Shown here: positions 1-64,000 of the stretch, one piece after another
Numbering within the stretch: the stretch's first letter is position 1
How the letters are laid out: every line of letters begins with the position of its first letter
From: a virus
Taxonomy: Duplodnaviria; Heunggongvirae; Uroviricota; Caudoviricetes
Length of the DNA stretch: 64,000 bases
Direction: 5' to 3' (one strand)
IMG/VR virus record: IMGVR_UViG_2609459792_000007
Made by a program: the position numbers and the translations under genes
The notes under the pieces: model-generated
Databases searched by the model: none
What the model was told of the DNA's origin: nothing
Seen by the model: only the letters and a program-made list of their open reading frames with translations

Positions 1-1160
1 ACTTCATCGGTAAAGATATTGTTTACTTCCACAGCCTGTTCTGGCCTGCCATGCTGGAAGGCAGCAACTTCCGCAAGCCGACCAACCTGTTTGTTCACGG
101 CTATGTGACGGTGAACGGCGCGAAGATGTCCAAGTCTCGCGGCACCTTTATTAAAGCCAGCACCTGGCTGAATCATTTTGACGCCGACAGCCTGCGTTAC
201 TACTACACTGCGAAACTCTCTTCGCGCATTGATGATATCGATCTCAACCTGGAGGATTTCGTTCAGCGCGTGAATGCCGATATCGTGAACAAAGTGGTTA
301 ACCTGGCCTCCCGTAATGCAGGCTTTATCAACAAGCGTTTTGACGGCGTGCTGGCAAGCGAACTGGCTGACCCGCAACTGTACAAAACCTTTACTGATGC
401 CGCTGAAGTGATTGGCGAAGCATGGGAAAGCCGCGAATTTGGTAAAGCTATCCGTGAAATCATGGCATTGGCTGACCTGGCTAACCGCTATGTCGATGAA
501 CAGGCTCCGTGGGTGGTGGCGAAGCAGGAAGGACGCGATGCCGATCTGCAGGCGATTTGCTCTATGGGCATTAACCTGTTCCGCGTGCTGATGACGTACC
601 TGAAGCCGGTACTGCCGAAACTGACTGAACGTGCAGAAGCATTCCTGAATACAGAACTGACCTGGGATGGTATCCAGCAACCGCTGCTGGGCCATAAAGT
701 GAATCCGTTCAAGGCACTGTATAACCGCATCGATATGAAGCAGGTTGAAGCACTGGTGGAAGCATCCAAAGAAGAAGTGAAAGCCACAGCCGCACCGGTA
801 ACTGGCCCACTGGCTGACGACCCGATTCAGGAAACTATCACCTTTGACGACTTCGCCAAAGTTGACCTGCGCGTGGCGCTGATTGAAAACGCAGAGTTTG
901 TAGAAGGTTCTGACAAACTGCTTCGTCTGACGCTGGATCTCGGTGGTGAAAAGCGTAATGTCTTCTCAGGCATCCGTTCCGCTTATCCAGATCCACAGGC
1001 ACTGATTGGTCGTCACACCATTATGGTGGCTAACCTGGCACCACGTAAAATGCGCTTCGGTATCTCCGAAGGCATGGTGATGGCTGCTGGCCCCGGCGGG
1101 AAAGATATCTTCCTGTTAAGCCCGGATGCTGGTGCTAAACCAGGCCACCAGGTTAAGTAA
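1..1160 (+). CDS. metG: methionyl-tRNA synthetase, C-terminal about 385 aa (5' end outside window)
   Basis: Frame is open from position 3; translation ([20 protein letters not shown]...KMSKSRGT...GAKPGHQVK) is recognisable as enterobacterial MetG including the KMSKS motif; stop TAA at 1158-1160. Confidence 0.95.
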
Positions 1161-1180
1161 TTAAACAACCTCTGTTCGCA

Positions 1181-1207
1181 ATGCCCGGCAACACGCTGGG
1201 CATTTTC
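1181..1207 (+). terminator. putative hairpin terminator downstream of metG
   Basis: atgccc-ggcaacacgct-gggcat stem-loop followed by tttc. Confidence 0.4.
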
Positions 1208-1243
1208 ATATAGACACAATCCCTTCTGATTTACGCATACCCT

Positions 1244-1258
1244 AAAACAATTTGTTTT
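1244..1258. promoter_or_regulatory. operator-like palindrome AAAACAA-T-TTGTTTT (family A)
   Basis: Perfect 15-bp dyad; overlaps presumed -35 region upstream of GATAAT at 1274-1279. Confidence 0.5.
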
Positions 1259-1293
1259 CTGCCTTTTGTTAATTGAGATAATAAGCCACATAA

Positions 1294-1309
1294 GAAAACA
1301 AATTGTTTC
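1294..1309. promoter_or_regulatory. operator-like palindrome GAAAACAAATTGTTTC (family A)
   Basis: Dyad between a GATAAT -10-like hexamer and the RBS of the 1322 gene. Confidence 0.55.
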
Positions 1310-1321
1310 GGAGTGGTTGAA

Positions 1322-1621
1322 ATGTTGAACATTACCCAAGCCTACCAGGTGGCATTGATCAGCTCATCTCATACATCAGAGGAAGATGCTCGCCGATTCA
1401 TGATCGCAAGCAATGAGCTGGATTGGGTTTCACAAATTGAGTACGGTTGCATTGTCCACGCCGGGTTACAGGACGATGACTGGAAAGATGAGTTGCGTCG
1501 ATATGGTATATCCGAGGGCGCGATTGCGAACATTCAGAAAGTACTTGATGTAGGCTTTGACTCTGTACATTTTGATTGTGGCGCACCGGTCGTTGAAGGG
1601 CTTGAGTGCTGGCAATGGTAA
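1322..1621 (+). CDS. hypothetical small acidic protein
   Basis: ORF with RBS ggagtgg 6-8 nt upstream of ATG 1322 (ORF track starts at 1313); preceded by family A operator. Confidence 0.6.
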   Translation: MLNITQAYQVALISSSHTSEEDARRFMIASNELDWVSQIEYGCIVHAGLQDDDWKDELRRYGISEGAIANIQKVLDVGFDSVHFDCGAPVVEGLECWQW

Positions 1622-1657
1622 TCCGGCAATCGCTTCATACTAGATAACGGAGAATTT

Positions 1658-1843
1658 ATGCTTAAAGAAGACTCATATCTACTAAAGGCGCTTGAAATGC
1701 GTGGCGTTGAACCTACAGTGAAAAACGCTCACGATATCTACCTTCAGTTTTCGCCAGAGCTGAAACAGCTCATAAATAAATATGGAGTGAATGACTCCAG
1801 CGTCAAAGCCATGATAGATGATGAATTAGACCATCTCATCTAA
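1658..1843 (+). CDS. hypothetical protein (61 aa)
   Basis: ORF with RBS acggag 7 nt upstream of ATG. Confidence 0.5.
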   Translation: MLKEDSYLLKALEMRGVEPTVKNAHDIYLQFSPELKQLINKYGVNDSSVKAMIDDELDHLI

Positions 1844-1859
1844 CCAAACCGTTGATAAT

Positions 1860-2790
1860 GGCGGTCACAATTTGATTCTTTTCTATAAGAATCCGTTGAT
1901 CGCCACTACTCCCCTTCCATACCCGCAATCACATCCTTAAATATCAATAAGTTATAGTTGTTTATACAATCAAGAAAACAACTGAATAACAGATCAACGA
2001 AACGTCAACGCTTTCACCCGATTTGGTCTAAAAAATTGACGTTTTCACACATCACTGCTTATACCCGTAATTCTACGCAGCAGACAGCGCCACAGCGTCC
2101 AATTTTCACCACAGACGACCCAACACACTACCAACAAAAACACACGCTCAAAATCGTTCCCGTTGCGTTACATAACCATATAAACAACTTATTTTCAGGC
2201 ATAACAAAACAACTAAATAACACATATGCCATTACCAAAAACAACCAACCTCTTTATGGCAGGCTACCGAAAAGACCCACCTCTTCTTCCCAGGCTACCG
2301 GACAACCAACCTAACTTTCACAGGCAATCCGAAAACATTCATACGCGCGATACCCACGATACGCCATTCCCCAAATAGCGAAGCACACCAGAATCACTGA
2401 AACCCCCAACGAAGCCTGTAACCGCAAGGTTTCTCTCAATCCCAAAAGACACGAAACAGAACAATCACGGGAAACGCCATTACCCAACACACGAATAACT
2501 ACAAAAGCCTTTCACGCACTCCAGACAAACACAATAACGAAAGGAATCGCCCACCTGCCATTACTCCATATACGGAGAAGAACAATCACCAAAACGACGA
2601 GAACCCCCCATAGAAGAACCACCGCAAAACGAACGAAACCACATACACCGACAGATAAAACAACACACCCAATTCACCAACAGAAATAGTCGTCGTATAG
2701 AACGTTCTGGAAGGAGTGAGCATTAACGCCTATAGAGAGGTTGAGACAGATAAAACACGAAGAAAACACAACATGTATAGCGAAGAAGCC
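1860..2790. repeat. A+C-rich, G/T-poor non-coding tract (strong strand compositional skew)
   Basis: About 900 bp dominated by A and C on the plus strand; only a low-complexity ORF (1958-2314) with no RBS; recurring caggctaccg words. Confidence 0.6.
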
Positions 2791-2899
2791 AGGTATGTAT
2801 AAGTGGGGAGGGAAGGAGGGGTGTCGCCTCCTTTTTCGTATTTATTCAACTCCTGATTTTATCCCCCGTAACACCCCTACGGTCAGCCTTCGGTCCATA

Positions 2900-3035
2900 C
2901 AGGGAAAAGGTTGCATCCCGCTACAGAAACGGCTGGGTTGCCTTCGGGGAACGGCTGGAGGTTTTCAGGGAAACGGTCGAGTTGCCTGTGTGGATTTCGG
3001 GAGAAGGCTCGATGCCGGTTCAGGAACGGTGGCGT
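2900..3035. repeat. iteron-like direct repeats G(G/A)AACGG(C/T), about 22-bp spacing, 5 copies
   Basis: cagaaacggctgg 2924, gggaacggctgg 2947, cagggaaacggtcg 2967, gggagaaggctcg 2998, caggaacggtggc 3021. Confidence 0.6.
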
Positions 3036-3364
3036 ACCGGTATAGCGAGAGGGAGAGTTGCGGCTACCCACCTGTAATGTGCGGGAAGAAGAGAGGCGCT
3101 CACGTAGGCGGACTTGCTTACCGCTGGATTCCCTCTGAATGCCCAGCTACAGCGTAATTGTGCCAGACAGTCAGCGGGTCACAATCGATTTCAGTAGGTT
3201 TTCGGGGAGGGGATTATTCTGCCCACCAGCCATCTTCGGCCACTAAATCAGAATAATGTAAAAAGTGTACTCGATACTGAACCTGAAAACTCACTGCCAA
3301 AACAACATTCACCGGAATAAAATCCTTTTTAGCCTGTGCGTTATTGCGATAATAACACCAACGA

Positions 3365-3380
3365 GAAAACAAGTTGTTTA
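3365..3380. promoter_or_regulatory. operator-like palindrome GAAAACAAGTTGTTTA (family A)
   Basis: Sits 10 nt downstream of GATAAT (3345-3350) and just upstream of RBS aagga. Confidence 0.55.
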
Positions 3381-3391
3381 AGGATTGCTTT

Positions 3392-3721
3392 ATGTTTGCA
3401 AATATCGACATCAACCAAATCAAGAAATTAACTCAAAAAGAGTTTGATCAGTTTTATGAGTTAGAAGGTTGGTCTTCCACTCTGATCAATTCGCGGTGGG
3501 TGCTTGAGCTGATGACTCGTGATGACGCACCTGCTTTGATGATCAGCGACCTGGGTGAAGATGCTGACTTTATGGATATGAGCGAATTTTGTGTGGACAC
3601 ATACAACCGCAGCCAGAAGTACTACTTCACATGCGATAGCGAAAATGACGTGATTTCTAAGGTCTATCTTCACCTCGTCCAGCATTGGGACGTTCAGGAG
3701 TTTCTTGAAGTATTCGAGTAA
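3392..3721 (+). CDS. hypothetical small acidic protein
   Basis: ATG 3392 with RBS aagga at 3380-3384; ORF track alternative start 3374 lies inside the operator; D/E-rich translation. Confidence 0.6.
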   Translation: MFANIDINQIKKLTQKEFDQFYELEGWSSTLINSRWVLELMTRDDAPALMISDLGEDADFMDMSEFCVDTYNRSQKYYFTCDSENDVISKVYLHLVQHWDVQEFLEVFE

Positions 3722-3728
3722 CCCCAAC

Positions 3729-3757
3729 CAAAGCCAGCATTGCTGGCTTAATTTCTC
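3729..3757 (+). terminator. hairpin terminator
   Basis: aagccagc-attg-ctggctt followed by aatttctc. Confidence 0.5.
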
Positions 3758-3848
3758 TATAGCCGCAGGGAAGAACCTGCATATCGCTCATGCACCTGAT
3801 CAATATGCTTTGTAGCCGTTTTCTTACTGGTATTATTTACGCCATTGA

Positions 3849-3864
3849 GAAAACAAGTTGTTTA
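3849..3864. promoter_or_regulatory. operator-like palindrome GAAAACAAGTTGTTTA (family A)
   Basis: Downstream of TATTAT -10-like hexamer, immediately before RBS acggag. Confidence 0.55.
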
Positions 3865-3874
3865 CGGAGTTGTG

Positions 3875-4186
3875 ATGAAAAAATCATTGGTTCTTGGTCT
3901 GGACAAAGACCAGAAGAGAAAAGAGAAGCCTGCGCTGGTTGCTCAATTAACTTTGCTGGACATCGTTGCCAATGGAACCTCTATTCGTCTGTTCCGTGAA
4001 ACAGCGGTGTCTTTCGATAAAAACACCTTTACTCGTTATGTAATGAATGTTCGTCGCCAGCGTGGAAAAGGCTGGGTGGCATTTCAAAGAATGTGGCCGG
4101 AACATCAGCTCGAACTGGCTTTGATGGAAGTTAACCGCGTGGCCCAGCAAGAGATTCAGAGAGCATCAGTGATGGCAATAGCCTGA
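3875..4186 (+). CDS. hypothetical basic protein
   Basis: ATG 3875 with RBS acggag; ORF track start 3845 lies inside the operator. Confidence 0.55.
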   Translation: MKKSLVLGLDKDQKRKEKPALVAQLTLLDIVANGTSIRLFRETAVSFDKNTFTRYVMNVRRQRGKGWVAFQRMWPEHQLELALMEVNRVAQQEIQRASVMAIA

Positions 4187-4220
4187 TAATGTGCAAGTGG
4201 TAATTAGTCGACAGTACGAC

Positions 4221-4249
4221 AGCCCCGCCATCCTTACGGGGCTTTTTTG
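4221..4249 (+). terminator. rho-independent terminator
   Basis: agccccg-ccatccttac-ggggct followed by tttttt. Confidence 0.8.
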
Positions 4250-4253
4250 TATT

Positions 4254-4269
4254 GTAAGTACATACTTAC
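4254..4269. promoter_or_regulatory. palindrome GTAAGTA-CA-TACTTAC (family B, TAAGTA type)
   Basis: Perfect inverted repeat directly after the terminator and upstream of the 4313 gene. Confidence 0.5.
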
Positions 4270-4312
4270 GATCATAGAATATAAAAATAACCAAAACACT
4301 ACGGAGAGTGAA

Positions 4313-4708
4313 ATGACCGTTAAACGCGAAAAACTGACAGTTGATGTTTACTATGCCTCTGAAACCGCCGAAGGTAAGAATGTGGCAAAAATCACCGTTG
4401 TTACGTACAACACCGAAACTGGTGCCGAAGTCCAGGCCAGTACGATTGTGCGTAAAGGTGATGCCTCCGGCGGCGAGTACGCGACTCAATACCAGTCCAT
4501 TCTCGATGCAACTGACCCGCTGCTGCTGAAAATCGAGAACTACTTCCGCCAGGTTGATGAAGAGGTGTTTGAAACCATGATGAATATGGTTAACACCGTA
4601 TTCGCCTCCAGCCTGAATACCAACACTACCTGGATTGGTCAGTACGGCCTGCGCATTACCTCTGGCATTCCTGCCGACACCTTAATCCCTGAAAGCGTAT
4701 TCGCTTAA
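4313..4708 (+). CDS. hypothetical protein
   Basis: ATG 4313 with RBS ggagag 5 nt upstream. Confidence 0.65.
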   Translation: MTVKREKLTVDVYYASETAEGKNVAKITVVTYNTETGAEVQASTIVRKGDASGGEYATQYQSILDATDPLLLKIENYFRQVDEEVFETMMNMVNTVFASSLNTNTTWIGQYGLRITSGIPADTLIPESVFA

Positions 4709-4720
4709 TCCTCTTTAAAT

Positions 4721-4748
4721 GGCGCGTAAACCGCGCCATTTTATTATG
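4721..4748 (+). terminator. rho-independent terminator
   Basis: ggcgcg-taaacc-gcgcc followed by attttatt. Confidence 0.75.
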
Positions 4749-4751
4749 CCC

Positions 4752-4768
4752 GATAACAATTTGTTTTC
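4752..4768. promoter_or_regulatory. operator-like palindrome GATAACAATTTGTTTTC (family A)
   Basis: Same word plus tctgcc flank as the copy at 1244. Confidence 0.5.
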
Positions 4769-4825
4769 TGCCTTATCTGATTTGTGAAAATGATTTCACT
4801 GAAGCAACTTAATAAGGAAACCATC

Positions 4826-5200
4826 ATGGGACTTGATATCTATATCGAGACGCAGCCTAAAAACGATCTGAATAACGAGGCATCCAGAAAGCAGGTTGCT
4901 TACTTCCGTAAGTTCAATGCGCTCGTTGGGTGGATGGAGCGCAACGTAGGTGAAGTCGAAAATTGTGAGCTTTTAGAATTAACGATGAATGACATTTGTT
5001 TTCTGAAGGCTCATTTGATGCACATAAACGAAAGTAATTGCGAAGAGTACTTGCCTACCCGGGAAGGTTTTTTCTTCGGCAGTCAGGAGTACGATGAAGG
5101 TTACTGGCATGATGTGGGGCAGTTGAAAGAGCTTGTGGAAGATCTGATTAAGAACCACGACTTTCACAATAACAGACTGACCTTCTGCGCCTGGTGGTAA
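4826..5200 (+). CDS. hypothetical protein
   Basis: ATG 4826 with RBS aaggaaac; ORF track start at 4784. Confidence 0.6.
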   Translation: MGLDIYIETQPKNDLNNEASRKQVAYFRKFNALVGWMERNVGEVENCELLELTMNDICFLKAHLMHINESNCEEYLPTREGFFFGSQEYDEGYWHDVGQLKELVEDLIKNHDFHNNRLTFCAWW

Positions 5201-5202
5201 AT

Positions 5203-5346
5203 ATGGGCGATTTCAAGAAACGCCTGAAGGAAAGAGCCGAGATGGTCAGAAAGCGAAACGCCTCTTCTGTCATCAGATACGCAAGGCAGTTTAGTCGCAA
5301 CAACAAATCAGTTGAGGAAAAGATCCTTAGCGTAATCGGGCGATAA
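5203..5346 (+). CDS. possible small basic protein (47 aa), below ORF-track size cutoff
   Basis: ATG 3 nt after the upstream stop; K/R-rich translation MGDFKKRLKERAEMVRKRNA...; ends just before terminator. Confidence 0.3.
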   Translation: MGDFKKRLKERAEMVRKRNASSVIRYARQFSRNNKSVEEKILSVIGR

Positions 5347-5349
5347 TTA

Positions 5350-5377
5350 TTAAGGCCACCAGCATTGGTGGCCTTAA
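5350..5377 (+). terminator. hairpin terminator, copy 1 of a twin element
   Basis: ttaaggccacca-gcat-tggtggccttaa. Confidence 0.6.
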
Positions 5378-5501
5378 ATGACTTTTAATAACCGAAGGTT
5401 AGTTTGAAACCTGGCTATCAACTTCCAGAACCTTTCTTGTGTATTCAGCCTGTATTAACTTCTTTTATGCCTTATCTACACTGCGATAATTACACCAACA
5501 A

Positions 5502-5518
5502 GAAAACAACATGTTTAC
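5502..5518. promoter_or_regulatory. operator variant GAAAACAACATGTTTAC (family A)
   Basis: Preceded by GATAAT (5485-5490) plus tacaccaac spacer as at 3345 and 5970. Confidence 0.5.
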
Positions 5519-5535
5519 GCAGTGAGGATATGCTC

Positions 5536-5817
5536 ATGACTGATTTCACCATTACCCCTAAAGCACAAAATGTATTCCTTGAATCATGGCTGGACTTGCC
5601 GGAAACAGAACAGCAAGAAATGGATCATGTGGATTATGACGAGCAGGTAAGCACGCGATTCTTCCACTTTGAGGGCTGCGTTTACGACATTGCCGACTTC
5701 ATGCGAGATGACCGCTTCCCTGAATGGCACGCCAGTTATCCACTAAACGCCTTTGCCATGCTGATGATCCGTGTGGATGATTCAGGGGATACCATCGACA
5801 TCGGTCTGCTCCACTAA
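5536..5817 (+). CDS. hypothetical small acidic protein
   Basis: ATG 5536 with RBS gagga 7 nt upstream; D/E-rich. Confidence 0.6.
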   Translation: MTDFTITPKAQNVFLESWLDLPETEQQEMDHVDYDEQVSTRFFHFEGCVYDIADFMRDDRFPEWHASYPLNAFAMLMIRVDDSGDTIDIGLLH

Positions 5818-5820
5818 AGA

Positions 5821-5848
5821 TTAAGGCCACCAATGCTGGTGGCCTTAA
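5821..5848 (+). terminator. hairpin terminator, copy 2 of twin element (loop inverted)
   Basis: ttaaggccacca-atgc-tggtggccttaa; same stem as 5350 with loop gcat changed to atgc. Confidence 0.6.
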
Positions 5849-5986
5849 ATGACCATCCTGTTTCCCGCAGGCTAAAAACACCAACCTCTTACCTCCAGGC
5901 AACCGACAAACCCACCTGTTCCCGTCCGGCTACCGCAACTTTCCACTTTGACGCCTTATTCGTACAACGATAATTAACACCAACAA

Positions 5987-6002
5987 GAAAACAATTTGTT
6001 AT
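5987..6002. promoter_or_regulatory. sigma70-like promoter plus family A operator GAAAACAATTTGTTAT
   Basis: TTTGAC (5946-5951), 16-nt spacer, GATAAT (5968-5973), then the dyad, then RBS aagga. Confidence 0.6.
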
Positions 6003-6021
6003 TTACGATAAGGAATTAATC

Positions 6022-6504
6022 ATGAATTTTATCGCTACTGTAAACGCACCCGCACATGGCAATATCGCTGTAACGTTCTCTGACATTGAAAAACGAGTAC
6101 TTGGTGCATGGCGCGACAATGAGACGGTAGAACTGTCAGCACAAGAAAAATGCATTATTGCACGCGACATCATTGGCAATCGTCGTTACTCGCGGGTATT
6201 TGAGAAAGCGTATGTGGTAAATTCTGGGTTCGGAACGTTCGTCTTTCCGGTGCGCTCCGGGCGATTCTGCCAGTCCAAGCTGATTGAGTTCGCTACGCAG
6301 ATTTCTGTCTGGATTAAAACTCAATCGTCGTTCAAATTTTCCGACGATGAAGCAGTATCGCAGGGGATGCGGATCGCCAACAATGCGATTAAATGCAAAA
6401 ACATTACGTATACCGCTGGCGTTGACACATGGAAACTGTTTTGCGCTAACTTTATGCTGAATGTATACGCAAGCAACCGCATCCACATCCTTGATGGCGT
6501 GTAA
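6022..6504 (+). CDS. hypothetical protein (160 aa)
   Basis: ATG with RBS aaggaa; preceded by promoter/operator module. Confidence 0.65.
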   Translation: MNFIATVNAPAHGNIAVTFSDIEKRVLGAWRDNETVELSAQEKCIIARDIIGNRRYSRVFEKAYVVNSGFGTFVFPVRSGRFCQSKLIEFATQISVWIKTQSSFKFSDDEAVSQGMRIANNAIKCKNITYTAGVDTWKLFCANFMLNVYASNRIHILDGV

Positions 6505-6513
6505 CTGAGAAGA

Positions 6514-6535
6514 GGGCCAGAAACGGCCCTTTCTC
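6514..6535 (+). terminator. hairpin terminator
   Basis: gggcc-agaaac-ggccc followed by tttctc. Confidence 0.6.
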
Positions 6536-6553
6536 TATAGCCACCAGCTGCCG

Positions 6554-6633
6554 CAGGGAAATTTTCAGAAACGGCGAGGAACGTATTCATGAGCCGACGG
6601 GAAACGGCCAGGATTTTTTCGGGAAACGGCTGC
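6554..6633. repeat. second iteron-like cluster TTTTC(A/G)GGAAACGGC
   Basis: cagaaacggcgagg 6566, cgggaaacggccagg 6598, cgggaaacggctgc 6620; last two exactly 22 bp apart. Confidence 0.55.
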
Positions 6634-7088
6634 ATTCGCCTTTATGTAGAAAAAACATCGGGAAGCTGGTGGAATCCAACCAGCGGTTGTCGGACAGGCG
6701 AGCGGGGAAAATTATGATGACTTTCGTCGCCTGATACATCCAGATTTCTTTCGTAGCGTAATCACATACGTGATTAAGTGGTGTGATTATGTGAAAAATC
6801 ACGCGCACATAATACGCGAGCGGACACAGAACAACACAAAATGCCGATCCGCGCCGACAAATAAACGCGGATCACATAGCAAGACTAAAAGCCAATGATT
6901 AACCATACGCTATAGCGCAATATAACGCGTTTTAAGCGCGTTAATGTGTTAAGTAATGGGTATGTACTGGCAAGGATATAAAAGCGCGTCTATGGCGTTA
7001 TTTTGGCGCTTATTTTTATGTTGTTGGAGTGAGTTAAAGACAATAAAAAACGCCCCATCATGGGCGGGTTATGGGGGGAGTATTGAAA

Positions 7089-7128
7089 AAAAAAAAAGCG
7101 CCCATGGGGGGCGCTCGATTTTATTTGT
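7089..7128. terminator. bidirectional hairpin terminator
   Basis: A-run, gcgccc-catgg-ggggcgc, T-run; ends the minus-strand 8274-7121 operon. Confidence 0.7.
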
Positions 7129-7351
7129 GTAAACTGATTTTAAATCCCATTTCTACAAACGCTTTTAACATTAAAAATATATCAGCGTCGTTCACGTCTG
7201 CTTTTTTTCGCTCCTGGTCGCTCAATAAATCAATTTTACGCGTTGTTTCATCGATAAACTCGACTGCGCGCCCAGCGTAACCAGCGATCCCAGCGATGCG
7301 ATTAACATAATATTCGTTATGGACGTTAACGCCAGCGATAAGAACAAACAT
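7121..7351 (-). CDS. hypothetical protein (76 aa)
   Basis: ORF in AT-rich minus-strand block. Confidence 0.4.
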   Translation of the reverse strand: MFVLIAGVNVHNEYYVNRIAGIAGYAGRAVEFIDETTRKIDLLSDQERKKADVNDADIFLMLKAFVEMGFKISLHK

Positions 7352-7371
7352 GATTAAGCTCCTTAAAAAAA

Positions 7372-7620
7372 TTAAATAGAATTTTGAAGTTTTCCGATTA
7401 ATGCGCTTAAACGTAAGTATTCACGTTTGCGCTTGCAATCTCGCTTGCTGTTAAGCAAATCAGAAAACGTAAAATTTAATTGGTCGCGTTGCGCGATTAA
7501 ATCATCGATTAATTCTAGTTTATAAGCGCGATACTTTGCGCGATATTCCGCGCGGATCTTGTCATAGCTGACCATTTTCAAAGCTCCTTTAAAGCGCCCA
7601 TAGTGGGCGCTTGATTCCAT
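7372..7620 (-). CDS. hypothetical protein (start uncertain)
   Basis: ORF in AT-rich minus-strand block; K/R-rich. Confidence 0.4.
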   Translation of the reverse strand: MESSAHYGRFKGALKMVSYDKIRAEYRAKYRAYKLELIDDLIAQRDQLNFTFSDLLNSKRDCKRKREYLRLSALIGKLQNSI

Positions 7621-7623
7621 TAA

Positions 7624-8274
7624 TTACGCTTTGAAAGCATCAGCTAAATAATTGTAGAAATCATTTTTAATGAAGCGATATTGCTGAGTACCAGCTTTCG
7701 CGCTCCCAGCTCCTTTGACTTTTTCAACAAGTCCAAGACGTTCGCAAAGATTGATCAACTGGTTGGCTTGAGTATAGCCAGCGTCCAATTTAATTTCACA
7801 CGCTTTTTTAGCTTCATTCATTAAATCGAAAACAGCGCCATTAGTGAACGTGTCGATCTCGTCGTTAATCATATCGATTAAAGCGAATACACGAGATCCT
7901 GACATATCAGCGACGGAATAAACACATTTGCCAGCTTTAATGGATTTAACCAGATAAACCAGTTTTTCCAGAGAATAACTATTAGTCATTGCATCACGGA
8001 AAAATACTTCTGGCGCTTGTTTGCTTGCTTTAATCGCATAGTAGAAAACAGAGCATAATTTTTCGTCTTCTACAGCGTTTACAACGTTGTTGATGAAGTA
8101 AGCAAGTTTAGTGGTCGCAGCTTGCATATTTGCTTTGTCTGCTTTAGTGTGCGTACCATTTTTATAATGTTCATTATATGTTTGAGTTGCCAGATCTGCT
8201 TTTTCGCGCAGTTCATCGGATACAATGGAAGCAGCTTCAACGATGGATTTTTTAGAAATGATAATGTTAGCCAT
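7624..8274 (-). CDS. hypothetical protein (216 aa)
   Basis: Long ORF in AT-rich block; no recognisable motif. Confidence 0.6.
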   Translation of the reverse strand: MANIIISKKSIVEAASIVSDELREKADLATQTYNEHYKNGTHTKADKANMQAATTKLAYFINNVVNAVEDEKLCSVFYYAIKASKQAPEVFFRDAMTNSYSLEKLVYLVKSIKAGKCVYSVADMSGSRVFALIDMINDEIDTFTNGAVFDLMNEAKKACEIKLDAGYTQANQLINLCERLGLVEKVKGAGSAKAGTQQYRFIKNDFYNYLADAFKA

Positions 8275-8558
8275 GATAATTTTTCCTTATGTAAATTTAA
8301 AATTTATTGTCGTTAGCGTCTTCGCTTTCGACGAGTTCAATTATCGATATGCGAAAAAAGATTGCAAGTGTTTTTTTTAAATTTTTTTGCAGGGATGAAA
8401 GTCCTAGAAATAAAAGCGAGATCGTCGAAGGTGTTCCCTAAATAAATAATTGATTGCGGCTTTAGACCTTATATATATTTAGGTTATTTGATTTGTAGAT
8501 ATAAAGAAGTGATGTGAAAAATAATAACCGGACTTAGCCGGTTATTAACCTTATAGAT

Positions 8559-8867
8559 TTATTGAACAGACTCTACAGCCTTACGATTGGTGTCAAATAG
8601 CGCATCAACGAACTGTGCCGATGACTCGCTAGATTCGCAATCCAACATTGCCCGTTCTTCATTTGCCACTTTCTTACACAGTTCCACATTCTCACCTATC
8701 GCTTTTCCTGCTTTTACGGCTGCCGAAAATTGATACATGCAAACTGATACATTCTGAGACGTTGAGCACACGTCATTCATCAGCGACTGAATGACAGGCT
8801 TATAGTCCATTGCATTTGCCGCAACTGAGCAAAGTAAAAATAATGGTGGTAACAATATCGATTTCAT
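8559..8867 (-). CDS. secreted cysteine-containing protein with N-terminal signal peptide
   Basis: MKSILLPPLFLLCSVAANA signal-peptide-like N-terminus; followed on minus strand by a terminator hairpin at 8523-8546. Confidence 0.55.
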   Translation of the reverse strand: MKSILLPPLFLLCSVAANAMDYKPVIQSLMNDVCSTSQNVSVCMYQFSAAVKAGKAIGENVELCKKVANEERAMLDCESSESSAQFVDALFDTNRKAVESVQ

Positions 8868-8870
8868 AAC

Positions 8871-9395
8871 TCAAAAAGGCAAAATTCGTTCAACCCAATC
8901 GAACAAAACAACTATTTTTCTACCGTTCTCGACACGTAGTGTAACCTGACAAGCATCTGCGCCTGCTGACACCCCCTCAATTTCACGGCCATCCGCCATG
9001 TACACCCTTATAGATTTGTTTGCTTTGTAGGCTTGGTTGCAAATTGCAAAAAAATCGCGGCGTGATGGCCGATTATCGACATAATCAGGGTGAACTGTTA
9101 GTCGACCTTTGAAATCGTGAGCGATACTGTCAACCACACCTGATTCAATTGTACTAATGCGTTCAAGTGGGAGCCTTATACGATTTTCTTTGTCAAAAGG
9201 GGCTGGGCAAAGGTCAACTTTGTTACGAGATGGCATGAGGCCATAAACGTACATGCAAAACGCCTGGCCATCTTCGAGAGTGACCCTTACAGGAATTTGT
9301 TCTCTGCGCCAGAACATCAGTAGTTTTTCAACGTTAGTGTAATCTCGCGGCCAGAGTTCAGCTTGGATACCGTAGGTAATATCTTTGGTTGTCAT
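8871..9395 (-). CDS. hypothetical protein
   Basis: ORF; likely start MTTKD at 9395 overlapping upstream stop. Confidence 0.5.
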   Translation of the reverse strand: MTTKDITYGIQAELWPRDYTNVEKLLMFWRREQIPVRVTLEDGQAFCMYVYGLMPSRNKVDLCPAPFDKENRIRLPLERISTIESGVVDSIAHDFKGRLTVHPDYVDNRPSRRDFFAICNQAYKANKSIRVYMADGREIEGVSAGADACQVTLRVENGRKIVVLFDWVERILPF

Positions 9396-9399
9396 GTCA

Positions 9400-9822
9400 T
9401 CACAGAGTTGTTGGCAGAATGTCGATGTCACCAGAATTGCTGGTGAACACCCTGAACGCTTTTGTGTCTCCATTCTTCAGAGTCGTTTCTCGCTCTTGAC
9501 GAGCGGGGTTTAGAGCACATAAACCTGCACCTTCAAGAGATGCACCCACAATTAATTCTCCGGCATTTAAATGGAAAGTCGCTTTTTCGCCTGTAGCCAG
9601 TTTTGCGACAGTTTCGCCATTGATGAAAATGGAAGCATCACATCCAGCTCCTACAAAACCTGTGTCTCTCATTACCACCAACGTAGCTGGCGCTGCGCTT
9701 TGATACTTGAACACTTTGGCCTGCGGTGCTGGTTTGGCGTCATGGATTGATATTGGACGTGATTGGCACGCGGTAAGCATCAACACTGGTAACGTTAGTA
9801 GAGGGAGAAGCGAGTATTTCAT
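9400..9822 (-). CDS. putative lipoprotein
   Basis: MKYSLLPLLTLPVLMLTAC: signal peptide with lipobox LTAC. Confidence 0.6.
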   Translation of the reverse strand: MKYSLLPLLTLPVLMLTACQSRPISIHDAKPAPQAKVFKYQSAAPATLVVMRDTGFVGAGCDASIFINGETVAKLATGEKATFHLNAGELIVGASLEGAGLCALNPARQERETTLKNGDTKAFRVFTSNSGDIDILPTTL

Positions 9823-9890
9823 GATAGTTTTAGAACAGAAAGTGAACAGTATGGGAGACTTCATCTTTGTCTCCCTAATTGATAGCGTGA

Positions 9891-10169
9891 TTATTTTAAT
9901 CTGCTTAATAGCGTTTCGAGATCTTCCTTTGTCATATTAGAGTTCTCATAGATACGCATGATTTTCTCACGAGTCTTAGCGGAAGCCCCGACAGAAGATA
10001 TAACCTTGTCAAAGTCGGCCATTGTCAATTGTTCCAGAATGGTATTTATGACTTCAGCCTTAGACATTTTGATATTTTTTTCTTTTAGTTTCACTTGAAA
10101 CTTTCCAAGTTTGTCATTGGCCTTATCAGACAATGCTACCTGACAGTAAGTTGTTTTCTTTTCACTCAT
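9891..10169 (-). CDS. hypothetical protein (92 aa)
   Basis: ORF directly downstream of helicase gene on minus strand. Confidence 0.5.
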   Translation of the reverse strand: MSEKKTTYCQVALSDKANDKLGKFQVKLKEKNIKMSKAEVINTILEQLTMADFDKVISSVGASAKTREKIMRIYENSNMTKEDLETLLSRLK

Positions 10170-10171
10170 AA

Positions 10172-11731
10172 CTAATCTCGTTTCAGAACTCCAAAATCGA
10201 ATGCTCCATCAATAGGCAATACACCTTCTGCAAAGCCAGGTGTGGTGTCGATGATGTGTTTTCGCTCATAAGAGTGAGACAACAGGTATTTGTTGCTAAT
10301 GTCAATGAAATCAGTGATAAAACACACGTTTGCCTGATTTTTTTTGGCTCGTAAGCCACGACCGACACGCTGTCTCATTTCAACTTCTGCTTTCCCACCA
10401 CCAGCAAGAATGACCGCACCAACGCTTGGCACATCAACACCAACATCCAGAATAGTCGAGCCTATTAAAACATCTATTTCACCAGACGCTAAACTATTCA
10501 GCTTTGCTTGCCTTGTCGTCTGGTTAGATTCCCCATAGATGAAATCAACTTTAAGACCTGACTCCTTCATCATCTCCATCAGGATTTGCCCGTGGCGTTT
10601 AAGACGAACCAGAGTCATGCAGTTGAGTGAATGTTGCTTATAAAGCAATGCCTCGCGCACTATGGCCTCGTTACGTCCCAAATTATACACGATCCCCAAC
10701 TGATAAGCCTTTTGGTAGGCGGTGCCCATACCAACTCTAAAATTGAGGTGTTTGTTGGCAAGTTCGGCCTTGATTCTGGCCTCGTCTGGCTTGTAGGCAA
10801 CTTTATGATAAAGGAAGTACGGCTTTGCCAGAATGCCTCGATCAATCAGGTACTTTTCTGTGACTTTAATTTCAATTCGCCCGGCCACCGCCATCAGGCG
10901 CATGTTGGCTTCCGTCGAATCCTTCATGAACGGCGTGGCTGTAAGCGCCAGACGATAGTCTGCGTTCACACATAATCTGGCAATGTCATAGAAATTAGAG
11001 CCTGAAGACTCATGCGCTTCTTCCAGAATAAGCAGAGACACACTTGAAAGGAAGCGTTTCACCAACTCCCGACGTTTGAGGTGGTAGCTCTTTTTATCTG
11101 GTGTTGCATCGCGTGGTGGTTCTTCAAGGAAACTTGCCAGAGTTTGAACTGTAGCGACGTTGATATGTCGTGATACCTGGAACTCACCCGAGCCAATGAC
11201 TCCAACCTTTTGGCCCTTTAACCACGGTTCGCCATTTTCGGCGCGGTAGTCGATGGATCTCTGGAAGTTTTCGGCCATTTGAAACATCAGAACAGAGCGG
11301 GTTGTTAAAAATAATGTCATTCGACCGATACGTGCAGCTGCTTTGCAGGCAACGTTAGATTTCCCGCCACCAGTAGCGATCTGCGCAATCATCATTCCCT
11401 CTCGAACCAGTGTTTCCACAGTCTGATCCTGATACGCATAATCAGGATTGTATGGGAATGGGTTAACCGCCGGATTTGGTTTACCAAGCGCCGGGGCTTT
11501 GTCTTTGCGGATATGAACACATTTGATGCCCGCCTTGTTCAAGTTCGCCGCTACAGGCTTGGCAAAGCCAGCAGGGAACGAGTTTTTACTCCAGTTGAAC
11601 ATCGTGCTTGTGCCCTTCCAGTCGCCAGTCTCGACTTCGTAGCTCAACATTTGCTGCACCAGTTGCTTTACCTTGTCATCTGCGCCAGAAATAAGCGCAT
11701 TTACTGCGTTAGATACAATCCGAACAGTCAT
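10172..11731 (-). CDS. superfamily 2 DNA/RNA helicase
   Basis: Walker A-like TGGGKS, motif II LILEEAH (DEAH-type), C-terminal helicase-domain-like region. Confidence 0.75.
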   Translation of the reverse strand: MTVRIVSNAVNALISGADDKVKQLVQQMLSYEVETGDWKGTSTMFNWSKNSFPAGFAKPVAANLNKAGIKCVHIRKDKAPALGKPNPAVNPFPYNPDYAYQDQTVETLVREGMMIAQIATGGGKSNVACKAAARIGRMTLFLTTRSVLMFQMAENFQRSIDYRAENGEPWLKGQKVGVIGSGEFQVSRHINVATVQTLASFLEEPPRDATPDKKSYHLKRRELVKRFLSSVSLLILEEAHESSGSNFYDIARLCVNADYRLALTATPFMKDSTEANMRLMAVAGRIEIKVTEKYLIDRGILAKPYFLYHKVAYKPDEARIKAELANKHLNFRVGMGTAYQKAYQLGIVYNLGRNEAIVREALLYKQHSLNCMTLVRLKRHGQILMEMMKESGLKVDFIYGESNQTTRQAKLNSLASGEIDVLIGSTILDVGVDVPSVGAVILAGGGKAEVEMRQRVGRGLRAKKNQANVCFITDFIDISNKYLLSHSYERKHIIDTTPGFAEGVLPIDGAFDFGVLKRD

Positions 11732-11777
11732 AAACCTCTTTCCTTAGTGCCTTTTGTATGTTATTTGGCTATTATAA

Positions 11778-11796
11778 TAAGTAAGTGATTACTTAG
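11778..11796. promoter_or_regulatory. family B motif TAAGTAAGTGATTACTTAG
   Basis: Inverted TAAGTA / TACTTA in divergent intergenic region between helicase and ParB-like genes. Confidence 0.45.
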
Positions 11797-11813
11797 TGGA
11801 TTGTAGCAATAAA

Positions 11814-12494
11814 ATGGATGTAAAAATCACGATTTTGCAGGTTGATGTTGCCAACCTTCGCCCGAATACCTGGAACACCAATTCGGTTGGTGCGCAGAAT
11901 TTTGAAAAACTGAAAGGTTCTATCGAAAAATTGGGCTTTTTTAAGCCAATTTTGGCTCGTGAACTTGAAGATGGATTTTTTGAAATCCTCGGCGGCGAAC
12001 ATCGCTGGCGTGCTGCTATTGAGCAAGGAATTTCAACGGTTCCGGTGCTTTCTGTGGGCAAAATTAGCGATGTCGTAGCTAAACAGATGTCACTGGTGGA
12101 CAACGAGCGATACGGTGAAGACGACCAAATCGCATTGCAACGCTTCATTGAAGAAATTCAGTCAGAACTTGACTATCAACTGTCTGAAATCGCCCCGTAT
12201 GACGACGAAATCTCGATGGTTTTAGCAAAAGAGGCGGCAATCGACCTTGAAGCACTGGAGGCGTTGTCTCGTGGTAGTGATGAGCCTGTCGATACCGACA
12301 AACGAGAGAAAACCGAACGTGTGGGTGCGGAACATCAGACCATGCGCTTCAAAGTAACTTTCGATGCGTCAGATCGTGTTGCAGAAACCATAAAAAACAT
12401 CATCAAAGAGCAGGCTATTAACACCGGTAATGAAATGGAGAACGCTGGTGAGGCTCTGGTGTGGCTGGTCGACTACTACAAGGAGCGTATGTAA
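11814..12494 (+). CDS. ParB N-terminal domain (ParB/Srx-like) protein
   Basis: ILGGEHRWRAA motif typical of ParB-NTD; ATG 11814 (track start 11796). Confidence 0.7.
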   Translation: MDVKITILQVDVANLRPNTWNTNSVGAQNFEKLKGSIEKLGFFKPILARELEDGFFEILGGEHRWRAAIEQGISTVPVLSVGKISDVVAKQMSLVDNERYGEDDQIALQRFIEEIQSELDYQLSEIAPYDDEISMVLAKEAAIDLEALEALSRGSDEPVDTDKREKTERVGAEHQTMRFKVTFDASDRVAETIKNIIKEQAINTGNEMENAGEALVWLVDYYKERM

Positions 12495-13162
12495 TGACCA
12501 AAAAGTTTGAAATCGTATATCGCGACCCGGCAGATCTTATTCCCTATGAGATGAATGCCAAAAAGCATGATGAACAGCAGATCAGAGATCTGGCCGCAGC
12601 CATTAAAAAGCGCGGATTTGACCAGCCAATTACGGTCGATAAGAACGACGTAATTATTACTGGCCACGGCCGCCGTGAGGCTGCAATTTTTGCTGGACTT
12701 GAGCGCGTACCGGTTATTGTTCGCGATGATCTCAGTGATGACGAGGTTCGTGCGAAGCGCCTTGAAGATAACCGACTTGCCAGCATTGATTACGATGCAA
12801 TTAAGCTACAGAAAGAGCTTGAGTCGCTTGTTCTGGACGATATCGAGGTTTTCGGCTTTGAAGAGCGTGAGTTGAATGTTCTCGTTGGCAGTATGACAGA
12901 AGAAATGGACACCGACTCGCTAGTTATCGATCTTGGCGAAGAAACTAAACGACAGAAGGATGAACACACCGAGATCAGTCGTGAAGTTGCAGCGGAAGAA
13001 GTACGTGTTGTCGACGTATTGGGCTTTAAAACGCTCCCTGCTGGCTCTGCCATTGTTGTTGGTGATTTGCTTGCCCATATGGAAGAAATGACGGGAGAAA
13101 GCGGGGTAGACGCATTTGTGGCATATGCGGAGAAGATCTCTTCCGGGGAGATGGCTGCATGA
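12494..13162 (+). CDS. ParB N-terminal domain protein, second copy
   Basis: ITGHGRREAA motif; ATG 12494 overlaps upstream stop (TAATG); RBS aggagcg. Confidence 0.7.
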   Translation: MTKKFEIVYRDPADLIPYEMNAKKHDEQQIRDLAAAIKKRGFDQPITVDKNDVIITGHGRREAAIFAGLERVPVIVRDDLSDDEVRAKRLEDNRLASIDYDAIKLQKELESLVLDDIEVFGFEERELNVLVGSMTEEMDTDSLVIDLGEETKRQKDEHTEISREVAAEEVRVVDVLGFKTLPAGSAIVVGDLLAHMEEMTGESGVDAFVAYAEKISSGEMAA

Positions 13163-13824
13163 GCAAATACATCATCAACGTATCGTTTCAGACACGCGTA
13201 AATAAAACCACGCGCACGTTGGAAATCGCTGAGTCGTTCGGGCTTGGCCTGGACGAAAAAGAGTGGACGCTTTACGACAATCTGGAGCTGGAAGTGAAGC
13301 AGGGCGATGTGGTGTACATCACCGGCCAATCCGGTTCCGGCAAATCCGTTGTGCTGCGCGAGTTGCAACGACAGATGAAGGATGAAGGGCTGTCTGTAGC
13401 CTCCATCGATGATTTTACCTTCGATAATGAGGTTAACGTCATCGATCAGTTGGGCAAAACGACCAGTGATGCGCTTGGGTTGTTATCTATGGCTGGTCTG
13501 AACGATGCATATCTGTTTGTTCGCAAGCCTTCTGAAATGTCAGACGGCCAGAAATATCGTCTCAAGATTGCCAAACTGATTGAGTCAGGCGCTAAAGTAT
13601 GGGCTGCTGACGAGTTCGGCGCTGTTCTCGACCGTGTAACCGCTCAGGTTGTGGCGTCTAACCTCCAGCGTGCCGCGCGAAAGGTTGGTGCGACGGTAAT
13701 GGTGGCGACGACTCACGAAGACCTGAAGAACGCGCTGCGCCCGGATATGCAGATCACCAAGCACTACAAAGAACGCGTGAAGGTGGAATATCACAATGGT
13801 AGTCATGATGAGGTCCATTCATGA
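13159..13824 (+). CDS. minimal ABC-type ATPase
   Basis: Walker A GQSGSGKS, signature-like MSDGQKYRL, Walker B VWAADEFG, H-loop ATTHE. Confidence 0.7.
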   Translation: MSKYIINVSFQTRVNKTTRTLEIAESFGLGLDEKEWTLYDNLELEVKQGDVVYITGQSGSGKSVVLRELQRQMKDEGLSVASIDDFTFDNEVNVIDQLGKTTSDALGLLSMAGLNDAYLFVRKPSEMSDGQKYRLKIAKLIESGAKVWAADEFGAVLDRVTAQVVASNLQRAARKVGATVMVATTHEDLKNALRPDMQITKHYKERVKVEYHNGSHDEVHS

Positions 13825-14711
13825 CGGACATCATCATTAAACGCTACCGCCCTGAAGAGTTTCCGCGTCATCTGGACTTTCTGGAGCGAATGACTGTTAC
13901 AAAGGGAACTGTAGAGGACTGGCACGCTCTTAAGTCGCTTCACTACAAAACAGACGGCAAACCTTTCGCGCCAACTTACTATCGCTGCGAACTTGATGAC
14001 CGTCTGGTGGGCGTCGTGGTTATGGCTTACCCGAAACTACTGTTGGCACCTCGCCACCGCATGTTTCCTAAGTTGAAACCAACCACTAATACCACCGTGG
14101 CTAACCAGTACTGGGGTCGGTACGTGAATAACAACTTTGCGGTGATCAGTCGCTCAGTTGTGGATACTCAGTATCGTGGCGTAGGCGTCTCTTATCGAAT
14201 GATTAACCTGGTTAGCAGGATGCATGACCGGCCAATCATTGAGATCCAGTCCTCGATGAGCAAATACAATCCCTTCGCCATGAAAGCAGGGTTTAAGTTC
14301 ATCCGCCCTGAGCGACCGAAGAGCTATGAAAGTGCACTGCGTGTGTTCCAGCGCCATTTCCGCTCCGACCCGGGTGATAACGAGGCGATCGTCAAAGAGT
14401 TGTTCGCTATGAGCGAGTCTCGTCGTCGCCGTGCGCTGCGCGATTTGGTGGCGGACTACCATAAGAACAGTTCCCTGGCAAAAGCTGGGCGGAATCGTGG
14501 CACGACGATTCAGGACATTGCCGACAGTCTGGTGGACGAGGCCAGCATTGTGAAGCTGCTCAAGGACATTCACAACCTGAGCTTTACGTCTCCGTTGTAT
14601 GGTGTGTACCGAAACCCTGACTTTGGCCGTCGACTGCCTGACACGCTGCCACTGCTGGCATTCGACAAACAACCTTTGGATAAACCGTTAGAAATTGCTT
14701 TACCAGCATAA
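13821..14711 (+). CDS. hypothetical protein, possible acetyltransferase-like fold
   Basis: Translationally coupled to ATPase; segment VVDTQYRGVGVSYRMI resembles GNAT motif A (weak). Confidence 0.5.
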   Translation: MTDIIIKRYRPEEFPRHLDFLERMTVTKGTVEDWHALKSLHYKTDGKPFAPTYYRCELDDRLVGVVVMAYPKLLLAPRHRMFPKLKPTTNTTVANQYWGRYVNNNFAVISRSVVDTQYRGVGVSYRMINLVSRMHDRPIIEIQSSMSKYNPFAMKAGFKFIRPERPKSYESALRVFQRHFRSDPGDNEAIVKELFAMSESRRRRALRDLVADYHKNSSLAKAGRNRGTTIQDIADSLVDEASIVKLLKDIHNLSFTSPLYGVYRNPDFGRRLPDTLPLLAFDKQPLDKPLEIALPA

Positions 14712-14720
14712 GGATTTGCC

Positions 14721-14987
14721 ATGACGTTAACCGACAAACAAAAGGACATCATCAAAACGCTCAATCTCGGTTATGAGCGAGGTCATCTACTTGACCTGGA
14801 CGAATTGCTTGAAGTTTTGCCGTACAAGACAACCAAGCAAAGTATCCAGTTCTCAATTCGCGCTCTGATAAAAAAGGGGCTGGTGGAGAAAGGGCATACG
14901 CGCCAACGCAGTGACAATCGCTATCACCGCCGGACTCTTGGGTTAACCACTTTAGGTCGAGCCAAAGCGAAGTTACTGGTGATGTAA
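14721..14987 (+). CDS. putative winged-helix DNA-binding protein
   Basis: 88-aa basic protein; helix-turn-wing-like segment SIQFSIRALIKKGLVEKGH. Confidence 0.45.
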   Translation: MTLTDKQKDIIKTLNLGYERGHLLDLDELLEVLPYKTTKQSIQFSIRALIKKGLVEKGHTRQRSDNRYHRRTLGLTTLGRAKAKLLVM

Positions 14988-15011
14988 TCGGTCTGGGAGC
15001 TTATTTAAAGA

Positions 15012-15066
15012 CCTGCATCTGTATATATAAATAATAAGTAACTTATTAAATATATACGGAAGCAGG
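15012..15066. repeat. 55-bp imperfect palindromic element, copy 1
   Basis: cctgcatctgtatatataaataataagtaacttattaaatatatacggaagcagg; near-identical copy at 47817-47871. Confidence 0.8.
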
Positions 15067-15102
15067 CTTCGTAAGACATGCCAGACCTAATTAAACACCC
15101 CA

Positions 15103-15144
15103 GAAAACAAGTTGGTTAGCAGATGCAGTAAACAAGTTGTTTTA
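15103..15144. promoter_or_regulatory. two family A operator copies upstream of terminase operon
   Basis: gaaaacaagttggtta (15103-15118) and taaacaagttgtttta (15129-15144), then hairpin gagcgc-atggac-gcgctc. Confidence 0.5.
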
Positions 15145-15182
15145 GAGCGCATGGACGCGCTCTGTGTGTTTTAGAGGGATCT

Positions 15183-15815
15183 ATGACGGTCGAAAAAGAC
15201 GAGGTAAAAACTCGCCTGACACCAGCGGAGTGGGCCGAAGCTGAAGCCAAATGGACGTCAGGCGAATATACACTCTCAAAGCTGGAGGAAGAGTACGGCA
15301 TTCGTCGTGAAACACTCTCCAGACATTTCAAAAAGCGAGGATTAGAGAAAGGCGCGGACTCTGTTGGGAAGATGGTTCGTGAGTCTCTTAAATCTGACGC
15401 AGAGCTTCGCGCTAAAGCCCGTGCGGAAAAGATAGAAGAACGTCGTACACGTTATGACGGCTGGGCGTATGCGTTGGGGCAGATGGTGATGGTCGAAGTC
15501 ACTACGGCCAAACGTGAGGGTAAGCCTTTAGGGGCGATTGAGGATTCTCTCAAGAGCTTACAGAGAGCCAGTAATACCCTTGCAAAATGCTTTGAAGTTT
15601 CGTCCAAAGCATTGGGCATGGATCATGCGGAAAATGACGAGGAAGAAATTCCGAACCTGGTATTTGGTGAGCTTACGCCTTCCCAGGTGGCGAAATTACG
15701 TCAGGAAGACGACGAGCCTGAAATCATCGATGACGAATTGCTTGAGACGTTGGAAGAAGAAGCTCTAAGCGAATTTGATGCGACAGATGATGGAAGTGAA
15801 GGGGAGGACGAATAA
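15183..15815 (+). CDS. putative terminase small subunit
   Basis: HTH-like N-terminus, acidic C-terminus, immediately upstream of and overlapping large terminase. Confidence 0.55.
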   Translation: MTVEKDEVKTRLTPAEWAEAEAKWTSGEYTLSKLEEEYGIRRETLSRHFKKRGLEKGADSVGKMVRESLKSDAELRAKARAEKIEERRTRYDGWAYALGQMVMVEVTTAKREGKPLGAIEDSLKSLQRASNTLAKCFEVSSKALGMDHAENDEEEIPNLVFGELTPSQVAKLRQEDDEPEIIDDELLETLEEEALSEFDATDDGSEGEDE

Positions 15816-17071
15816 TGGCAATCCCGTCCTCGCTCAGTCTTGTGCAACTGCATTCTGGACAGATGAAAGTCTTCCAGTCTCCGCATCGATTTAAAGTTGT
15901 TTGTGCTGGTCGACGCTGGGGAAAATCCCGGTTGTCGATCTCCACTATTATTCGTGCGGCGGCAAAGGAAAAAAAGCAAAGAGTCTGGTATGTCGCTCCT
16001 ACTTACCAGATGGCTCGCCAGATTTTGTGGGACGATCTACAGGAAGTTCTGCCTCGTAAGTGGGTTAGGAAAAAGAACGACACCACGATGACAATCGTGT
16101 TGAAGAACGGTTCGGAGATCGCCCTCAAAGGTGCTGATAAGCCTGACACTCTGCGCGGCGTAGCGTTGCATTTTGTAGTGCTTGATGAATTTCAGGATAT
16201 GAAGGCTGACACCTGGTACAAGGTGTTACGACCTACTCTTTCATCGACACGCGGCGGTGCACTGATCATTGGTACGCCAAAAGGCTTCTCGGAATTTCAC
16301 AAACTGTGGACTATAGGCCAGAACGTAGAGCTGCAAAGAAAGGGACAGTGGAAGAGCTGGCAGTTTGTAACTGCCGATTCTCCGTTTGTACCTACGGCGG
16401 AAATTGAAGCTGCTAAGAACGATATGGACCCGAAATCGTTCGCTCAGGAGTACCTGGCGAGCTTTGAGAACATGTCCGGGCGCGTTTACTACCCGTTCGA
16501 TCGTAACGTGCATGTAAAACCGCTTCAGTTCAACCCTCGGTTGCCTATATGGGTAGGGCAGGACTTCAACATTGACCCGATGTCTTCAGTAATTTTGCAA
16601 CCTCAGCCAAATGGTGAGCTATGGGCAATTGATGAATTGGTGCTCTTTTCCTCTAACACGGCAGAGGTTTGTGATGAGCTTGAGAGACGCTTCTGGCGCT
16701 GGAAATCACAGATAACGGTATTTCCAGATCCGGCAGGTGCTTATCGCCAACATGCTCGCGGGGAGTCTGACGTCGACATATTCAAAGAGAAGGGATTCTT
16801 ACGTGTCGATTATTCGAAAAAGCACCCGCCAATTGCGGATCGTGTTAATGCTGTTAACCGAATGCTGATGACCGCATCTGGAGATATCCGGCTGTATATC
16901 GATCCGAAGTGCAAGCATTTGATTGATTCACTGGAAAAAGTCATCTACAAGCCTGGAACACGAGATATGGATAAGACAGGTGGCATTGAGCATAGTGCAG
17001 ACGCATTGGGCTATCCAGTACATCGTAGGTATCCAGTCAAAAACCGTGTTATTCTTGGTGGTTCTCGATAG
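15815..17071 (+). CDS. terminase large subunit
   Basis: ATPase motif VVCAGRRWGKS, Walker B-like VVLDEF, C-terminal nuclease-like region; precedes portal. Confidence 0.8.
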   Translation: MAIPSSLSLVQLHSGQMKVFQSPHRFKVVCAGRRWGKSRLSISTIIRAAAKEKKQRVWYVAPTYQMARQILWDDLQEVLPRKWVRKKNDTTMTIVLKNGSEIALKGADKPDTLRGVALHFVVLDEFQDMKADTWYKVLRPTLSSTRGGALIIGTPKGFSEFHKLWTIGQNVELQRKGQWKSWQFVTADSPFVPTAEIEAAKNDMDPKSFAQEYLASFENMSGRVYYPFDRNVHVKPLQFNPRLPIWVGQDFNIDPMSSVILQPQPNGELWAIDELVLFSSNTAEVCDELERRFWRWKSQITVFPDPAGAYRQHARGESDVDIFKEKGFLRVDYSKKHPPIADRVNAVNRMLMTASGDIRLYIDPKCKHLIDSLEKVIYKPGTRDMDKTGGIEHSADALGYPVHRRYPVKNRVILGGSR

Positions 17072-17084
17072 GTAAGTAATTATC
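17067..17084. promoter_or_regulatory. family B motif GATAGGTAAGTAATTATC
   Basis: Between terminase stop and portal start. Confidence 0.45.
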
Positions 17085-17097
17085 TAAGGTTATTCAA

Positions 17098-18672
17098 ATG
17101 GAATTGAACGACAAACAAATTAAGGATCTGGTGGCGCGACGCCACCCGGAATACGAAAAGAAAAAAGAACATTGGGACTTCCTCGCCAGCACTTACGCTG
17201 GCGGGCGTGGTTGGTTTACAGACAATATCTTTCGTTACTTTAAAGAGGGAGATCAGGAGTTTAAGGAGCGAGTTGAACGTGCTTATCGCTTCAACCACAC
17301 TCGTGAGGTGGTAAACCTCATCAACAAATATCTCTTTAAAGAAGACATTCATAGAAATATCGAAGAGGCACCAGAGCAGATCCGCAATTTCTGGAAACGT
17401 GCGACTCGCCAGAATGCCTCTATTGACTCATTTATGGCCGCTATTGATTTGCAGTCGTCTATTTACGGTCGCATATGGGTTGTTGTCGATAGCACGATGA
17501 GTGGTGATGTTGAGTCAGTAGCTGACGAGAAAAAGAAAGATGCTCGCGCCTACGCCTACTGGATTTCACCTCAGCAAATGCTGGATGTGGCATGGGACGA
17601 CGACGGGAATATGTTGTGGGCGTTAATTGTGGAAGTCGCTCGTGATGACGCAGATCCTTTTACTTCTACAGGTCAGGAATACCAACGTTATCGTCTGTGG
17701 ACACAAAACGAGTGGTATCTGTTCCGTGAGGAAGTGAAGAAGGGCGCTGGTGGAGCAGGTCGCCGTCAGGCAAAAGTTATTTTAGAGGATAGCGGTGAGC
17801 ATAATCTCGGCGTAGTTCCTGTGTTTCCTGTTGATTGTATTGGAGAAAGTGAATCACCGTATTTCAGCCCATCGTTGATCGATGATATCGCTTATCTTGA
17901 TCGTGCGGTTGCAAACTATCTGTCAAACCTTGATGCCATTATTCAGGATCAGACATTTAGCCAGTTGGCTATACCGGTACAGTCGCTTTTACCTGGTGAT
18001 GAAAACCACACTAAAGTGCTTGAAATGGGCACAAAGCGAGTCTTCACCTACGATTCTGAAGGTGGAAACCAGCCGTTTTATCTGTCACCAGACCCGAAAC
18101 AAGCTCAGATGATCATCACTACGATTAAGACGGTGATTAACGAAATCTACCATTCAGTTGGTGTAGCTGGTGAGCGAACGAAGCAGGACAACGCACAGGG
18201 AATCGATAATTCATCTGGTGCCGCAAAAATGTATGACTTCCAGCGTGTAAATAGCTTGCTTGTCACAAAAGCAGAGCGTCTGGAAAGGGCTGAACGCCAA
18301 ATCATGCTACTGGTTGCGAAATGGATGGGGGTAGATCTGGACGAAGACCACTCTTTAATTGCATATCCAGAAAGTTTCGATATTCGTGGCCTTACTGATG
18401 AATTTTCTGTTGCCGAGAAACTGTCATTACTTCAGGCACCGGACTCTGTACGTCGTCACCAGATGGAAATGCTTATTGAGAAGATTTTCCCGAACATTAC
18501 TGAGGCGATGAAAAAGGAATTTGATAAAGATCTCTTGAATTTTCCTCCAAAAAATGATCTAAATACCCTTGAAAATAAGTCAGTACTTACTTATGATCGT
18601 GGTGCAGCCCAAGAAAGCGGGCAAGATCAACCCCGAGGGAATGGGGACTCATCTACTCAAGAGAACGAGTGA
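17098..18672 (+). CDS. portal protein
   Basis: 524-aa ORF between terminase and scaffold genes; RBS aaggttattcaaATG. Confidence 0.75.
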   Translation: MELNDKQIKDLVARRHPEYEKKKEHWDFLASTYAGGRGWFTDNIFRYFKEGDQEFKERVERAYRFNHTREVVNLINKYLFKEDIHRNIEEAPEQIRNFWKRATRQNASIDSFMAAIDLQSSIYGRIWVVVDSTMSGDVESVADEKKKDARAYAYWISPQQMLDVAWDDDGNMLWALIVEVARDDADPFTSTGQEYQRYRLWTQNEWYLFREEVKKGAGGAGRRQAKVILEDSGEHNLGVVPVFPVDCIGESESPYFSPSLIDDIAYLDRAVANYLSNLDAIIQDQTFSQLAIPVQSLLPGDENHTKVLEMGTKRVFTYDSEGGNQPFYLSPDPKQAQMIITTIKTVINEIYHSVGVAGERTKQDNAQGIDNSSGAAKMYDFQRVNSLLVTKAERLERAERQIMLLVAKWMGVDLDEDHSLIAYPESFDIRGLTDEFSVAEKLSLLQAPDSVRRHQMEMLIEKIFPNITEAMKKEFDKDLLNFPPKNDLNTLENKSVLTYDRGAAQESGQDQPRGNGDSSTQENE

Positions 18673-18693
18673 TAAGTAACAAAAGGAATTTTT

Positions 18694-19581
18694 ATGAATC
18701 TGTGGCAAATGCTTTTGGCCCGTCGTGGTCTGATGGATGTCGCTGAAGCGCATGAGCGTGGAGGCGCTGGCGGTGTAGCTGCTGATAATGAGCAGAGTAC
18801 ACAAGATCCTGACAAACAGGGTGAACAAAAAGAGCAGCCGAAGGGCGATGACGAATACGCTGGCATGACTCAGGAAGAGTTACTGGCCGAACTTCGTAAA
18901 ACCAAGAAAGCTGGTGCTGAACTGCTGAAGGAGAACATGAAGCGCAAAGAGAAAGAGCGCACATTGGCCGATCAGCTTGCTCAGTACGGTGATATCGATC
19001 CGGCTCGTGCTCGCCAGCTTTTAGAAGCTGAACAGGCCGCAGAAAACGCACGTCGTGAGGCGGAGCAAGCTGAACTGGAGCGTCGTGGTGAGTTCGATGC
19101 TGTTAAAAAACAGATGATCGAAGCACACCAGGCAGAGCTGGCACAGCGTGACGAACGTTATGCAGCACTGGAAAGTGAAAACGCATTACTGAAATCTCAA
19201 TTAGTCGAGATGACCGTGGGCGCTTCCTTCAGTAACTCTCTCTTCCTACGTGACAAAGTTCTGATGACCCCGGCAAAAGCCCGCGTGATCTACGGTTCTC
19301 ATTTTGAAGTGGGTGAAGACGGTAGCGTAGTGGGTTATGACAAACCGGCAGGTCACAAAGAACGAGCTGTTCTGGTTGACGGTGAAGGTAAGCCGTTGCC
19401 GTTTGAATCCGCGATTGAACGCATTGTGCGGGCAGATCCGGAAGCTGACGCATTGATGCGTAGCGAAGCCAAGCAGGGTGTAGGCTCACATTCCAAATCG
19501 ACCTACACAATATCCCAACCGAAGAACAAGTCGACTATGGATAAGTTGGCCTCCGGTCTGGGGAAAATTGGACTTAAGTAA
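18694..19581 (+). CDS. scaffolding protein
   Basis: Charged, coiled-coil-like 295-aa protein between portal and capsid genes. Confidence 0.6.
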   Translation: MNLWQMLLARRGLMDVAEAHERGGAGGVAADNEQSTQDPDKQGEQKEQPKGDDEYAGMTQEELLAELRKTKKAGAELLKENMKRKEKERTLADQLAQYGDIDPARARQLLEAEQAAENARREAEQAELERRGEFDAVKKQMIEAHQAELAQRDERYAALESENALLKSQLVEMTVGASFSNSLFLRDKVLMTPAKARVIYGSHFEVGEDGSVVGYDKPAGHKERAVLVDGEGKPLPFESAIERIVRADPEADALMRSEAKQGVGSHSKSTYTISQPKNKSTMDKLASGLGKIGLK

Positions 19582-19606
19582 CATCTAAATCAAAGGGAAT
19601 TGATAG

Positions 19607-20482
19607 ATGCCATTACTGCGTGAAGAAGCTGAAAAGCTGTCTAACAACGAACTTGAACAGGGTGTGATCGAAACTATCATCGATCGCGATGACCTGTTTG
19701 CCATCCTGCCTTTTATGAAAATTAATTCAAAGGCATATCTGTACAACCGTGAAAAAACGCTGAGTGAAGCTACCTTCATCGACGTTAACGACACCATCCC
19801 TGAAGGTGCAGCAACCTTCGAAGAATGCGTTGCGAAACTGCGTATTCTGGCTGGTGACGTAGACGTTGATAAATTCCTGGCGACCACTATGGCCGACACC
19901 AACAACCAGTTGGCTATTCAGGTTCGTCAGAAAGTTAAAGGTCTGGCTCGTGCGTTCCGTCGCAACCTGATTTTGGGTGACTCCAGCTCCAACAACAAGG
20001 CGTTTGACGGCATTCCACGCCTGATGCACGCAGATCAGAAGATCGATATCGCCGGTGCATCTATGACTTTCTCTATGTTCGACGAACTGGTCGATGCGGT
20101 GAAAGATCTTGGTGCTGACTGCATCATGATGCGTTCAGAGCACCTGCGTGCTTACCGTGCGCTGCTGCGTACAGTAAACGTAGGTCCGTCTGAAATCATG
20201 ATGGAGAACTTCGGTCGTCCGATGCTGTGTCATAACGGCGTTCCGTTCATCATCAACGACTTCATCCCGACCGATTCTGGCAAAGCAAGCATCTACTGCC
20301 TGCATCTGTCAGAAGAGAACGGCGTTACTGGTCTGTATGGCGGCGACAACGCAGGTATCGTTGTTGAAAACATTGGTACTGTACAGAACAAAGACGCAGT
20401 ACGTACCCGTGTGAAGTGGTACTGCTCTCTGGCGAATAAGCACGATAAGGCTATCGCTGCACTGACCAATGTAAAAATTTAA
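19607..20482 (+). CDS. major capsid protein
   Basis: Position after scaffold; RBS aaagggaattgatagATG; size consistent with a capsid subunit. Confidence 0.7.
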   Translation: MPLLREEAEKLSNNELEQGVIETIIDRDDLFAILPFMKINSKAYLYNREKTLSEATFIDVNDTIPEGAATFEECVAKLRILAGDVDVDKFLATTMADTNNQLAIQVRQKVKGLARAFRRNLILGDSSSNNKAFDGIPRLMHADQKIDIAGASMTFSMFDELVDAVKDLGADCIMMRSEHLRAYRALLRTVNVGPSEIMMENFGRPMLCHNGVPFIINDFIPTDSGKASIYCLHLSEENGVTGLYGGDNAGIVVENIGTVQNKDAVRTRVKWYCSLANKHDKAIAALTNVKI

Positions 20483-20493
20483 TCAGTGAAGTA

Positions 20494-20507
20494 GATAAGT
20501 AATTATC
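20494..20507. promoter_or_regulatory. family B motif GATAAGTAATTATC
   Basis: Same word as at 17067; sits between capsid stop and hairpin. Confidence 0.45.
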
Positions 20508-20515
20508 TATGTTAA

Positions 20516-20541
20516 AGGGTGGGCTATACGCCCACCCTTTT
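20516..20541 (+). terminator. rho-independent terminator after capsid gene
   Basis: gggtgggc-tatac-gcccaccc followed by ttttt. Confidence 0.8.
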
Positions 20542-20555
20542 TGTAGGAGCGAGAA

Positions 20556-21476
20556 ATGCCAGAACAAAAGATGAAGATTACGGAAGAGGCATTTTCGGAT
20601 TTTACGGGGCATATGTGCCGTGCCGGATTTACCAATTCTATCTCCGATGAACCTTTAACCGAGCGACAACAAAGTCAGCTATCTGCTTGTTTGCAGGCGG
20701 TTCCCTTCTCCCGATCCGTAAACATAACCCCGGCTTCACCGTCAGTTTTGGTTGGGAAAACTGTTCAACTTAGTGCAGGTATTACTATGGGTAAGAGTGC
20801 CAGTTCATTCACCTGGAAGTCAGCCAATGATCAAATTGCAACCGTCAACGGCACTGGATTAGTAACTGGCGTAGCACCAGGCAAAGTGAAAATTACCGCA
20901 ACTGATCAGGAAACCCAGCTTTCCGCGTCAGTGGAAGTCACCGTAAATCCGGTAGCCGTTCAATCCGTAACGGTAACGCCAGACTCAACCTCTGTTGAGA
21001 AAGGGAAATCAGTCAGTCTGAAAGCGAATGTTCAGCCGTCAAATGCGACGAATAAGGCAGTTACTTGGTCTTCCAAAAATGAAGACAAGGCAACGGTAGA
21101 CCAGAGCGGGAACGTTACTGGTGTAGAAGTTGGCACTGCGACGATTGAGATCGTTTCCCAAGATGGCAGCAAAAAGGGAACTGCAACGGTGGAAGTAACT
21201 GCGCCTGTTGTGGCTGTTACCGGCGTCGAAATCGACCCAAATAGCACAACCGTTGAGGCAAACAAAACTGTTCAGCTGACCGCAAATGTCGAGCCGGCAG
21301 GAGCAACAAATAAAACCGTTACTTGGGAATCCAAAAATACCGAGTTTGCAACGGTGGATAGCGAAACCGGTGTTGTAACTGGCGTTGCGGCTGGTACTGC
21401 CACAATCGAGGTTACTACCCAAGATGGTAGCCACAAAGCGACAGCGACCGTAGAAGTCACTGCTGCACAGGAATAA
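20556..21476 (+). CDS. Ig-like (BIG2-type) domain protein, likely capsid decoration
   Basis: Three repeated Ig-like segments (VTVTPDSTSVEKGKSVSL..., VEIDPNSTTVEANKTVQL...); follows capsid gene. Confidence 0.65.
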   Translation: MPEQKMKITEEAFSDFTGHMCRAGFTNSISDEPLTERQQSQLSACLQAVPFSRSVNITPASPSVLVGKTVQLSAGITMGKSASSFTWKSANDQIATVNGTGLVTGVAPGKVKITATDQETQLSASVEVTVNPVAVQSVTVTPDSTSVEKGKSVSLKANVQPSNATNKAVTWSSKNEDKATVDQSGNVTGVEVGTATIEIVSQDGSKKGTATVEVTAPVVAVTGVEIDPNSTTVEANKTVQLTANVEPAGATNKTVTWESKNTEFATVDSETGVVTGVAAGTATIEVTTQDGSHKATATVEVTAAQE

Positions 21477-21520
21477 TCAATATTGGGCGGCGAAAGCCGC
21501 CCATGTAGAGAGAATGCGTT

Positions 21521-21955
21521 ATGAAACCAGCAAAAATTGTTTTATTAGAACCGCAATTTTCCGGTTATTCGGGAATGTTGTGCGGCGTTCAGTTCGAGAA
21601 CGGGGTGTCCGTAGCGGAGTTGCCTTTTATCGATCAGCAAAGGATTTGTGCCTCAATGCGAGCATCAACAGTCGAGGGCAAAAATGTTTCTCCGTCTGCC
21701 GCATACAGTGATCGTGGCGAGTTGACCGCAGACCTGATTACCGAGCCAGCAGCACCTGACATTGTGCCAATGAAACGTGGGACACCAGATGAACCGGCCA
21801 AACAGATCCAGACTTTCACACGAGAAGAGTTGGAGTCAATTGCAGACAATGAAGGCATTGCCGGTCTACGTGTGATTGGTAATCAGGTTGGTGTCAAAGC
21901 GAAAGGAATTGTCGAGATGATTGAAGGCATCCTGAAAGCACAAGGCGGTGAGTAA
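21521..21955 (+). CDS. hypothetical head/neck protein
   Basis: ORF in morphogenesis block; preceded by hairpin gggcggc-gaaa-gccgccc at 21486-21503. Confidence 0.5.
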   Translation: MKPAKIVLLEPQFSGYSGMLCGVQFENGVSVAELPFIDQQRICASMRASTVEGKNVSPSAAYSDRGELTADLITEPAAPDIVPMKRGTPDEPAKQIQTFTREELESIADNEGIAGLRVIGNQVGVKAKGIVEMIEGILKAQGGE

Positions 21956-22788
21956 TGGCGCAGATCGACTCGTATCGTAGCGGTGAAGCTGTTTCCCTTT
22001 CATTTGCCTTCAACGTGCTGGATATCGAATCTGCTACCTACACAGTAAAGGACAGCACCGGGGCTATTCTCGTTGATGGCGAGCCGCTAGAAATTACCAG
22101 CGGTCAAATGTCGATTCCGGTTGTCGTGTCGGCTGAATATAACCAGCTCTCTGAGAAAGAACGCGATCTGCGGTACGTCATTGTGAAGGCTGTTGCATCG
22201 GGTCTGACGCATGAAGAGCGGCAAATGTATGTTCTGCTGAATAGTTTTGAACTGTCGATACCAGAACAGTCGTTTGCAACTGTCGCTGATGCTCAAATGC
22301 AGGCGATCGATATGCTGAATGGGGACACTTTGCTGTCGGATGGTGAAGGCTTAATGCGCAAGCGTCTCATTGAGGCTACCAGACGAATTAAAACTTTACC
22401 GTTCTCAATCCGCAAAATTCTACGTATCGACTTTGACCGATACGATCGCCCTCAAAATATGCTGAATGTGTATGACATTCCGTGGGGAGCAGATGGAGCG
22501 TACCGGCATGATTTAGTCGATTGGGAAAAGATGACGCAGGAGAAGTTTGAAGAGTTCCCTGACTACTTCAAAGAAGCGTTGATGCTTGCCGTTGTCAACG
22601 AAGCGTGTGAGATCGCAAATGGCAATGATGTTGCCGCAGCACGAGAGGATGGCATTTTGTCAGAGTCAATCGGTGAAACAACCAACATGTACCGTACCGG
22701 TAAAGCTGCAAACGTTCATGTGGCTCGCAGTACCTGGCGCTTGCTGGTCAGTTACATCAACAACCGTATGATTGTTCGCCGTGCGTAA
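21955..22788 (+). CDS. hypothetical head-tail joining protein
   Basis: ORF translationally coupled to upstream gene. Confidence 0.5.
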   Translation: MAQIDSYRSGEAVSLSFAFNVLDIESATYTVKDSTGAILVDGEPLEITSGQMSIPVVVSAEYNQLSEKERDLRYVIVKAVASGLTHEERQMYVLLNSFELSIPEQSFATVADAQMQAIDMLNGDTLLSDGEGLMRKRLIEATRRIKTLPFSIRKILRIDFDRYDRPQNMLNVYDIPWGADGAYRHDLVDWEKMTQEKFEEFPDYFKEALMLAVVNEACEIANGNDVAAAREDGILSESIGETTNMYRTGKAANVHVARSTWRLLVSYINNRMIVRRA

Positions 22789-22867
22789 CGCCAGTCGCAT
22801 TATTTACTTTTGGTCGAAAGGGTTTTTGGCCAGTAATGAGAGCGACCGACAACAACAGAGAGAGAGC

Positions 22868-23212
22868 ATGAATATTTCGTGGCAAACAGAAATTGCGATC
22901 TACCGCTTTGGCGCAAAGAACGTTTACGGCGAGGCGCAATTACAATTCGTCAGGAAGACGAATGTCGGCGTGGTTAAGTTCGAACAGAGTAATGAGAAAT
23001 CGTCAGTTCGTGCTGATAGCTCTGGTAGTCGTGGTAAGGCGAGTCTGGAGCTGTTTGATGCTGTGTTAGTTGTCCCTTTAGAAGCGGCTGTACAACTTGA
23101 TGATGTGCTGATCCTTGAAGGTCAAAAATTAAAGGTGTCCAGTGTTCATCGCCGCTGGGGGCTACGAGGAAGACCTGGGCATCTTGAAGTAGGGGCGAAT
23201 ATATGGGTCTGA
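22868..23212 (+). CDS. hypothetical head-tail protein
   Basis: ATG 22868 after RBS gagagagag; track start 22772 overlaps upstream gene. Confidence 0.45.
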   Translation: MNISWQTEIAIYRFGAKNVYGEAQLQFVRKTNVGVVKFEQSNEKSSVRADSSGSRGKASLELFDAVLVVPLEAAVQLDDVLILEGQKLKVSSVHRRWGLRGRPGHLEVGANIWV

Positions 23213-23676
23213 AATACGATGCGCATCAGTTCAAACGTGCGGGGAATCGACTCAACAACAGCCAGAAAGCATTTAAGCGATATCTTATCCGGGACATGGA
23301 AAAGCTGGCGCGTTTGGTTGAGCGTCTCAGCCGTGCAATGGCCCCGCTGGAAACCGGATCTCTGGAGACAGCCATCTTTGCCAGGGTGATTAAAGAAGGT
23401 TATTCAGGGCTGCGTATTGAGCTTTCTGTGTCTGGAGCAAAACCACGTCAGGGGCATCCGGGCGTAGAAGTAGGTGACTATGCTAAGTACATGGAGCTGG
23501 GTAAATACCGACTCGGTTATCTTTCTCGAATGAAGAACGTGACAAACCCACCAATTGCCGGTGTTAAACCCCGTGTTGGGCCACACTTTCTGGAAAGAGC
23601 GGTGGAAATTAGCGAGAAGCAGTTCTCAGAAGCGATTCTTGAGGCTGCCAGAAAAGCCGGATTTACGAGAGGTTAA
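23203..23676 (+). CDS. hypothetical head-tail protein
   Basis: ORF overlapping upstream stop. Confidence 0.5.
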   Translation: MGLKYDAHQFKRAGNRLNNSQKAFKRYLIRDMEKLARLVERLSRAMAPLETGSLETAIFARVIKEGYSGLRIELSVSGAKPRQGHPGVEVGDYAKYMELGKYRLGYLSRMKNVTNPPIAGVKPRVGPHFLERAVEISEKQFSEAILEAARKAGFTRG

Positions 23677-23677
23677 T

Positions 23678-24061
23678 GTGTTTATTGAAGCGTTTGCAAG
23701 TTTGATGCAGAAGGCAAAGATTGGCACGGTCGGGACTGACATTTTCTGTCACTACTTGCCTGCCAATGTGAAATCTGGCGTCCTGCTTATTAACCCAAAT
23801 ACCGGCATCAGCATCGATCATGAGCTACAGGGCTTTTATCACGAATCATTCACAATCATTGTGCGTGGTTCGTCAATTACTACGACGGTTGAGAAAGCCC
23901 ATAAAATCATTGAGATGTTTCCAGTAGAGGAAACGGAATCTGGTGGTGTTTATTTTCGACTTGTACGACCGATGGCGATGCCAATCATTTATCCCAAAAA
24001 TGATGGGGCATTAATAGAAGCAGGCATTCCTGTTGAATTTGCTGGCTATTTATTGAATTAA
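23678..24061 (+). CDS. hypothetical tail completion protein
   Basis: GTG 23678 two nt after upstream stop, RBS gagagg. Confidence 0.5.
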   Translation: MFIEAFASLMQKAKIGTVGTDIFCHYLPANVKSGVLLINPNTGISIDHELQGFYHESFTIIVRGSSITTTVEKAHKIIEMFPVEETESGGVYFRLVRPMAMPIIYPKNDGALIEAGIPVEFAGYLLN

Positions 24062-24066
24062 CTCAA

Positions 24067-24086
24067 TTAGTAAGTATATACTTACT
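24067..24086. promoter_or_regulatory. family B perfect palindrome TAGTAAGTATATACTTACTA
   Basis: 20-bp perfect dyad just upstream of major tail gene. Confidence 0.5.
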
Positions 24087-24134
24087 ATTAGCGCAATGAA
24101 TGCGTAGAATTAACGGAAAAAGGAGTTTTCCATC

Positions 24135-24882
24135 AATGTCTAATACCCATGTAAAAAACATCAAACTTGGTGCCTGTAAGGTATCGTTTGGTGGTGTGGA
24201 TTTGGGTTACACCAAAGGTGGTGTTCAGGTTGAAGTAGCCACTGAAACGCTGAAAGTCACCGTCGATCAGTTGGGGCAGACCGTAATTTCCGAATTAGTT
24301 CAGGGGCGCAACATTACCATCACCGCGCCTCTGGCTGAGTCTGTACTCCAAAACATGGTTGACCTGATGCCTGGTTCTACTCTGAGCGAAGATGACAACT
24401 CTGTCACGATCACATCTGCACAGGGCGTTAACCTGATTGATGTGGCGAAGGAGCTGGTTCTGACTCCGCAGGACACCACCGACTATGTGTTGACCATCCC
24501 GAAAGCGGCAACCGCGGGCAACTTCACTATGACCTACCAGTCTGATGATGTTCGTGTGTTCTCTGTTCAGTTCAGCGCATACCCGGATGATGAAGGCGTT
24601 CTGGGCAAAATGAGCGGTCCTAAACCGGTAAAAACTGTGTCGATCTCACCGGAATCTCCAACCGTAAAAGCTGGAGAAACTGTGCAACTGACAGCCGAAA
24701 TCACTCCAGCTGATGCCGCAGACAAAACCGGTGTTTGGGAATCCGAAGACCAGGAAAAGGCCACGGTAGATCAAACGGGTCTGGTACGTGGTGTGGCGCA
24801 GGGTTCTACAAATATCTCCTTCACCAGCAATAGCGGTGGTAAGAAGGCAACTAAGTCAGTAACGATTAACCCCGCAGATTAA
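24135..24882 (+). CDS. major tail protein with C-terminal Ig-like domain
   Basis: ATG 24135 with RBS aaaaaggag; C-terminal BIG2-like segment VSISPESPTVKAGETVQL...; followed by terminator. Confidence 0.7.
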
Positions 24883-24895
24883 TCAGTAATTAAGC

Positions 24896-24923
24896 AGAGG
24901 CTCAGGATGGGCCTCTCTTTTAA
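24896..24923 (+). terminator. rho-independent terminator after major tail gene
   Basis: agaggctc-aggatg-ggcctct followed by cttttaaaa. Confidence 0.7.
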
Positions 24924-24937
24924 AAGGATTTTAACCA

Positions 24938-25255
24938 ATGACCAAATTACTCGATCTCGATTCCATTCTGCCTCCGAAGAAAAGCATCAAATTTGGCGGT
25001 CAGGAATATCCCATCGTTGAAATGACGGTAGGTCTGTTCGTTTCCATCAAGCAGATGGAAGGCAAAGATCTCATGAACATGTCTCCTGTTGAGCAAGTGA
25101 CAGCTTATGCAGATCTGGTTCGTAAGGTTATCCCTTCAGTACCTGACGAAGTTCTTGAAAAACTGACTGTTCCGCAACTCCAGCAGATCTTCACCTTCGC
25201 TATGGAAGTGATTGATGAAGAAAACGAAAAAGCGGCTGGCGAAGGGGCAAAGTAA
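24938..25255 (+). CDS. tail assembly chaperone (G-like)
   Basis: Small acidic ORF immediately before tape measure gene. Confidence 0.6.
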   Translation: MTKLLDLDSILPPKKSIKFGGQEYPIVEMTVGLFVSIKQMEGKDLMNMSPVEQVTAYADLVRKVIPSVPDEVLEKLTVPQLQQIFTFAMEVIDEENEKAAGEGAK

Positions 25256-25605
25256 TTTCCCGCGATGAATCCGGGACAAGGACCGTCTCAATAGATCTCG
25301 GATTCTATTTCAGTCGTGTAGTTGCTCACTACGCCGTGTCGCCATTAGAGCTACTGAACGTTCCTCTCACGATGTTCTGGATGCTCAGTCGCAATATAGA
25401 CCGTCTGCGTGCGGAAGAGGATGTCCGCAACTTACAAGTCGCTCGTGCGTCCCAGGCGGATGGCGAGGCTGTGAAGGCGTTCATGGAGGGTTTGCAACTC
25501 AGGATTGGAAGACCAGTCGTAACAGATAAAGTCTACGATCCAAGCCAGGATAAGGCAGACCCTGACGCCAAAGAGCAACTGATGCAAATATTTGGCAGAG
25601 GATGA
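24938..25605 (+). other. putative G-T fusion via programmed -1 frameshift
   Basis: -1 frame is open from 25219 to 25605 overlapping the end of G; A-rich stretch gaa-aaa-gcg at 25226-25234 could allow slippage. Confidence 0.4.
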
Positions 25606-25612
25606 CAAGGGA

Positions 25613-28600
25613 ATGTCACAAAACGTAGAGTTTATCCTGTCGCTGGAAGACAAACAGTTTACAGCGTCAATCGATCGTGCGGGGAAACTGCTTACTCGAT
25701 TTGGTGAGCAGGTAACAAAGCCTGCTCAAAAAATCCAAACCTTTGAACGCTCTTTGGGTTCGGTCGCCCGTATCATTGGCGTTCTGGAAAGCAAGCTCGA
25801 TTCTACGGCAGATAAACTACAGGATGTAGCTGCCGGTTTTGAGCTTGCTTCAGATGCTACGCGTAAAATGCGTGGCAACATCACCAGCCTCAATTCTGGT
25901 CTTAAAGCCCTGATTGAGCGCGTCGATACGACAACTTCTTCAGTAGATAAACTCACCGCGTCATTACGTAAAGTGCAATCAGAGCTAAATGATTTCTCTG
26001 ATTGGGCGACCTATGCAAGCAAAAGCGCAAGCCGCTTTGGTACGGAGGCCAAAGAAGCCTCTGCGTCCGTGAGTGGCATGAATACGCGCCTTAATACCAC
26101 GACGAAGCGACTCAGTAATTGGGGTGTCACAACGAGTCAGGCTGCCGAGGGACTGAAAAAGGTTCGTGAGCAGATGGACGAAGTTATCGGACGTCAGCAA
26201 CTGATTAGCAAGCCGGTACGCGTTCGTACATCTGGAAGTGGCGATGGTGGTAGCGGGCGGCGTAGCGGCGCTTCTGGCCATAGCGGTAAAAGTAACGAAG
26301 GAGGTATGTTCTCTGGCCTTCGTGGCAACATTTTCCTGCTTGGCGAGATCGGAGATGCAGCCAGAACGGTTACTGACATCATGTTTGGGTGGCAGAAGCC
26401 TATTGTTGAAGCTGCGGCCGAAATGGAACGTATGCGGGTGATGCTTCGAGGGTTGAATAAGGAGAAGTCCAACCCGGGCCAGGCTGCCGCTGATGATATG
26501 AAGTACATCGTAGACATGGCGCAAAATGCGCCGTTCGCGATGCAGGCGTTAACAGATTCCTTCGTGAAGTTTCGTTCTGCTGGCTTAGATCCAACCGATG
26601 GTTCTCTGAAGGCGCTGGTGGACTCCGTTGCTCGTTTTGGTGGTGATAGTGAGCTGTTGAAACGTGCGGCTGTGGCCGTTCAGCAGATGTCCGGTAAGGG
26701 CGTTGTGTCAATGGAAGAGCTACGTCAGCAATTAGGTGAAGCCGTTCCTAACGCGATGCAGGCAATGGCAGACGCCGCAGGCATCACTATGGGGGAACTG
26801 ACTAAAGCCGTTGCCAGCGGTACGGTTGAGGCAAAACAGGCGTTGTCTCTGATGTTTGTTGGTCTGCGTGCGGAGAATGAGAACGCAGCGAAAGACATGA
26901 TGCAAACCTACACAGGTGCGCTGGCGCAACTTCAGACGTCATTCACGTTATTTGCTGATCGGGTTGGTCAGGCCGGATATCTGGATTCTCTATCGAAGGG
27001 GATGAAAGAACTGGCTTCAATCATGAATAGCGCCGAAGGGATTTCGTTTGCCAATTCTTTAGGCTCGGGGTTAACGACGGCAATCGATGGGTTGCGTCAG
27101 CTTGCTCAATGGTTAGCAAAGAACCAAGAGCTGGTAATTAATCTCGGTAAGGTCGTGGCCGCGATGGTTGCGTTCAAACTGATGCGAGCAGGGATCATGG
27201 GGGTAGTTGGCGCAGGCAGCCAGATGGTTAGCACCTTTGCCACGATGGCGACCGCCATACAGACTCCATTTAACCTCGGCGCTACAGCAGTAACCCGATT
27301 CAATCGTGCGGCACGTATGGGGCTGGCTCCGATCCCCTCTCTTATTTTCGCCATCCGTGGGGCGATTACGGGGCTTAAAGGCGCTTTTGCTGGATTAACG
27401 GCGTTCATTGCAGCAAACCCTATAGGGGCAGCATTTACAGTTGCCACTGTAGCTGTTGCTGGCCTAATCACGTACATGACCATGCTCCGCAGCGAAACTT
27501 CAAAGGTCGTTGACGAGATTAGGAAAATACCAGAGGCGATGACGGCGGCCAAACGTGCACAAATGGCCGACCGCGCAGAAAAGCTCGAAAAGCAGATTCT
27601 TGCTGATCAACGAGCATTAAAAACTGGTGAGGGTGTTAATTACGTATCTAACTCTGCCGGTGTTATTACTCACAAAGAGTCGAAGGCTGACATCGAAGCA
27701 CGCCTGAAAAAAAATCAGGAAGAGTATCAAAAGATAACCGGCACGATAGCTCTTGGTGACGGCGCTGTAGCAAAGCGTTTGGCTAAAGAGGCTGCCGAAT
27801 CTCAGATTGAGAAAATTCGAGCGGAAAACCAGATTTTCGCGGCAACATTCGTGAAAGCCCGGCAGGAGGCTCTGGATAAGATCCAGAAAATCAATGATGA
27901 CGGTTCACTTTCAGATGACGAAAAGAACAAGCTATTGGCACCGTTACGTGAAACGGTAAACAAAAGCTATCTGGAGCCTGCGCAAAAACTGGTTGATTCA
28001 CTTTCTTCTCGTAAGAATGCGACCGAGAAGCAAATTGCGACTCTTAATGATCAGCTTGAAAAAGCCAAAAAGGATGGAAATACCGAGCAGATCCAGAAAC
28101 TGCAAGGCAGTATTCGTGGTTATCAGGAGCATTTGGAAGCCGTTGCTCAGGAGCTGACTCAGGCAGAGTTCGAGAGAGATAACGCGGCCAAAACTGGTAA
28201 GGGCGTAATGTCAAACCAGGGGACTGTTCTTGGGTTAGGTACAACTGATAAAGCTGCTCAGAAGGCGTTGGCGCAATATATGCGAAACCAGATGGATTCT
28301 GCGACTTATCAGCGTACTTTGCCTGACGGCACTCCGATGATGGACTTCGAAGGTAAGCCGATTATTGGGCCTAAACAACTCAAGACGCAGCTTAATTTGC
28401 AGAAAGCATCCAGTGCCAGCTCTCTGGAGAAAATGAGCGATGAAGAGCGTGCCGCAGCCATTGCCGCACTTACTAAAGCTCGTGAACAGGATGCAGCAGC
28501 TGCCGAGAAAGCAGCCCAACGATCAGCTAACGCCTCGCAGCGTGCGGCCAAGAAGGAACAGGCAGCGCAACAGAAACTGGCAGCCGGATACCAGAAGGCT

Positions 28601-30184
28601 CTGGACAAAGCTGATCAGCTTATGGGGCAAATGGGTGAAAGCTCTAAGGCTACGGTATCGTTTGATCAGTCTCTTCGCGATACAACGAAATCGCTGACAG
28701 ATTTGGCTAATGCGGTACCTAACGAGTTCATCACTCAAGAGATGATCGACAAGGCGAAAAAACGTCTTGAAGACCTCAAAAATGCGACACCTGAATATCG
28801 CGAGATGTTTAATCGCCGCAATGTTGAGCAGATGATCTCCACTTGGGCACCGGAGGCGGATTCCATTATTAGTGCTGGCTATACGCCGTCTCGCGAAGAG
28901 AAAGTTGCTGATTTCGAAGACACCTACAACCGCAATCTCAAAGCGTTGATAGAACTTCGTGATAAGGCGTCTGATCCTAAAGTTGTGGCGCTTTATACAA
29001 AGAAAATCAATCAACTGATTGCTGCTGGCAATACCGCGCTTATTAAAGAGACGGGGACTGCGACGCAGAAGTTGGCACTGGAATACGAAAATCTGGCAGA
29101 GCAGATCGAAAGCACCTGGACTGATTTGTTTAGTGGCTTAACTGATGTCCTGACTGATTTCGTTATTAACGGGAAGATGAGCTTCTCCAGCCTATCTCAG
29201 TCCATTTTGAAAGATATCACCAATATGGTCGTGAAGTCGCAGATCACGCTGCCTCTAATGAACATGTTGGGGATGGGAACCACCGCAGCTGGTAGTTCAC
29301 AGAGTGGTAATTTGCTCACCGGGGTTGCTTCCGCAGTTGCCAATCAAGGTGTGCGCATAAGCAACACTGTTAATGGCGACAAGTCGGTAGGAGAAGCCAC
29401 GAAGGAGACGTCCAGTTCGGTAACTGGATTGGGGCAAACGACACAGCAGACCACCAGCGCAATTGGCACAGCAACAAATGCGATTGGTAGCTGGGTATCA
29501 GGGCTATTTAATAGCACCGAAGCCAAAGATGCTGAGACAAAAGCAGTGAAGGACTCCATCTTCTCGATGCAGAACCTCAGCTCTGTTACCGGCGCTCTGT
29601 CTGCCGCGTTTGCAATGCTTGGAGCTAATGCTTCCGGCTCTGGTAATAAGTGGTTGAATTTCGGCGCGACAGTTGCATCTGGTTTGGTTTCAGTATGGGC
29701 TGGTGGTGGATTCGATGGATTGATGTCCGGTTCTTCTGGCTCAACTTCCGGGTTCAACAATCTGACCAGTTCTGCTGCCGATGGCACGAATGGTATTCCT
29801 GCAATTCCGAAGTTTGCAAATGGTGGCATATTCGGAAAAGACGGCGTGATCCCGCTCCGGGCATACCAGAAAGGCGGTATCGCCAACTCACCTCAATTGG
29901 CGTTGTTTGGGGAAGGCGATATGAATGAGGCGTATGTTCCATTGCCTGATGGTCGAACAATCCCTGTAACGCTCAGTACCGATGGTATGAGTGGAGGAGG
30001 AAATGTTCTTTCTCCTGTATCAATTGAGATCAACGTCCATAGTGACGGTAGCACAACTGAATCCGGCGATACAGAAAGCATATGGAACAATGCCGCTCAA
30101 CGGATGAAAGCAATCGCGCTTGAGACTATCGCTCAAGAGAAACGCCCTGGCGGATCACTCAACCCAAACACTCAACGTAACTAA
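25613..30184 (+). CDS. tail tape measure protein
   Basis: About 1520-aa mostly alpha-helical protein downstream of G/GT; ATG 25613 with RBS aaggga. Confidence 0.85.
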   Translation: MSQNVEFILSLEDKQFTASIDRAGKLLTRFGEQVTKPAQKIQTFERSLGSVARIIGVLESKLDSTADKLQDVAAGFELASDATRKMRGNITSLNSGLKALIERVDTTTSSVDKLTASLRKVQSELNDFSDWATYASKSASRFGTEAKEASASVSGMNTRLNTTTKRLSNWGVTTSQAAEGLKKVREQMDEVIGRQQLISKPVRVRTSGSGDGGSGRRSGASGHSGKSNEGGMFSGLRGNIFLLGEIGDAARTVTDIMFGWQKPIVEAAAEMERMRVMLRGLNKEKSNPGQAAADDMKYIVDMAQNAPFAMQALTDSFVKFRSAGLDPTDGSLKALVDSVARFGGDSELLKRAAVAVQQMSGKGVVSMEELRQQLGEAVPNAMQAMADAAGITMGELTKAVASGTVEAKQALSLMFVGLRAENENAAKDMMQTYTGALAQLQTSFTLFADRVGQAGYLDSLSKGMKELASIMNSAEGISFANSLGSGLTTAIDGLRQLAQWLAKNQELVINLGKVVAAMVAFKLMRAGIMGVVGAGSQMVSTFATMATAIQTPFNLGATAVTRFNRAARMGLAPIPSLIFAIRGAITGLKGAFAGLTAFIAANPIGAAFTVATVAVAGLITYMTMLRSETSKVVDEIRKIPEAMTAAKRAQMADRAEKLEKQILADQRALKTGEGVNYVSNSAGVITHKESKADIEARLKKNQEEYQKITGTIALGDGAVAKRLAKEAAESQIEKIRAENQIFAATFVKARQEALDKIQKINDDGSLSDDEKNKLLAPLRETVNKSYLEPAQKLVDSLSSRKNATEKQIATLNDQLEKAKKDGNTEQIQKLQGSIRGYQEHLEAVAQELTQAEFERDNAAKTGKGVMSNQGTVLGLGTTDKAAQKALAQYMRNQMDSATYQRTLPDGTPMMDFEGKPIIGPKQLKTQLNLQKASSASSLEKMSDEERAAAIAALTKAREQDAAAAEKAAQRSANASQRAAKKEQAAQQKLAAGYQKALDKADQLMGQMGESSKATVSFDQSLRDTTKSLTDLANAVPNEFITQEMIDKAKKRLEDLKNATPEYREMFNRRNVEQMISTWAPEADSIISAGYTPSREEKVADFEDTYNRNLKALIELRDKASDPKVVALYTKKINQLIAAGNTALIKETGTATQKLALEYENLAEQIESTWTDLFSGLTDVLTDFVINGKMSFSSLSQSILKDITNMVVKSQITLPLMNMLGMGTTAAGSSQSGNLLTGVASAVANQGVRISNTVNGDKSVGEATKETSSSVTGLGQTTQQTTSAIGTATNAIGSWVSGLFNSTEAKDAETKAVKDSIFSMQNLSSVTGALSAAFAMLGANASGSGNKWLNFGATVASGLVSVWAGGGFDGLMSGSSGSTSGFNNLTSSAADGTNGIPAIPKFANGGIFGKDGVIPLRAYQKGGIANSPQLALFGEGDMNEAYVPLPDGRTIPVTLSTDGMSGGGNVLSPVSIEINVHSDGSTTESGDTESIWNNAAQRMKAIALETIAQEKRPGGSLNPNTQRN

Positions 30185-30226
30185 CTATCGACTGCCCCGA
30201 CCGGGGCAGTCTCACAAGGATGTGAG

Positions 30227-30562
30227 ATGGAAAGACAAACGTTTAATTGGTATCCAGATTACGAATCTGAAAAAAGCGTAAAACCGAATGTAACGGTACT
30301 TAATTTTGGTGATGACTACGAGCAGCGACAGGCTCAAGGTCTTAATCGTATTAAAGAAGAATGGTCGTTAACCTTTACCAGATCATACAACGAAATTAAT
30401 GCAATCGATGACTTCCTGACTGAGCGAGCAGGCGTTGAGTCGTTCTATTGGGTTAATCCAAGAGGAAAACGGATTGTAGTTGTATGTGACAGTCATACGG
30501 TCAAGCGATATCAGGGGTACTGTGTCTTAACTGCTACATTCAGACAAGTATTTGAGGCTTAA
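30227..30562 (+). CDS. minor tail protein (lambda M-like position)
   Basis: First ORF after tape measure; preceded by hairpin gactgcccc-gacc-ggggcagtc at 30189-30210. Confidence 0.6.
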   Translation: MERQTFNWYPDYESEKSVKPNVTVLNFGDDYEQRQAQGLNRIKEEWSLTFTRSYNEINAIDDFLTERAGVESFYWVNPRGKRIVVVCDSHTVKRYQGYCVLTATFRQVFEA

Positions 30563-30611
30563 GTATCTGGATAAGTAAGTACTAATTTACTATCATTGTG
30601 GCGCTGACAGG

Positions 30612-31343
30612 ATGTTAGCGCCTACTTATTTCAAGGATGAAACAATGGGAATTAAAGCTGATATTCAGAGCTTATCTCCCTCTGCACTCATTGAGTTGTT
30701 CGTACTGGATATGTCGAACACAACTTCAGGGGGGAAGTTATTCTTCCACGCCGGAACAAACGAACTGATGCAACCGGTCGTCTGGCAAGGAGTGACATAC
30801 GAGCCGTGGCCAATCAAAGCATCAGGCTTTGACAAAACTGGCCAGGGAACGTTGCCACGTCCAAAAATTCAGGTATCGAACTTTGCCGGAACCGTCTCTG
30901 CGGAAGTTCAGGCGAACGACGATCTTGTTGGCTGCCGCATTATTCGCAAGATGACGCTGGCTCGCTTCCTCGATGCCGTTAATTTTAAAGACGGCAACCC
31001 AACAGCAGATCCAAACCAACATTTCCCGGATGAAATGTGGTTTATCGAACAGAAAACTCTCGAAACTCATCAGGTTGTCGAGTTTGAATTGTCCAGTGTG
31101 TTCGATTTGATGGGGGTGCAACTGCCGTATCGTCAGATCATTAAAAACACCTGCCCGTGGAAATACCGAGGGCCAGAATGCGGCTATACCGGTCCATATT
31201 TCGACAAAAATAACCAGCAGACGTCTATGTCTGGTGCGGATTACTGCACAAAACGTTATGACGCCTGTAATGCGCGTCGGAATTATTTTGCCGACGGTGT
31301 GATCCATTTTGGCGGATTTATTGGAGCTACGCGGTATGGGTAA
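30612..31343 (+). CDS. minor tail protein (lambda L-like position)
   Basis: 243-aa ORF with several cysteines; start may be ATG 30645. Confidence 0.6.
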   Translation: MLAPTYFKDETMGIKADIQSLSPSALIELFVLDMSNTTSGGKLFFHAGTNELMQPVVWQGVTYEPWPIKASGFDKTGQGTLPRPKIQVSNFAGTVSAEVQANDDLVGCRIIRKMTLARFLDAVNFKDGNPTADPNQHFPDEMWFIEQKTLETHQVVEFELSSVFDLMGVQLPYRQIIKNTCPWKYRGPECGYTGPYFDKNNQQTSMSGADYCTKRYDACNARRNYFADGVIHFGGFIGATRYG

Positions 31344-32133
31344 TAAAGCAATCCCTGAGCTTGGCTCTGACGTTATGCAGCAAATCTATCTCTGCGCCAT
31401 AAATCGCTACCCTAATGAAGCGTGTGGCTTTCTGGTTAGAACTAATGGCGACAAATATCGCTTTATGGAAGCGCGGAATGTTTCGGAGAACCCGCAGAAC
31501 ACTTTTGTAATGCACGTTGACGACATTATGGCGGCAGAGGATGCGGGTGATGTTATCGCAATCTGGCATTCACATACTGATGAATCAGCAGAAGCATCTG
31601 ATGCCGATCGTGCAGGCTGTGAAGCGACGGAAGTTCCGTGGATGATTCTGGCTATTCGCAAGAATGTTGAGGGAGATGCCCCTTTCCATTTTAGCGAGAT
31701 GAATGTGATCACACCTGATGGTTTCGAAATGCCATACCTGGGCAGACCGTATGTATTTGGCGTATTCGATTGCTGGATGTTGTGTCGGGACTATTTGAAG
31801 CGTGAGTTTAACGTCAAACTAAACCCGAACGCACACCTGCATATTCCATCGTGGTACACCGGCGATAACGACATTCTCGATCAGAACTACCGAAACGAAG
31901 GATTGGTACGGCTTGCGCCCGGAACAGAACCTCAACGTGGGGACGTCTTCTTTATCCAATACGGAAAAATGCCTGACCACTGTGCGGTTTATATCGGCGA
32001 TGGAATGATTCTTCATCACCAGATCGACCGCCTTAGTTGTCGTGCTTATTACGGCGGGATGTATCAGAAACATACGACGCATCACTTGCGTCACAGAGAC
32101 TTGCTCAAGGGAGATGAGACGTGTCTGAGTTAG
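31309..32133 (+). CDS. tail tip assembly protein (lambda K-like; JAB/MPN plus NlpC/P60)
   Basis: JAB-like motif HSHTDESAEASDAD and Cys/His pair (DCWMLC ... HCAVYIGDGMILHH). Confidence 0.7.
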   Translation: MADLLELRGMGNKAIPELGSDVMQQIYLCAINRYPNEACGFLVRTNGDKYRFMEARNVSENPQNTFVMHVDDIMAAEDAGDVIAIWHSHTDESAEASDADRAGCEATEVPWMILAIRKNVEGDAPFHFSEMNVITPDGFEMPYLGRPYVFGVFDCWMLCRDYLKREFNVKLNPNAHLHIPSWYTGDNDILDQNYRNEGLVRLAPGTEPQRGDVFFIQYGKMPDHCAVYIGDGMILHHQIDRLSCRAYYGGMYQKHTTHHLRHRDLLKGDETCLS

Positions 32134-32711
32134 TTCATGTGCAGCTTGGCGGCCCTATGGCCAAACATTTTGGCCGCCACTGGCATCTAAAGGTGCGCAA
32201 TACAAAACAGGCTCTGGATTTAATTGAGGCCAACAAGCCAGGGTTTAAAGCATGGATGAAGCGCAACATCAAAACCTATGACAGATACCACATCCAGATC
32301 ACCAATAAACAGGGCCACAAGTGGTCTGTGGACGAGAGTGAATATCAGATGATGGGGCAGTCTGACAATATTGCAAAAATCCGCATTACCCCTGTTCCGC
32401 GAGGAAGTGGTGGATCTGCTTTTGGATGGTTTCAGACGGTTGTTGGAGCAGTATTAATGGTTGCCTCGATATGGGTGCCCGCTCTTGCGCCTCTCGGTTT
32501 GTCACTGATGATGGGCGGTATAGCGCAAATCATATCTCCGCAAGCCACTAACGAAAGTGTGAGGCAGGCGGATAACTCGAACTCTTATTACTTTGATGGA
32601 CCTCAAAACACAACAAACCAGGGGAACCCTGTACAGCTTATCTATGGCGAGGAAATTTTAGTTGGCTCACAGGTCGTGAGTTCTTCTATCACCATCGACC
32701 AGCTTATGTAA
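32121..32711 (+). CDS. tail assembly protein (lambda I-like)
   Basis: Position between K-like and J-like genes; hydrophobic central segment. Confidence 0.6.
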   Translation: MSELVHVQLGGPMAKHFGRHWHLKVRNTKQALDLIEANKPGFKAWMKRNIKTYDRYHIQITNKQGHKWSVDESEYQMMGQSDNIAKIRITPVPRGSGGSAFGWFQTVVGAVLMVASIWVPALAPLGLSLMMGGIAQIISPQATNESVRQADNSNSYYFDGPQNTTNQGNPVQLIYGEEILVGSQVVSSSITIDQLM

Positions 32712-32722
32712 TCAAGGATTTT

Positions 32723-35700
32723 TTGGACATGGAACAGTTCAAGAAGAAAAAATTACCGCTTCTTATTGCCGGTGCTGGTGGCAAGAAAAGTAAAAGCTCC
32801 AGCCGTACCCCGGTTGAAGCTGATGATACTGTCAATTCTCGTGCTATGGCAGCCATCCTCGACCTTCTTGGCGAGGGGGTTATCGGTGGCCTGGTAAATG
32901 GCGCAAAGTCGATCTTCATCGACGATTTACCGATCTTGAATGAAGATGGCTCTTCCAACTTCAGCGGTATTACATGGGATTTTCGTGACGGCTCACAAGA
33001 CCAGACGCCAATGGCTGGTTTTGATTTTGTTGAAACGCCTAAGTCCGTAAATATTCAGCTTAAAAAAACACACGACGTTACGGTTTCAATCGATAACGAT
33101 GAAGCTGATCGCGTTCGTGTCATCATGAAATTCCCCTCTTTACGTAGCGTTGATAAAAGCTCTGGCGATACAAATGGCACTACGGTGAAGTACAAATTCC
33201 AGATCGCCAACGGAGACGCAACATTTTCTGATGTAGTGGCAGAAGGTGAGAAAAGCGTTGATATCACGCTAACGGCAAAGAAAACAGGCGTGTATTACCG
33301 TAGCTATGAGCTGAAACTACCTAAGCCTGGTCGTGCATACAAGGTTAGGGTGATTCGTCTTACAGATGATAACAGTAGCCAGTACCTCTACAACGACACA
33401 TGGGTTGATTCCATAGGTGAGATTGTCGACACGCCAATGAACTACCCTAACTCTGCTCTTGTTGGCTTGAAGGTCAATTCAGAGCAGTTTGGTAGCACAA
33501 TGCCTTCCCGTTCGTATTTGGTGCGCGGTATCAAAATCCGAGTACCGTCAAACTACAACGAATACACCAATACTTATGTCGGCGTATGGGACGGTACTTT
33601 TAAGCTGTTGTCTTCTTCAAACCCTGCGTGGATTCTCTACGATTTGCTTACCAATACTCGGTATGGTCTTGGGCAATTTGTGTCGGAATCCATGATTGAC
33701 CTCGGCCAGCTCTACCAGATTGGTCGATATTGTGACGAAGAGGTCGATGATGGCTTTGGGGGTAAAGAGAAACGCTTTGCAATCAATACGCAGATCACCA
33801 GTCGACAAGACGCATACCGATTAATTCAGGATATTGCCGGTGCATTCCGCGGCATGGTGTTTTGGGCTGGTGGCATGGTTAACATCATGCAGGATAGCCC
33901 ATCAGATCCGGTAATGATGTTTACCAACTCCAACGTCAAAGATGGACTGTTTACCTATAAAGGTTCTGCGCGTAAAGATCGCCCATCCGTTGCGCTCGTA
34001 ACCTACAACAACAAGGAGGACGGTTATAAGCAAAATATCGAGTACGTTGAAGATCAGGACGCAATGCGCCGTTATGGTGAGCGTAAAACAGAAGTCGTAG
34101 CATTTGGATGTACAAGCCGAGGCCAGGCTCACCGAGTTGGTTTGTGGCTTTTGTATACCGCCAGAATGGAGTCGGATGTAATTACATTTACTGCCGGCTT
34201 AGACGCCTCATTTCTGATGCCCGGTGAAACCGTTCTGATTCAGAACAAATATCGTGCAGGTAAACGTAACTCCGGTCGAATTGTGGAGTTTACCAAAAAC
34301 AGCATCACTCTCGATGCGCCTGTGTCGTTAGCTAAAAGCGGCAGCTTTATTCGGATATTGAATCAGGAAGGCAAAATCGTTGAACGTGATGTTCTTGAAA
34401 CTGGCGAAAACATAACAAAGGTTACGTTTTCAAAAGCTCTGTCGTCAGCGGAAACGCCTGTTTTGAACGGTGTCTGGACAATTACAGAACCAGATCTCGA
34501 ACCTATGCGCGTTCGCATCGTTAACATCGCGCAGGGGGAAACGCCGGGTAGCTTTGACATCACCGCTGTTGAGAACAATCCGTCTAAATATGAGGCAATC
34601 GACAATGGTGCAACGCTTATCCCGCAGAATACGACGGTATTGGACCCGACTTACTCTAAGCCATCTAATTTGCAAATCACTGAAGGGACTTATCTCTCAA
34701 GCCCGGGCAACCTGTCAGTAAAACTGACTGCAACATGGGAAGGAAAATCTCCAGAGTATTGGATCAGTTGGCGACGTTCTGATGAAAACAATGTATCGAA
34801 CTGGCAATCGGCGCGTGTAACCGAAGAGCAATACGAAATCGTTAATGTCGCGGAGAATGGACGCTACGACTTCCAACTGTATGCGGTTTCATTCAACGGT
34901 AAAAAAACAGAGATTATCAGTACCGTTTATCAGGTGTTGGGCACAATGACACCGCCGGATGCCCCAACGTCATTAACGGCCGTTGGAGACTATCGTAATG
35001 TGATACTGAATTGGGTTAATCCAGATTCGGTAGACCTTGATCACATTAATGTTTACGCATCCCAGACCAACAATCTGGATACGGCGAAACTGATCGCAGA
35101 GTCTGCAAGCACCACCTTTACACATGCTGGTCTTGGGGATAGCGAAACGTGGTATTACTGGGTTCGAGCATCGAACAAGCGAGGTATGTTAAGCCCTCCG
35201 AACTCAAACTTGGGTACAGAGGCGACAACTCGCGATGTACTGTCGTTCCTGGCTGGCAAAATTACATCTTCCGAGCTTGGTCAGGCTCTGCTTGAGGACA
35301 TCAACAGTAAAGCCTCTCAAGAAGCAGTTGACGAGTTAAATGAGCATATCAACCAGAGCGTCGAATCTTTGGAGGGGTCGGTAAACGACGTTAAGGAAGA
35401 TATAGCTGAATTAGATAAGCAGTTCAGCGATAACCTCGCGGGTTTTGAAATAAAATTCAACGAGCGTAGCGATGCTTTGGAGAACGCACAAACCGAGCTT
35501 AAAGGTGAGGTTTCGGCAACGATCGACAAGGTCAATGAAGCGTTTGAAAAAATTGATGCTACTGATGCTGCAATTGTTGAAATCGAAAACACCGTATCTG
35601 AACACGATAAAGCTCTCGCTAATACAGTCGAGGCAATAAAGGCTGCAAGAGACGAAGCGGCGGCTCTTATTGCTAAGGAAAGCGAGGCTCGTGTAGAAGG

Positions 35701-37453
35701 TGATGCCGCAAACGCTAAACAACTGGAAGTGTTGCAGTCGACGGTAGAGGAAAGTTCCGCAGCTGTTGAAGAAATGAAAAAGACGGTTGCAGAGGTCGAT
35801 CGTGCCAGTGCAGAACTGACTACGAACATTGAGGCGTTAGCCAAAACAAATATTGACCTGGCTCTTCGTCAAGATGAAGACCAGCACAAGCAGATGGTCA
35901 ATAACGCGAAGATCGCAACAACACAGAAAACCTTTGCTGATGATATGTCTGCAATGGCCACGAAGGTTGAGGAAATTCGCGTAGAAATTGGCGAAGACAT
36001 TAAGGCCAGTATTCTGGAAGAGTCCACCGCTCGTGCCGATGGCGATGAAGCGTTGGCAAAGCGTGTCACTCAGCTGCAATCTAAGTTTGAAGGAGATATC
36101 AGCGCGGCGATTAGTACAGAACAGGAGGCTCGTACATCTGCCGATGAAGCTTTGACGAAACAAATAACTCAGCTTGAGTCGAAAGTAAGCAACGATATTG
36201 TCGCAGCCATTAAGGAAGAGCAAGAAGCCCGAGCAACGGAAGATTCGGCTCTGGCAAGCCAGATCACCCAACTTCAGGCAAAAGTTGATGATGATATTTC
36301 TGCTGCAATACGCAGTGAGCAGGAGGCGCGTGCGAGCGGAGACTCTGCGTTAGCTAAACAAATAAACCAGCTTCAAGCAAAGGTTGACGGTGATATATCC
36401 GCCGCCATCACTCAGGAGCAGGAGGCCAGAGCAAGTGCTGACGAGGCGCTCTCACGAGAAATTAACAGCCTGCGGGCGCAGACCGGAACTGACATTGCCG
36501 CAGCCGTTGCTGTAGAGACAAAGGCAAGGACTGACGCCGATAGTGCATTGTCCAGCCAGATTACATCTCTTACAGCAAAAGCTAATGATCTCGAGGCGTC
36601 TCTTGCCAAAGAAACAACGGCTCGTGCAGATGGCGATACCGCTTTAACAAAAGAGGTTTCAAGTTTAAAAGCACAGACTGCGAAAGATATTAGTGCGGCC
36701 GTTGCAGTGGAAACGCAGGCTCGAACTGATGCTGACTCGGCGCTATCGTCTCAGATCACCAAGCTGACCTCTCAATACAAAGAGGATATTAAAGCGGCTG
36801 TAGCAACCGAAACGAAAACGCGTACAGAGCAAGATGCGGCACTGGCGACTCAAATCACAAACTTAGAGTCTCAAACAGCAGCCAACATTTCTGCGGCGGT
36901 CACAACTGAAACGACAGCGAGAACGCAGGCAGATAATGCACTAAGTGGGCGAATCGATACTCTGAAAGCAGAGGTGGATGGAAATACCGCGACAATTCAA
37001 CAGCAGGCAACAGCCATTGCTGATACCAACAAAAAAGTCTCAACCGCGTGGACGTTGAAAATGGAGACTTCAACGAGCGGAGGGCAGAAGTATGTTGCCG
37101 GTATTGCGCTTGGTATCGACACCACCGGTCTTTCTCAGTTTTTGGTGCAGGCGGACAGATTTGGTTTGGTCAACTCTGTTAACGGGAAGATCACCACGCC
37201 ATTTGTTATCGAAAACAGTATCGCCTATATGAATGGTGCGTATATCAAGGATGGCACAATCACCAATGCAAAAGTAGGCGATCTGCAATCTACCAATTTT
37301 GTTAGCGGTAGATCTGGATGGCGGTTCGGCAAAAATGGAACGCTTGAGATCAACGGTAATAGCGGCGGCAATGGGCGACTGGTCATAAATGGTCAGCGGA
37401 TTGACGTTTATGACGATAACAACGTCCTACGAGTAAGAATTGGCCTTCTGTGA
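32723..37453 (+). CDS. tail tip / host specificity protein (lambda J-like) with internal tandem repeats
   Basis: 1576-aa ORF after the M/L/K/I-like series; central block of about ten 33-aa repeats. Confidence 0.8.
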   Translation: MDMEQFKKKKLPLLIAGAGGKKSKSSSRTPVEADDTVNSRAMAAILDLLGEGVIGGLVNGAKSIFIDDLPILNEDGSSNFSGITWDFRDGSQDQTPMAGFDFVETPKSVNIQLKKTHDVTVSIDNDEADRVRVIMKFPSLRSVDKSSGDTNGTTVKYKFQIANGDATFSDVVAEGEKSVDITLTAKKTGVYYRSYELKLPKPGRAYKVRVIRLTDDNSSQYLYNDTWVDSIGEIVDTPMNYPNSALVGLKVNSEQFGSTMPSRSYLVRGIKIRVPSNYNEYTNTYVGVWDGTFKLLSSSNPAWILYDLLTNTRYGLGQFVSESMIDLGQLYQIGRYCDEEVDDGFGGKEKRFAINTQITSRQDAYRLIQDIAGAFRGMVFWAGGMVNIMQDSPSDPVMMFTNSNVKDGLFTYKGSARKDRPSVALVTYNNKEDGYKQNIEYVEDQDAMRRYGERKTEVVAFGCTSRGQAHRVGLWLLYTARMESDVITFTAGLDASFLMPGETVLIQNKYRAGKRNSGRIVEFTKNSITLDAPVSLAKSGSFIRILNQEGKIVERDVLETGENITKVTFSKALSSAETPVLNGVWTITEPDLEPMRVRIVNIAQGETPGSFDITAVENNPSKYEAIDNGATLIPQNTTVLDPTYSKPSNLQITEGTYLSSPGNLSVKLTATWEGKSPEYWISWRRSDENNVSNWQSARVTEEQYEIVNVAENGRYDFQLYAVSFNGKKTEIISTVYQVLGTMTPPDAPTSLTAVGDYRNVILNWVNPDSVDLDHINVYASQTNNLDTAKLIAESASTTFTHAGLGDSETWYYWVRASNKRGMLSPPNSNLGTEATTRDVLSFLAGKITSSELGQALLEDINSKASQEAVDELNEHINQSVESLEGSVNDVKEDIAELDKQFSDNLAGFEIKFNERSDALENAQTELKGEVSATIDKVNEAFEKIDATDAAIVEIENTVSEHDKALANTVEAIKAARDEAAALIAKESEARVEGDAANAKQLEVLQSTVEESSAAVEEMKKTVAEVDRASAELTTNIEALAKTNIDLALRQDEDQHKQMVNNAKIATTQKTFADDMSAMATKVEEIRVEIGEDIKASILEESTARADGDEALAKRVTQLQSKFEGDISAAISTEQEARTSADEALTKQITQLESKVSNDIVAAIKEEQEARATEDSALASQITQLQAKVDDDISAAIRSEQEARASGDSALAKQINQLQAKVDGDISAAITQEQEARASADEALSREINSLRAQTGTDIAAAVAVETKARTDADSALSSQITSLTAKANDLEASLAKETTARADGDTALTKEVSSLKAQTAKDISAAVAVETQARTDADSALSSQITKLTSQYKEDIKAAVATETKTRTEQDAALATQITNLESQTAANISAAVTTETTARTQADNALSGRIDTLKAEVDGNTATIQQQATAIADTNKKVSTAWTLKMETSTSGGQKYVAGIALGIDTTGLSQFLVQADRFGLVNSVNGKITTPFVIENSIAYMNGAYIKDGTITNAKVGDLQSTNFVSGRSGWRFGKNGTLEINGNSGGNGRLVINGQRIDVYDDNNVLRVRIGLL
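35990..36980 (+). repeat. about ten tandem 99-bp (33-codon) repeats inside the J-like gene
   Basis: Repeating EQEARxxADxALxxQITxLxxKVxxDISAAI units. Confidence 0.8.
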
Positions 37454-37482
37454 TGGTAGAAAAAAATATTTATATCGGTAAA

Positions 37483-37525
37483 AATAAGTAGGTACTTACT
37501 TAATGGTGGGCAAGGATAGCCCACC
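37483..37525. promoter_or_regulatory. family B motif plus GGTGGGC hairpin upstream of fibre gene
   Basis: aaataagtaggtacttactta then ggtgggc-aaggata-gcccacc, then RBS aaggag. Confidence 0.5.
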
Positions 37526-37546
37526 AAATCAAGGAGCATATTCAAC

Positions 37547-40500
37547 ATGTGGTACAGGGAAGGTACTATCACATTTACACAGGGTAGTAATACTCTGGTT
37601 GGGGTTGGGACAGCCTGGAACGTAACAGCTAATGGTGTGTTGCCGGGGATGATCGTCATTGGCCCCGACAATAAGCTGTATGAGATCAAGCGCGTAACAA
37701 GCGATACGAACATTGTTCTCTCAGAACCTTATACCGGTGAAACTCAGTCTGAAGTTCCGTGCCGAATCATTACTACCTATGAAGGCGACTTAACACAGTT
37801 TAGCGCGCGCTTTACCGCGCTAATGTCGCGTATGTCGGCTGATTCCAAGTCCATGCGTAGTTGGTTGACTGCTCTGGATGAGGTGACAATCGAGCGTGAA
37901 GACGGTACAGAAGTGACCGTTAAGCCGCTGATGCAGATCGTCAACGAGCACAACGAAAACGTTGAGTGGTATAAAAATAACACTGACGCGATTGATGCCG
38001 CTGGTGACAAAGCTCGTGAGGCGGCGGCCAGTGCTGCCGCAGCAGCAGAAAGCGCCAATACCGCTGGAGAAAAAGCATCTCAAGCGTCTCAAAGTGCATC
38101 CGCTGCGGCATCCTCACAAAGTGCCGCAAGTGCGAGTGCAACTGCTGCGAAAAAATCTGAAACGAACGCAGAATCAGCATATCTATCGGCAGCAGAATCA
38201 GCGTCTGTAGCGTCGACCAAAGCATCGGAGGCAGCAACATCTGCGTCCAGTGCCTCTGCATCTAAGGATGCAGCCAAAGCATCAGAGACTAACGCTTCAT
38301 CGAGTGCAAACGCGGCTGCATCATTTGCAACAGAAGCTGAAAATTCGTCTAAGGCAGCAAAAGCGTCAGAGACAAACGCAAAAGCATCTGAAACGGCAGC
38401 CGGGCAGAGTGCATCGTCTGCAAACAGTTCGAAATCTGCGGCAGAAGCGTCAGCAAGCGCAGCCTCAGCAAGTGCGGATAGTGCTTCATCAAGTGCAACT
38501 GCGGCAGGAAAATCTGCGGAAAGCGCGTCGTCATCAGCGACAACAGCTACCGCAAAAGCGACTGAGGCGACGAATCAGGCTACAGCTGCTAAAAATTCAG
38601 CATCGGCAGCAAAATCCTCTGAAACAAATGCAAAGGCTTCTGAAGATAATGCCGCTTCCTCTAAAGAGGCAGCTGCTGAATCTGCAAGTTCTGCGTCTGC
38701 ATCAGCCACCTCGGCATCTGCTTCAAAAGATGAGGCGACCAAGCAGGCATCAGCTGCGAAGGGGAGTGCTTCAACGGCATCCACGAAAGCAACAGAGGCG
38801 GCAGGTAGTGCGACGGCTGCATCTCAGAGCAAAGCTGCTGCTGAATCCGCTGCGACCCGTGCAGAAGCTGCCGCTGATCGTGCTGAAGAGATCGCCGGTG
38901 CAGTTGCGATGGAAGACGCAAGCCTTACCACCAAAGGTGTTGTGAAACTTAGCAGTGCTGTCGATAGCACCAGTGAATCGCTGGCCGCAACGCCAAAGGC
39001 AGTTAAAGCAGTCAATGACAATGCGAACAGCAGGGTGCCATCTAACCGAAAAATTAACGGGAAAGCACTGACTGCGGATATCACATTAACGCCGAAAGAT
39101 ATTGGTACTTTAAATTCAATAACGATGTCTTTCTCTGGCGGGGCCGGGTGGTTCAAACTGGCTACTGTTACAATGCCACAAGCGAGTTCCATCGTTTACA
39201 TCGCATTGATTGGTGGCGCTGGTTACAACGTCGGCTCCCCACATCAGGCAGGCATTTCAGAACTGGTTCTACGAGCAGGCAATGGAAACCCCAAAGGGAT
39301 TACAGGTGCTTTGTGGAAGCGTACAGCTGTCGGATTAACGAATTTCGCCTGGATCAACACATCCGGCGATACATATGATATTTACGTTGAAATTGGCAAT
39401 TATGCGACGAGTGTAAATATCCATTGGGATTGTACTGCAAATGCGTCAGTTTCTATTTATACATCGCCAACATATTCAGCGAGTAAGCCTTCCAGCGTTA
39501 CCGATGGTGTTGTTTATACGTTGTATAGCACACATCAGAAACCGACGCCGTTAGATATTGGAGCACTGCCAACAACCGGAGGAACAGTTTCAGGTCCGTT
39601 GTCTGTTACTGGTGGGATCACCGGAACATTAAATGGTAATGCAAGTACAGCAACGAAATTGCAGACGGCAAGATCTATCGGTGGAGTTGTTTTCGACGGT
39701 TCTGCAAATATTAACCTTCCAGGTGTAAACACTACGGGTAATCAGAACACCACTGGTAATGCTGCAACTGCTACAAAACTTCAGACGGCACGCACAATTG
39801 GCGGGGTAGCATTTGATGGCAGTGTCAATATCGACCTGCCGGGCGTGAATAAAGCAGGCAATCAGAGCACTACCGGCAATGCTGCAACCGCTACAAAACT
39901 ACAGACAGCGCGTACAATCAACGGTGTTAAGTTTGATGGTTCTGCGGACATAACGCTGACTCCTGCGAACCTTGACGTATACAGCAAAAGCGAAATAGAC
40001 AATAAAAAAGGGATGAGAAAATACACTTTTTCAGCGCCTGCAAATGCAGTAAGCGGTAAGTGGTATCCTATAGTCTTTCGCCGATCTGGAGGCAGTACCG
40101 ATGAATTAGCCTCACGAGTTGTGATAACTACTTATTCCTCAGCTGGCGGATACGCCATGAATAATTGTGAATTTAATGGGTTTGTTATGCCTGGCGGTTG
40201 GTCTGATCGCGGTTCATATGCGGCTGGTTTTTTCTCAATATATTCTACTGCTGAGCGAGCTATACACTCGATTATTTCAAGTGTGAAAGATGACGATTTG
40301 TGTAGTGTATTTTACGTTGAAGCCAGAGCATTCCCTATCAAGATATTTGCTGAGGAGGGCTTGAACGTAATTGTTCCAACGGCTGATTATGCAGTTGGTC
40401 AAACCACTTATAAGTGGGGGGCAACTGATCCTTTATCAGAAAGTACGAATGCACAGATAATTTTGGACTTTAAAAATGGACGAGGTTATTACTGTTCACA

Positions 40501-41704
40501 TCCATTTATTTCAAGTCTTTCAGGAAATGCTGCTACAGCAACGAAATTGCAGACTGCAAGAACTATCGGCGGCGTGGCCTTCGATGGATCTGCGAACATA
40601 AATTTGCCTGGTGTAAACACGGCAGGTAATCAGAATACAACGGGCAACGCGGCTACTGCTACGAAGTTGCAAACAGCGAGAAACATCAATGGTGTTAAGT
40701 TTGATGGCTCAGGCGATATCAACATTAATACATTGGTATCTCGTGGCCGAGTTACGGCGTTAAGCGGCTCTACTCAAGGCACTGCTGGCATTCAAATGTA
40801 CGAGGCGTACAACAATAGTTATCCGACCACGTATGGCAACGTATTGCACATGAAAGGTGCGAGTGCTGCTGGTGAGGGCGAGTTGCTTATTGGCTGGAGT
40901 GGTACGAGCGGTGCACATGCGCCGGTTTTCATTCGCTCCCGAAGAGATACCACTGATGCGGCATGGTCAGCGTGGGCGCAGGTATATACCGCTAAGGATT
41001 CAATCCCTGGTGTGAATACAACCGGTAATCAGAACACTACTGGTAATGCCGCAACCGCCACAAAATTGCAGACAGCAAGGAAAATTGCTGGTGTGGCGTT
41101 TGATGGCTCTGCCGATATTACTTTGACTGCGGCTAACCTTAATGCTTACACGAAAACAGAGGTAACAAACCTTCTAAGTTCCTATGCAAGCAGATCATCA
41201 CTGACAGGCTATAGTGGCAACCTGGATATTATTGCTGAAACACTGGTTGTCAAATCAGGCGGTAGTGGAGGGTTTGCTATATGGGATATTGGCACAACTA
41301 CTAGCGGTGCCAATATGTACATTGATCCAAACCCAGGTATCAATACAGTTTGGCGTTCAACATCTTCAAGGCGCTATAAAAAGGATATTGAAACATTACA
41401 AGATCGATATGCTGATGAACTTTTGTCATTAAGACCTGTTTGGTATCGTTCAATTTGTCGAGGTGACCGAAAGGATTGGGGGTATTACGGCCTTATTGCT
41501 GAAGAGGTTGGTGAGATTGCCCCGCAATATGTCCATTGGCGTGAACCAACAAATAATGATTCTCCAGAAGATATTTCCTCCAATGGTATGGTCGCTGAAG
41601 GAGTGATGTATGAACGTTTGGTTGTACCACTCATTCATCATATTCAGCAATTGACCAAAAGGGTTGAGGAGCTTGAAAAGAAGTTAAATTCACCTAAAGA
41701 ATAA
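37547..41704 (+). CDS. long tail fibre with C-terminal intramolecular chaperone (peptidase S74-like)
   Basis: 1385 aa; Ala/Ser-rich segment; repeats NTTGNQNTTGNAATATKLQTAR; C-terminus ...DWGYYGLIAEEVGEIAPQYV... typical of autoproteolytic chaperone domains. Confidence 0.8.
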   Translation: MWYREGTITFTQGSNTLVGVGTAWNVTANGVLPGMIVIGPDNKLYEIKRVTSDTNIVLSEPYTGETQSEVPCRIITTYEGDLTQFSARFTALMSRMSADSKSMRSWLTALDEVTIEREDGTEVTVKPLMQIVNEHNENVEWYKNNTDAIDAAGDKAREAAASAAAAAESANTAGEKASQASQSASAAASSQSAASASATAAKKSETNAESAYLSAAESASVASTKASEAATSASSASASKDAAKASETNASSSANAAASFATEAENSSKAAKASETNAKASETAAGQSASSANSSKSAAEASASAASASADSASSSATAAGKSAESASSSATTATAKATEATNQATAAKNSASAAKSSETNAKASEDNAASSKEAAAESASSASASATSASASKDEATKQASAAKGSASTASTKATEAAGSATAASQSKAAAESAATRAEAAADRAEEIAGAVAMEDASLTTKGVVKLSSAVDSTSESLAATPKAVKAVNDNANSRVPSNRKINGKALTADITLTPKDIGTLNSITMSFSGGAGWFKLATVTMPQASSIVYIALIGGAGYNVGSPHQAGISELVLRAGNGNPKGITGALWKRTAVGLTNFAWINTSGDTYDIYVEIGNYATSVNIHWDCTANASVSIYTSPTYSASKPSSVTDGVVYTLYSTHQKPTPLDIGALPTTGGTVSGPLSVTGGITGTLNGNASTATKLQTARSIGGVVFDGSANINLPGVNTTGNQNTTGNAATATKLQTARTIGGVAFDGSVNIDLPGVNKAGNQSTTGNAATATKLQTARTINGVKFDGSADITLTPANLDVYSKSEIDNKKGMRKYTFSAPANAVSGKWYPIVFRRSGGSTDELASRVVITTYSSAGGYAMNNCEFNGFVMPGGWSDRGSYAAGFFSIYSTAERAIHSIISSVKDDDLCSVFYVEARAFPIKIFAEEGLNVIVPTADYAVGQTTYKWGATDPLSESTNAQIILDFKNGRGYYCSHPFISSLSGNAATATKLQTARTIGGVAFDGSANINLPGVNTAGNQNTTGNAATATKLQTARNINGVKFDGSGDININTLVSRGRVTALSGSTQGTAGIQMYEAYNNSYPTTYGNVLHMKGASAAGEGELLIGWSGTSGAHAPVFIRSRRDTTDAAWSAWAQVYTAKDSIPGVNTTGNQNTTGNAATATKLQTARKIAGVAFDGSADITLTAANLNAYTKTEVTNLLSSYASRSSLTGYSGNLDIIAETLVVKSGGSGGFAIWDIGTTTSGANMYIDPNPGINTVWRSTSSRRYKKDIETLQDRYADELLSLRPVWYRSICRGDRKDWGYYGLIAEEVGEIAPQYVHWREPTNNDSPEDISSNGMVAEGVMYERLVVPLIHHIQQLTKRVEELEKKLNSPKE

Positions 41705-41764
41705 ACAACTTCAATCGGGGCTGGAACTAAACCAGCCCCTGCTTAAAAGTATAAGGATATATTT

Positions 41765-42019
41765 ATGAGCTATGGTGCACAGGTTTGGTCGCCATCAAGA
41801 CAGGAGATGGTCGATGCGTTGGCCCCTGTTTATTACCTCGATTATTTTACTCCCTCTGGTTCTGGAAGTAGAACATATGAGGTTGAGGCGGGATTGGGAA
41901 TCGACTATTACATAATGGACGTAACCAATGGGAAATACACAAGTCTTACGGTTTCTGGAAATACCATTTCATGGTCTGGAGCTAGTGGCAATTTAAACAT
42001 ATTGGTTTTTCAAAAATAA
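41765..42019 (+). CDS. hypothetical protein (84 aa)
   Basis: AT-rich ORF after fibre gene; RBS aaggatatatttATG. Confidence 0.5.
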   Translation: MSYGAQVWSPSRQEMVDALAPVYYLDYFTPSGSGSRTYEVEAGLGIDYYIMDVTNGKYTSLTVSGNTISWSGASGNLNILVFQK

Positions 42020-42627
42020 TGTACGGAAGCAAGATATATCGATCTGACGGGAAGGTCTGGATGTCTCCTTCTTTGTCTCCTATCGTTTTTCAGAGAAAGC
42101 AGGTTGTTTCTTTGTCTGGCGGGACAGAGTTTAACACCCAAATATCTCCAGATCGTTCACCGATGATTTTTGTTGCCTATTCGAAAGCTGTTTCATTAAT
42201 AGCCAACAGAATAGTGCGTAACAACCAGGTGATTTACAGTTTCGGAGGTCAGGGTAGCGACTCTAGTGCCACGATATACGTATTTTCGAAAGGTATAGCC
42301 AAAAAAGAAACTTGGGGCATGAGTTTTTTCAATGCGCGAGGAGAGGAGATCTATAATACGGCAAATATCCCACTTTCATTTACCTTTCTTAATAATACGG
42401 AGTGGAACAGTTCTGGAGGGCATGTTTTTGATTACCCGCCAGCGATAATCCCAACATATGCAAATGTGTTCGCGGTTCCAGTACCGGGCGGGGCCATGAC
42501 AATGGTTTATGGATATGCGGCATATGGAAATACTGTTAGTTCCATATTCGTAAACCAACTTAATGGCGGCCATAGTTTTAGCGTAAATGGCAGAGTACCG
42601 GTAATAAATAGAAATCTGTATAACTGA
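42019..42627 (+). CDS. hypothetical protein (202 aa)
   Basis: AT-rich ORF coupled to upstream gene. Confidence 0.5.
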   Translation: MYGSKIYRSDGKVWMSPSLSPIVFQRKQVVSLSGGTEFNTQISPDRSPMIFVAYSKAVSLIANRIVRNNQVIYSFGGQGSDSSATIYVFSKGIAKKETWGMSFFNARGEEIYNTANIPLSFTFLNNTEWNSSGGHVFDYPPAIIPTYANVFAVPVPGGAMTMVYGYAAYGNTVSSIFVNQLNGGHSFSVNGRVPVINRNLYN

Positions 42628-42637
42628 TGAGTAAACG

Positions 42638-42868
42638 ATGAAAAGATTATTTCTAACAATAGCTGTTGTTCTCTCTCTTACTGGCTGTCAGAAATTGCCG
42701 ACACCCATATGTTATGGTGAGGCTATCATTGGTGGACAGGAGACAGTCATACCTATATATGCTGTTAAAAAGGTTAACGGCTATACCTTATACAAAGCGG
42801 GTAGCATCTATAACTGGCGATGGGTTGGAGTAGGTGCTTTCTCATCAGTGCGTTGCAATGCTGAATGA
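42638..42868 (+). CDS. small lipoprotein
   Basis: MKRLFLTIAVVLSLTGC: signal peptide with lipobox LTGC. Confidence 0.6.
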   Translation: MKRLFLTIAVVLSLTGCQKLPTPICYGEAIIGGQETVIPIYAVKKVNGYTLYKAGSIYNWRWVGVGAFSSVRCNAE

Positions 42869-42888
42869 TAAGTAAGTACACACCTACA
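42864..42888. promoter_or_regulatory. family B motif GATAAGTAAGTAC
   Basis: Upstream of lysis genes; followed by TTGACT -35-like hexamer at 42925. Confidence 0.45.
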
Positions 42889-42949
42889 ACAAAAGGGTGA
42901 AATGTGATATAAATCCGCCATCCCGATTTGACTTTTCATGGAGGAAAAC

Positions 42950-43273
42950 ATGTCGAACGAGATGGCGGGCGTTACAACAGAGCAAGTTGAGCGTATTGCC
43001 GCGATCGTTGCTCGGGAGGTTGTTGGCAAATTAGGTAAAGAGCTACGTGAAGAAATTGGCCAGGAGGTCAATGATCAGCTGAAAACCTACTTTGGTGATA
43101 TGACCCCGGCGCAACATAGTATTCAACACTCCAATCTGGACAAACTCCTTAACCGGTTAGATTCCATCTCCAGTGGGTTCTTTGGCGGCATTGTTTCTAA
43201 AATAACGTCGTTCATTATTACCGCACTGCTTTTGGGGTTAGCCGCGTATGGCGTAAAAAATGGACTGCAATAA
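42950..43273 (+). CDS. putative holin-like membrane protein
   Basis: Single C-terminal hydrophobic helix (ITSFIITALLLGLAAYGV); first gene of lysis cluster; start uncertain (42938 or 42950). Confidence 0.4.
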   Translation: MSNEMAGVTTEQVERIAAIVAREVVGKLGKELREEIGQEVNDQLKTYFGDMTPAQHSIQHSNLDKLLNRLDSISSGFFGGIVSKITSFIITALLLGLAAYGVKNGLQ

Positions 43274-43286
43274 CAGGAGATCAAGG

Positions 43287-43979
43287 ATGAAGACTCCGAG
43301 AGGCATTCGTAATAATAACCCCGGTAATCTTGATAAAGGATCACCGTGGCAAGGTCTGGTTGCGAATCCAGACGAACCGCGTTTTTGCACGTTTAAAGAC
43401 CCTGTTTGGGGGATTCGTGCGCTGGCGGTGACTCTAATTACCTACCACGACAAACGTCGCGCAAAAGACGGCTCAAGTATCGATACCATTCGTGAAGTTA
43501 TTGAACGTTGGGCACCGCCGAATGAAAACAACACTGACGCCTACATTAATGAGGTGTCTAAAGCCGTTGGTGTAACCGCAGACATGATCATCGATCTGCA
43601 TGATTACGACATCCTTCGACCTTTGGTTGAGGCAATCATTCGCCACGAGAATGGCCGGGGTCCGCTAAAAACGCTGAACACCTGGTATGCGGCAGAAGTT
43701 ATTGAGGAAGGTCTGCGTCGAGCTGGCGTTGTTAAGCCGGTGAAAACCGTGAAGGCTGTTCCTGTAACTAAAGAAACAGCAGGCGCAACTGTTACAGCAG
43801 GTATTGGTCTGGCGCAACTGGCCGATGTTATGCCGCAGGTTTCCGCTGCTATGGATAAGGCACAAGGCCATATCTCTAGCGGGGATACAGTACGCATCAT
43901 CTTCGGTATTGCCACTATTGTTGTGGCCGGATTCATTGCCTGGTCGCAGGTAAGAAAACACCAGAAAGGGATGGTCTAA
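43287..43979 (+). CDS. putative endolysin with C-terminal membrane anchor
   Basis: ATG 43287 with RBS caggaga; position between holin-like and spanin genes; C-terminal hydrophobic helix; catalytic class not assignable. Confidence 0.45.
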   Translation: MKTPRGIRNNNPGNLDKGSPWQGLVANPDEPRFCTFKDPVWGIRALAVTLITYHDKRRAKDGSSIDTIREVIERWAPPNENNTDAYINEVSKAVGVTADMIIDLHDYDILRPLVEAIIRHENGRGPLKTLNTWYAAEVIEEGLRRAGVVKPVKTVKAVPVTKETAGATVTAGIGLAQLADVMPQVSAAMDKAQGHISSGDTVRIIFGIATIVVAGFIAWSQVRKHQKGMV

Positions 43980-43980
43980 T

Positions 43981-44232
43981 ATGCTAGGCAGCCTGATGAC
44001 AAAGCTAAAAGTTGCTTTGATTACGCTGGCTGCCGTTCTTTTCGTTCTGGTCGGCGCTTACACGATGGGCGGGAATGCAGCACGACGAGCAATGGAAGAG
44101 AAGGCAAAACAGGAAGACAGAAAACGACTTCAAAGCACAGTGGACGTCAAAAATGAAACACTTGATGAGTTACGGCGCAAGGATGCTTCTTCTGTTCATC
44201 ATGAGTTGCACAATAAGTGGTTGCGTGATTAA
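43981..44232 (+). CDS. i-spanin (Rz-like)
   Basis: N-terminal TM helix then charged periplasmic region. Confidence 0.6.
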   Translation: MLGSLMTKLKVALITLAAVLFVLVGAYTMGGNAARRAMEEKAKQEDRKRLQSTVDVKNETLDELRRKDASSVHHELHNKWLRD

Positions 44233-44383
44233 GCCTCAACCCGCTGGTGTGCTTTTCTGCGATGCGGCTACACCGCTATACATCAGCCGTGATGATCTCA
44301 TGACCGAAGAGACTGAAAGAGAGGTGCTTTTTCACAATATGATAGGGGAGCGATTGTGTGGATGGGGCAGAAAAGTACCATAA
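44153..44383 (+). CDS. o-spanin (Rz1-like lipoprotein), overlapping i-spanin in another frame
   Basis: MKHLMSYGARMLLLFIMSCTISGC lipobox; begins inside i-spanin gene. Confidence 0.55.
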   Translation: MKHLMSYGARMLLLFIMSCTISGCVIKPQPAGVLFCDAATPLYISRDDLMTEETEREVLFHNMIGERLCGWGRKVP

Positions 44384-44560
44384 CAGAAGAGGAGTTTTCT
44401 AACATAAAATTTGCATATTATTAGAGCACAAGGTAGATTTGGCACATGGATGTCAAGTAAATCATCCCTTGCATTAATGCTGCGACGCATACTCGTAGCC
44501 TCTAAACCCTGACAAGGGTCGCCGCTATGACATTAAGTTAATACCGGCTAAGGTGGACAC

Positions 44561-44944
44561 ATGCTGAACGAAAAACGTTCTATACAAACAATTCGCGATT
44601 GCACGAGTGTTATCGCAACTCATGTGCTGAATAAGCGCAAACTTGAGGTGCGTAAACTTAACAACGATGCGACTGCGCCAAAAGACACTCGCTTCATCGT
44701 AACTTTCAAAGACGATGTTGAGAATGCTGGTGCCAGTGTAAAACCGTTGGCTGAAGCGATTTTCCTGAACGATCGTGTTCGTTTCATTGTGAAGCCAGCA
44801 AAACAATACCCTGAATTAGCACGGTTTAGTGACCAATTCTCTGAAATTATTGAGAGTGCAATTCGCCGCTTTCTTAATACTCATGGTAGCATTGTCAGCA
44901 ATACAACTGCTGATGGTACTGCTCTAAGATGGCACCTACACTAG
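44561..44944 (+). CDS. hypothetical protein
   Basis: ORF with RBS aaggtggacacATG. Confidence 0.5.
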   Translation: MLNEKRSIQTIRDCTSVIATHVLNKRKLEVRKLNNDATAPKDTRFIVTFKDDVENAGASVKPLAEAIFLNDRVRFIVKPAKQYPELARFSDQFSEIIESAIRRFLNTHGSIVSNTTADGTALRWHLH

Positions 44945-45681
44945 AACGCACATACTCTAAAAATCTTTATGAGTTTCCTCACCGTGGGGAAACTCGCGTT
45001 TCACGTTTTGGCTACCTCATCAACGAAGCATCGCTTTTCAAAATATCTGAAATAACCATTATCGAGCCTGATGATGATATCTGTCTGTATATCCTGATGG
45101 AGAAAGTTGGAGCACGAGATCAGGGTGAACTGATGGACTTCATTCTGGACAGAGGCGAAGATGGAATGTCTGATTCGGACATTATTCAAGCAATTCTGCG
45201 TTCCGACATGCTCGATCAGAGCAGAAACACGATAGCAGGCAGAATTGCATTGCGTGAATACACATTCATCGAGGATGGGGTAGAGATTGACTGCTATCAG
45301 ATTGCAGGTGTTGAAACAGAAAGAGCAATAAGGCAAAGGGGACTGTGCAACCTCACGTATCGCTTCCTCCTTCATTGGTACGAACATCTTGTCTGTGATT
45401 ACAATCAGACCATTCCTGGCGCAAAAATCTGGGCCGGTCCATTAATGCGAACAGGTGATGTAAGAATTTACAACGCAAAAACTGAGACGTTCGAGGATGT
45501 GTTAGGCGAATATGGGATGGGAAAAGAAACCGGCTTTTTGCCGTGGAACAGAGGATTGTTACTTGATCCAGAATTAAGCTCTTGGTTTCCAAATAAGGTG
45601 CAAGTTAACGTTGAGAAATTTATCGTACTTATCATCTCCCGCAAAACAAGAACCCCAGTTGGTTTATATCTAAAAGATTAA
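44929..45681 (+). CDS. hypothetical protein (250 aa)
   Basis: ORF followed by terminator. Confidence 0.55.
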   Translation: MAPTLERTYSKNLYEFPHRGETRVSRFGYLINEASLFKISEITIIEPDDDICLYILMEKVGARDQGELMDFILDRGEDGMSDSDIIQAILRSDMLDQSRNTIAGRIALREYTFIEDGVEIDCYQIAGVETERAIRQRGLCNLTYRFLLHWYEHLVCDYNQTIPGAKIWAGPLMRTGDVRIYNAKTETFEDVLGEYGMGKETGFLPWNRGLLLDPELSSWFPNKVQVNVEKFIVLIISRKTRTPVGLYLKD

Positions 45682-45685
45682 CAAT

Positions 45686-45708
45686 TAGGCGACTTCTGTC
45701 GCCTTTTT
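45686..45708 (+). terminator. rho-independent terminator
   Basis: aggcgac-ttct-gtcgcct followed by tttttt. Confidence 0.8.
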
Positions 45709-45807
45709 TGTTAACAGCCATTGATTCTCGCCTAAAAATTCTAAGGCAGCACCTACCATTTAACCTTTACACAGCAGCCGTAGGCATTTAGGCTATATCA
45801 CATATAA

Positions 45808-45823
45808 GAAAACAAGTTGTTTC
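45808..45823. promoter_or_regulatory. family A operator GAAAACAAGTTGTTTC upstream of partition operon
   Basis: Dyad between promoter-like sequence and RBS of ParA-like gene. Confidence 0.55.
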
Positions 45824-45857
45824 AGACAATAATAATAGACGCAAAGGGAACTCTCCA

Positions 45858-46526
45858 ATGACCAAGATCTTTGTGGTTGGCGGCACAAAGGGCGGGCCTG
45901 GCAAATCCACCGTTGCCCAGCAAATTGCCGTTTGCCTGAAAGTCAAAAAGAAGAAGAAGGTTTATATCACTGATATAGATATTCAGCGCACGACAACAAG
46001 CTGGTGTGAAGACCGTCGACAGAACGAAGACCTTGAGCTGATTCCTTTTGCATACGTTCAGGATGACATCATTAAGCACCTAAAATCGCTTCAGGGTAGA
46101 GCTGAGTTTGTAGTGGTAGATGCTGGTGGCTTTGACTCCGAAATTCAGCGACAAGCGATGCTGATGGCCGACGTTATCATTATCCCGCTTCGTCCTAAGC
46201 GTCGTGATTTGAAATCTCTGCGTGACATCGATCCTATTATCGACAATGTTCGTAATGTAAACGATAAAGTGAAGGTCCGCGCGGTCATGAACCAGTGCCC
46301 GGCTTTGCCATCACAAGTGTCTCGCATTCTGGCGGCTAAAGAGATTGTCGAGACGTTTGGCATCGAGTCTGCGCCAGTCAATCTATATAACCGCAACGTC
46401 TACGATGATGCGGAAGAGTCAGGTCGTTCTATCTTTGAAATGACCGGTAGCGAGCGCGACAAAAAGGCGGAAGCCGAGTTTGAAGAATTTGTAGATTATC
46501 TGTTGAGTCTGGAGGAAGAAGAATAA
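45858..46526 (+). CDS. ParA/MinD-family partition ATPase (small type)
   Basis: Deviant Walker A GGTKGGPGKST; about 220 aa. Confidence 0.8.
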   Translation: MTKIFVVGGTKGGPGKSTVAQQIAVCLKVKKKKKVYITDIDIQRTTTSWCEDRRQNEDLELIPFAYVQDDIIKHLKSLQGRAEFVVVDAGGFDSEIQRQAMLMADVIIIPLRPKRRDLKSLRDIDPIIDNVRNVNDKVKVRAVMNQCPALPSQVSRILAAKEIVETFGIESAPVNLYNRNVYDDAEESGRSIFEMTGSERDKKAEAEFEEFVDYLLSLEEEE

Positions 46527-46885
46527 TGTCCATGAAAATGGGTGACCTAGCAAAGCGCAAAGAGCCTGATGCACCGGCTAAGAACACAACTCCTTTGCGC
46601 CAACCAGTCAGACCACAAGGACGCCCGACTCGTGGCAAAGAGAAAATTAAAAGCCGCACTATGTCACTGGAAGACGAATACTTCGAGCTTCTGGAAATGA
46701 TGAAGTTTATCCCTCGTTTCGAGAAGTTCACCCGCTCTGATGTGATTCGTGCTGCTATTTTCCATCTGGCAGAGAAGTCACCGCAGGAAATCGAGGACAT
46801 CGTGAAACTTAACGAGGCGATCACCGCTGCCGATGTCACGATGCGTACCGATGAAATCAAACGAGAGTTGATGAAGAAAGGTTAA
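46526..46885 (+). CDS. putative partition centromere-binding protein
   Basis: Coupled to ParA-like gene (ATGTCCATG overlap); basic N-terminus and ribbon-helix-helix-like C-terminal half. Confidence 0.5.
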   Translation: MSMKMGDLAKRKEPDAPAKNTTPLRQPVRPQGRPTRGKEKIKSRTMSLEDEYFELLEMMKFIPRFEKFTRSDVIRAAIFHLAEKSPQEIEDIVKLNEAITAADVTMRTDEIKRELMKKG

Positions 46886-46890
46886 AAATC

Positions 46891-46921
46891 ATGCATTGGC
46901 GCGTACATTGCGCCAATGCAT
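46891..46921. repeat. perfect 12-bp inverted repeat atgcattggcgc-N7-gcgccaatgcat
   Basis: Directly downstream of partition operon, between convergent genes. Confidence 0.7.
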
Positions 46922-46937
46922 AACTACAGTGTCAGCT

Positions 46938-47705
46938 TTATGCCGCGCTAACACTATGTTCAGTCCTAACCACCCCAACCTTCACAAAAGGGCTACCGTA
47001 GCTTGGTGGCTTCTTGATTAATTTGCCTACATACAGTTTTCTAATATGCTCATCGGCTATTCTGCCAACAAATTCATATCGTTTTGTGTCGGGGCCAAGA
47101 GCTATATCCCTTGTAAAGTACTGCTGAGAACCGGCTTTGACCCAGCATTCAATCTGATAAACTTCCATTATTAGCCCACCATATGTAGCGTAGGCATATT
47201 TGAGATTCTCGTCTCTTGGAACCTTTGCCCATACGCCACGCGTAGCTTCATATAATGCCAGAGCGGACATTCCTGATTTGTAGGTGCTGTTTAGCAGGAA
47301 GGCAAGACCGGCGTGCTCAGGAGCAATTTCAGTTTCCTCTTGCAGCACTAAGTGATGGTAGGCGTCCAGTGATATTCTGCCCATCATGGAACCACTTCCT
47401 CGAACCTTATTCGTAAGCTCTCCGACCCCCATAAGGTCGATGCATGTCGCCTCAACAAGTTTGGCTGTGGTTTCATCCATACCATGACGAAGAATATCTA
47501 TGCCTAATTTTTTATTAGCCAAAAGTTCTTTGATCCGCATGGATTTGGGAGAGTCATCGGGATACTTGATGTGATCGAGACAACGAGTCGATTTGCCTTT
47601 TCCTATGTAAAACGGTCTTTTCATCTTGTCTTCTGTATCATAGAGACAGTAAACATAGTATTTAGCCTTATCCAAGGATCTCGCGTATACCGATAAATCG
47701 TCCAT
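46938..47705 (-). CDS. GIY-YIG nuclease domain protein
   Basis: N-terminal YYVYCLY ... FYIGKGK motif. Confidence 0.6.
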   Translation of the reverse strand: MDDLSVYARSLDKAKYYVYCLYDTEDKMKRPFYIGKGKSTRCLDHIKYPDDSPKSMRIKELLANKKLGIDILRHGMDETTAKLVEATCIDLMGVGELTNKVRGSGSMMGRISLDAYHHLVLQEETEIAPEHAGLAFLLNSTYKSGMSALALYEATRGVWAKVPRDENLKYAYATYGGLIMEVYQIECWVKAGSQQYFTRDIALGPDTKRYEFVGRIADEHIRKLYVGKLIKKPPSYGSPFVKVGVVRTEHSVSAA

Positions 47706-47816
47706 TATTGCATCTCTTAGCTACTGACTAATGCGTTCTATTTTACACATAAGTTTTTAATCAATTTAACAGGCTCAAAGTGTAGAGCTTCTGGGCGTCT
47801 AAGACGACAAGTTATG

Positions 47817-47871
47817 CCTGCTTCTGTATATATAAATAATAAGTAACTTATTAAATATATACGGAAGCAGG
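47817..47871. repeat. 55-bp imperfect palindromic element, copy 2
   Basis: Identical to copy at 15012 except one base (cctgcTtctg vs cctgcAtctg). Confidence 0.8.
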
Positions 47872-47952
47872 TCTTTTAAAAGACACCACCAGAACAACTC
47901 CCTTCCGTTTCCACTTCCAAAAACTGCCACCAGTCGCTATCATCCGCTCATT

Positions 47953-47976
47953 GTGATAAGTAAGTAACTACCTACC
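47953..47976. promoter_or_regulatory. family B motif GATAAGTAAGTAAC
   Basis: About 25 nt upstream of the 47988 gene. Confidence 0.45.
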
Positions 47977-47987
47977 AGGTGAGCCAC

Positions 47988-48728
47988 ATGAGCCAAATCT
48001 TTTTCGATACCATCGACAACGACCAGTACGACTTCATGACAGAGTGGAATACCGCTGTTATGGACAAGTGGGTCGCTGAAAACATTGGTTTGTCGCGCTG
48101 TAAAGACGAGGCTGAACTCTTCGAGACGAAGTGGTTTGATTACCGCGACATGCATCCTCTCATGGCCACCTGTCTTTTTACGGAGGCATACAAACGTCAG
48201 TACTCAAATATCATGCTGACGCACGGTCGCGAACACTTTGAAACAGCTCCGTTCACCACCGGGTTAAAACGCCTGCCTTATCAGGAGTTGTCGACTGCCA
48301 ATAAAACGTCGCTATGGAAAGCACGCCAGTTTGCGGATCGCTATTGCTGCTCATACGACTATTTTATCTCCACCGTTCTTTCCGCAGCTGCACGACGGCT
48401 GTGGGACAAGCTGCCGCGCCCACAGCATTTATGGCAGCCAGAGCTGGTTGAGATATTCGAAGAGAAATTAGCCAGACGCGCAACAACCCGTCTGGATGAC
48501 TCTCTGGTTAGTTTTAAGCATATGGGAGACATGCAGTTCAACCCGATTCAGGAAAGCTATTTTGAGTGGATTCTGGAGCGTTTACGCGCCATCCCCCGCA
48601 GCAAGCGCATACGCGCAATTTTCTCCGCTATCTGGCTAATGGAAATCGTTCCAGAGCGCCTTATTTCCGCCCACTTTCCAGAAGAACTGGAAGAAGCACG
48701 GCGGTTTATTGATCCCCTATCTAATTAA
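47988..48728 (+). CDS. hypothetical protein upstream of replicative helicase
   Basis: ATG 47988 with RBS aggtgag; position suggests a replication accessory role. Confidence 0.55.
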   Translation: MSQIFFDTIDNDQYDFMTEWNTAVMDKWVAENIGLSRCKDEAELFETKWFDYRDMHPLMATCLFTEAYKRQYSNIMLTHGREHFETAPFTTGLKRLPYQELSTANKTSLWKARQFADRYCCSYDYFISTVLSAAARRLWDKLPRPQHLWQPELVEIFEEKLARRATTRLDDSLVSFKHMGDMQFNPIQESYFEWILERLRAIPRSKRIRAIFSAIWLMEIVPERLISAHFPEELEEARRFIDPLSN

Positions 48729-48737
48729 CTAATACTA

Positions 48738-48753
48738 GAAAACAATTTGTTTA
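48738..48753. promoter_or_regulatory. family A operator GAAAACAATTTGTTTA upstream of helicase gene
   Basis: Dyad followed by RBS aaaggaaag. Confidence 0.55.
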
Positions 48754-48771
48754 AAAAACAAAGGAAAGCAC

Positions 48772-50112
48772 ATGACCGAACTTTGCCATACAGGACGCGG
48801 GCTGTCCGAAGAGTTTGATGAAGATTTCCAGAACAGACTGACGGCATATTTTTGTCGTGATCACGAGTTTCTTACTCGTGCGGGAGATCTGGTTGTGCCT
48901 AGCCAATTTGCCAATGCGGCCAATGCCATATTGGTTAATATGGTTTCGGGCTATTACCGTATGTACAAGAGCGCGCCCTCTTCATCTGCAATTCTGGATA
49001 TGCTTAAGCGTGCGAAACGCGATAAGACTATCCGTGAGGAACTATTCGCCGATGTTGTTGCTGCGTTTAAGCGCATCCTTGCAGAAAAATTGTCCGATAC
49101 CTCGTACATGGTTGACCAGGTATCAACCTTCGCAAAAAGCGTAGCGTTTGATGATGCTCTGATTAAGGCTGCTGAACTGAAAGAGAAAGGCGACTTTCAG
49201 GGGGCGATGGCAATCATGGCCAAGGTTCAGCAGATTGGATCGAACGAAGCGACCGGAATCTATGACTACTACACCTCCGCAAGTGAGCGATTGAAAGCGC
49301 GTGAATATGAGGCTTCAGAGGAGTATGTGCCAAACAGCATTACAACTGGACTCCCTCTGCTCGATAGGTTGCTGTACCAAAAAGGCTGGGCGAAGCGTGA
49401 AATGGTGCTCTTCATGGGGTTCGCTAAATCCGGTAAATCGACCGCAATGGGTGAGTTTTCCATAAACGCAACGCTTGCTGGCTACAATGTTCTGTATCTC
49501 TCGCTGGAGGTTCACACCAACATTTTGTCCGACCGTTTTGATGCAAGATTGTCGGAGACGGAAATGTCCAAGTTGGTGGAACGGCGCGATGAAGTTCATC
49601 GTAAGTTGGCAGAGTTGGGAGCCTCTAAGGGGATTGGTAGTTTGTGGGTTGTTGAGCGTCCGTCAGGAAGTATGTCACCGGCAGATCTGGACCGTATGCT
49701 TAACAGCATGAAAGCCAACGGCATGGTGCCTGACATGGTTGTTGTCGACTACGCAGATTTGATGCGTGCCAGTTATGACCTTCGTGATGATCGCGCCAAC
49801 ATTCGTAGTATCTACACCGATTTACGTGCTCTTTATGACAAGCATAACGTTGCTGGTATCACGGCGTCGCAAACAAACCGTGAAGGTGGCGCGTCAGAAG
49901 TTGCCACAATGATGCACGCTGCCGACAACATCGAAAAAGTACGTATTGCTGACCTGGTAATAACGATCAACAAAACCGAAGAAGAAGAAGCGAAAGGAGA
50001 GGCTCGTCTCTACTTTGCTGGTTCGCGTAACCAGCAGGGAGGGATCAGCATTCGCGTTAAACAAAACCTCGAACAAATGCGCTTCATTGAGCGGATCTTA
50101 GACGTTACCTAA
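48772..50112 (+). CDS. DnaB-family replicative helicase
   Basis: RecA-like C-terminal domain with Walker A GFAKSGKST and Walker B VVVDYADLM. Confidence 0.75.
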   Translation: MTELCHTGRGLSEEFDEDFQNRLTAYFCRDHEFLTRAGDLVVPSQFANAANAILVNMVSGYYRMYKSAPSSSAILDMLKRAKRDKTIREELFADVVAAFKRILAEKLSDTSYMVDQVSTFAKSVAFDDALIKAAELKEKGDFQGAMAIMAKVQQIGSNEATGIYDYYTSASERLKAREYEASEEYVPNSITTGLPLLDRLLYQKGWAKREMVLFMGFAKSGKSTAMGEFSINATLAGYNVLYLSLEVHTNILSDRFDARLSETEMSKLVERRDEVHRKLAELGASKGIGSLWVVERPSGSMSPADLDRMLNSMKANGMVPDMVVVDYADLMRASYDLRDDRANIRSIYTDLRALYDKHNVAGITASQTNREGGASEVATMMHAADNIEKVRIADLVITINKTEEEEAKGEARLYFAGSRNQQGGISIRVKQNLEQMRFIERILDVT

Positions 50113-50121
50113 AAAATAAGC

Positions 50122-51375
50122 GTGGAGAACACCTCCACGCTTGATTCATTGGTGAAACAACTTTTCTTTTGCCAAACCACAAAAGAAAAACACATGAGCC
50201 TTTATGTTATATCAACATTTAGGTTGGTCACAATATTGCCTGTTAAAAGTGGAATTATCGTGAGCGAGCTGAAAGAGCTAATTACCGAATTAGATTTTGA
50301 ACAATGGTTGGACACTGAAGGTATCGTTTATCGACGTGGAGGCGTGAGTGCTCGCGGTCGTGAAGTGAATATCAAGGAGTGTCCGGTATGCGGCAGCTCC
50401 AACTGGAAGGTATATTTCAATCTGACCAGTGGCGTCGGCAAATGCTTTGCTGGTGATCATCCCGAAGAGATTCAGTTCAATAAGCTGGTCTTCCTCAAGC
50501 ACTACAGCGGTAAATCACGACGACAGTTCGAGGAATATGTGCAGAACGCTCTTCTTTCCCAGGGGTGGGCACCAAAGAAAGAAGAGCTAGTGCTTGCAAG
50601 CACAGTCGAGTTAGAGGGGCCAGTTGCACTCCCTCGTCATTACGAGCTTCCTATAGATGGCCGTCTTCCAGACTATCTGGTTGAACGAAACATATCACCT
50701 GAAATGGCAAAGTATTTTGACCTACGATACTGCGTCGAAGGCAAGCACGCTTATGTAGATCCGTATACAGATCAGGTAAAAGGGCAGATATTCGATATGC
50801 GAGTACTGATACCGGTTTACGATCTGGATGGGGTAATGAAGACATTTCAGGGACGAGACATTACCGGTACAGCAGAACGCCGCTACCTCTTTCCTATGCA
50901 GCTTCCAGCTTCAGGTAAATTTCTCTACAACGGCCATAATGCAGTCGGCAAACAGACTGTAGTTGTCTGTGAGGGTGCGTTCGATGTTATGGGGGTCAAA
51001 CGAGCTATTTTCGACGAAGAAACATTACGTGATTACGTGGAGCCAATAGGAACGTTCGGGATGCATCTATCTGGTAACACCACTCAGGATGCAGAAGATC
51101 AGTTAGGCGCGTTCCTGACGCTCAAGGCGCGTGGGTTACGTAATGTGATCATGATGTGGGATAGTGAAAAGCAAGCTATACGCAACACTATGGCCGCAGC
51201 CAGGCGACTGACCAGTATCGGTCTTAATGTCAAAGTTGCGTGTTTGGGTGAGGAAGGACTCGACCCGGGCGGTGCAACGCCAGAACAAATTATCAAAGCC
51301 TATTATCGGGCAAAACCGTATACCAAACAGTTGGAGTTGCAAAGCAAGGTTTTGGGCATTAAGGCGCTATCGTAA
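50122..51375 (+). CDS. DNA primase (zinc-binding plus TOPRIM)
   Basis: CPVCGSS...KCF zinc-ribbon-like segment and TOPRIM-like VVVCEGAFD; start codon uncertain. Confidence 0.7.
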   Translation: MENTSTLDSLVKQLFFCQTTKEKHMSLYVISTFRLVTILPVKSGIIVSELKELITELDFEQWLDTEGIVYRRGGVSARGREVNIKECPVCGSSNWKVYFNLTSGVGKCFAGDHPEEIQFNKLVFLKHYSGKSRRQFEEYVQNALLSQGWAPKKEELVLASTVELEGPVALPRHYELPIDGRLPDYLVERNISPEMAKYFDLRYCVEGKHAYVDPYTDQVKGQIFDMRVLIPVYDLDGVMKTFQGRDITGTAERRYLFPMQLPASGKFLYNGHNAVGKQTVVVCEGAFDVMGVKRAIFDEETLRDYVEPIGTFGMHLSGNTTQDAEDQLGAFLTLKARGLRNVIMMWDSEKQAIRNTMAAARRLTSIGLNVKVACLGEEGLDPGGATPEQIIKAYYRAKPYTKQLELQSKVLGIKALS

Positions 51376-51386
51376 CAAGTGCCGCT

Positions 51387-51410
51387 AAAATAAGTAGATG
51401 ATTACTTATC
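51387..51410. promoter_or_regulatory. family B motif, reverse orientation
   Basis: aataagtagatgattacttatc. Confidence 0.45.
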
Positions 51411-51450
51411 TTTCTGTAAGAATACTTTCATCTGTTAGCTAGGAGTTGGT

Positions 51451-52233
51451 ATGAAAGACGAAATTCACAAATTAGCCTGCGACATCATTGATAAAACTGG
51501 TTTAGAAATCAGCGAGAGCAATCGACTAGACATCATTGAAAAAGCGGTAAAAACAGCAATGGATCATATCGCCACTCGTTTGGTTGAGATCCCGCTACCA
51601 GGGCTACCTTATCTGAAAGTTGAGTTACACGTATGGGGTGAACCTTCTTGTGCACGGCGTTCTGCATTAGTTGTTTTTATTAGCAAAGAAAACCCGCTCA
51701 GTCTTAAAGTGCAGGTTGGTGCATGGATGGATGGCAAAGTGATCTACACAAATACCGTTTTTTGTGCGCCAAACGACAGTATTATTGAAGAGGCTATTCA
51801 GGAATCACTTCTAACTATGCATAGCTTAGTTTTGCTGGAAGACAAGCAAAACTACGAAGAGTACTTACGGTCGATAAAAGGTGAGAGAACATTGTCACTT
51901 AGAGCCGATTTCGTTACCCCGACAAACCTGTTGGAAGTCTTGCTTAATAAAGGGGCTAATGATGCCGTAAATGTAATCAGAGAGAGTGAGTATGCGTCTC
52001 TTTGCGACATGTGCAAAAGCCAGTTGGATCTGGTGCATATCGTTATTGATGCTGGGAAGGCATGTGATGGCGTAATGGCGGAATTTGCTGGGAAGATGGT
52101 CAGGATTGCTAACGAATTACCGATGATAGAGCAAGAGGCTAAATCATACGCCACCAATCATGTCACAGAGCTTCTTGTCCCCTATCGCTTAGAAAGCAAT
52201 CAGCGCAAGATGATTAGCTGGGGAAGTTGGTAA
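51451..52233 (+). CDS. hypothetical protein (260 aa)
   Basis: ORF with RBS aggag. Confidence 0.55.
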   Translation: MKDEIHKLACDIIDKTGLEISESNRLDIIEKAVKTAMDHIATRLVEIPLPGLPYLKVELHVWGEPSCARRSALVVFISKENPLSLKVQVGAWMDGKVIYTNTVFCAPNDSIIEEAIQESLLTMHSLVLLEDKQNYEEYLRSIKGERTLSLRADFVTPTNLLEVLLNKGANDAVNVIRESEYASLCDMCKSQLDLVHIVIDAGKACDGVMAEFAGKMVRIANELPMIEQEAKSYATNHVTELLVPYRLESNQRKMISWGSW

Positions 52234-52265
52234 TCTCTCCGCGCGTCGTTTTTTTACGCAAACAA

Positions 52266-52285
52266 TGATAGGTAAGTACAAGATT
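52266..52285. promoter_or_regulatory. family B motif GATAGGTAAGTAC
   Basis: Ends about 12 nt before the ATG of the 52290 gene. Confidence 0.45.
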
Positions 52286-52289
52286 ATTT

Positions 52290-52772
52290 ATGGCGATAGT
52301 TGTGAAAGCTGATTTGTCAAAAATCCCCTCTATTTCAGGAAATAATGGTTATTCACTTCGTTGTGAGGAAGTAAAGATAAACGGTGAGTCGGCATATTGC
52401 AGTTACTCCGTTTGCCAGCACACCATTCTTGCCTTCAAAGAAAACCGTCTTCCTCGAACTTCTTTCCAGTCGTGCGCAACCGCTATTAAAGCAGGCAAAT
52501 GCAAGGCGTTAAAAATGATGGTTGAAGAGATTCGTAAAGGAGAATCTCTGTATTTCGAAGATATGACCGCACTCATTAAGGAGGTTGAAGAACGGAATAA
52601 ACAAGCCAGAACTATAAAACGAAAACGTGACAGTGTAACGATTAATAGCATGGTTAAGAAGAGCGCCACATCACAAACAGCGATCACTGACGTGTATGCG
52701 GCGTTGCTTGAAGAAACAACAAAAGAAACACATGAGCAAATCGATCAACATATGGAGGCAAAACAACAATGA
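52290..52772 (+). CDS. hypothetical cysteine-containing protein
   Basis: ORF between primase and ligase genes. Confidence 0.5.
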   Translation: MAIVVKADLSKIPSISGNNGYSLRCEEVKINGESAYCSYSVCQHTILAFKENRLPRTSFQSCATAIKAGKCKALKMMVEEIRKGESLYFEDMTALIKEVEERNKQARTIKRKRDSVTINSMVKKSATSQTAITDVYAALLEETTKETHEQIDQHMEAKQQ

Positions 52773-54091
52773 AAAAGTTGATCGCACTTAAGCATAAGCT
52801 GGACGAAATGAAAGCTATGGGAACCAATGCAAAAAAAGAGGCATTGGCCAACATGGATGACTTTGAACAAAGCATGGTTTCATTGATGCTCAACCCTTTC
52901 ATCCGTTTTGGGGTAAAGAAATACAAAGTGGCAGAGCCGCTTAGTGAGTCCGTCCCAAGTGACGAAAAAGCCATTGATGTACTGAATAAGCTGGCCTCTC
53001 GCGAGCTGACGGGGAACGCAGCAATAGTTGCTGTTGAGTCTATCGTAGCGTCAATGTGCGCCGATGGGCAGGACGTGTTCCGTCGTTTCCTCTTAAAAGA
53101 CCCGAAAGCAGGTGTTGGGATTAGCCTATGCAACAAGGTTTTTGAGAATCCCATTCCGAAATTCGAGGTGCAGCTGGCGTCACCGTATAAAGAAAAAGGC
53201 GACAAATACCCCTTCAAGCCAAATCCTAAAGCAAAATGGCCGATGATTGGCAGTCTTAAGCTCGATGGTTTGCGAGTAATTTGCGAGGTTATTGTTGACG
53301 AGGAAGAGGTTAACTTCCTTTCTCGTACTGGTAATCCAATCACGTCTCTCGATCACCTAAAGCCAGCAATGCTCGAATTAGGCAAACTTTCAGGCCACAA
53401 ACACATCTTCTTCGATGGTGAAGGAACAGCCGGTTCATTTAACCAGTCCGTATCTGCATTGCGCAAAAAGAACGTGCAGGCAATTGGCGCTATTTATCAT
53501 GTTTTCGACTTCTTCCTACCGGAATGGCGGGCACAGGCTAAATCCAAAGAGTATGCAAAGACAGGTATGAAGCTGAAAGAGCGCCTGGCTATGCTGGTGG
53601 CGTTGTTCAAAAACGATCGCAGTGAAGGCTACGGACAAGACATTCACCTGCATCCGTTCTATATCATCCATAGCCACGAAGATTTCATCGAACGCTTTAT
53701 GAAACGCCTGGACGATAACGAAGAAGGGGAGATGGGCAAAGATCCGAACTCTGTTTACGAGTTTAAACGTACCCGCAGCTGGTGGAAGTTAAAAGACGAA
53801 GATTCAGAAGATGGTGAAATTATCGACTTTGAGCCGGGCGACCCGGACTCTGGTTTTGCCAACACACTTGGAAAAATTGTTATTCGTCTTGAAAACGGCG
53901 TCATCGTTCGTGCGAGCGGCATTAAGCATAAATATCTGGACGAGATCTGGAACAACAAAGAGAAGTACCGTGGTCGTATTGTTGAGGTTCATTGTCACGA
54001 GAAAACGCCGGATGGCAGCTTACGCCACCCACGACTGAAATGGCCGCGTTGCTTACGCGATACAGAAGATCGAATCGGAGATAAAGAATGA
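52769..54091 (+). CDS. ATP-dependent DNA ligase
   Basis: Adenylation motif KLDGLR (SLKLDGLRVICEV) and downstream nucleotidyltransferase-like motifs. Confidence 0.8.
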   Translation: MKKLIALKHKLDEMKAMGTNAKKEALANMDDFEQSMVSLMLNPFIRFGVKKYKVAEPLSESVPSDEKAIDVLNKLASRELTGNAAIVAVESIVASMCADGQDVFRRFLLKDPKAGVGISLCNKVFENPIPKFEVQLASPYKEKGDKYPFKPNPKAKWPMIGSLKLDGLRVICEVIVDEEEVNFLSRTGNPITSLDHLKPAMLELGKLSGHKHIFFDGEGTAGSFNQSVSALRKKNVQAIGAIYHVFDFFLPEWRAQAKSKEYAKTGMKLKERLAMLVALFKNDRSEGYGQDIHLHPFYIIHSHEDFIERFMKRLDDNEEGEMGKDPNSVYEFKRTRSWWKLKDEDSEDGEIIDFEPGDPDSGFANTLGKIVIRLENGVIVRASGIKHKYLDEIWNNKEKYRGRIVEVHCHEKTPDGSLRHPRLKWPRCLRDTEDRIGDKE

Positions 54092-54267
54092 TGCTCGGCT
54101 GGATGATTGCATTTTTAGCGGTTGGTTTTTTAATCGGTATTGTGGTGATGTCCAGTTGCATCAATGACTACATTAAAAGCGGTGTTATAGAACGACGCGG
54201 TCGTATTTATCGCATTGTAGAAATAACCCACACAGTGAAGGAGATTAAGGATGATCGTATTAAGTAA
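54088..54267 (+). CDS. small membrane protein (59 aa), not in ORF track
   Basis: ATGA overlap with ligase stop; N-terminal TM helix; C-terminal RIYRIVEIT resembles the ORF at 54463. Confidence 0.35.
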   Translation: MMLGWMIAFLAVGFLIGIVVMSSCINDYIKSGVIERRGRIYRIVEITHTVKEIKDDRIK

Positions 54268-54466
54268 GCGGGAGAAGGAAACGCTTCATGAAATCAGTAA
54301 GTGGCCGGAGTTCCCTGAGTACTGGAAGCCTAAAACGCGGGCTAAGTTAGAGCGGTTAGGGTTGGTTGCAAACGTTTCTGAAACGTGGTGTTCGGCCAAC
54401 TACCAGTTAACTGATAAAGGGAAAGTATTGCTACAGCAATTAGTAGAATCAGGAGCGTTAAAATGA
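54251..54466 (+). CDS. hypothetical protein (71 aa)
   Basis: ORF with RBS gaaggag. Confidence 0.45.
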   Translation: MIVLSKREKETLHEISKWPEFPEYWKPKTRAKLERLGLVANVSETWCSANYQLTDKGKVLLQQLVESGALK

Positions 54467-54615
54467 TTCCATACATCTCATTAGCTTTTATGGGTGGCTT
54501 CCTTATTGGCTTCGGCATCTGTCGTGATTTAATTAAGCAGGAACTTAAAACCAAAACACTGTGCATCGGAAAGCGTGTGTATCGGGTAGTTCATGAAACA
54601 AAGGTTAGAAAATGA
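54463..54615 (+). CDS. small membrane protein (50 aa), paralogue-like, not in ORF track
   Basis: RBS aggagcg; starts with the ATGATTCCATACATC word; TM helix then RVYRVVHET. Confidence 0.35.
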   Translation: MIPYISLAFMGGFLIGFGICRDLIKQELKTKTLCIGKRVYRVVHETKVRK

Positions 54616-54902
54616 GCAATTTAACTTCTTGGGACTGGTGGTTGGTCACCTATTTCTTAGCGGCTGGAGTAGCATTCGCCTTTTACGTAGGTCAGTTAGT
54701 CGTAAAACTGTTGCTGATTAAATTTGCTAGTCATAAACGTATCGATGATGGTCTGTGGCGTCTTGGCACCTTGGTGGAAACTCGCTACGGGCAACTTAAG
54801 GAGAACGAAACCATTACTATCCAAGCGAAACGATTCACTGCCACCATCACAAGAACACCTAGTCGTAGAGTGGCCTTGATCAAAAAAGTCACAACCGAAT
54901 AA
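54612..54902 (+). CDS. membrane protein (96 aa)
   Basis: N-terminal TM helix WWLVTYFLAAGVAFAFYV. Confidence 0.45.
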   Translation: MSNLTSWDWWLVTYFLAAGVAFAFYVGQLVVKLLLIKFASHKRIDDGLWRLGTLVETRYGQLKENETITIQAKRFTATITRTPSRRVALIKKVTTE

Positions 54903-54910
54903 AAATACAA

Positions 54911-54933
54911 TGATAAGTATTTACTTACTTATC
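54911..54933. promoter_or_regulatory. family B motif GATAAGTA-N7-ACTTATC
   Basis: Inverted GATAAGT arms at the start of the structured region before the tRNAs. Confidence 0.45.
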
Positions 54934-55681
54934 TTATATGTATAAGATGACTTTGTTTTCGTTGAGACGCGACTGTTTGAACTTAAATACAAGTGCAAAC
55001 GAAGAAGTCTATCTGGCAGTAGCCTAATAAGCCAAACACCAGCGAGGTCAGTTTCCAGCCTCGTTACCGAAATGGGACACACTGAGCGAGTGTGATTGCA
55101 GAACGCAGGAGGGAACATTCATGTTCCCTCCGATGAAGTAACAGAATGGGCGGTTGGTATATTTTCAACTCCATATGACTCCCGGATTCTTAGCCACTGA
55201 CCGCCCATTCTGTTACGTCATTTTGTTCAATTATGTCGTTTATACTGGGTTAAAAAGCGGCGACGTAGCCCGGCTGGTATGGTCAGCCAGCACACAACGT
55301 TGAGGCCATTACATTTTTATCAATTCTAAGGTTCTATTCACAGAGATACCGGCGAGCGTTGATATGTAACATGTTGGGCAAACATTCAATCGGAGTAGTG
55401 GCCTCAACGTTGTGAAAATAGGATAGTTGTGTAGGTTTAACCACTGTTGCCATTGGTACCTGTTTTCACAACAAATGATTCCATACATCACATTGTATAA
55501 ATTACAAAGTAGGTGCTGTCCTCAGAAACATCATCTACTTAAATAATTTGCCTTCTACTATTGAGCGAAGTCGAAAGCGTCTGGCACTAACGAAAAGTGC
55601 AAGTAGCGGTGCGTTTCCTGGCAGAAACTAACACCGCCGCGATTGGCACTGTTGAGTAATAAATACTGGCAGTGCTGAATT

Positions 55682-55756
55682 GATGGTGTAGCTCAGCGGT
55701 AGAGCAGTTGGCTGTTAACCAACTGGTCGGTGGTTCGAATCCACCCACCATCGCCA
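55682..55756 (+). tRNA. tRNA-Asn (anticodon GTT)
   Basis: Manual cloverleaf: acceptor gatggtg/caccatc, D arm gctc-agcggta-gagc, anticodon loop ctGTTaa, T loop ttcgaat. Confidence 0.85.
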
Positions 55757-55761
55757 ATTTA

Positions 55762-55848
55762 GGGGAGTTAGTCCGTAGAGGTAGCGGGGTAGACTGTAAA
55801 TCTACTGTCATGGAGACTCGGGTGGTTCGACTCCATCACTCCCCACCA
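55762..55848 (+). tRNA. tRNA-Tyr (anticodon GTA), long variable arm
   Basis: Acceptor ggggagt/actcccc, anticodon stem-loop gtaga-ctGTAaa-tctac, long variable arm, T loop ttcgact, 3' CCA. Confidence 0.7.
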
Positions 55849-55852
55849 AATT

Positions 55853-55928
55853 GCCGGTTTAGCTCAGTTGGTAGAGCGCCTGCCTTGTAAGCAGGATGTC
55901 AGCGGTTCGAGTCCGTTAACCGGCACCA
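55853..55928 (+). tRNA. tRNA-Thr (anticodon TGT)
   Basis: Acceptor gccggtt/aaccggc, D arm gctc-agttggta-gagc, anticodon loop ctTGTaa, T loop ttcgagt, 3' CCA. Confidence 0.8.
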
Positions 55929-56152
55929 ATACAACGATAAGATCATTACGGTTAATCGTCGTTCATGTGCACAATGACTGGTCGAAAGGTAGTGATCTTA
56001 CCGTTGTGGTGGATTCGCAGACTGATGCGATAGCTTTCTTGGATGTTAGGGAAATGCGGCCGCAAATCTTCCCTTTCGCGAGCGGTGATCGTCCGTAGTC
56101 CTAATTGGCTGCACCGTATGCCGGAGATTCAGTACCGGCCACCACAACGGCC

Positions 56153-56239
56153 GGAGAGTAGGGAGCATGGTGCTCAAGCGGTCTTGAAAACCGTCCCATT
56201 GCGCAAGCGATGATGGTTCGATTCCATTACTCTCCGCCA
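56153..56239 (+). tRNA. tRNA-Ser (anticodon TGA), long variable arm
   Basis: Acceptor ggagagt/actctcc, anticodon stem-loop gcggt-ctTGAaa-accgt, long variable arm, T loop ttcgatt, 3' CCA. Confidence 0.7.
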
Positions 56240-56396
56240 GACACAGCGTTGAGCGGTTTGGCCTTTTAATCAACTCGATTAAGACTCCGCTAACATAAAC
56301 CAGACCGCTCAACGCTGTGATAGACAATTACGGCAGACGTTCTTAACCATAGCTTGCTAACATCCTAGCAACACTTTTTTTCAGCGCAAAATTCAA

Positions 56397-56423
56397 AGGG
56401 GCTTCGGCCCCTTTTTTGCAACT
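56397..56423 (+). terminator. rho-independent terminator after tRNA cluster
   Basis: aaaggggc-ttcg-gcccctttt followed by ttgc. Confidence 0.85.
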
Positions 56424-56460
56424 GAAAGAGTCAAGTCTACGAACTTTGTAGGGAGAAATA

Positions 56461-56811
56461 ATGACCAGCAAAGAGAACACACCACTAAAAGTCACCCCTG
56501 AACACATTGAACAACTCATTCAAAGTGAACATTATTTCACTGCATATGATGCCAGCCACGGGGATAACTTCATCTCTGTTTACAATTCAAAAACAGATAT
56601 CGACAAAGGTCATGAGTCGTTAAAACTCTTAACGTTCTGCGTTATGGTTCTCAAAAATGGATATACCGTAACGGGAAAATCTGCGTGCGTAAGACCAGAA
56701 ATCTTCAACTTTGATGTTGGTCGTGAGTACGCTCGAAAAGATGCTATCGATCAAATCTGGCCCCTGGAAGGCTATCTCCTGAAGCAAAAGTGGCATGAGG
56801 CAAAGCAATGA
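56461..56811 (+). CDS. hypothetical protein (116 aa)
   Basis: ORF with RBS gggagaaataATG; coupled to glutaredoxin gene. Confidence 0.5.
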   Translation: MTSKENTPLKVTPEHIEQLIQSEHYFTAYDASHGDNFISVYNSKTDIDKGHESLKLLTFCVMVLKNGYTVTGKSACVRPEIFNFDVGREYARKDAIDQIWPLEGYLLKQKWHEAKQ

Positions 56812-57053
56812 CGATCACTATCTACGGACGAGATAACTGCTCATACTGCAAACGTGCGGTCGAGCTGGCGAAGCAACTAAAGGGACATGGCTACGGTGAT
56901 TATGAGTACATAGACATCACCACTGCCGGTATCGACAAGAAAAAACTAAGTGAAATTGTTGGTAAACCGGTAGAGACTATCCCCCAAGTACTGATCGATG
57001 GTCAACCGATTGGCGGATACACAGAACTGGCTGCATACGTCAGCACCCTCTGA
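56808..57053 (+). CDS. glutaredoxin-like (NrdH-type) redox protein
   Basis: CSYC active-site motif near N-terminus; 81 aa. Confidence 0.75.
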   Translation: MTITIYGRDNCSYCKRAVELAKQLKGHGYGDYEYIDITTAGIDKKKLSEIVGKPVETIPQVLIDGQPIGGYTELAAYVSTL

Positions 57054-57131
57054 TTTTAACGGCTCACAGGAGCCGTTTTTATTACCACCAAACTCACTCC
57101 CATTTCCCTTAAAATTCAAAAAACAACGTCA

Positions 57132-57164
57132 AAATGATTCCATACCTACTATGTATGGAATCAT
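57132..57164. other. candidate site-specific recombination site: perfect 13-7-13 inverted repeat
   Basis: AATGATTCCATAC-ctactat-GTATGGAATCATT, 100 bp upstream of tyrosine recombinase gene. Confidence 0.55.
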
Positions 57165-57217
57165 TAGTGAAAATGAGTTACTTTTACTCTTGATCCTATA
57201 AGAATCTATGCCTAATA

Positions 57218-57237
57218 TACTGTTTACTTATACAGTG
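57218..57237. promoter_or_regulatory. LexA-box-like sequence upstream of recombinase gene
   Basis: TACTGT-ttacttat-ACAGTG fits CTGT-N8-ACAG; 27 bp upstream of ATG 57264. Confidence 0.45.
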
Positions 57238-57263
57238 AATCGGCGTAACTCGGTGATTGTCAT

Positions 57264-58367
57264 ATGAAAAATAGCTTTGACAGAGCACGCGCTGCGGAGA
57301 ACACCTCAAAAGAGGCGATTGAGTATCTCGAAAGAGCATCTCAAATGCAGGCCGTTATGATCTCGCAGGTTAGCATTGATATGAGATTCTCGGACGCATT
57401 CATGTTATTCACTCGCTTATCTCTGCTGATAACCAGACGTCGGCCAGAGATCGCTGTTCATTGTATTTTGATACATGTTTTGCCGCACATTGCCGATGTA
57501 AAAGTAAGTGACATTAATAGGTTCATGGTGAACCAGCTGGTCAACCCACTAATACTGGATGGCAAAATTGTTATGGGCCGCCGCGTTTTCTCTCTGATGA
57601 AACAGTTCCTTAGCTGGTGCGCCTTCCAGGGGATGATAGACGTGTCACCGTTAAACGATATGTCACTAAACAAAGTTGCCGGTGGCGCAAAGCCCACACC
57701 TCGCGAGCGGAAGCTGACCGACGCAGAGGTATGGGTGTTCTGGAATATATGGGACTACTTCAATGTGTGCGCTGGTACAAAATGGGCGGCCAGGCTGTGT
57801 CTTGTATCAGCAAGACGACCTGACGAAGTACTGCGGGCTAAAAAAAGTGAGTTCAATCTTAAGCGTGGGGTTTGGAATCAAGGCAAGAGAAACAAGTCAG
57901 CACGTGAGCATTCGCTGCCTTTAAGCACATTAATGCGCACATGCATTGAAGAGTTGTTCGAATACGGTAAAGACAGCCAGTGGCTCGTGCCTTCGAATAA
58001 AAAAATCGGGAAAGACCTTCCTATGTCTAAAGTGGCAATAGCCCAGGCATTACGTCGTATTCTGGAACGACCAGAACTGATGGAGCTTGAGCCATTTACA
58101 CCCCGAGATTTGCGCCGTACTGCGCGTAGTTACTTCCCAGCATTAGGCATAAGCCAGGAGGTATCACGCAAAATCATGAACCACAGTCTTGAGGGGATAG
58201 ATCGGGTCTACGACCGGCACGATTATATGGACGAGATGCGAGACGCCTTAGAAAGTTTCTCGACGTACATCGCATCAATCGTAGAGCAACCGGATTTAGA
58301 CGAAATTGACCACAAATTCAAGGGAGATCGTCTATCAACAGAGCTTATTCGTGTAAATTTTTCATAG
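57264..58367 (+). CDS. tyrosine recombinase / integrase family protein
   Basis: C-terminal catalytic-domain-like residues (ARRPDE, DLRRTARSY, MNHS, RVYDRHDY). Confidence 0.7.
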   Translation: MKNSFDRARAAENTSKEAIEYLERASQMQAVMISQVSIDMRFSDAFMLFTRLSLLITRRRPEIAVHCILIHVLPHIADVKVSDINRFMVNQLVNPLILDGKIVMGRRVFSLMKQFLSWCAFQGMIDVSPLNDMSLNKVAGGAKPTPRERKLTDAEVWVFWNIWDYFNVCAGTKWAARLCLVSARRPDEVLRAKKSEFNLKRGVWNQGKRNKSAREHSLPLSTLMRTCIEELFEYGKDSQWLVPSNKKIGKDLPMSKVAIAQALRRILERPELMELEPFTPRDLRRTARSYFPALGISQEVSRKIMNHSLEGIDRVYDRHDYMDEMRDALESFSTYIASIVEQPDLDEIDHKFKGDRLSTELIRVNFS

Positions 58368-58748
58368 AGACTTTATGGCCTCAACAACCTTTTGTGATGC
58401 GCCTTTCTCTTTACCGAATCGCTCGTTATACGCAGCAAGAACCTGTTTTTCGTCCTCGTTAAGAGGAGCGGTGCCTTCTTTGTATAAAAATGCTGCGAGT
58501 TCAGGTTGGCGTTCTTCCAGCACCATCATCATAAGACGACTTGGTTCAATACCCAGCGCCAGCGCCAGCGGACGAACCTTATCGATAGGCAAAGGAATTT
58601 TGCCACTTTTAATTAAAGAAAGGTTGTTGGCATTTTTATAACCAATAAGTCTGGCTATTTGGGCCTGACTCATAGGTGAGGATTCAATCAGCCCTGCGAT
58701 AAAAGCAGCATAGCGACTTTCTATAAATTCAATCTTGTTGTCAGACAT
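58362..58748 (-). CDS. XRE-family helix-turn-helix transcriptional regulator
   Basis: HTH-like segment SQAQIARLIGYKNANNLSLIKSGK in a 128-aa protein. Confidence 0.7.
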   Translation of the reverse strand: MSDNKIEFIESRYAAFIAGLIESSPMSQAQIARLIGYKNANNLSLIKSGKIPLPIDKVRPLALALGIEPSRLMMMVLEERQPELAAFLYKEGTAPLNEDEKQVLAAYNERFGKEKGASQKVVEAIKSL

Positions 58749-58786
58749 TGTTACAACCTTTGCGCGTTTAATTCTCTCTGGTAAGT

Positions 58787-58800
58787 GCTTACCGATATTA
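58787..58800. promoter_or_regulatory. palindrome GGTAAG-TG-CTTACC upstream of regulator gene
   Basis: Perfect dyad about 40 bp upstream of the regulator start; related to family B. Confidence 0.45.
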
Positions 58801-58999
58801 CATCAAAGGTTAGGGTTGTAAAGCTATTATCATTTTTTTCGGCAGGCACTTGTAAGACCGAGCAAAGGTCCATGCATGGAGAAAAACTAGCCCAAAATAG
58901 GTAAGAAAATTAACTTGCATCTGATATAGATGTATTCAGTATTGATACAAATTTTAGTAGTATTCCTTACCATAGTATAAGTTAGAATGGATTGATTGA

Positions 59000-59212
59000 A
59001 TGAAAACCACTATTTCCAGCCTAATCGCTCTTGAGATCGGACACGTACAGAAATTAGCTGATGAGTGTGTAGCTGACATCCTCACCGATCTACCGAATGA
59101 GCAGATTCAGGTTGGTGTGAATGACACAACTGGCTTTATATTCGAACTTAACAACAAACGCTTCACGCTTCTCAATACCGGCTCCGGGTCTTTAGCCGTC
59201 AGAATCTGTTAA
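59000..59212 (+). CDS. possible small protein (70 aa)
   Basis: ORF in AT-rich intergenic region; followed by hairpin ctgcgcgaa...ttcgcgcag. Confidence 0.3.
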   Translation: MKTTISSLIALEIGHVQKLADECVADILTDLPNEQIQVGVNDTTGFIFELNNKRFTLLNTGSGSLAVRIC

Positions 59213-59310
59213 CCCCTCTTCTCCCTGCGCGAATGGCTTAGTTCCCTGTTCGCGCAGTGCTACATTAAACACACTAGTAAATAATTTGTTTTCATAACAA
59301 AGGATTAGCC

Positions 59311-61419
59311 ATGTCTAAAAAACGTTCCATCAAAGAGGTTCAGGACTTCCGTGACAGTGTAAAACGAGTAGTCGCTCTCCTTTCAGGTAAAAACATCCCT
59401 GTTGCAGAACGAGGGGACGACGCTTATGTACGCTATAACGATGATGGAGAGCCAATTCTCGTAAACATCCCATCAATCCCGGATAACGCAACACCGGCAT
59501 TGATGAATGCTGTGCGCGGATTTCTCGATCATGAGGTTGCTCACATTTTGTTTACCGATATTCGTGTGTCCAACAAAATGAGAGAAAAAGGACGCGTTCC
59601 TTCCTGGTCGCTATGGAATGCCTTAGAAGACGTGTTCATCGAGCGAAAAATGGGTCAGGTCTTTAACGGAACAAGACGTAATCTGATGGCAACTCAGCGC
59701 CTTATAATCGAAAAAGTCTTTAAACCAAAGGCTTCAGAGGCTATTGCTTATTGTGGCAAAGATCAGCGCGCGCTTTTTCTAAACTTCTTTCTCTGTCCGG
59801 TTGTAAGAGCCTGGGATGGCCAAGCACCGTTCGTAGATTTCATGGATGAATATTGGCCTGTCATTGAGAAACCAATTTCATTATTAAAAGAACATGGTAT
59901 CGATGTGGCCGTGCGTAACATGTCTTGCACCGAGGATTGTGTAAAGGTGGCTGCGACCATAGCTAAGATCCTCAAAGACACTGAAAGTGAAAGCAAAGGT
60001 AAGGAGTCAGCTCCGGGAAAAACTTCCGATCCTTCAGACGCTGACCAGACGGATGCCTCTGGAGAAAACAATGAAGACAACGAAGATCATGAGACACCCT
60101 CATCGTTAGATAATCACAAATCTATTAAATCAGAGTCACATAGTAAGCACAAACATGATAATAACGACAGTGATGATTCAGATAATCCTGAATCATCAGA
60201 AACAATATTCGATGATACAGAAAATGATAAAGCGGTATCAGATTCTGATGCTTCTGATAACGCGGCGTCAGAATCATTAACCGCTGACCACGAAAAAAGA
60301 AAAACGACAGAAGACGGCTCTTCAGACATTCCAACTCCGTCAAAAATGAGTCTGGAAGAGGCTTTAGAGGAGTTGGATAGCATGGAAGATGAAGTCGGAG
60401 GCATGACAGAAGATGCGCTATCCGAAACGATTAAAAGCGAGTTAACAGAAAGCTCGAAAAGCGAATACAGGCCATACAATCGCTCATACGACTTCATCGG
60501 CTCGATTGATCAGGCAGAAGCCCATATCAAACGGCTTATTAAAACATTCTCCGATATTGATTTAGGTGGATATCCAATCAGCCGTTATCGCATCGTTCCT
60601 GAAGGCAACCAACTCTTCGACAAATATATTGAAAAGCACCTTTCGTCAGGTGTTTCGTCGACGCTGGCAAAAGACCTGGAACGTGCAATAGCAAGCAGAA
60701 ACAGAGTTCAGTTTATACCTGGCCAGCGTCGGGGGCGCATTCATGGTTCAAGTATCTACAGATTAACAATGAATGATGATCGCGTGTTTCGTAAAAAAGA
60801 AGAATCTAAAGCCGTTAACGCCTGTGTTCAACAAGTGATTGATTTATCGGGTTCAATGAGTGGCGAAACGATAAAACTAGCTCTTGCAAGTGCATATACC
60901 ATCGCCGATGCACTTGATCGAATAAATGTTCCCAACATTATCACCGGCTTCACTACATTTGGCAGTCATATGGCAGCAGGAGAACTTAAGGCTATCAAAT
61001 ATGAGTTCTCTCGCTTTGAATCTTTAATGCTACCTATCATCAAAAATTGGAATGAAAAAGCAAATTCTCGCGAAGTTCGCTCACGTATGGGGTGCGTAGG
61101 CTACACATTCCCACTTCTTAATAACGTGGATGGTGAAAGCATAGCCAGCCTTGCATCGTTATTTTCCGGTCGCTTGGAGGACAGGAAGATCATGCTTGTT
61201 CTGAGCGATGGCGCGCCGTGGGCTGTTGGGAGAGGTTTTGACGCCCATTTGCGTTCGGTTACGAAGCAAATTGAAACGCAGACTGACATTGATTTGATGG
61301 CAATTGGCATCATGACTGATGCACCGGAGAGATTTTACGCAAATCATGCCCTGGTAACTAGTGTTGATAGTCTTGGTTCATCTGTAGTTACTGAACTATC
61401 TCGTATCATTTTGAAGTAA
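59311..61419 (+). CDS. CobT-like von Willebrand factor A domain protein with acidic linker
   Basis: MIDAS-like motif VIDLSGSMSG; long D/E/S-rich low-complexity region. Confidence 0.65.
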   Translation: MSKKRSIKEVQDFRDSVKRVVALLSGKNIPVAERGDDAYVRYNDDGEPILVNIPSIPDNATPALMNAVRGFLDHEVAHILFTDIRVSNKMREKGRVPSWSLWNALEDVFIERKMGQVFNGTRRNLMATQRLIIEKVFKPKASEAIAYCGKDQRALFLNFFLCPVVRAWDGQAPFVDFMDEYWPVIEKPISLLKEHGIDVAVRNMSCTEDCVKVAATIAKILKDTESESKGKESAPGKTSDPSDADQTDASGENNEDNEDHETPSSLDNHKSIKSESHSKHKHDNNDSDDSDNPESSETIFDDTENDKAVSDSDASDNAASESLTADHEKRKTTEDGSSDIPTPSKMSLEEALEELDSMEDEVGGMTEDALSETIKSELTESSKSEYRPYNRSYDFIGSIDQAEAHIKRLIKTFSDIDLGGYPISRYRIVPEGNQLFDKYIEKHLSSGVSSTLAKDLERAIASRNRVQFIPGQRRGRIHGSSIYRLTMNDDRVFRKKEESKAVNACVQQVIDLSGSMSGETIKLALASAYTIADALDRINVPNIITGFTTFGSHMAAGELKAIKYEFSRFESLMLPIIKNWNEKANSREVRSRMGCVGYTFPLLNNVDGESIASLASLFSGRLEDRKIMLVLSDGAPWAVGRGFDAHLRSVTKQIETQTDIDLMAIGIMTDAPERFYANHALVTSVDSLGSSVVTELSRIILK

Positions 61420-61432
61420 TTAAAACAGCCTT

Positions 61433-61457
61433 AATGATAAGTAACTACTTACCATAG
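61433..61457. promoter_or_regulatory. family B motif GATAAGTAACTAC
   Basis: Between the CobT-like and CobS-like genes. Confidence 0.45.
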
Positions 61458-61514
61458 TTAATGGTATATTTATATAAGAACTTGAACGCTCATTAGAGAA
61501 CAAAGGAAAAGCGC

Positions 61515-62750
61515 ATGACTACTACTGCACTGCAAAATGATAAAAATCCTTCTGATTACCTTGTTTGCAAGTGGTGCGGCAAATCATTTCACTATTTTAA
61601 GTCCCATGTAGCCAATGGTAATTGCGAGGGCATTCCTGAGTCAGTAAAAGATGCCGATCCTGACACCGTACTGAAAATGTACACAACGCAGTTTCCAGAT
61701 GAACCAACGCTATCGAAAAAGGCACTTGATGCAATTCAAGCTAAACGTGCCGAGCAAAAAAGCGAAATGGCGAAATCTTCTGGCTTGACCAGTAGCCCAG
61801 GCTACACAGGCACAGTTGAGTACAAGACAGATCTGGTCGCAGCTCACGAACTGCTAAACGTAACGGTGGAAGAACTCGGAACAAAACGTGGGACGCCGCT
61901 CATGGTTAGCGTCAACGTCAATACGCCGTATCCAGAGTTCGTTCCAGAAGTGAAGAAGGGCTACGTATATGGCGACTTCGAACTTATCAAAGATATTTTC
62001 ATGATGCTTGAACTTGGCATACCTGGCTATTTGTGGGGTCATGCAGGAACAGGCAAATCGTCATTGCCTACACAGCTATGTGCTTTGCTCAATCGTCCGT
62101 TGATCCGTGCCCAACATACAGCATCAATGGAAGAGGCACATGTTACGGGGCAAATTCTGGCGCGTGATGGCTCTACGTATTTCGAGCCTGGCTTGCTTGC
62201 GCTCGCAATGAAGCATGGCTGGGTTTACCTCGCGGATGAATACGACTTTGCGTTTCCACAAATTCTTGGCGTGTATCAGCCAGTGCTGGAAGGTGAGGCG
62301 TTGGTCATCAAAGAGGCAACTCCAGAATGGCGTCGCATTACTCCGCATGAACGGTTTGCTTTCATTGGCACTGGCAACACAAACGGTTCTGGTGATGAAA
62401 CCGGCTTGTACCAGGGTACAAACATCCAGAACGCCGCGAACTTTTCACGTTTTGGCATCGTTTCGAATGTGAAATACATGAGCAAAGAGGCAGAGATCAA
62501 CATGTTGATAAATGCCGGTATCGTGGATGAATACGCAGAAAAGATGGTTAAGTTTGCCGGTATCGTTCGCGATGGATACGAAGAACACCTTATCAGTCAG
62601 CCAATTGGCCCTCGTGAACTTTTGTTGTCGGCCAAGATTGGAATGATGCGAGGCGACTTTGTGACAGGTATTGAGCGTTCTTTCATTAACAAACTCCCTT
62701 CAGCTTCTGCACAAGCGGCTCGTGAAGTTGTTCAAAAAATATTTGGTTAA
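61515..62750 (+). CDS. CobS/MoxR-like AAA+ ATPase
   Basis: Walker A GHAGTGKSS, Walker B VYLADEYD. Confidence 0.7.
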   Translation: MTTTALQNDKNPSDYLVCKWCGKSFHYFKSHVANGNCEGIPESVKDADPDTVLKMYTTQFPDEPTLSKKALDAIQAKRAEQKSEMAKSSGLTSSPGYTGTVEYKTDLVAAHELLNVTVEELGTKRGTPLMVSVNVNTPYPEFVPEVKKGYVYGDFELIKDIFMMLELGIPGYLWGHAGTGKSSLPTQLCALLNRPLIRAQHTASMEEAHVTGQILARDGSTYFEPGLLALAMKHGWVYLADEYDFAFPQILGVYQPVLEGEALVIKEATPEWRRITPHERFAFIGTGNTNGSGDETGLYQGTNIQNAANFSRFGIVSNVKYMSKEAEINMLINAGIVDEYAEKMVKFAGIVRDGYEEHLISQPIGPRELLLSAKIGMMRGDFVTGIERSFINKLPSASAQAAREVVQKIFG

Positions 62751-62929
62751 TCGTGCGTAAAGGATGTTTCGGCTCTCTTATCGCTGCTTCTGAAACTGGT
62801 AAGGCTTGTCTGGTGTGTCCAGACAAGCCCGATTGTCACCAATCAGCAAAAGAAGTTGCGATTTCGATGCATGGGAAGTTCGTAGGCTTCCCCAATGACA
62901 AAATCAAAAAACCAGAAAGGTAAAAACAC

Positions 62930-64000
62930 ATGAAGGCACTGATGGTTCGAACTGACTTCTCACTTGGGGAGTCGGCTCTAAAAGCAGAAAACGCGGTGAA
63001 GATTGCCAGAGAAGCTGGCTACACCGCTGTAATTTCAGCAGATAGCATGAATATTGCGAGCGTTATTCCACTACAACGTGCCGCTGGTGACGACATGGCG
63101 GTTATTTGTGGTGTGAAACTAAACATTGTTGATGATCCCACATACGAGCACCGGGCTAAACTTGCTAAAGAATCTATGAGATGTATGGAATCATTAGAGC
63201 GGGGACGTAACTACTCGTTTACCGCTCTAATTAAAAATGAGCAAGGATATCGCGACATCTGCGAACTAATGACGGCGGCCAACACACGAGAACAGTTCTA
63301 CTTTGTACCGCGTCTCTCGCTCGAACAGTTGGTTTCTACATATGCCAAAGGCAACATCATCCTGCTTACTTCCGACATCGGTAGCGTGTTCCAACGCAAC
63401 GATTTTGCAAAAATCATAAGCACACTGATTACAGCGGGTGGAAAAGACAACTTCTATAGTGTGGTTTATCCGCACCCTACCCCATTCTACGACCAGATTA
63501 ACGTCCGGGCGATGAAAGTCGCCAGCGCATTGAAAATAGAGCCAGTGGCGTTCTATCCCGCTTATTACGAATCGATCGACGATGCAGACATTAAAGACAT
63601 TGCGCACATGGTTACGAACAACATAAAAATCGACCAGCCGCATCGTCTGCGTATCCCCCACCAGCGAGATAACGCCGTCAATGGTCGCCGCCATCTCCTT
63701 GAGGCGCTTAAAGCCTTCTCCGTTCGCATGGATGTGCCGGTAACAGCTGCAATGGCCTCAACAACGCAGGACTCCATTATCGAAGCCTGTACATGGCGCT
63801 GGCATGAATTGCCACCAGCACTGCCCAAGATGGCAGACGACGAGCCTGCAACGCTGATGAAACTGGCTGTTGCAGGGCTGCGCAAACGTCTTACCACAAA
63901 AGAGTTTGGCTACACACCACCGGCTTCTGAGAACAGGGTTTATGTTGAGCGACTTAAGTACGAAATGGACACGCTTACTCGCCTGGGATTTTGTGGTTAC
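62930..64000 (+). CDS. DNA polymerase III alpha-like protein, N-terminal PHP region (3' end outside window)
   Basis: Open frame from ATG 62930 (RBS aaagg) to window end, absent from ORF track because it has no stop; layout resembles DnaE N-terminus. Confidence 0.6.
   Translation, partial: MKALMVRTDFSLGESALKAENAVKIAREAGYTAVISADSMNIASVIPLQRAAGDDMAVICGVKLNIVDDPTYEHRAKLAKESMRCMESLERGRNYSFTALIKNEQGYRDICELMTAANTREQFYFVPRLSLEQLVSTYAKGNIILLTSDIGSVFQRNDFAKIISTLITAGGKDNFYSVVYPHPTPFYDQINVRAMKVASALKIEPVAFYPAYYESIDDADIKDIAHMVTNNIKIDQPHRLRIPHQRDNAVNGRRHLLEALKAFSVRMDVPVTAAMASTTQDSIIEACTWRWHELPPALPKMADDEPATLMKLAVAGLRKRLTTKEFGYTPPASENRVYVERLKYEMDTLTRLGFCGY

What the first reader, a model, noticed from the sequence alone, without database searches (positions are those of the whole stretch)
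6554..6633. Second GGAAACGG repeat cluster bracketing the cassette array
The same core repeat with 22-bp spacing recurs 3.6 kb downstream, and the core also appears in the terminator loop at 6514. Two clusters flanking the cassette array could define a regulated or looped domain, or a bipartite origin.
Basis: seen in the sequence. Interest (0 to 1): 0.5.

Follow-up and report, generated by a model that had tools for sequence, protein, structure and literature searches.

The report
Conserved repeat arrays in a phage-plasmid
The GGAAACGG cluster is real: it is one of two conserved, evenly spaced repeat arrays in the non-coding DNA of SSU5/pHCM2/pMT1-type phage-plasmids, most likely docking sites for a still unidentified DNA-binding protein, and it is not the plasmid's known replication origin.

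Summary
Confirmed. The window is an SSU5-like phage-plasmid of E. coli (about 110 kb, carrying metG). G[AG]AA[AC]GG occurs 16 times on the + strand. Five copies lie in 2904-3029 and four in 6520-6629, all in one orientation. A cluster of 4 or more arose in 1 of 1000 simulations. Both arrays sit in non-coding DNA. The second follows the hairpin ending the last small gene.

They are present in SSU5, pHCM2 and Klebsiella, Enterobacter and Citrobacter relatives; pMT1 keeps only the second. The register is fixed in close relatives (22,22,22,31,22 and 33/34,22). Motif columns are more conserved than spacers. Two distant relatives keep the same core with looser spacing.

They are not RepA iterons. 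repA lies about 34 kb away and its iterons read TATGCTGYCAGCGGT. I found no Rfam match, no RNA covariation and no meaningful fliC-leader similarity. The GGA expected of a CsrA sponge is absent from conserved units.

Best reading (about 0.45): two arrays of protein-binding sites on duplex DNA, iteron- or centromere-like, bracketing the accessory-gene array. The binder is unknown. The ParB-family pair 5 kb away is only a lead. A second origin (about 0.2) remains possible: the same core and spacing form the internal origin of some prophage O-like initiator genes.

The parts
6554..6631 (+). Array 2. Units are CAGGGAAA (6554), CAGAAACGGCG (6566), AGGAACG (6577), CGGGAAACGGCC (6598) and CGGGAAACGGCT (6620). 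They follow an 11/22/33-bp register, all in one orientation.
   Evidence: The array is conserved in 10 of 10 family members aligned, with spacing 33/34,22 and motif-column identity 0.97 against 0.85 for spacers.
2899..3028 (+). Array 1. Six units: CAGGGAAAAGG 2899, CAGAAACGG 2923, CGGGGAACGG 2944, CAGGGAAACGG 2965, CGGGAGAAGG 2997 and CAGGAACGG 3020. Spacings are 22,22,22,31,22.
   Evidence: SSU5, pHCM2 and E. coli pYLPI6a show exactly the same register as the window. Enterobacter and Citrobacter relatives show the same register with one degenerate unit. Klebsiella shows 22s throughout. Motif-column identity is 0.93 against 0.76 for spacers. The array is absent from pMT1.
6511..6532 (+). Terminator-like hairpin ending the 160-aa gene (GGGCC-AGAAAC-GGCCC followed by TTTCTCT). 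Its loop carries an out-of-register copy of the core.
   Evidence: The stem is kept across the family with one-sided changes (GU to AU or GC), as scored by RNAalifold.
6022..6504 (+). Conserved 160-aa gene (phrog_1641), always immediately upstream of array 2. It is preceded by an operator-bearing promoter and three 30-bp repeats (5846-5939).
6634..7120 (.). The rest of the roughly 600-bp conserved non-coding region between convergent genes. It starts with the nearly invariant block GCCTTTATGTAGAAA and contains several hairpins.
   Evidence: Alignment A2 has 81% mean column identity across 10 elements. Hairpins are listed.
6541..6548 (-). Chi site (GCTGGTGG on the minus strand) immediately left of array 2.
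   Evidence: It is conserved in most close relatives but not in L136.
6665..6672 (+). Chi site immediately right of array 2.
11796..13162 (+). Two adjacent ParB N-terminal-domain genes (ParB1 11796-12494, ParB2 12461-13162), followed by an ABC-type ATPase gene (13159-13824) and a 296-aa gene. They are only candidate binders of the arrays.
   Evidence: Pfam PF02195 matches at E 3e-13 and 1.5e-8. Spo0J and Noc are the best solved relatives. The genes are conserved in every relative examined.

Best explanation
The cluster at 6554-6631 and its partner at 2899-3028 are arrays of same-orientation binding sites on double-stranded DNA for one sequence-specific protein. That protein is not the plasmid initiator RepA. 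Shown: the core G-R-A-A-M-G-G(C) is repeated five or six times on a two-helical-turn register. The arrays are non-coding, and array 2 starts directly after the hairpin that ends the last small gene. The arrays bracket the variable array of small accessory genes in every SSU5-like phage-plasmid examined that carries both. Inferred: the protein binds cooperatively along one face of the helix and builds a nucleoprotein complex at each array. The two complexes then act as a pair. They could bridge or loop, or serve as loading or centromere-like sites, to organise, insulate or regulate the accessory-gene segment. The binder is not identified. The most plausible candidates are the two ParB-family proteins encoded 5 kb to the right, together with their ABC-type ATPase. 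A conserved host protein is the alternative, because the core stays unchanged in relatives whose local proteins are only 28-70% identical.
For: The clustering is far beyond chance. Both arrays are conserved in E. coli, Salmonella (SSU5, pHCM2), Klebsiella, Enterobacter and Citrobacter elements. Array 2 is also in Yersinia pMT1. Among close relatives the spacers diverge (0.76-0.85 identity) while the motif (0.93-0.97) and the register are kept; the only spacing changes are 31 to 22 and 33/34. The two most divergent relatives keep the same core in both places. The distance between arrays varies from 1.5 to 3.6 kb but both are retained. No conserved ORF covers them: alignment indels are not multiples of three. 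There is no Rfam hit and no covariation beyond the hairpin. The same core on the same 22-bp register forms the internal origin of two prophage O-like initiator genes, which shows that such arrays do serve as protein-binding iterons. ParB-family genes lie in the same conserved block. Partition proteins are known to bind direct or inverted repeats in single or multiple copies, and ParB can bind heptamer half-sites GTTYCAC (PMC7022226). The reverse complement of the core here is GTTYC(C/T)(C/G).
Against: No binding protein was identified. Only the ParB N-terminal domain of ParB1 and ParB2 is recognisable. The ribbon-helix-helix look of the ParB1 C-terminus has no Pfam or PDB support, and its model was unusable at pLDDT 37. 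The adjacent 160-aa protein shows no DNA-binding fold. In the two distant relatives the spacing is looser (10-36 bp), which weakens the helical-phasing argument. All units point the same way as local transcription, and array 1 continues a T-poor strand-asymmetric region, so an RNA or single-strand role is not excluded. The ParA-like operon of the element uses a different operator.
Confidence: 0.45

Rival explanations
1. The arrays form a second, vegetative origin of replication or a cis-acting replication enhancer. An unidentified initiator binds both clusters, as in P4 ori plus crr, SPP1 oriL/oriR or R6K.
For: The layout is classic for iterons: five or six direct repeats about 22 bp apart. 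The same core and spacing form the origin inside O-like initiator genes in two prophage contigs. The element encodes its own DnaB-like helicase, primase, ligase and Pol III alpha, but no obvious vegetative initiator was seen. Array 2 lies in a 600-bp non-coding gap between convergent genes and is flanked by Chi sites that face outward.
Against: No homologue of the O-like DNA-binding domain exists in the window or in any of roughly 700 SSU5-like plasmids. No AT-rich unwinding element adjoins either array: the richest 40-bp windows are 72-78% AT and lie hundreds of bp away. The single DnaA-box-like match is not conserved. A 55-bp AT-rich palindrome upstream of the helicase-primase operon is an alternative origin candidate. 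The core does not change in relatives with about 50% protein identity, which is unusual for initiator-iteron pairs. GC skew and Chi polarity follow gene orientation and so give no independent support.
Confidence: 0.2
2. The repeats act in RNA. They are read-through or independently transcribed motifs that bind an RNA-binding protein or a small RNA, acting as a sponge or a processing signal.
For: All units have the orientation of local transcription. Array 1 follows an approximately 800-nt T-poor, AC-rich non-coding stretch with a conserved promoter-like sequence. GGA triplets occur about every 17 nt, a density I recall for CsrB. An FljA-like RNA-binding regulator is encoded 2.3 kb away.
Against: Array 2 starts directly after a hairpin followed by a T-run, and array 1 starts about 60 nt after one. 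No promoter was found for either array. There is no Rfam match at E of 1 or below. RNAalifold's covariation term is only -0.28 kcal/mol. The conserved core is RAAMGG, not GGA: the conserved units CAGAAACGG lack GGA. The fliC-leader resemblance is a chance-level 12-mer with no matrix hit. The FljA-like protein is only 28-35% identical in relatives that keep the core unchanged. A Y. pestis small-RNA survey lists no sRNA in this pMT1 intergenic region.
Confidence: 0.12
3. The arrays are functionless remnants of tandem duplication or cassette-exchange scars, carried along with the conserved flanks.
For: The module 'hairpin + TTTCTCTATAGCC + GCAGGGAA' also occurs after the first small gene at 3731-3780. 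Gene content between the arrays varies among relatives.
Against: The motif is more conserved than the spacers and the register is kept. The core survives in relatives whose flanks no longer align.
Confidence: 0.08

Closest known systems
Iterons of lambdoid O-type origins, here the variant ATGGAAACGGCA-N4-YGCCGA found inside O-like initiator genes of two IMG/VR prophage contigs (L035, L026)
   Same: The core is the same 8-9 bp (GGAAACGGC) on the same 22-bp register. There are four or five copies in one orientation. Some window units share the extension GAAACGGC-N4-TTGCC.
   Different: Those iterons lie inside the initiator gene, are dyad-symmetric, and are followed by an AT/GATC-rich stretch. 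Here the arrays are non-coding and mostly lack the dyad. They have no adjacent AT-rich element, occur twice, and no O-like protein is encoded.
RepA (IncFIB/P1-type) iterons of the same phage-plasmid
   Same: Both are arrays of direct repeats at about 21-22 bp spacing, split into two groups.
   Different: The RepA iterons read TATGCTGYCAGCGGT, flank repA, and lie about 34 kb away. No GRAAMGG cluster occurs near repA.
P4 ori plus crr, and SPP1 oriL/oriR or R6K alpha-beta-gamma: two or more separated clusters of one initiator's sites (from my own knowledge)
   Same: Two clusters of the same short repeat lie a few kb apart in the same orientation.
   Different: No initiator or primase-helicase with a matching DNA-binding domain was identified. 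A requirement for replication is untested.
Plasmid centromeres made of direct repeats (R1 parC/ParR, TP228 ParG, pSM19035 omega sites) and ParB binding to half-parS heptamers (PMC7022226)
   Same: Short repeats are arrayed on a helical register and can occur in several copies per replicon. ParB-family genes lie in the same conserved block. The reverse complement of the core (GTTYCCC or GTTYCTG) shares 5 of 7 positions with half-parS GTTYCAC.
   Different: The arrays are not adjacent to, and do not overlap the promoter of, any partition operon. The element's ParA-like operon carries a different palindromic operator. No HTH or RHH domain could be demonstrated in ParB1 or ParB2.

Membership tests
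RepA (IncFIB/P1-type) plasmid origin iterons | The sequence matches the iterons that flank repA. | tested here: not met
   The repA-flanking repeats read (G/T)TATGCTG(C/T)CAGCGGT, 4 upstream and at least 9 downstream. They are unrelated to GGGAAACGGC.
RepA (IncFIB/P1-type) plasmid origin iterons | The repeats lie next to the initiator gene. | tested here: not met
   repA lies at 113465..1095 of NZ_CP137164.1, about 34 kb from the arrays. There is no GRAAMGGY cluster in that part of the plasmid.
Lambdoid O-type origin | Four or more iterons on a roughly 20-24 bp register in one orientation. | tested here: met
   Spacings are 22,22,22,31,22 and 33,22.
Lambdoid O-type origin | The iterons lie inside the initiator gene, and a cognate O-like DNA-binding domain is encoded by the element. 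| tested here: not met
   No conserved ORF covers the arrays. tblastn of the L035 and L026 O-like proteins against the window gives nothing below E 0.1 apart from the repeats themselves. None of the SSU5-like plasmids in PLSDB match the N-terminal domain.
Lambdoid O-type origin | An AT-rich unwinding region directly adjoins the iterons. | tested here: not met
   The richest 40-bp windows are 72.5% AT at 3242 and 77.5% at 7011, about 210 and 380 bp from the arrays.
P4-type bipartite origin (ori plus crr) | Two separated clusters of the same initiator-binding repeat. | tested here: met
   The arrays at 2899-3028 and 6554-6631 share core and orientation.
P4-type bipartite origin (ori plus crr) | Both clusters are required in cis for replication and are bound by the element's primase-helicase. 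| not testable with these tools
   This needs replication assays and binding experiments. The primase (50122-51375) and DnaB-like helicase (48772-50112) are separate proteins with no recognised DNA-binding extension.
CsrB/RsmZ-type protein-sponge RNA | GGA is the conserved core of the repeats, and the RNA has its own promoter and terminator. | tested here: not met
   The conserved units CAGAAACGG lack GGA; the conserved core is RAAMGG. There is no Rfam hit. No promoter was found, and each array follows a hairpin plus T-run.
Direct-repeat plasmid centromere (type Ib/II) | An array of short direct repeats on a helical register. | tested here: met
Direct-repeat plasmid centromere (type Ib/II) | The array lies next to, or overlaps the promoter of, the partition operon whose small DNA-binding protein binds it. 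| tested here: not met
   The ParA-like operon (45858-46885) is about 40 kb away and is preceded by the palindrome AGAAAACAAGTTGTTTC, not by GRAAMGG repeats. The ParB-domain operon starts 5 kb away.
ParB parS or half-parS sites | A 16-bp palindrome TGTTTCACGTGAAACA or a heptamer GTTYCAC, bound by an HTH-containing ParB. | tested here: inconclusive
   The best unit matches 10 of 16 positions of parS. The reverse-complemented core matches 5 of 7 positions of half-parS (sequence inspection; consensus from PMC7022226). ParB1 resembles Spo0J and Noc only in the N-terminal domain, and no HTH was detected. The ParB1 model was unusable.
Type III toxin-antitoxin antitoxin repeats | Near-identical tandem repeats between a promoter and a terminator, upstream of an endoribonuclease toxin gene. 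| tested here: not met
   Outside the core, the units are too dissimilar for Tandem Repeats Finder to report an array. They lie after the hairpins, and no toxin-like gene follows.

The most novel reading that the evidence does not exclude
The two arrays are loading or anchoring sites for the element's unusual ParB-family pair: a ParB N-terminal CTPase-like domain joined to a non-HTH C-terminal DNA-binding module, working with an ABC-type ATPase. Together they would bridge the arrays into a loop or spread between them. That would insulate or silence the exchangeable accessory-gene island of SSU5/pHCM2/pMT1-type phage-plasmids, a KorB-like long-range control built on direct half-site repeats.
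Probability: 0.12. Interest if true: 0.7.

Novelty: new member of a known kind. Interest (0 to 1): 0.4.

Why it matters
SSU5-like phage-plasmids include pHCM2 of S. Typhi, pMT1 of Y. pestis and the widespread roughly 110-kb IncFIB 'phage-plasmids' of E. coli and Klebsiella that carry resistance genes. In the literature I could search, the only cis-acting sites described for them are the RepA iterons. Two strongly conserved, orphan repeat arrays that frame the exchangeable accessory-gene region point to an undescribed DNA-protein system in these elements, whether for maintenance, domain control or vegetative replication. The arrays also give a precise, cheap target for ChIP, deletion and incompatibility experiments. 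The evidence stops at sequence conservation, so the functional importance is unproven.

Tried and rejected
1. RepA iterons. Rejected on both sequence and location.

2. Known RNA family. Rfam at E of 1 or below finds nothing at either array. RNAalifold on ten homologues supports only the terminator hairpin.

3. CsrA sponge. Conserved units lack GGA.

4. Mimic of the fliC mRNA leader, the target of FljA, since an FljA-like gene lies at 8871-9473. I confirmed the E. coli leader sequence. The similarity is a single 12-mer that ties with an unrelated place in the window, and the leader scores below 2 bits on the unit matrix. The FljA-like protein is only 28-35% identical where the core is unchanged.

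6. The 216-aa neighbour. It has no Pfam family and its homologues are confined to this element family.

7. ParB1 structure. The alignment was too shallow, giving pLDDT 36.9, so the model is unusable. The C-terminal ribbon-helix-helix idea has no Pfam or PDB sequence support.

8. An O-like initiator in the element. None was found.

9. GC skew and Chi polarity as origin markers. Both follow gene orientation and so are uninformative.

10. Y. pestis sRNA catalogue. Its two pMT1 sRNAs map elsewhere.

11. Three-unit pattern scan of 185,579 genomes.

12. Literature. Searches found only RepA iterons described for SSU5-like plasmids. Two FljA papers and one 2026 preprint were not available.

Full report
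What the window is. The first 1160 bases are the 3' end of metG. The region 1100-9000 matches roughly 110-kb E. coli plasmids at 98% identity, and matches Escherichia phages Cyrano, CMS-2020a and PhiR41_1. Salmonella phage SSU5 and Klebsiella phage-plasmids match parts of it at about 80%. The window is therefore an SSU5/pHCM2-type phage-plasmid. Downstream lie a UvsW-like helicase, two ParB-domain genes, terminase and structural genes, a ParA-like gene, a DnaB-like helicase, a primase, a ligase and four tRNAs.

The observation. GGAAACGG lies at 6600 and 6622. AGAAACGG lies at 6567 and, in the hairpin loop, at 6519. With the degenerate core G[AG]AA[AC]GG the + strand has 16 copies. Five lie in 2904-3029 and four in 6520-6629, all in one orientation. 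The total count is what composition predicts. The clustering is not: in 1000 Markov simulations the largest cluster within 130 nt was 4 once and never 5. A position matrix built from the ten units finds no other + strand site at 12 bits or above in the window. The rest of a 98%-identical complete plasmid has no further cluster. Array 1 has six units with spacings 22,22,22,31,22. Array 2 has five units, two of them degenerate, on an 11/22/33 register.

Conservation. Distant BLAST finds the region of array 2 in 769 plasmid records, from Klebsiella, Escherichia, Enterobacter, Yersinia, Salmonella, Citrobacter and Cronobacter. It finds the region of array 1 in 716 records, none from Yersinia. In alignments of ten and nine representative elements, the motif columns are 0.97 and 0.93 identical against 0.85 and 0.76 for the spacers. 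The register is unchanged except for 31 to 22 in Klebsiella and 33 versus 34. In other relatives the arrays are only 1.5-2.4 kb apart, with one or two genes between them. Two divergent relatives carry local proteins only 28-70% identical to those of the window. They still carry GRAAACGG(C) units at both places, but with looser spacing of 10-36 bp. The stem of the hairpin before array 2 is kept through one-sided changes. Its loop copy of the core is out of register and absent in one distant relative.

What it is not. The plasmid initiator gene repA is about 34 kb away. It is flanked by 4 and at least 9 iterons of sequence TATGCTGYCAGCGGT, a P1/RepFIB-like layout. The arrays are not coding, because alignment indels break every frame. 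Rfam finds nothing, and RNAalifold finds no covariation beyond the hairpin. A CsrA-sponge reading fails because conserved units (CAGAAACGG) lack GGA. An FljA-like gene 2.3 kb away suggested mimicry of the fliC leader. The resemblance proved to be a chance-level 12-mer, and that protein diverges strongly where the core does not. A Y. pestis small-RNA survey reports no sRNA in this pMT1 intergenic region.

What it resembles. A scan of viral contigs for two cores 22 bp apart returned SSU5-like contigs. It also returned two prophage contigs in which four or five units of ATGGAAACGGCA-N4-YGCCGA lie on a 22-bp register inside a gene. That gene's product belongs to 'replication initiation O-like' families, and its C-terminus matches lambda/HK022/P22-type O proteins. 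The units are followed by TCTCTATACAGATC...ACAGATC. This is the lambda-ori layout, so the same core and spacing do serve as initiator-binding iterons elsewhere. The phage-plasmid, however, encodes no detectable relative of that DNA-binding domain. The arrays also lack an adjacent AT-rich element, and the one DnaA-box-like match near cluster 2 is not conserved. A 55-bp AT-rich palindrome upstream of the helicase-primase operon is another origin candidate.

Candidate binders. The 160-aa gene always precedes array 2. Its confident model has no known fold relative. The 216-aa neighbour is confined to this family and has no annotation. The two ParB-domain proteins 5 kb to the right belong to the same conserved block. 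ParB1 resembles Spo0J and Noc in its N-terminal domain and keeps a GGEHRWRAA motif. Its C-terminus looks to the eye like a strand-helix-helix module. Pfam and PDB sequence searches give no support for this, and the usable alignment was too shallow for a model. Partition proteins are known to bind direct or inverted repeats in one or several copies, and ParB binds heptamer half-sites GTTYCAC (PMC7022226). The reverse complement of the core here shares 5 of those 7 positions. This is a lead, not a test.

Interpretation. The fixed register with diverging spacers, the single orientation, the non-coding position after the hairpins and the family-wide retention of the pair fit arrays of sites for a DNA-binding protein best. 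I put this at about 0.45. The pair would act to bridge, insulate or anchor the accessory-gene segment; this step is inferred. A second origin or replication enhancer is the main rival at about 0.2. An RNA-level role sits at about 0.12 and functionless relics at about 0.08. The remainder is unassigned. The unchanged core in distant relatives suggests either a very conserved element protein or a host factor.

Novelty. Searches of the available literature found only the RepA iterons described for these plasmids. The arrays appear to be an undescribed member of a familiar kind of feature, iteron- or centromere-like repeat arrays, in a clinically relevant family.

Noticed in passing
whole window; e.g. 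3223(-), 5356(-), 5835(+), 6541(-), 6665(+), 14879(+) ... 63812(-): The Chi octamer GCTGGTGG occurs 18 times against 1.4 expected by chance. A further 11 copies lie in the two sampled stretches of a near-identical plasmid, L012 and L013; two of those 11, at L013 14173 and 14327, are the same sites as window 63812 and 63658. Orientation mostly follows gene orientation. Two sites flank array 2, facing outward.
   Followed up: partly
window 1960-2760 (hairpin at 2810-2837); SSU5 L002 900-1650; L136 14160-13300 (reverse strand): A conserved, non-coding stretch that is T-poor and AC-rich (A 269, C 211, G 96, T 104 in 2081-2760). It has a conserved promoter-like TTGACG-N17/18-TATACC at 2037-2066 and repeated GCCATTACCC motifs. 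In a distant relative it continues into an AG-rich stretch. It is absent from pMT1. It may be a long unstructured RNA. A sponge for a GU-rich small RNA such as GcvB, or for Hfq, is pure speculation.
   Followed up: partly
window 1245-1260, 1293-1308, 2181-2196, 3364-3380, 3848-3864, 4753-4769, 5986-6002 and 45805-45822: The same palindromic operator-like sequence, AGAAAACAAnTTGTTT, sits at the promoter of nearly every small accessory gene. It also sits in front of the ParA-like gene (45858-46526) and its 119-aa partner (46526-46885). This suggests one plasmid-type global regulon, as with KorA/KorB or omega.
   Followed up: partly
window 2238-2334 and 5846-5939: A second repeat family also occurs in two sets about 3.6 kb apart. 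Each set has three copies of a 30-bp unit (ACCAACCTCTT...CAGGCTACCG). One set lies inside the AC-rich stretch and the other lies upstream of the promoter of the 160-aa gene. The family is conserved in SSU5 and in distant relatives.
   Followed up: no
window 47817-47871: A 55-bp AT-rich near-perfect palindrome (CCTGCTTCTGTATATATAAATAATAAGTAACTTATTAAATATATACGGAAGCAGG). It lies between a GIY-YIG-like gene and the operon encoding the 249-aa protein, the DnaB-like helicase and the primase. It could be a vegetative origin or a divergent promoter region.
   Followed up: no
window 3731-3780 and 6511-6561: The module 'terminator hairpin + TTTCTCTATAGCC + GCAGGGAA' occurs twice. This suggests that small genes are inserted or exchanged at this sequence. 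TCTCTATA also follows the iterons of the O-like origins in L035 and L026.
   Followed up: no
window 5350-5377 and 5821-5848: Two 28-bp hairpin sequences that are exact reverse complements of each other flank the small gene 5536-5817. Each contains a Chi octamer, in opposite orientations.
   Followed up: no
window 1-1160 and upstream (L001 2770-6061): The phage-plasmid carries full-length copies of the host housekeeping genes metG (methionyl-tRNA synthetase) and apbC. They lie next to an IS100 element in some relatives.
   Followed up: no
window 8871-9473 (-): A protein of the FljA family (repressor of phase-1 flagellin, PF03614, E 2.5e-84) is encoded in the conserved block. It is retained even in phage-plasmids of Klebsiella, a genus I know to be non-flagellate, where it is strongly diverged. 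It may therefore have a target other than fliC.
   Followed up: partly
window 7042-7107 (+): A weak Rfam match to Hrs1 (Hfq-regulated sRNA 1): 32.7 bits against a gathering score of 56.4, E 0.0024. It lies among several terminator-like hairpins in the conserved intergenic region right of array 2.
   Followed up: no

Follow-up and report, generated by a model that had tools for sequence, protein, structure and literature searches.

The AT-rich minus-strand block of an Escherichia coli phage-plasmid is probably a conserved transcription unit of the SSU5/pHCM2/pMT1-type family

The most AT-rich stretch of the phage-plasmid DNA studied here is, in our judgement, probably one self-contained and vertically conserved transcription unit of SSU5/pHCM2/pMT1-type phage-plasmids, comprising a winged-helix gene of the lytic phase together with terminator hairpins. 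The DNA analysed, 64 kb (64,000 nucleotides) that we refer to as the window, is part of such an element from E. coli (about 112 kb in its entirety), and is 99% identical to ~110-kb IncFIB E. coli plasmids, 98% to phage CMS-2020a and about 80% to SSU5. A first-pass annotation of the window had taken the block, together with the genes upstream of it for the secreted protein, a 200-aa protein (the FljA-like one) and the lipoprotein, for an acquired accessory island.

The sharp drop in composition on which that reading was built is real: positions 7351-8504 (1154 bp) have 36.4% GC, the minimum of the window (mean 46.5%, second-lowest stretch 41.0%), the intergenic region 5' of the 216-aa gene (8275-8558) has 30.3%, and the GC3 of the 216-aa ORF (0.338) is the lowest among the 44 ORFs of at least 150 aa (median 0.478). 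The block holds three minus-strand ORFs (7624-8274, 216 aa; 7372-7575, 67 aa; 7121-7351, 76 aa) that run against the adjoining array, as had been noticed: they converge on plus-strand genes ending at 6504 and are co-directional with all genes up to 11731. The recurring gcgccc...gggcgc stem, reported at 7062, 7097 and 7590, was likewise recovered in three copies, those coordinates being right to within a few bases. At gathering thresholds, Rfam returned only three tRNAs in the window (55.7-55.9 kb). The block and its surroundings contain the following features.

6505..7044, unstranded: noncoding stretch of ~600 bp that separates the convergent units, adjoining the unit and predicted to be insulated by terminators
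7045..7066, minus: predicted terminal terminator T2, the weaker hairpin variant CGCCCCATCATGGGCG at 7051-7066 followed by U6 (7045-7050); -9.4 kcal/mol, z -1.3
7086..7114, minus: predicted terminal terminator T1, hairpin GCGCCCATGGGGGGCGC at 7098-7114 followed by U12 (7086-7097); -15.3 kcal/mol, z -4.1
7121..7351, minus: 76-aa small ORF of the variable slot (PHROG 1585)
7372..7575, minus: 67-aa small ORF of the variable slot (PHROG 6145)
7594..7610, minus: internal hairpin GCGCCCATAGTGGGCGC (GCGCCCA-CUA-UGGGCGC, 7-bp stem), 13 nt past the stop codon of the 216-aa gene; -15.1 kcal/mol, z -2.8
7624..8274, minus: 216-aa orphan protein, core gene of SSU5-like phage-plasmids (PHROG 1513); its N-terminal domain is helical, its C-terminal domain a winged helix
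8340..8367, minus: putative sigma-70-type promoter from a consensus scan (TTGCAA, 16-nt spacer, GATAAT), with an A-tract before it
8425..8441, minus: conserved upstream box TTAGGGAACACCTTCGA, about 60-100 nt 5' of the -35 element, unique in the window and nearly invariant in six relatives
8466..8476, minus: upstream box ATATATAAGGT, copy 2 of the motif ATNTATAAGGK, a candidate regulator binding site (motif scan and alignment of relatives)
8522..8547, minus: predicted intrinsic terminator (10-bp stem, then UUUUU) that would close the upstream unit of the FljA-like and secreted 102-aa genes and insulate the 216-aa promoter; -12.6 kcal/mol, z -4.0
8548..8558, minus: upstream box ATCTATAAGGT, copy 1 of ATNTATAAGGK, conserved in the alignment of relatives
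8559..8867, minus: secreted 102-aa protein, a variable gene, with a Sec signal peptide; starts one codon past the FljA-like stop codon
8871..9395, minus: FljA-family protein (repressor of phase-1 flagellin), PF03614 with E 2.5e-84 and 281.7 bits against a cut-off of 24
9400..9864, minus: lipoprotein with lipobox LTAC (PHROG 890)

Conservation of the block across the family carries most of the argument. The 216-aa gene is present in 815 PLSDB plasmids, full-length in 809 of them and constant in position, and the matches span more than 10 genera (with hosts among E. coli, Klebsiella, Enterobacter, Yersinia pestis with pMT1, Salmonella, Citrobacter, Cronobacter and Moellerella). In SSU5, pMT1, Klebsiella, Cronobacter, Cyrano and Moellerella the gene order around it is the same: helicase, 92-aa gene, variable segment, FljA-like gene, AT-rich intergenic region and 216-aa gene, followed by hairpin, small ORF(s), terminators, an intergenic region of ~600 bp and a convergent 160-aa gene. 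Identity of the 216-aa protein falls to 34% in Moellerella, and a dN/dS of 0.06-0.10 at a dS of about 1-1.35 shows strong purifying selection. Low GC was kept in every relative compared (35-41% in the 216-aa gene against 47-50% in the flanks); because all relatives have the same deviation, composition does not date a recent event; the unit has long been AT-rich and has remained so, perhaps since an ancient acquisition by the ancestor of the family. Such conservation of both synteny and composition speaks against the block as an island, and it is the first half of what the first-pass annotation had itself given as a refutation. For the 216-aa gene, its promoter region and the hairpin the island interpretation has to be given up; what is left of it concerns the deviant composition, the variable small genes (the 67-, 76- and 102-aa genes occur in 517, 368 and 259 plasmids, respectively, against 815) and the FljA-like and lipoprotein genes, which look like conversion genes. 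No integrase, IS element, direct repeat or tRNA was found in 6400-8700, the terminator hairpins being the sole repeats there.

Profile searches, which the first-pass annotation had proposed for the 216-aa protein, place it in no Pfam or NCBIfam family and leave it an orphan. None of the three block ORFs gave a match above threshold to Pfam, NCBIfam or PADLOC profiles (the best sub-threshold Pfam/NCBIfam matches of the 216-aa protein were DUF2250, 0.02, FtsK_gamma, 0.025, and Linker_histone, 0.16), and PDB sequences, searched with profiles of the 216-aa and 76-aa proteins and with the 67-aa sequence itself, yielded nothing meaningful. An exhaustive profile search of 1.84e9 representatives returned only 24 members of the 216-aa family and no distant annotated relative, and a scan of genome contigs gave only five loci, all at ~84% identity. 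The PHROGs of the block ORFs are families of 'unknown function', apart from a misleading transporter label on the 67-aa protein. Structurally, a helix-turn-helix followed by a beta-hairpin wing identifies the fold class of the 216-aa protein as winged helix, and as nothing narrower: Foldseek against BFVD and the PDB gave no match with E<1e-3, and the structural matches (Cdc6/Orc1 lid plus winged helix, TubR, RTP, MukF) are generic and of low significance. Unlike known winged-helix proteins (ArsR/YgaV, MarR, PadR, TubR, RTP, Cdc6/Orc1, MukF), it belongs to no sequence family by Pfam, NCBIfam and PDB sequence search, and its winged helix sits C-terminal to a helical domain of ~115 residues that has no informative match. 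The protein probably binds DNA, and it would act as a DNA-binding regulator or DNA-handling factor of the infection or induction phase.

The 216-aa gene would be driven by the sigma-70-type promoter predicted at 8367-8340, which lies in a 30%-GC region with family-specific boxes. Its -35 CTTG, its -10 GATAAT and the A-tract are kept across the aligned relatives, and the predicted leader of ~60 nt carries a Shine-Dalgarno sequence (AAGGA) ahead of the ATG at 8274. With 0.07 matches expected in the 64 kb, the motif ATNTATAAGGK has three, each of them on the minus strand (8466, 8548 and 9005), and it has none in the remainder of the element. The upstream terminator at 8547-8522, also conserved in the alignment of relatives, would insulate the unit. 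A LexA scan and a shared-motif search identified no repressor operator for the unit: there is no LexA box in the 216-aa promoter region (the window-wide count being at chance), and this region has no 9-mer in common with the divergent control region of the putative repressor (58749-59000).

The hairpins, judged from their sequence and placement, are in all likelihood ordinary terminators. With intrinsic terminators they share G+C-rich stems of 5-8 bp, loops of 3-6 nt, a U-tract, a position after a stop codon and a tandem pair at the end of the unit; the stem-loops are stable, the U-tract is evident at T1 and T2 and weak at the internal copy, and both the internal hairpin and T1 lie downstream of a stop codon (T1 starts 6 nt past that of the 76-aa gene). 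Flanked by A12 and a T-rich run, T1 reads as a terminator on the plus strand too and would be bidirectional. The tandem of T1 (hairpin and U12) and T2 (hairpin and U6) would close the unit and shield the conserved noncoding region beyond it. T2 has a stem of 5 bp that lacks the outer G-C pair and varies among relatives by paired changes (e.g. GCGCC/GGCGC in SSU5). The stems of intrinsic terminators normally drift by compensatory changes of this kind. The internal copy differs in that its tail is UUU alone, in that it abuts a ribosome-binding site, AAAGGAG and then the start codon (ATG) of the following gene coming directly after it, and in that its stem is frozen across the family. Among 83 loci, which were retrieved by the protein and not by the hairpin, 81 have the hairpin within 40 nt past the 216-aa stop codon, in which the stem never changes and the loop does, and ~10% of the copies show an inversion of the loop from CTA to TAG; Moellerella has a different, ordinary terminator hairpin at this position. 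The internal stem is invariant in the alignment of relatives, unchanged at a dS of about 1 and at a 216-aa identity of only 48%, while T2 drifts nearby; this exceeds what a plain terminator needs and hints that the sequence itself has a role, or else that the copies have undergone gene conversion. In the relatives, the mean number of T in the 8 nt after the stem is 4.26 where an ORF follows and 5.93 where none does. We regard the internal hairpin as probably a leaky (weak) intrinsic terminator or a 3'-end stabiliser; transcription would mostly stop at the end of the 216-aa gene, with some transcripts reading through into the small ORFs.

The two full hairpin copies are alike over 31 nt (84% identity), and in SSU5, pMT1 and Klebsiella the position of T1 holds a 17-mer identical to the internal hairpin. 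Chance would account for 0.03 occurrences of the 6-bp hairpin pattern and 0.33 of the 5-bp pattern, and neither the rest of the window nor the other 48 kb of a plasmid 99% identical to it contains a further copy of GCGCCC...GGGCGC. We rejected a mobile repeat of the REP or MITE kind, the hairpin being confined to a single locus in the 112-kb element, and likewise the relaxed Rfam matches, all below the gathering threshold, on the tandem terminators (e.g. Hrs1, 32.7 bits against a gathering threshold of 56.4), which are terminator look-alikes. The recurrence of the stem probably reflects one terminator module that was duplicated whenever the slot gained an ORF, and is then no mark of a mobile island.

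Between the hairpins lies a slot whose content differs among relatives; together with the secreted 102-aa gene, its small ORFs are the only truly variable genes. The 67-aa gene, found in 517 plasmids, is absent from pMT1, Cyrano, fekpn2511 and Moellerella; the 76-aa gene, carried by 368 plasmids and in 258 of them at least 80% identical, belongs to a family restricted to SSU5-like elements, and the AF2 model of its product, with a pLDDT of 62.6, is not reliable enough to be used in a fold search. The commonest architectures are hairpin-67aa-hairpin (41 loci), hairpin-76aa-hairpin (14), the hairpin alone (10) and hairpin-75aa-hairpin-76aa-hairpin (2); in the window, one shared hairpin pair encloses both the 67-aa and the 76-aa gene. 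From the hairpin to the next ATG there is only UUUAAAGGAG plus 8 nt, too short for a promoter, and none is predicted. We rejected the 'MIT/CorA transporter' label (MIT family metal ion transporter) on the 67-aa protein as a propagated misannotation, and also an 82-aa reading of the middle gene from 7620, which has no Shine-Dalgarno sequence and a start that is not conserved. The slot recalls the Promoter-early stem-loop (PeSL) cassettes that were reportedly described in T4-type phages by Arbiol et al. in 2010, in that small ORFs are bounded by one conserved stem-loop and the content of the slot differs among related genomes; it differs in having no promoter per cassette, in being a single slot per genome with 0-2 ORFs, and in that no circular intermediate or recombination was seen.

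On the other side of the terminators, the noncoding region contains four GAAACGGC units (at 6520, 6568, 6601 and 6623), a repeat cluster that is unique in the element, and the box TTTCGGGAAACGG, which is invariant from E. coli to Moellerella; the literature searched contained nothing relevant on SSU5 early genes or on the cohesive ends, genome ends or origins of SSU5-type genomes. Upstream of the unit, the FljA-like gene (174/200 aa) matches PF03614 over its full length (profile positions 1-170 of 170) and is conserved across the SSU5-type family; it differs from FljA in residing on an E. coli phage-plasmid without a linked fljB-type flagellin gene, and a literature search for fljA on phage-plasmids gave nothing relevant. 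The secreted 102-aa gene is present in 259 plasmids; the RefSeq call of 83 aa omits its signal peptide, which is conserved in relatives. CYRAN_115 of Cyrano ('putative membrane lipoprotein', ~267 aa) occupies the position of the lipoprotein gene on the opposite strand, and was matched to it by position only.

Expression data from one relative bear on the phase in which the unit is used. Morons in the sense of Hendrix and colleagues are promoter-gene-terminator modules between phage genes that are variably present and expressed from the prophage. The unit resembles them in its autonomy, with a predicted promoter and terminator of its own, and in its deviant base composition (36-38% GC against 46.5%); it differs from them in being universal in the family and silent in the lysogen. 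Variable presence applies only to the 67-, 76- and 102-aa genes and not to the 216-aa gene, and nothing here behaves like a moron except the small ORFs and, next to the unit, the 102-aa, FljA-like and lipoprotein genes. The homologues of the block in the LF82/Cyrano lysogen (CYRAN_113 and CYRAN_112), covered by one data set, have log2(5+FPKM) values of 2.3-2.8, i.e. ~0 FPKM, in LB (PMC9928086 S1 Table) and reach only ~5.6 at 6 h in macrophages, as do other silent Cyrano phage genes, whereas CYRAN_114, 115, 117 and 118 are expressed (PMC9928086). The FljA-like gene is expressed in this lysogen and the unit itself is at the detection floor. Its silence there means that the unit is no moron of the lysogeny-expressed kind; it probably belongs to the lytic phase, and would be off in the plasmid (lysogenic) state and come on during infection or induction.

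Two other explanations start from the AT-richness. In one, the AT-rich genes and the secreted, FljA-like and lipoprotein genes form a horizontally acquired moron cluster whose modules are marked by the hairpins; it would account for the lowest GC and GC3 in the window, for a unit with its own predicted promoter and terminators, for the variable presence of the small ORFs and the 102-aa gene, and for the expression in lysogeny of the FljA-like gene and the gene at the lipoprotein position. However, neither the composition nor the position of the 216-aa gene, its control region and the hairpin changes across the 815 plasmids and more than 10 genera, even where identity is as low as 34%, a dS of about 1 indicates long vertical residence, the unit is silent in lysogeny, and the FljA-like gene is itself family-wide; the explanation is very improbable, and for the core of the block it is largely refuted. 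In the other, the unit is AT-rich cargo silenced by the host through xenogeneic silencing of the H-NS type and has no role in the phage cycle. H-NS has a nucleation motif, TCGATAAATT, and the block contains two matches to it with one mismatch each, which would fit with a GC content of 30-38%, the A-tracts around the promoter, and ~0 FPKM in the lysogen despite a good predicted promoter; the enrichment of the motif is nevertheless weak and indistinguishable from an effect of AT content, while strong purifying selection (dN/dS below 0.1), together with retention of the unit by the whole family, points to a function that is used. Silencing and a lytic-phase role are in any case mutually compatible, and we see little chance that the unit is silenced cargo and nothing else.

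Against our preferred reading of the hairpins as terminators within a conserved lytic-phase unit stand two further proposals, which assign a specific binding function to its cis elements. The palindrome GCGCCCA-N3-TGGGCGC might primarily be a sequence-specific site, either a DNA operator or RNA target (e.g. of the winged-helix protein) or a recombination site where small-ORF cassettes are taken up and swapped, much like the stem-loop-flanked cassettes of T4-type phages. An invariant stem around a variable 3-nt centre in 81 of the 83 loci has the pattern of two half-sites and a spacer, the stem has stayed the same at a dS of about 1 and between proteins only 48% identical, T2 drifting meanwhile, the 112-kb element has the motif at no other place, and one copy flanks each cassette although the content differs by lineage (67 aa, 76 aa, a 75-aa relative, tandem or none); the inversions of the loop from CTA to TAG in ~10% of the copies indicate hairpin or cruciform events at the DNA level. 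Every copy, however, lies just past a stop codon and is followed, in the sense in which it is transcribed, by a T-rich tail, the classic layout of a terminator, gene conversion among two or three nearby identical copies could by itself give uniform stems, Moellerella has an ordinary, different terminator hairpin there, and there is no adjacent recombinase, nor do the cassettes have promoters as the T4 elements do; we consider such a primary function unlikely. A rather bolder extension, which we hold to be quite doubtful, would make the frozen palindrome a cis element (DNA or RNA) perhaps read by the 216-aa protein and defining a slot in which small lytic-phase genes are captured and exchanged, with the 216-aa protein as a switch or DNA-handling factor; if true, this protein would be a so far unrecognised factor common to more than 800 enterobacterial phage-plasmids. 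About as doubtful is the proposal that the 216-aa protein binds the adjacent noncoding region with its GAAACGGC / TTTCGGGAAACGG repeats (6517-6630) and serves to initiate a lytic origin, to bind a centromere or to act at a packaging site, and not to regulate transcription. In every relative examined, Moellerella included, the region with the repeats lies beside the gene, the predicted terminators on both sides shield the region from transcription, the repeat cluster is unique in the element, and the structural matches include the Cdc6/Orc1 lid and winged helix, TubR, RTP and MukF; but these are generic winged-helix matches of low significance, adjacency is no evidence of interaction, no partner ATPase or GTPase lies beside the gene, and the plasmid has a separate RepA replicon.

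These findings do not overturn current understanding. They remove a false island call, in that the most AT-rich stretch of the window belongs to the core, is under strong constraint and stays silent in lysogeny, and they tell its conserved parts apart from the variable ones (the slot of small ORFs and the secreted 102-aa gene), while drawing attention to the frozen hairpin and to the TTTCGGGAAACGG repeats as conserved cis elements. Phage-plasmids of the SSU5 type occur widely in clinical E. coli, Klebsiella, Salmonella (pHCM2) and Yersinia pestis (pMT1), and their regulation is almost unstudied; the orphan winged-helix protein is a reasonable candidate for a lytic-phase regulator of these elements.

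Megablast searches with positions 6500-10200 as query returned many ~110-kb non-mobilisable IncFIB plasmids of E. coli at 99% identity over the full length, 'Escherichia phage CMS-2020a' at 98%, the phages PhiR41_1 and Cyrano at 92-95% across about half of the query, Salmonella phage SSU5 at ~80%, and weaker matches to plasmids of Klebsiella, Enterobacter, Yersinia and Salmonella. Judged by its matches to the IncFIB plasmids, CMS-2020a and SSU5, the window therefore is part of an SSU5/pHCM2/pMT1-type phage-plasmid. Annotated relatives show the region bordered by small plus-strand hypothetical genes on one side and by DEAD/DEAH helicase and ParB-like genes and the terminase on the other. The integrase and repressor region is closely preceded by three tandem tRNA genes (55682-55925, plus strand; 75.5, 43.5 and 74.9 bits with Rfam tRNA).

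The first-pass annotation had described an AT-rich minus-strand block with recurring hairpins at 6700-8550 and, together with the adjoining genes, had read it as an acquired accessory island; the observation was confirmed, the interpretation only in part. The drop in composition is real: no other 1154-bp stretch of the window has as little GC as 7351-8504 (36.4%; mean 46.5%, next-lowest 41.0%), and among the 44 ORFs with 150 aa or more GC3 is lowest in the 216-aa ORF (0.338; median 0.478). Three ORFs on the minus strand run, as had been described, against the plus-strand array, whose end at 6504 they face.

Features of the block and its upstream border
8547-8522, minus strand, predicted terminator closing the unit upstream of the 216-aa unit
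7624-8274, minus strand, 216-aa ORF
7594-7610, minus strand, internal hairpin, 13 nt past the 216-aa stop codon, predicted -15.1 kcal/mol
7372-7575, minus strand, 67-aa ORF
7121-7351, minus strand, 76-aa ORF
7098-7114, minus strand, hairpin T1, then T12, predicted -15.3 kcal/mol
7051-7066, minus strand, hairpin T2, then T6, predicted -9.4 kcal/mol

An 82-aa reading of the middle gene was rejected, its start falling inside the hairpin without a Shine-Dalgarno sequence. The 67-aa and 76-aa proteins gave no informative matches and are confined to SSU5-like elements; the structure model of the 76-aa protein is unreliable. The SSU5 annotation and PHROG 6145 label the 67-aa protein (7372-7575, minus strand) 'MIT family metal ion transporter / CorA', which, judged by the sequence alone, is implausible for a charged protein of 67 residues with no apparent hydrophobic segment and appears to be a propagated misannotation.

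The distribution of the genes separates a conserved from an accessory part. In tblastn the 216-aa protein was found in 815 PLSDB plasmids (809 full-length), mainly from Klebsiella (346), Escherichia (217), Enterobacter (91), Yersinia (62, pMT1) and Salmonella (49), with further carriers in Citrobacter, Cronobacter, Shigella and Moellerella, and its gene is present in 12/12 SSU5-type phage records. In all annotated relatives inspected the order is helicase, a ~92-aa gene, a variable stretch, the FljA-like gene, an AT-rich intergenic region of at least 300 bp, the 216-aa gene, small ORF(s), ~600-800 bp of noncoding DNA and convergent small genes, the latter including in most relatives a homologue of the 160-aa gene. 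The 216-aa gene has 35-41% GC in relatives against 47-50% for the surrounding DNA, and its dN/dS of 0.06-0.10 indicates strong purifying selection. This agrees with the first half of what the first-pass annotation had named as refuting the island, conservation with the same composition in relatives. AT-richness is an old, maintained property of the 216-aa gene rather than a mark of recent arrival in this element. The smaller genes are uneven in presence (67-aa gene in 517 plasmids, 76-aa in 368, secreted 102-aa in 259): pMT1 and Cyrano have a 75/76-aa gene alone in the slot, the 67-aa gene is the only one there in SSU5 and most Klebsiella plasmids, and the window has both. What is accessory is therefore the slot of small ORFs together with the 102-aa gene, rather than the whole block.

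Expression in Cyrano, the SSU5-type phage-plasmid of E. coli LF82 and a close relative (216-aa protein 97% identical), bears on when the unit is used. Its 216-aa homologue CYRAN_113 and CYRAN_112 had essentially zero RNA-seq reads in LB (log2(5+FPKM) 2.78/2.32 and 2.32/2.32) and reached only ~5.6 and ~4.6 after 6 h in macrophages, the pattern of other silent phage genes of Cyrano, whereas the neighbours CYRAN_114 (FljA-like), CYRAN_115 (lipoprotein), CYRAN_117 and CYRAN_118 (helicase) were transcribed (PMC9928086, S1 Table). The unit is therefore not a moron expressed in lysogeny. It has a good predicted sigma-70-type promoter (TTGCAA-16-GATAAT, with an A-tract upstream), accompanied by two ATNTATAAGGK boxes and one TTAGGGAACACCTTCGA box; promoter and boxes are kept in relatives, and the boxes are absent elsewhere in the element. 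Repression of such a promoter would fit a gene turned on at infection or induction. No LexA box was found for it, nor any motif common to its region and the control region of the putative repressor. The latter, a 128-aa protein (58362-58748, minus strand) with a helix-turn-helix predicted from sequence and position, occupies the expected place of the Cyrano 'putative repressor' CYRAN_45; in the divergent control region (58749-59000) a GGTAAGTGCTTACC palindrome at 58780-58793 and GGTAAG/CTTACC half-sites near 58900 and 58966 are likely operators, and sites of these types are lacking ahead of the 216-aa gene. The promoter-region box has a third copy, ATCTATAAGGG, within the FljA-like coding sequence (9005-9015, minus strand); in relatives without the 102-aa gene this box stands directly past the FljA-like stop codon.

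The recurring hairpin was recovered as GCGCCC-N5-GGGCGC at 7098-7114 and 7594-7610 (chance expectation 0.03), the two copies being alike across 31 nt, and in a shorter third form, CGCCC-N6-GGGCG, at 7051-7066; outside these positions the motif is absent from the window and from the other 48 kb of a plasmid of 99% identity. On the coding strand each hairpin stands closely behind a stop codon and has a T-run after it. T1 and T2 form a predicted tandem pair of classical intrinsic terminators closing the unit, T1 reading as a terminator on the plus strand as well. The internal hairpin has a tail of UUU only, and AAAGGAG and then the start codon ATG of the 67-aa gene come at once after it. The best explanation of the hairpins is that all are copies of one intrinsic-terminator module, and we infer that this module was duplicated while small ORFs joined behind the 216-aa gene, the internal copy being attenuated such that part of the transcripts would read through.

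To avoid circularity, the 216-aa protein rather than the hairpin served as the query for relatives (80 IMG/VR and 5 GTDB loci). GCGCCCA-N3/4-TGGGCGC lies within 40 nt of the 216-aa stop codon in 81 of the 83 loci with sufficient downstream sequence; its stem is invariant, and flanks and loop vary (CTA in 63 loci, the inverted TAG in 8, also TTA, ATA, CAA and others). The arrangements behind the 216-aa gene vary by lineage and comprise hairpin-67aa-hairpin (41 loci), hairpin-76aa-hairpin (14), a hairpin alone (10), hairpin-75aa-hairpin-76aa-hairpin (2), and two or three tandem hairpins. The 8 nt past a hairpin hold on average 4.26 T if an ORF comes next versus 5.93 if nothing does. The internal stem is unchanged at dS ~1-1.35 and in relatives whose 216-aa protein is only 48-62% identical, the sole exception being Moellerella (34% identical), with a different hairpin at that position; unlike this frozen stem, the neighbouring stems of T2 differ from lineage to lineage. 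Such constancy goes beyond what a plain terminator accounts for; it could come from gene conversion between nearby hairpin copies, or from a sequence-specific role of the hairpin, which we keep as a rival explanation.

In about 10% of hairpin copies the 3-nt loop is exactly inverted, from the usual CTA to TAG on the gene strand, with the stem unchanged (loci L103-L187; window 7601-7603). Template switching or recombination inside a perfect palindrome, acting on the DNA, would be expected to leave such a signature. Scanned for the exact 19-mer, IMG/VR returned 94 stretches, of which all but two are this locus in SSU5-like contigs. The two exceptions carry the identical hairpin AGCGCCCACTATGGGCGCT in contigs of an unrelated phage with baseplate-like genes (L010, 12915-12933; L097, ~1473), where a small gene ending in ...SSAGTYKVS immediately precedes it; a chance match, convergence or a transferred terminator module could explain them.

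The 216-aa protein belongs to PHROG 1513 (unknown function). The suggested profile searches gave no Pfam, NCBIfam or PADLOC match, an exhaustive one over 1.84 billion representatives yielded only 24 sequences for the family, and in a word-indexed search every match was 'hypothetical', mostly on contigs of 100-113 kb. Its AlphaFold2 model (18-sequence alignment; pLDDT 84, pTM 0.73) shows five helices at the N-terminus that precede a helix, a strand, two further helices and a beta-hairpin wing; Foldseek is in accord with a winged helix at E-values that are not significant. The N-terminal domain has no informative match. We therefore regard it, on the model, as an orphan protein of the winged-helix kind and presume that it binds DNA.

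Between the two convergent units lies a ~600-bp noncoding region (6505-7044), shielded on either side by predicted terminators. Four GAAACGGC units (6520, 6568, 6601, 6623) stand here, of only six in 64 kb and one in the other 48 kb of the element. From E. coli to Moellerella a box TTTCGGGAAACGG and a CCGCAGGG box do not vary, even though identity of the flanking proteins falls to 34%, and Moellerella has additional TCTCAAATAAGG-type repeats of its own. The region, especially 6517-6630, may serve as an origin, a packaging site or a centromere-like site, and these deeply conserved repeats are a candidate target of the 216-aa protein; the core CGTTTCC may resemble the R sites of lambda cosB. In the part specific to the E. 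coli lineage, a GTGATT/AATCAC inverted-repeat cluster (6759-6812, e.g., AATCACATACGTGATT), with terminator-like hairpins past it on the minus strand (6874-6845 and 6818-6802), could represent a small RNA or a site bound by a protein.

The genes assigned to the island beside the block could be specified further. The '200-aa protein' (8871-9395, minus strand) is a full-length member of the FljA family, repressor of phase-1 flagellin (PF03614, E 2.5e-84), with a likely start yielding 174 aa. It is kept in most SSU5-like relatives, and it is transcribed in the LF82 lysogen, more highly in cell-culture medium and macrophages (PMC9928086). It may be a lysogenic-conversion gene acting on host flagellin; a literature search found no paper linking fljA to SSU5-type phage-plasmids. 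The secreted protein (8559-8867, minus strand) indeed has a conserved Sec signal peptide: RefSeq and PHROG list 83 aa, leaving out a 19-residue N-terminal extension that forms it (MKSILLPPLFLLCSVAANA|MDYKP) and is kept in Klebsiella and Salmonella relatives. Four cysteines are conserved in the mature protein, and a start of the 102-aa gene only one codon past the FljA-like stop suggests that the two are translationally coupled. The lipobox of the 154-aa lipoprotein was likewise found.

The block is a conserved, insulated transcription unit silent in lysogeny, made up of a predicted promoter, an orphan winged-helix gene, a hairpin predicted to be leaky, a slot of variable small ORFs and predicted terminators in tandem. 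Its architecture is ordinary and its interest modest, in a group of phage-plasmids, the SSU5-like elements, that is poorly studied and clinically widespread.

Follow-up and report, generated by a model that had tools for sequence, protein, structure and literature searches.

A three-gene operon with two predicted envelope proteins on either side of a FljA-like protein in SSU5-type phage-plasmids

The 64-kb stretch of DNA analysed here (the window) is an SSU5-type phage-plasmid of E. coli, 99.5% identical to E. coli plasmids of ~110 kb and 79.6% identical to Salmonella phage SSU5. Within a variable region of this phage-plasmid, three minus-strand genes form one operon with a common terminator; these encode, in order, a lipoprotein, a FljA-like protein, and a 102-aa secreted protein, referred to as sec102 (Table 1). 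On present evidence, the two envelope genes are uncharacterised accessory genes of an ordinary kind. Targeting of both exported proteins to the envelope is well supported by their sequence features, and superinfection exclusion by them is plausible, with circumstantial evidence in both directions. The reading that we favour, in which the exported products of the operon reside in the envelope of the carrier cell and the likeliest action of the lipoprotein is to block the entry of other phages, is offered tentatively, at somewhat less than an even chance.

A sequence-only reading of the same interval had described two ORFs, one for a secreted protein and one for a lipoprotein, as candidate envelope or superinfection-exclusion factors. 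Both ORFs were found on the minus strand, their outer ends falling exactly at 8559 and 9822. The envelope part of that reading stood, given the conserved export signals of both proteins; its picture of two ORFs did not, as the FljA-like gene, which it left unmentioned, lies between them.

Table 1. Position and basis of assignment of features in and around the three-gene operon
Feature	Position	Strand	Basis
Intrinsic-terminator-like hairpin	8522-8547	-	10-bp stem then T run, 12 nt past the sec102 stop
sec102, 102-aa secreted (periplasmic) protein	8559-8867	-	ORF list, export signal
sec102 signal peptide, residues 1-19	8811-8867	-	Motif analysis, homologue layout
FljA-family gene, 174 aa	8871-9395	-	Pfam PF03614, phrog_1444
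Lipoprotein precursor gene, 140 aa	9400-9822	-	ORF, lipobox, phrog_890
Lipobox L-T-A-C, residues 16-19	9766-9777	-	Motif and conservation
Possible alternative lipoprotein start region	9823-9875	-	ATG 9864-9862, Shine-Dalgarno GGGAGA 9875-9870
Upstream 92-aa gene, phrog_1466, without export signal	9891-10169	-	ORF, PHROG, motif analysis
DEAD-box helicase gene	10172-11731	Same direction as the operon and the 92-aa gene	

The genes of the operon are separated by 4 nt (lipoprotein to FljA-like gene) and 3 nt (FljA-like stop to sec102 start). In relatives without sec102, the terminator hairpin is found directly 3' of the FljA-like gene. A terminator-like hairpin is also present between the 92-aa gene and the lipoprotein gene of SSU5 and pMT1; no such hairpin occurs in the window, where the sole promoter candidate is a weak 9/12 consensus match at 9919-9890. 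For the sec102 and lipoprotein genes, pN values of 0.07-0.30 against pS values of 0.44-0.89 indicate purifying selection, and both can therefore be regarded as genuine genes, not as ORFs arising by chance. Their amino acids change 2-4 times faster than those of neighbouring genes. PADLOC returned no defence-system match for any of the three operon proteins, and Protein Data Bank sequence searches returned no relatives of them. The neighbouring helicase has PbeA-like matches in PADLOC. In the literature on the phage-plasmid, SSU5, and the phages that carry relatives, no paper and no functional work on the operon genes was found.

For assignment of the signal peptide and lipobox, motif rules were used together with conservation. 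The N terminus of sec102 reads MKSILLPPLFLLCSVAANA/MDYKP, where the slash marks the predicted cut, and contains Lys2, a 14-residue hydrophobic core (ILLPPLFLLCSVAA), and A-N-A at -3/-1, followed by Met20. By motif rules, the n-region charge, the core, and the small residues at -3/-1 are as expected for Sec export and cleavage by signal peptidase I. Cleavage is predicted after Ala19 (ANA/MD), leaving a mature part of 83 aa with four cysteines (Cys34, Cys43, Cys64, and Cys77), in agreement with the cleavable signal peptide and several cysteines reported from the sequence alone. Among homologues at 65-88% identity the signal sequence varies, with its hydrophobicity and an A/S-x-A site kept; Cys34, Cys43, and Cys64 are invariant, and Cys77 is found in 7 of 8. 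The signal peptide and the four-cysteine pattern also persist in a Klebsiella allele of ~26-30% identity. The mature part alone matched phrog_9536 ("unknown function"; E = 5.8e-55, profile positions 1-83 of 83), and no match to sec102 was found in Pfam (E <= 0.1), NCBIfam, or PADLOC. An AlphaFold2 model consisted of three helices, with a mean pLDDT of 73. Homologues fell into only 12 clusters, the named sources of which are Enterobacteriaceae, and many were located on contigs of ~105-115 kb; judged by these homologues, sec102 is an orphan restricted to SSU5-type plasmids.

The lipoprotein begins MKYSLLPLLTLPVLMLTAC/QS, with a lipobox, L-T-A-C, that agrees with the signal peptidase II pattern [LVI][ASTVI][GAS]C. 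Cys19 would be the first mature residue and the site of lipidation, giving a mature protein of 122 aa (~13 kDa). This cysteine is invariant across 49 family members (28-60% identity), in which the pair Cys61/Cys102 is at least 90% conserved. The lipobox had been called clear from the sequence alone, and this description was borne out; prediction of signal peptide and lipobox, the check proposed at the time, was carried out by motif rules and found both export signals present and conserved. Under the Lol rule, a lipoprotein without Asp at +2 is expected to be sorted to the outer membrane. The residue at +2 is Gln, so no Asp inner-membrane retention signal is present, and the protein is therefore expected at the periplasmic face of the outer membrane. 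It matched phrog_890 ("lipoprotein"; E = 9e-52, profile positions 6-136 of 136), and a family profile search recovered 1162 clusters among 1.84 billion representatives, with more than 400 sequences at E <= 1e-10.

The AlphaFold2 model of the lipoprotein was all-beta at low confidence (pLDDT 53), and the protein is predicted to be a beta-sandwich tethered to the outer membrane. Fold searches with the exported proteins gave generic matches only. A lectin fold of the LecB (PA-IIL) type is a lead only, at 10% identity and from a model of pLDDT 53. Membership of DUF2846 was rejected, with a score of 18.1 bits (residues 45-92) against the Pfam cut-off of 34.3 bits; sub-threshold matches to DUF2846 occurred in 11 of the 49 relatives (best E = 1.5e-05), no displayed score reaching the cut-off. 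DUF2846 proteins and the lipoprotein are alike in being small, beta-rich, and exported, a likeness that carries no functional information because DUF2846 is itself without known function. The only solved protein to have been labelled DUF2846 was moved to DUF4360 by its authors (PMC10792529).

The middle gene encodes a 174-aa protein that matches Pfam PF03614 (Flag1_repress) over the full length of the profile (positions 1-170 of 170; E = 1.5e-84, 282.4 bits against a cut-off of 24) and phrog_1444 (E = 1.9e-100), with a weak Hfq-like match at residues 120-162 in the Pfam scan. The PF03614 family is that of Salmonella FljA, the post-transcriptional repressor of fliC; the profile match and the Hfq-like stretch fit RNA binding, and the plasmid protein is cytoplasmic and probably RNA-binding. 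Unlike Salmonella FljA, it is encoded on a phage-plasmid and has no linkage to a flagellin gene. Comparison of the E. coli fliC leader with the window gave matches at chance level only (best E = 0.35). The closest chromosomal match, P0275, was rejected as a flagellin locus, being an integrated SSU5-like element. The FljA-like gene is present in ~780 SSU5-type plasmid records, including those from Klebsiella (311) and Y. pestis (62), hosts that make no flagella. That plasmids of such hosts retain it suggests that these elements have a regulator acting on RNA that has so far escaped study.

Variation across related plasmids was then considered. The interval was matched by ~784 plasmids, mostly through the FljA-like gene; among these, sec102 was present in 259 and the lipoprotein family in 421. 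All three genes are needed to cover 80% or more of the 1.38-kb interval, as 145 plasmids did. The lipoprotein and sec102 slots are variable and flank the conserved FljA-like gene, the genes within them being present, replaced, or absent, and both genes show the presence and absence among otherwise collinear relatives that is used to recognise a moron. In Klebsiella plasmids the lipoprotein slot is filled, on the opposite strand, by a member of the same family at 26% identity (hhalign 99.8%), and in Cyrano and pRM9131-1 by an unrelated 266-aa lipoprotein. The sec102 slot elsewhere holds a divergent four-cysteine allele, or the gene has been lost by an exact stop-to-stop indel. The lipoprotein is intact in 62 Y. 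pestis pMT1 records and in S. Typhi pHCM2, and it is kept in a chromosomal islet beside integrase remnants. As the lipoprotein and sec102 occur independently of each other, they need not act jointly. Phage Cyrano, with a J protein 97.3% identical, has neither envelope gene, and CMS-2020a has both at 99-100% identity with a side tail fibre alignable over just ~39% of its length; across the three genomes compared, no link between the envelope genes and receptor-binding proteins is therefore apparent.

Relatives of the lipoprotein in other phages were examined for their gene neighbourhoods. At least eight lineages of phage or prophage encode a relative within the tail-tip cluster, downstream of the gene for gpK (JAB + NlpC/P60) and in several of them immediately downstream. 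A position between gpK and gpI/gpJ was found in mEp390, CharmingMan, phiAH14a, and P. aeruginosa phages, as well as in three uncharacterised contigs (one from an NCBI assembly and two from sequencing-run assemblies). In HK639 the relative follows the tape-measure gene and adjoins a YafO toxin gene, and in Vibrio H20-like phages it lies 16 nt past a cI-like repressor gene. One relative overlaps a PF14373 superinfection-immunity (T4 Imm-like) gene by 4 nt; in two further contigs, small membrane proteins with a zinc ribbon precede the relative, and in unrelated short contigs it is again linked to a PF03614 gene. These accessory and lysogeny positions fit a gene that acts in the lysogen, for instance by superinfection exclusion.

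Cor (phi80, N15, HK022, and mEp167), Llp (T5), and Rtp45 (Rtp) are small outer-membrane exclusion lipoproteins with a disulfide, produced during infection or lysogeny (PMC9586334, PMC12685063). The lipoprotein resembles them in being phage-encoded, accessory, and predicted to lie on the periplasmic side of the outer membrane. Their genes are often located in or beside tail genes, as are those of the lipoprotein relatives. In contrast, the mature lipoprotein is ~13 kDa and not ~6-7 kDa, and its gene is in the early/plasmid region and does not adjoin a receptor-binding protein gene. In the PHROG search the lipoprotein matched phrog_890 only, and not the Cor family phrog_1119, to which a true Cor gene in the window belongs (42638-42868, E = 7.8e-30, directly after the tail-fibre genes). 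When the family profile was searched against the Protein Data Bank, Llp (8a60_B) was matched in the signal peptide only (positions 1-18, E = 0.36), and there was no match to Rtp45. Neither Bor, TraT, nor Lom was matched in Pfam (E <= 0.1), where the lipoprotein hit DUF2846 alone and sec102 hit nothing.

The DNA-entry blockers HK97 gp15 and T4 Imm offer a precedent for exclusion genes embedded in tail clusters, HK97 gp15 being an accessory membrane protein that is encoded within the tail gene cluster and excludes superinfecting phages. These two are inner-membrane proteins, whereas the lipoprotein is modelled with a soluble beta-sandwich domain; an Imm-type gene lies beside one lipoprotein relative, and none adjoins the lipoprotein gene in the window. 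For sec102, the nearest likeness of general form is T4 Spackle (gp61.3), a periplasmic protein that inhibits the tail lysozyme; Spackle is small, helical, and disulfide-containing and is made as a ~100-aa precursor with a Sec signal peptide. Precursor length and type of signal peptide are alike in sec102, which is also small, cysteine-bearing, and, in its model, helical; no similarity of the exported proteins to Spackle was detected among solved structures.

Based on these features, we propose that the lipoprotein would be lipidated and then routed to the outer membrane, on its periplasmic side, and that sec102 would enter the periplasm as a free protein, with four cysteines available for two loop-closing disulfides. 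Both would act in the envelope of the carrier cell, with the resident element as beneficiary. For the lipoprotein, the likeliest effect would be to hinder other phages from entering, at the outer membrane or immediately beneath it, working like Llp, Cor, and Rtp45 but as an unrelated, larger beta-sandwich. In the weakest step of the scheme, sec102 may inhibit a periplasmic stage of infection, much as T4 Spackle does. Translational control of an RNA that is not flagellin in many hosts is the probable role of the FljA-like protein, and this RNA may be that of its own operon. Circumstantial evidence for exclusion comes from the variable slots beside a conserved gene and from the relatives in accessory or lysogeny positions of temperate phages. 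Circumstantial evidence against it comes from the lack of relationship to known exclusion families, the separate Cor gene, the absence of co-variation with receptor-binding proteins, and retention in pMT1 and chromosomal islets.

Several of these points bear on a different explanation, namely that the exported proteins are Bor/TraT-like conversion genes of benefit to the host (serum or complement resistance, envelope stress, or adhesion) that favour plasmid retention and have nothing to do with other phages. Retention of an intact lipoprotein in pMT1, pHCM2, and the chromosomal islet is explained equally well in this way, the 1162-cluster family is far wider than any single phage group, and the lack of co-variation with tail receptor-binding proteins also speaks for it. 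We nevertheless consider it somewhat unlikely: Pfam gave no match to Bor, TraT, or Lom, reports of virulence or fitness effects were not found, and neighbourhoods of tail clusters and superinfection-immunity genes are more typical of anti-phage functions. The tail-tip position after gpK in at least eight lineages could also suggest periplasmic inhibitor or immunity proteins directed at cell-wall hydrolases (gpK-type NlpC/P60, tail lysozyme, or host/animal lysozyme), protecting the carrier or blocking wall penetration by an incoming phage, as could the predicted resemblance of sec102 to Spackle in size and general form. This is improbable, given that neither the Protein Data Bank nor Pfam gave a match to Spackle, MliC, PliC, or Ivy and that gpK of this plasmid is encoded at 31309-32133, far from the lipoprotein gene.

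A full-length PF03614 gene that is translationally coupled to both envelope genes, and that recurs beside a lipoprotein relative in unrelated short contigs, raises the further idea of a motility module, in which the FljA-like protein would stop flagellin translation and the envelope proteins would act on the flagellar apparatus, hiding the cell from flagellum-dependent phages or host immunity. Kongari et al. placed the two-component spanin system of SSU5 in the spanin group of phage Chi, so that the SSU5 o-spanin groups with that of a flagellotropic phage (PMC6139136). Conservation of the FljA-like gene in plasmids of non-flagellate hosts (311 from Klebsiella and 62 from Y. pestis), gain and loss of the envelope genes independently of it, and the lack of a significant fliC-leader match in the window make such a module very unlikely. 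A role in lysis or virion assembly, for example with the lipoprotein as outer-membrane spanin, has in its favour only that phage lipoproteins are often o-spanins, and it is almost certainly wrong. The lysis cassette already contains an embedded i-spanin/o-spanin pair that matches the SSU5 system (43981-44232 and 44075-44383; phrog_1026 and phrog_1275), 34 kb from the lipoprotein gene, and o-spanin identity of the lipoprotein was rejected. The lipoprotein is also predicted to be a 122-aa beta-sandwich and not a short proline-rich peptide, and functional relatives such as Cyrano lack its gene, contradicting such a role.

The favoured reading, entry blocking by the lipoprotein in the carrier envelope, can be extended to the whole family. 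In this broader form, phrog_890 lipoproteins (at least 1162 clusters, ~13 kDa) would be a new and widespread class of prophage envelope exclusion protein, unrelated to Llp, Cor, and Rtp45, encoded by temperate phages that infect Enterobacteria, Pseudomonas, and Vibrio, within their tail-tip clusters and repressor operons, and sometimes paired with an Imm-like membrane protein; translation of the SSU5-type operon would be set by a FljA-type protein repurposed from flagellin control. Taken as a whole, this extension is unlikely. If the family does prove to be an exclusion system, it would be a widespread addition to the short list of understood receptor or entry blockers, and it would account for an unannotated gene that recurs in the tail clusters of many temperate phages. 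Clinical E. coli, Klebsiella, Salmonella, and Enterobacter commonly harbour SSU5-type phage-plasmids, which bring resistance genes with them, and the effects of these elements on the envelope bear on which other phages, including therapeutic ones, can infect the hosts.

The start codon of the lipoprotein gene was also considered. Translation from an ATG further upstream, at 9864, which a strong Shine-Dalgarno sequence (GGGAGA) precedes at 5-nt spacing, would extend the signal peptide by 14 residues. This N-terminal extension is absent or unconserved in other lineages, and the NCBI annotation of a near-identical plasmid gives the 154-aa form. The upstream ATG may thus be the real start in this lineage, producing a 154-aa precursor with the mature protein unchanged.

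The interval 8559-9822 contains three minus-strand genes, not two. The sequence-only reading had the outer two right: its ORF with a cleavable signal peptide and several cysteines is the gene for the 102-aa secreted protein sec102, whose mature part has Cys34, Cys43, Cys64 and Cys77, and its second ORF, with a clear lipobox, is a lipoprotein gene whose lipobox is a textbook example. The FljA-like gene between them was absent from that reading. The lipoprotein stop and FljA-like start are separated by 4 nt, and the FljA-like stop and sec102 start by 3 nt. The helicase gene upstream gave PbeA-like matches in the PADLOC defence library (best E = 1.2e-22). Separately, a nearby 82-aa ORF matched phrog_6145, labelled 'MIT family metal ion transporter', and its SSU5 homologue is annotated CorA; this label looks wrong, because the protein is short, basic and without a hydrophobic segment.

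Features of the window and of related sequences
Feature	Sequence	Location	Strand	Remarks
82-aa ORF	window	7372-7620	-	
Terminator-like hairpin	window	8547-8522	-	10-bp stem then T run, just 3' of sec102 stop
sec102 gene	window	8559-8867	-	102 aa; N-terminus MKSILLPPLFLLCSVAANA/MDYKP; Sec-type signal peptide
FljA-like gene	window	8871-9395	-	174 aa; whole PF03614 profile, E = 1.5e-84
Lipoprotein gene	window	9400-9822	-	140 aa; N-terminus MKYSLLPLLTLPVLMLTAC/QS; lipobox L-T-A-C, Cys19; Gln at +2
92-aa gene	window	9891-10169	-	upstream of operon, same direction
DEAD-box helicase gene	window	10172-11731	-	upstream of operon, same direction
J-like tail-tip protein	window	32723-37453		
Side tail fibre	window	37547-41704	+	
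Canonical exclusion module	window	41765-42868	+	N15 gp22-/gp23-like genes (phrog_557, phrog_425), then Cor-family gene
Cor-family gene	window	42638-42868	+	76-aa lipoprotein, phrog_1119, E = 7.8e-30
Lysis cassette	window	42938-44383	+	possible holin phrog_5093; 3' of exclusion module
Endolysin	window	43260-43979	+	phrog_873
i-spanin	window	43981-44232	+	in lysis cassette
o-spanin, embedded	window	44075-44383	+	lipobox ISGC
Terminator-like hairpin	SSU5 (L001)	6085-6110	-	11-bp stem
145-aa protein	Klebsiella plasmids (L004; L005)	4037-4474; 3685-4122	+; +	upstream slot, opposite strand
266-aa lipoprotein	Cyrano/pRM9131-1 (L002; L007)	4614-5414; 3664-4464	+; +	upstream slot; Asp at +2
Zinc-ribbon membrane proteins	contigs L017; L012; L018	5555-6004; 861-1379; 537-959		C-terminal ribbon; 5' of lipoprotein relatives; one with PF14373

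Conservation shows that sec102 and the lipoprotein are real genes. Among sec102 homologues (65-88% identity) the signal-region sequence varies while the hydrophobic core, A/S-x-A site and cysteines are kept. The lipobox Cys is invariant in 49 of 49 lipoprotein family members (28-60% identity); among them, conservation of a second pair, Cys61/Cys102, is 90% or more. Values of pN were far below pS for both sec102 (0.14-0.21 versus 0.53-0.77) and the lipoprotein (0.07-0.30 versus 0.44-0.89), yet the rate of change in both is 2-4 times that of the neighbouring helicase and 216-aa gene. At the sequence level, the operon layout, the accessory status of both genes and the predicted export of their products are likewise established. 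Database entries reading 'putative lipoprotein' and 'putative periplasmic protein' already exist, and a functional study of either gene was not found in the literature; as uncharacterised phage accessory envelope proteins, the two are of a familiar kind.

The window shares 99.5% identity with E. coli plasmids of about 110 kb and 79.6% with Salmonella phage SSU5, which makes it an SSU5-type phage-plasmid; its lipoprotein gene is 100% identical to the pECOH89 copy. The operon lies in the early or plasmid region, separated by two ParB-like genes from the terminase/portal/capsid block. Matches to the interval come from about 784 plasmid records, including 311 from Klebsiella and 62 from Yersinia, most through the FljA-like part alone; 145 match at least 80% of it, which needs all three genes. 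By family, sec102 was present in 259 plasmid records (E. coli, Klebsiella, Salmonella and a few others) and the lipoprotein in 421, among them S. Typhi pHCM2 and Y. pestis pMT1.

Across these plasmids, the FljA-like gene appears as a conserved core flanked by two variable slots. The upstream slot held a lipoprotein gene in all arrangements examined but one, a divergent SSU5-like element integrated in an E. coli chromosome. It is of the 140-aa type in the window, SSU5, pMT1, Citrobacter and Enterobacter, and a Salmonella variant has an additional 185-aa gene there. The Klebsiella protein is a member of this family at 26% identity (hhalign 99.8%, E = 1.7e-28); given this divergence and its opposite strand, the slot has been refilled or inverted and did not slowly diverge. 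Cyrano and pRM9131-1 carry an unrelated lipoprotein, for which Asp at +2 predicts inner-membrane retention, adjoined by a cytoplasmic 188-199-aa gene. The downstream slot is either empty or contains sec102 or a divergent allele of 99 aa that shares its signal peptide and four-Cys pattern (hhalign 86%, E = 4.7e-6). Plasmids with and without sec102 differ by an indel of about 312 nt that extends precisely from one stop codon to the next (window 8559-8873 versus SSU5 5098-5100 and pMT1 3040-3042); 3' of the indel the sequence, including the terminator hairpin, is identical in filled and empty states.

In the window's lineage the lipoprotein gene has two candidate starts. ATG 9864 is preceded, at 5-nt spacing, by the strong Shine-Dalgarno sequence GGGAGA and would give a 154-aa form, which is the NCBI annotation in a near-identical plasmid; the conserved ATG 9822 has no such sequence. 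SSU5 and, at the equivalent position, pMT1 have a terminator-like hairpin between the 92-aa and lipoprotein genes; it is absent from the window, where the replacing sequence creates both the Shine-Dalgarno sequence and the upstream ATG. The mature lipoprotein is identical from either start.

The lipoprotein was assigned to phrog_890 ('lipoprotein'). When 1.84 billion representative proteins were searched with a family profile, 1162 clusters scored E <= 0.001 and 444 scored E <= 1e-10, with lengths that are almost always about 140 aa; Pfam DUF2846 touched just 11 of the 49 members, with no score shown reaching the cut-off. Members that could be placed on genomes occupy accessory sites in temperate phages. 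The gene lies between tail genes K (JAB + NlpC/P60) and I/J in CharmingMan, phiAH14a, P. aeruginosa phages and mEp390, where it is gp17 and its annotation notes similarity to the pMT1 lipoprotein; three uncharacterised contigs, two of them from sequencing-run assemblies and one from an NCBI genome assembly, show this arrangement too. Elsewhere it is found 3' of the tape-measure gene and adjoining a YafO toxin gene (HK639), at a prophage end 3' of a P2-type gene D, 16 nt 3' of a cI-like repressor on the same strand (Vibrio phage P2; membership by hhalign, 99.8%), adjoining a type IIG restriction gene, a KilA-N/P63C gene and a weak Lit-peptidase-like gene, and in a chromosomal islet that also has integrase remnants. 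The gene-bearing Vibrio anguillarum phage records (H20-like group), 25 in number, are near-identical. On one contig it overlaps by 4 nt a PF14373 superinfection-immunity/zinc-ribbon gene (E = 2.6e-15), on two others a small zinc-ribbon membrane protein is encoded just 5' of it, and on a further set of short contigs it is again near a PF03614 gene. This family-wide pattern is a useful lead and no surprise.

Homologues of sec102 form only 12 clusters, the source-named ones all from Enterobacteriaceae and many on contigs of about 105-115 kb; searches of Pfam, NCBIfam and PADLOC gave no match, and the gene was always 3' of the FljA-like gene wherever context was read. The FljA-like protein is a full-length match to 'repressor of phase-1 flagellin' (FljA), with a weak Hfq-like stretch at residues 120-162. 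Its gene is conserved across about 780 SSU5-type plasmids; 311 of the records are from Klebsiella and 62 from Y. pestis. These two hosts make no flagella, so the main RNA target is probably not flagellin mRNA; no fliC-leader-like sequence was found in the window.

Everything said here on the function of sec102 and the lipoprotein is what we infer. Tentatively, we favour a carrier-envelope role serving the resident element, with the lipoprotein most likely interfering with entry of other phages, because its relatives occur within repressor operons and in accessory slots of tail clusters, and one relative is coupled to a gene of the Imm type. Host benefit of the Bor/TraT kind is rather unlikely, though retention of the lipoprotein in pMT1 and chromosomal islets speaks for it. 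Inhibition of cell-wall hydrolases would account for the recurrent position after gpK and is improbable; a joint flagellar module with the FljA-like gene is more improbable still. A lysis or assembly role is scarcely credible; the window has its own lysis cassette.

Cor, Llp, Rtp45, Bor, TraT and spanin were all rejected as the identity of the 140-aa lipoprotein. The N15 gp22-/gp23-like pair of the element's canonical exclusion module lies directly 3' of the side tail fibre gene, before the Cor-family gene. Were the element's own receptor masked by sec102 and the lipoprotein, the two should track receptor-binding proteins, and in the three genomes compared they do not: the J-like tail-tip protein is 97.3% identical in Cyrano, a phage without either, and CMS-2020a has both at 99-100% identity with a side tail fibre matching only about 39% of the window's. 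This fibre is itself a mosaic, the N-terminal 40% matching Cyrano and CMS-2020a at 94% and distal parts matching fibres of P1, Goslar, 9g and P2-like phages at 60-80%.
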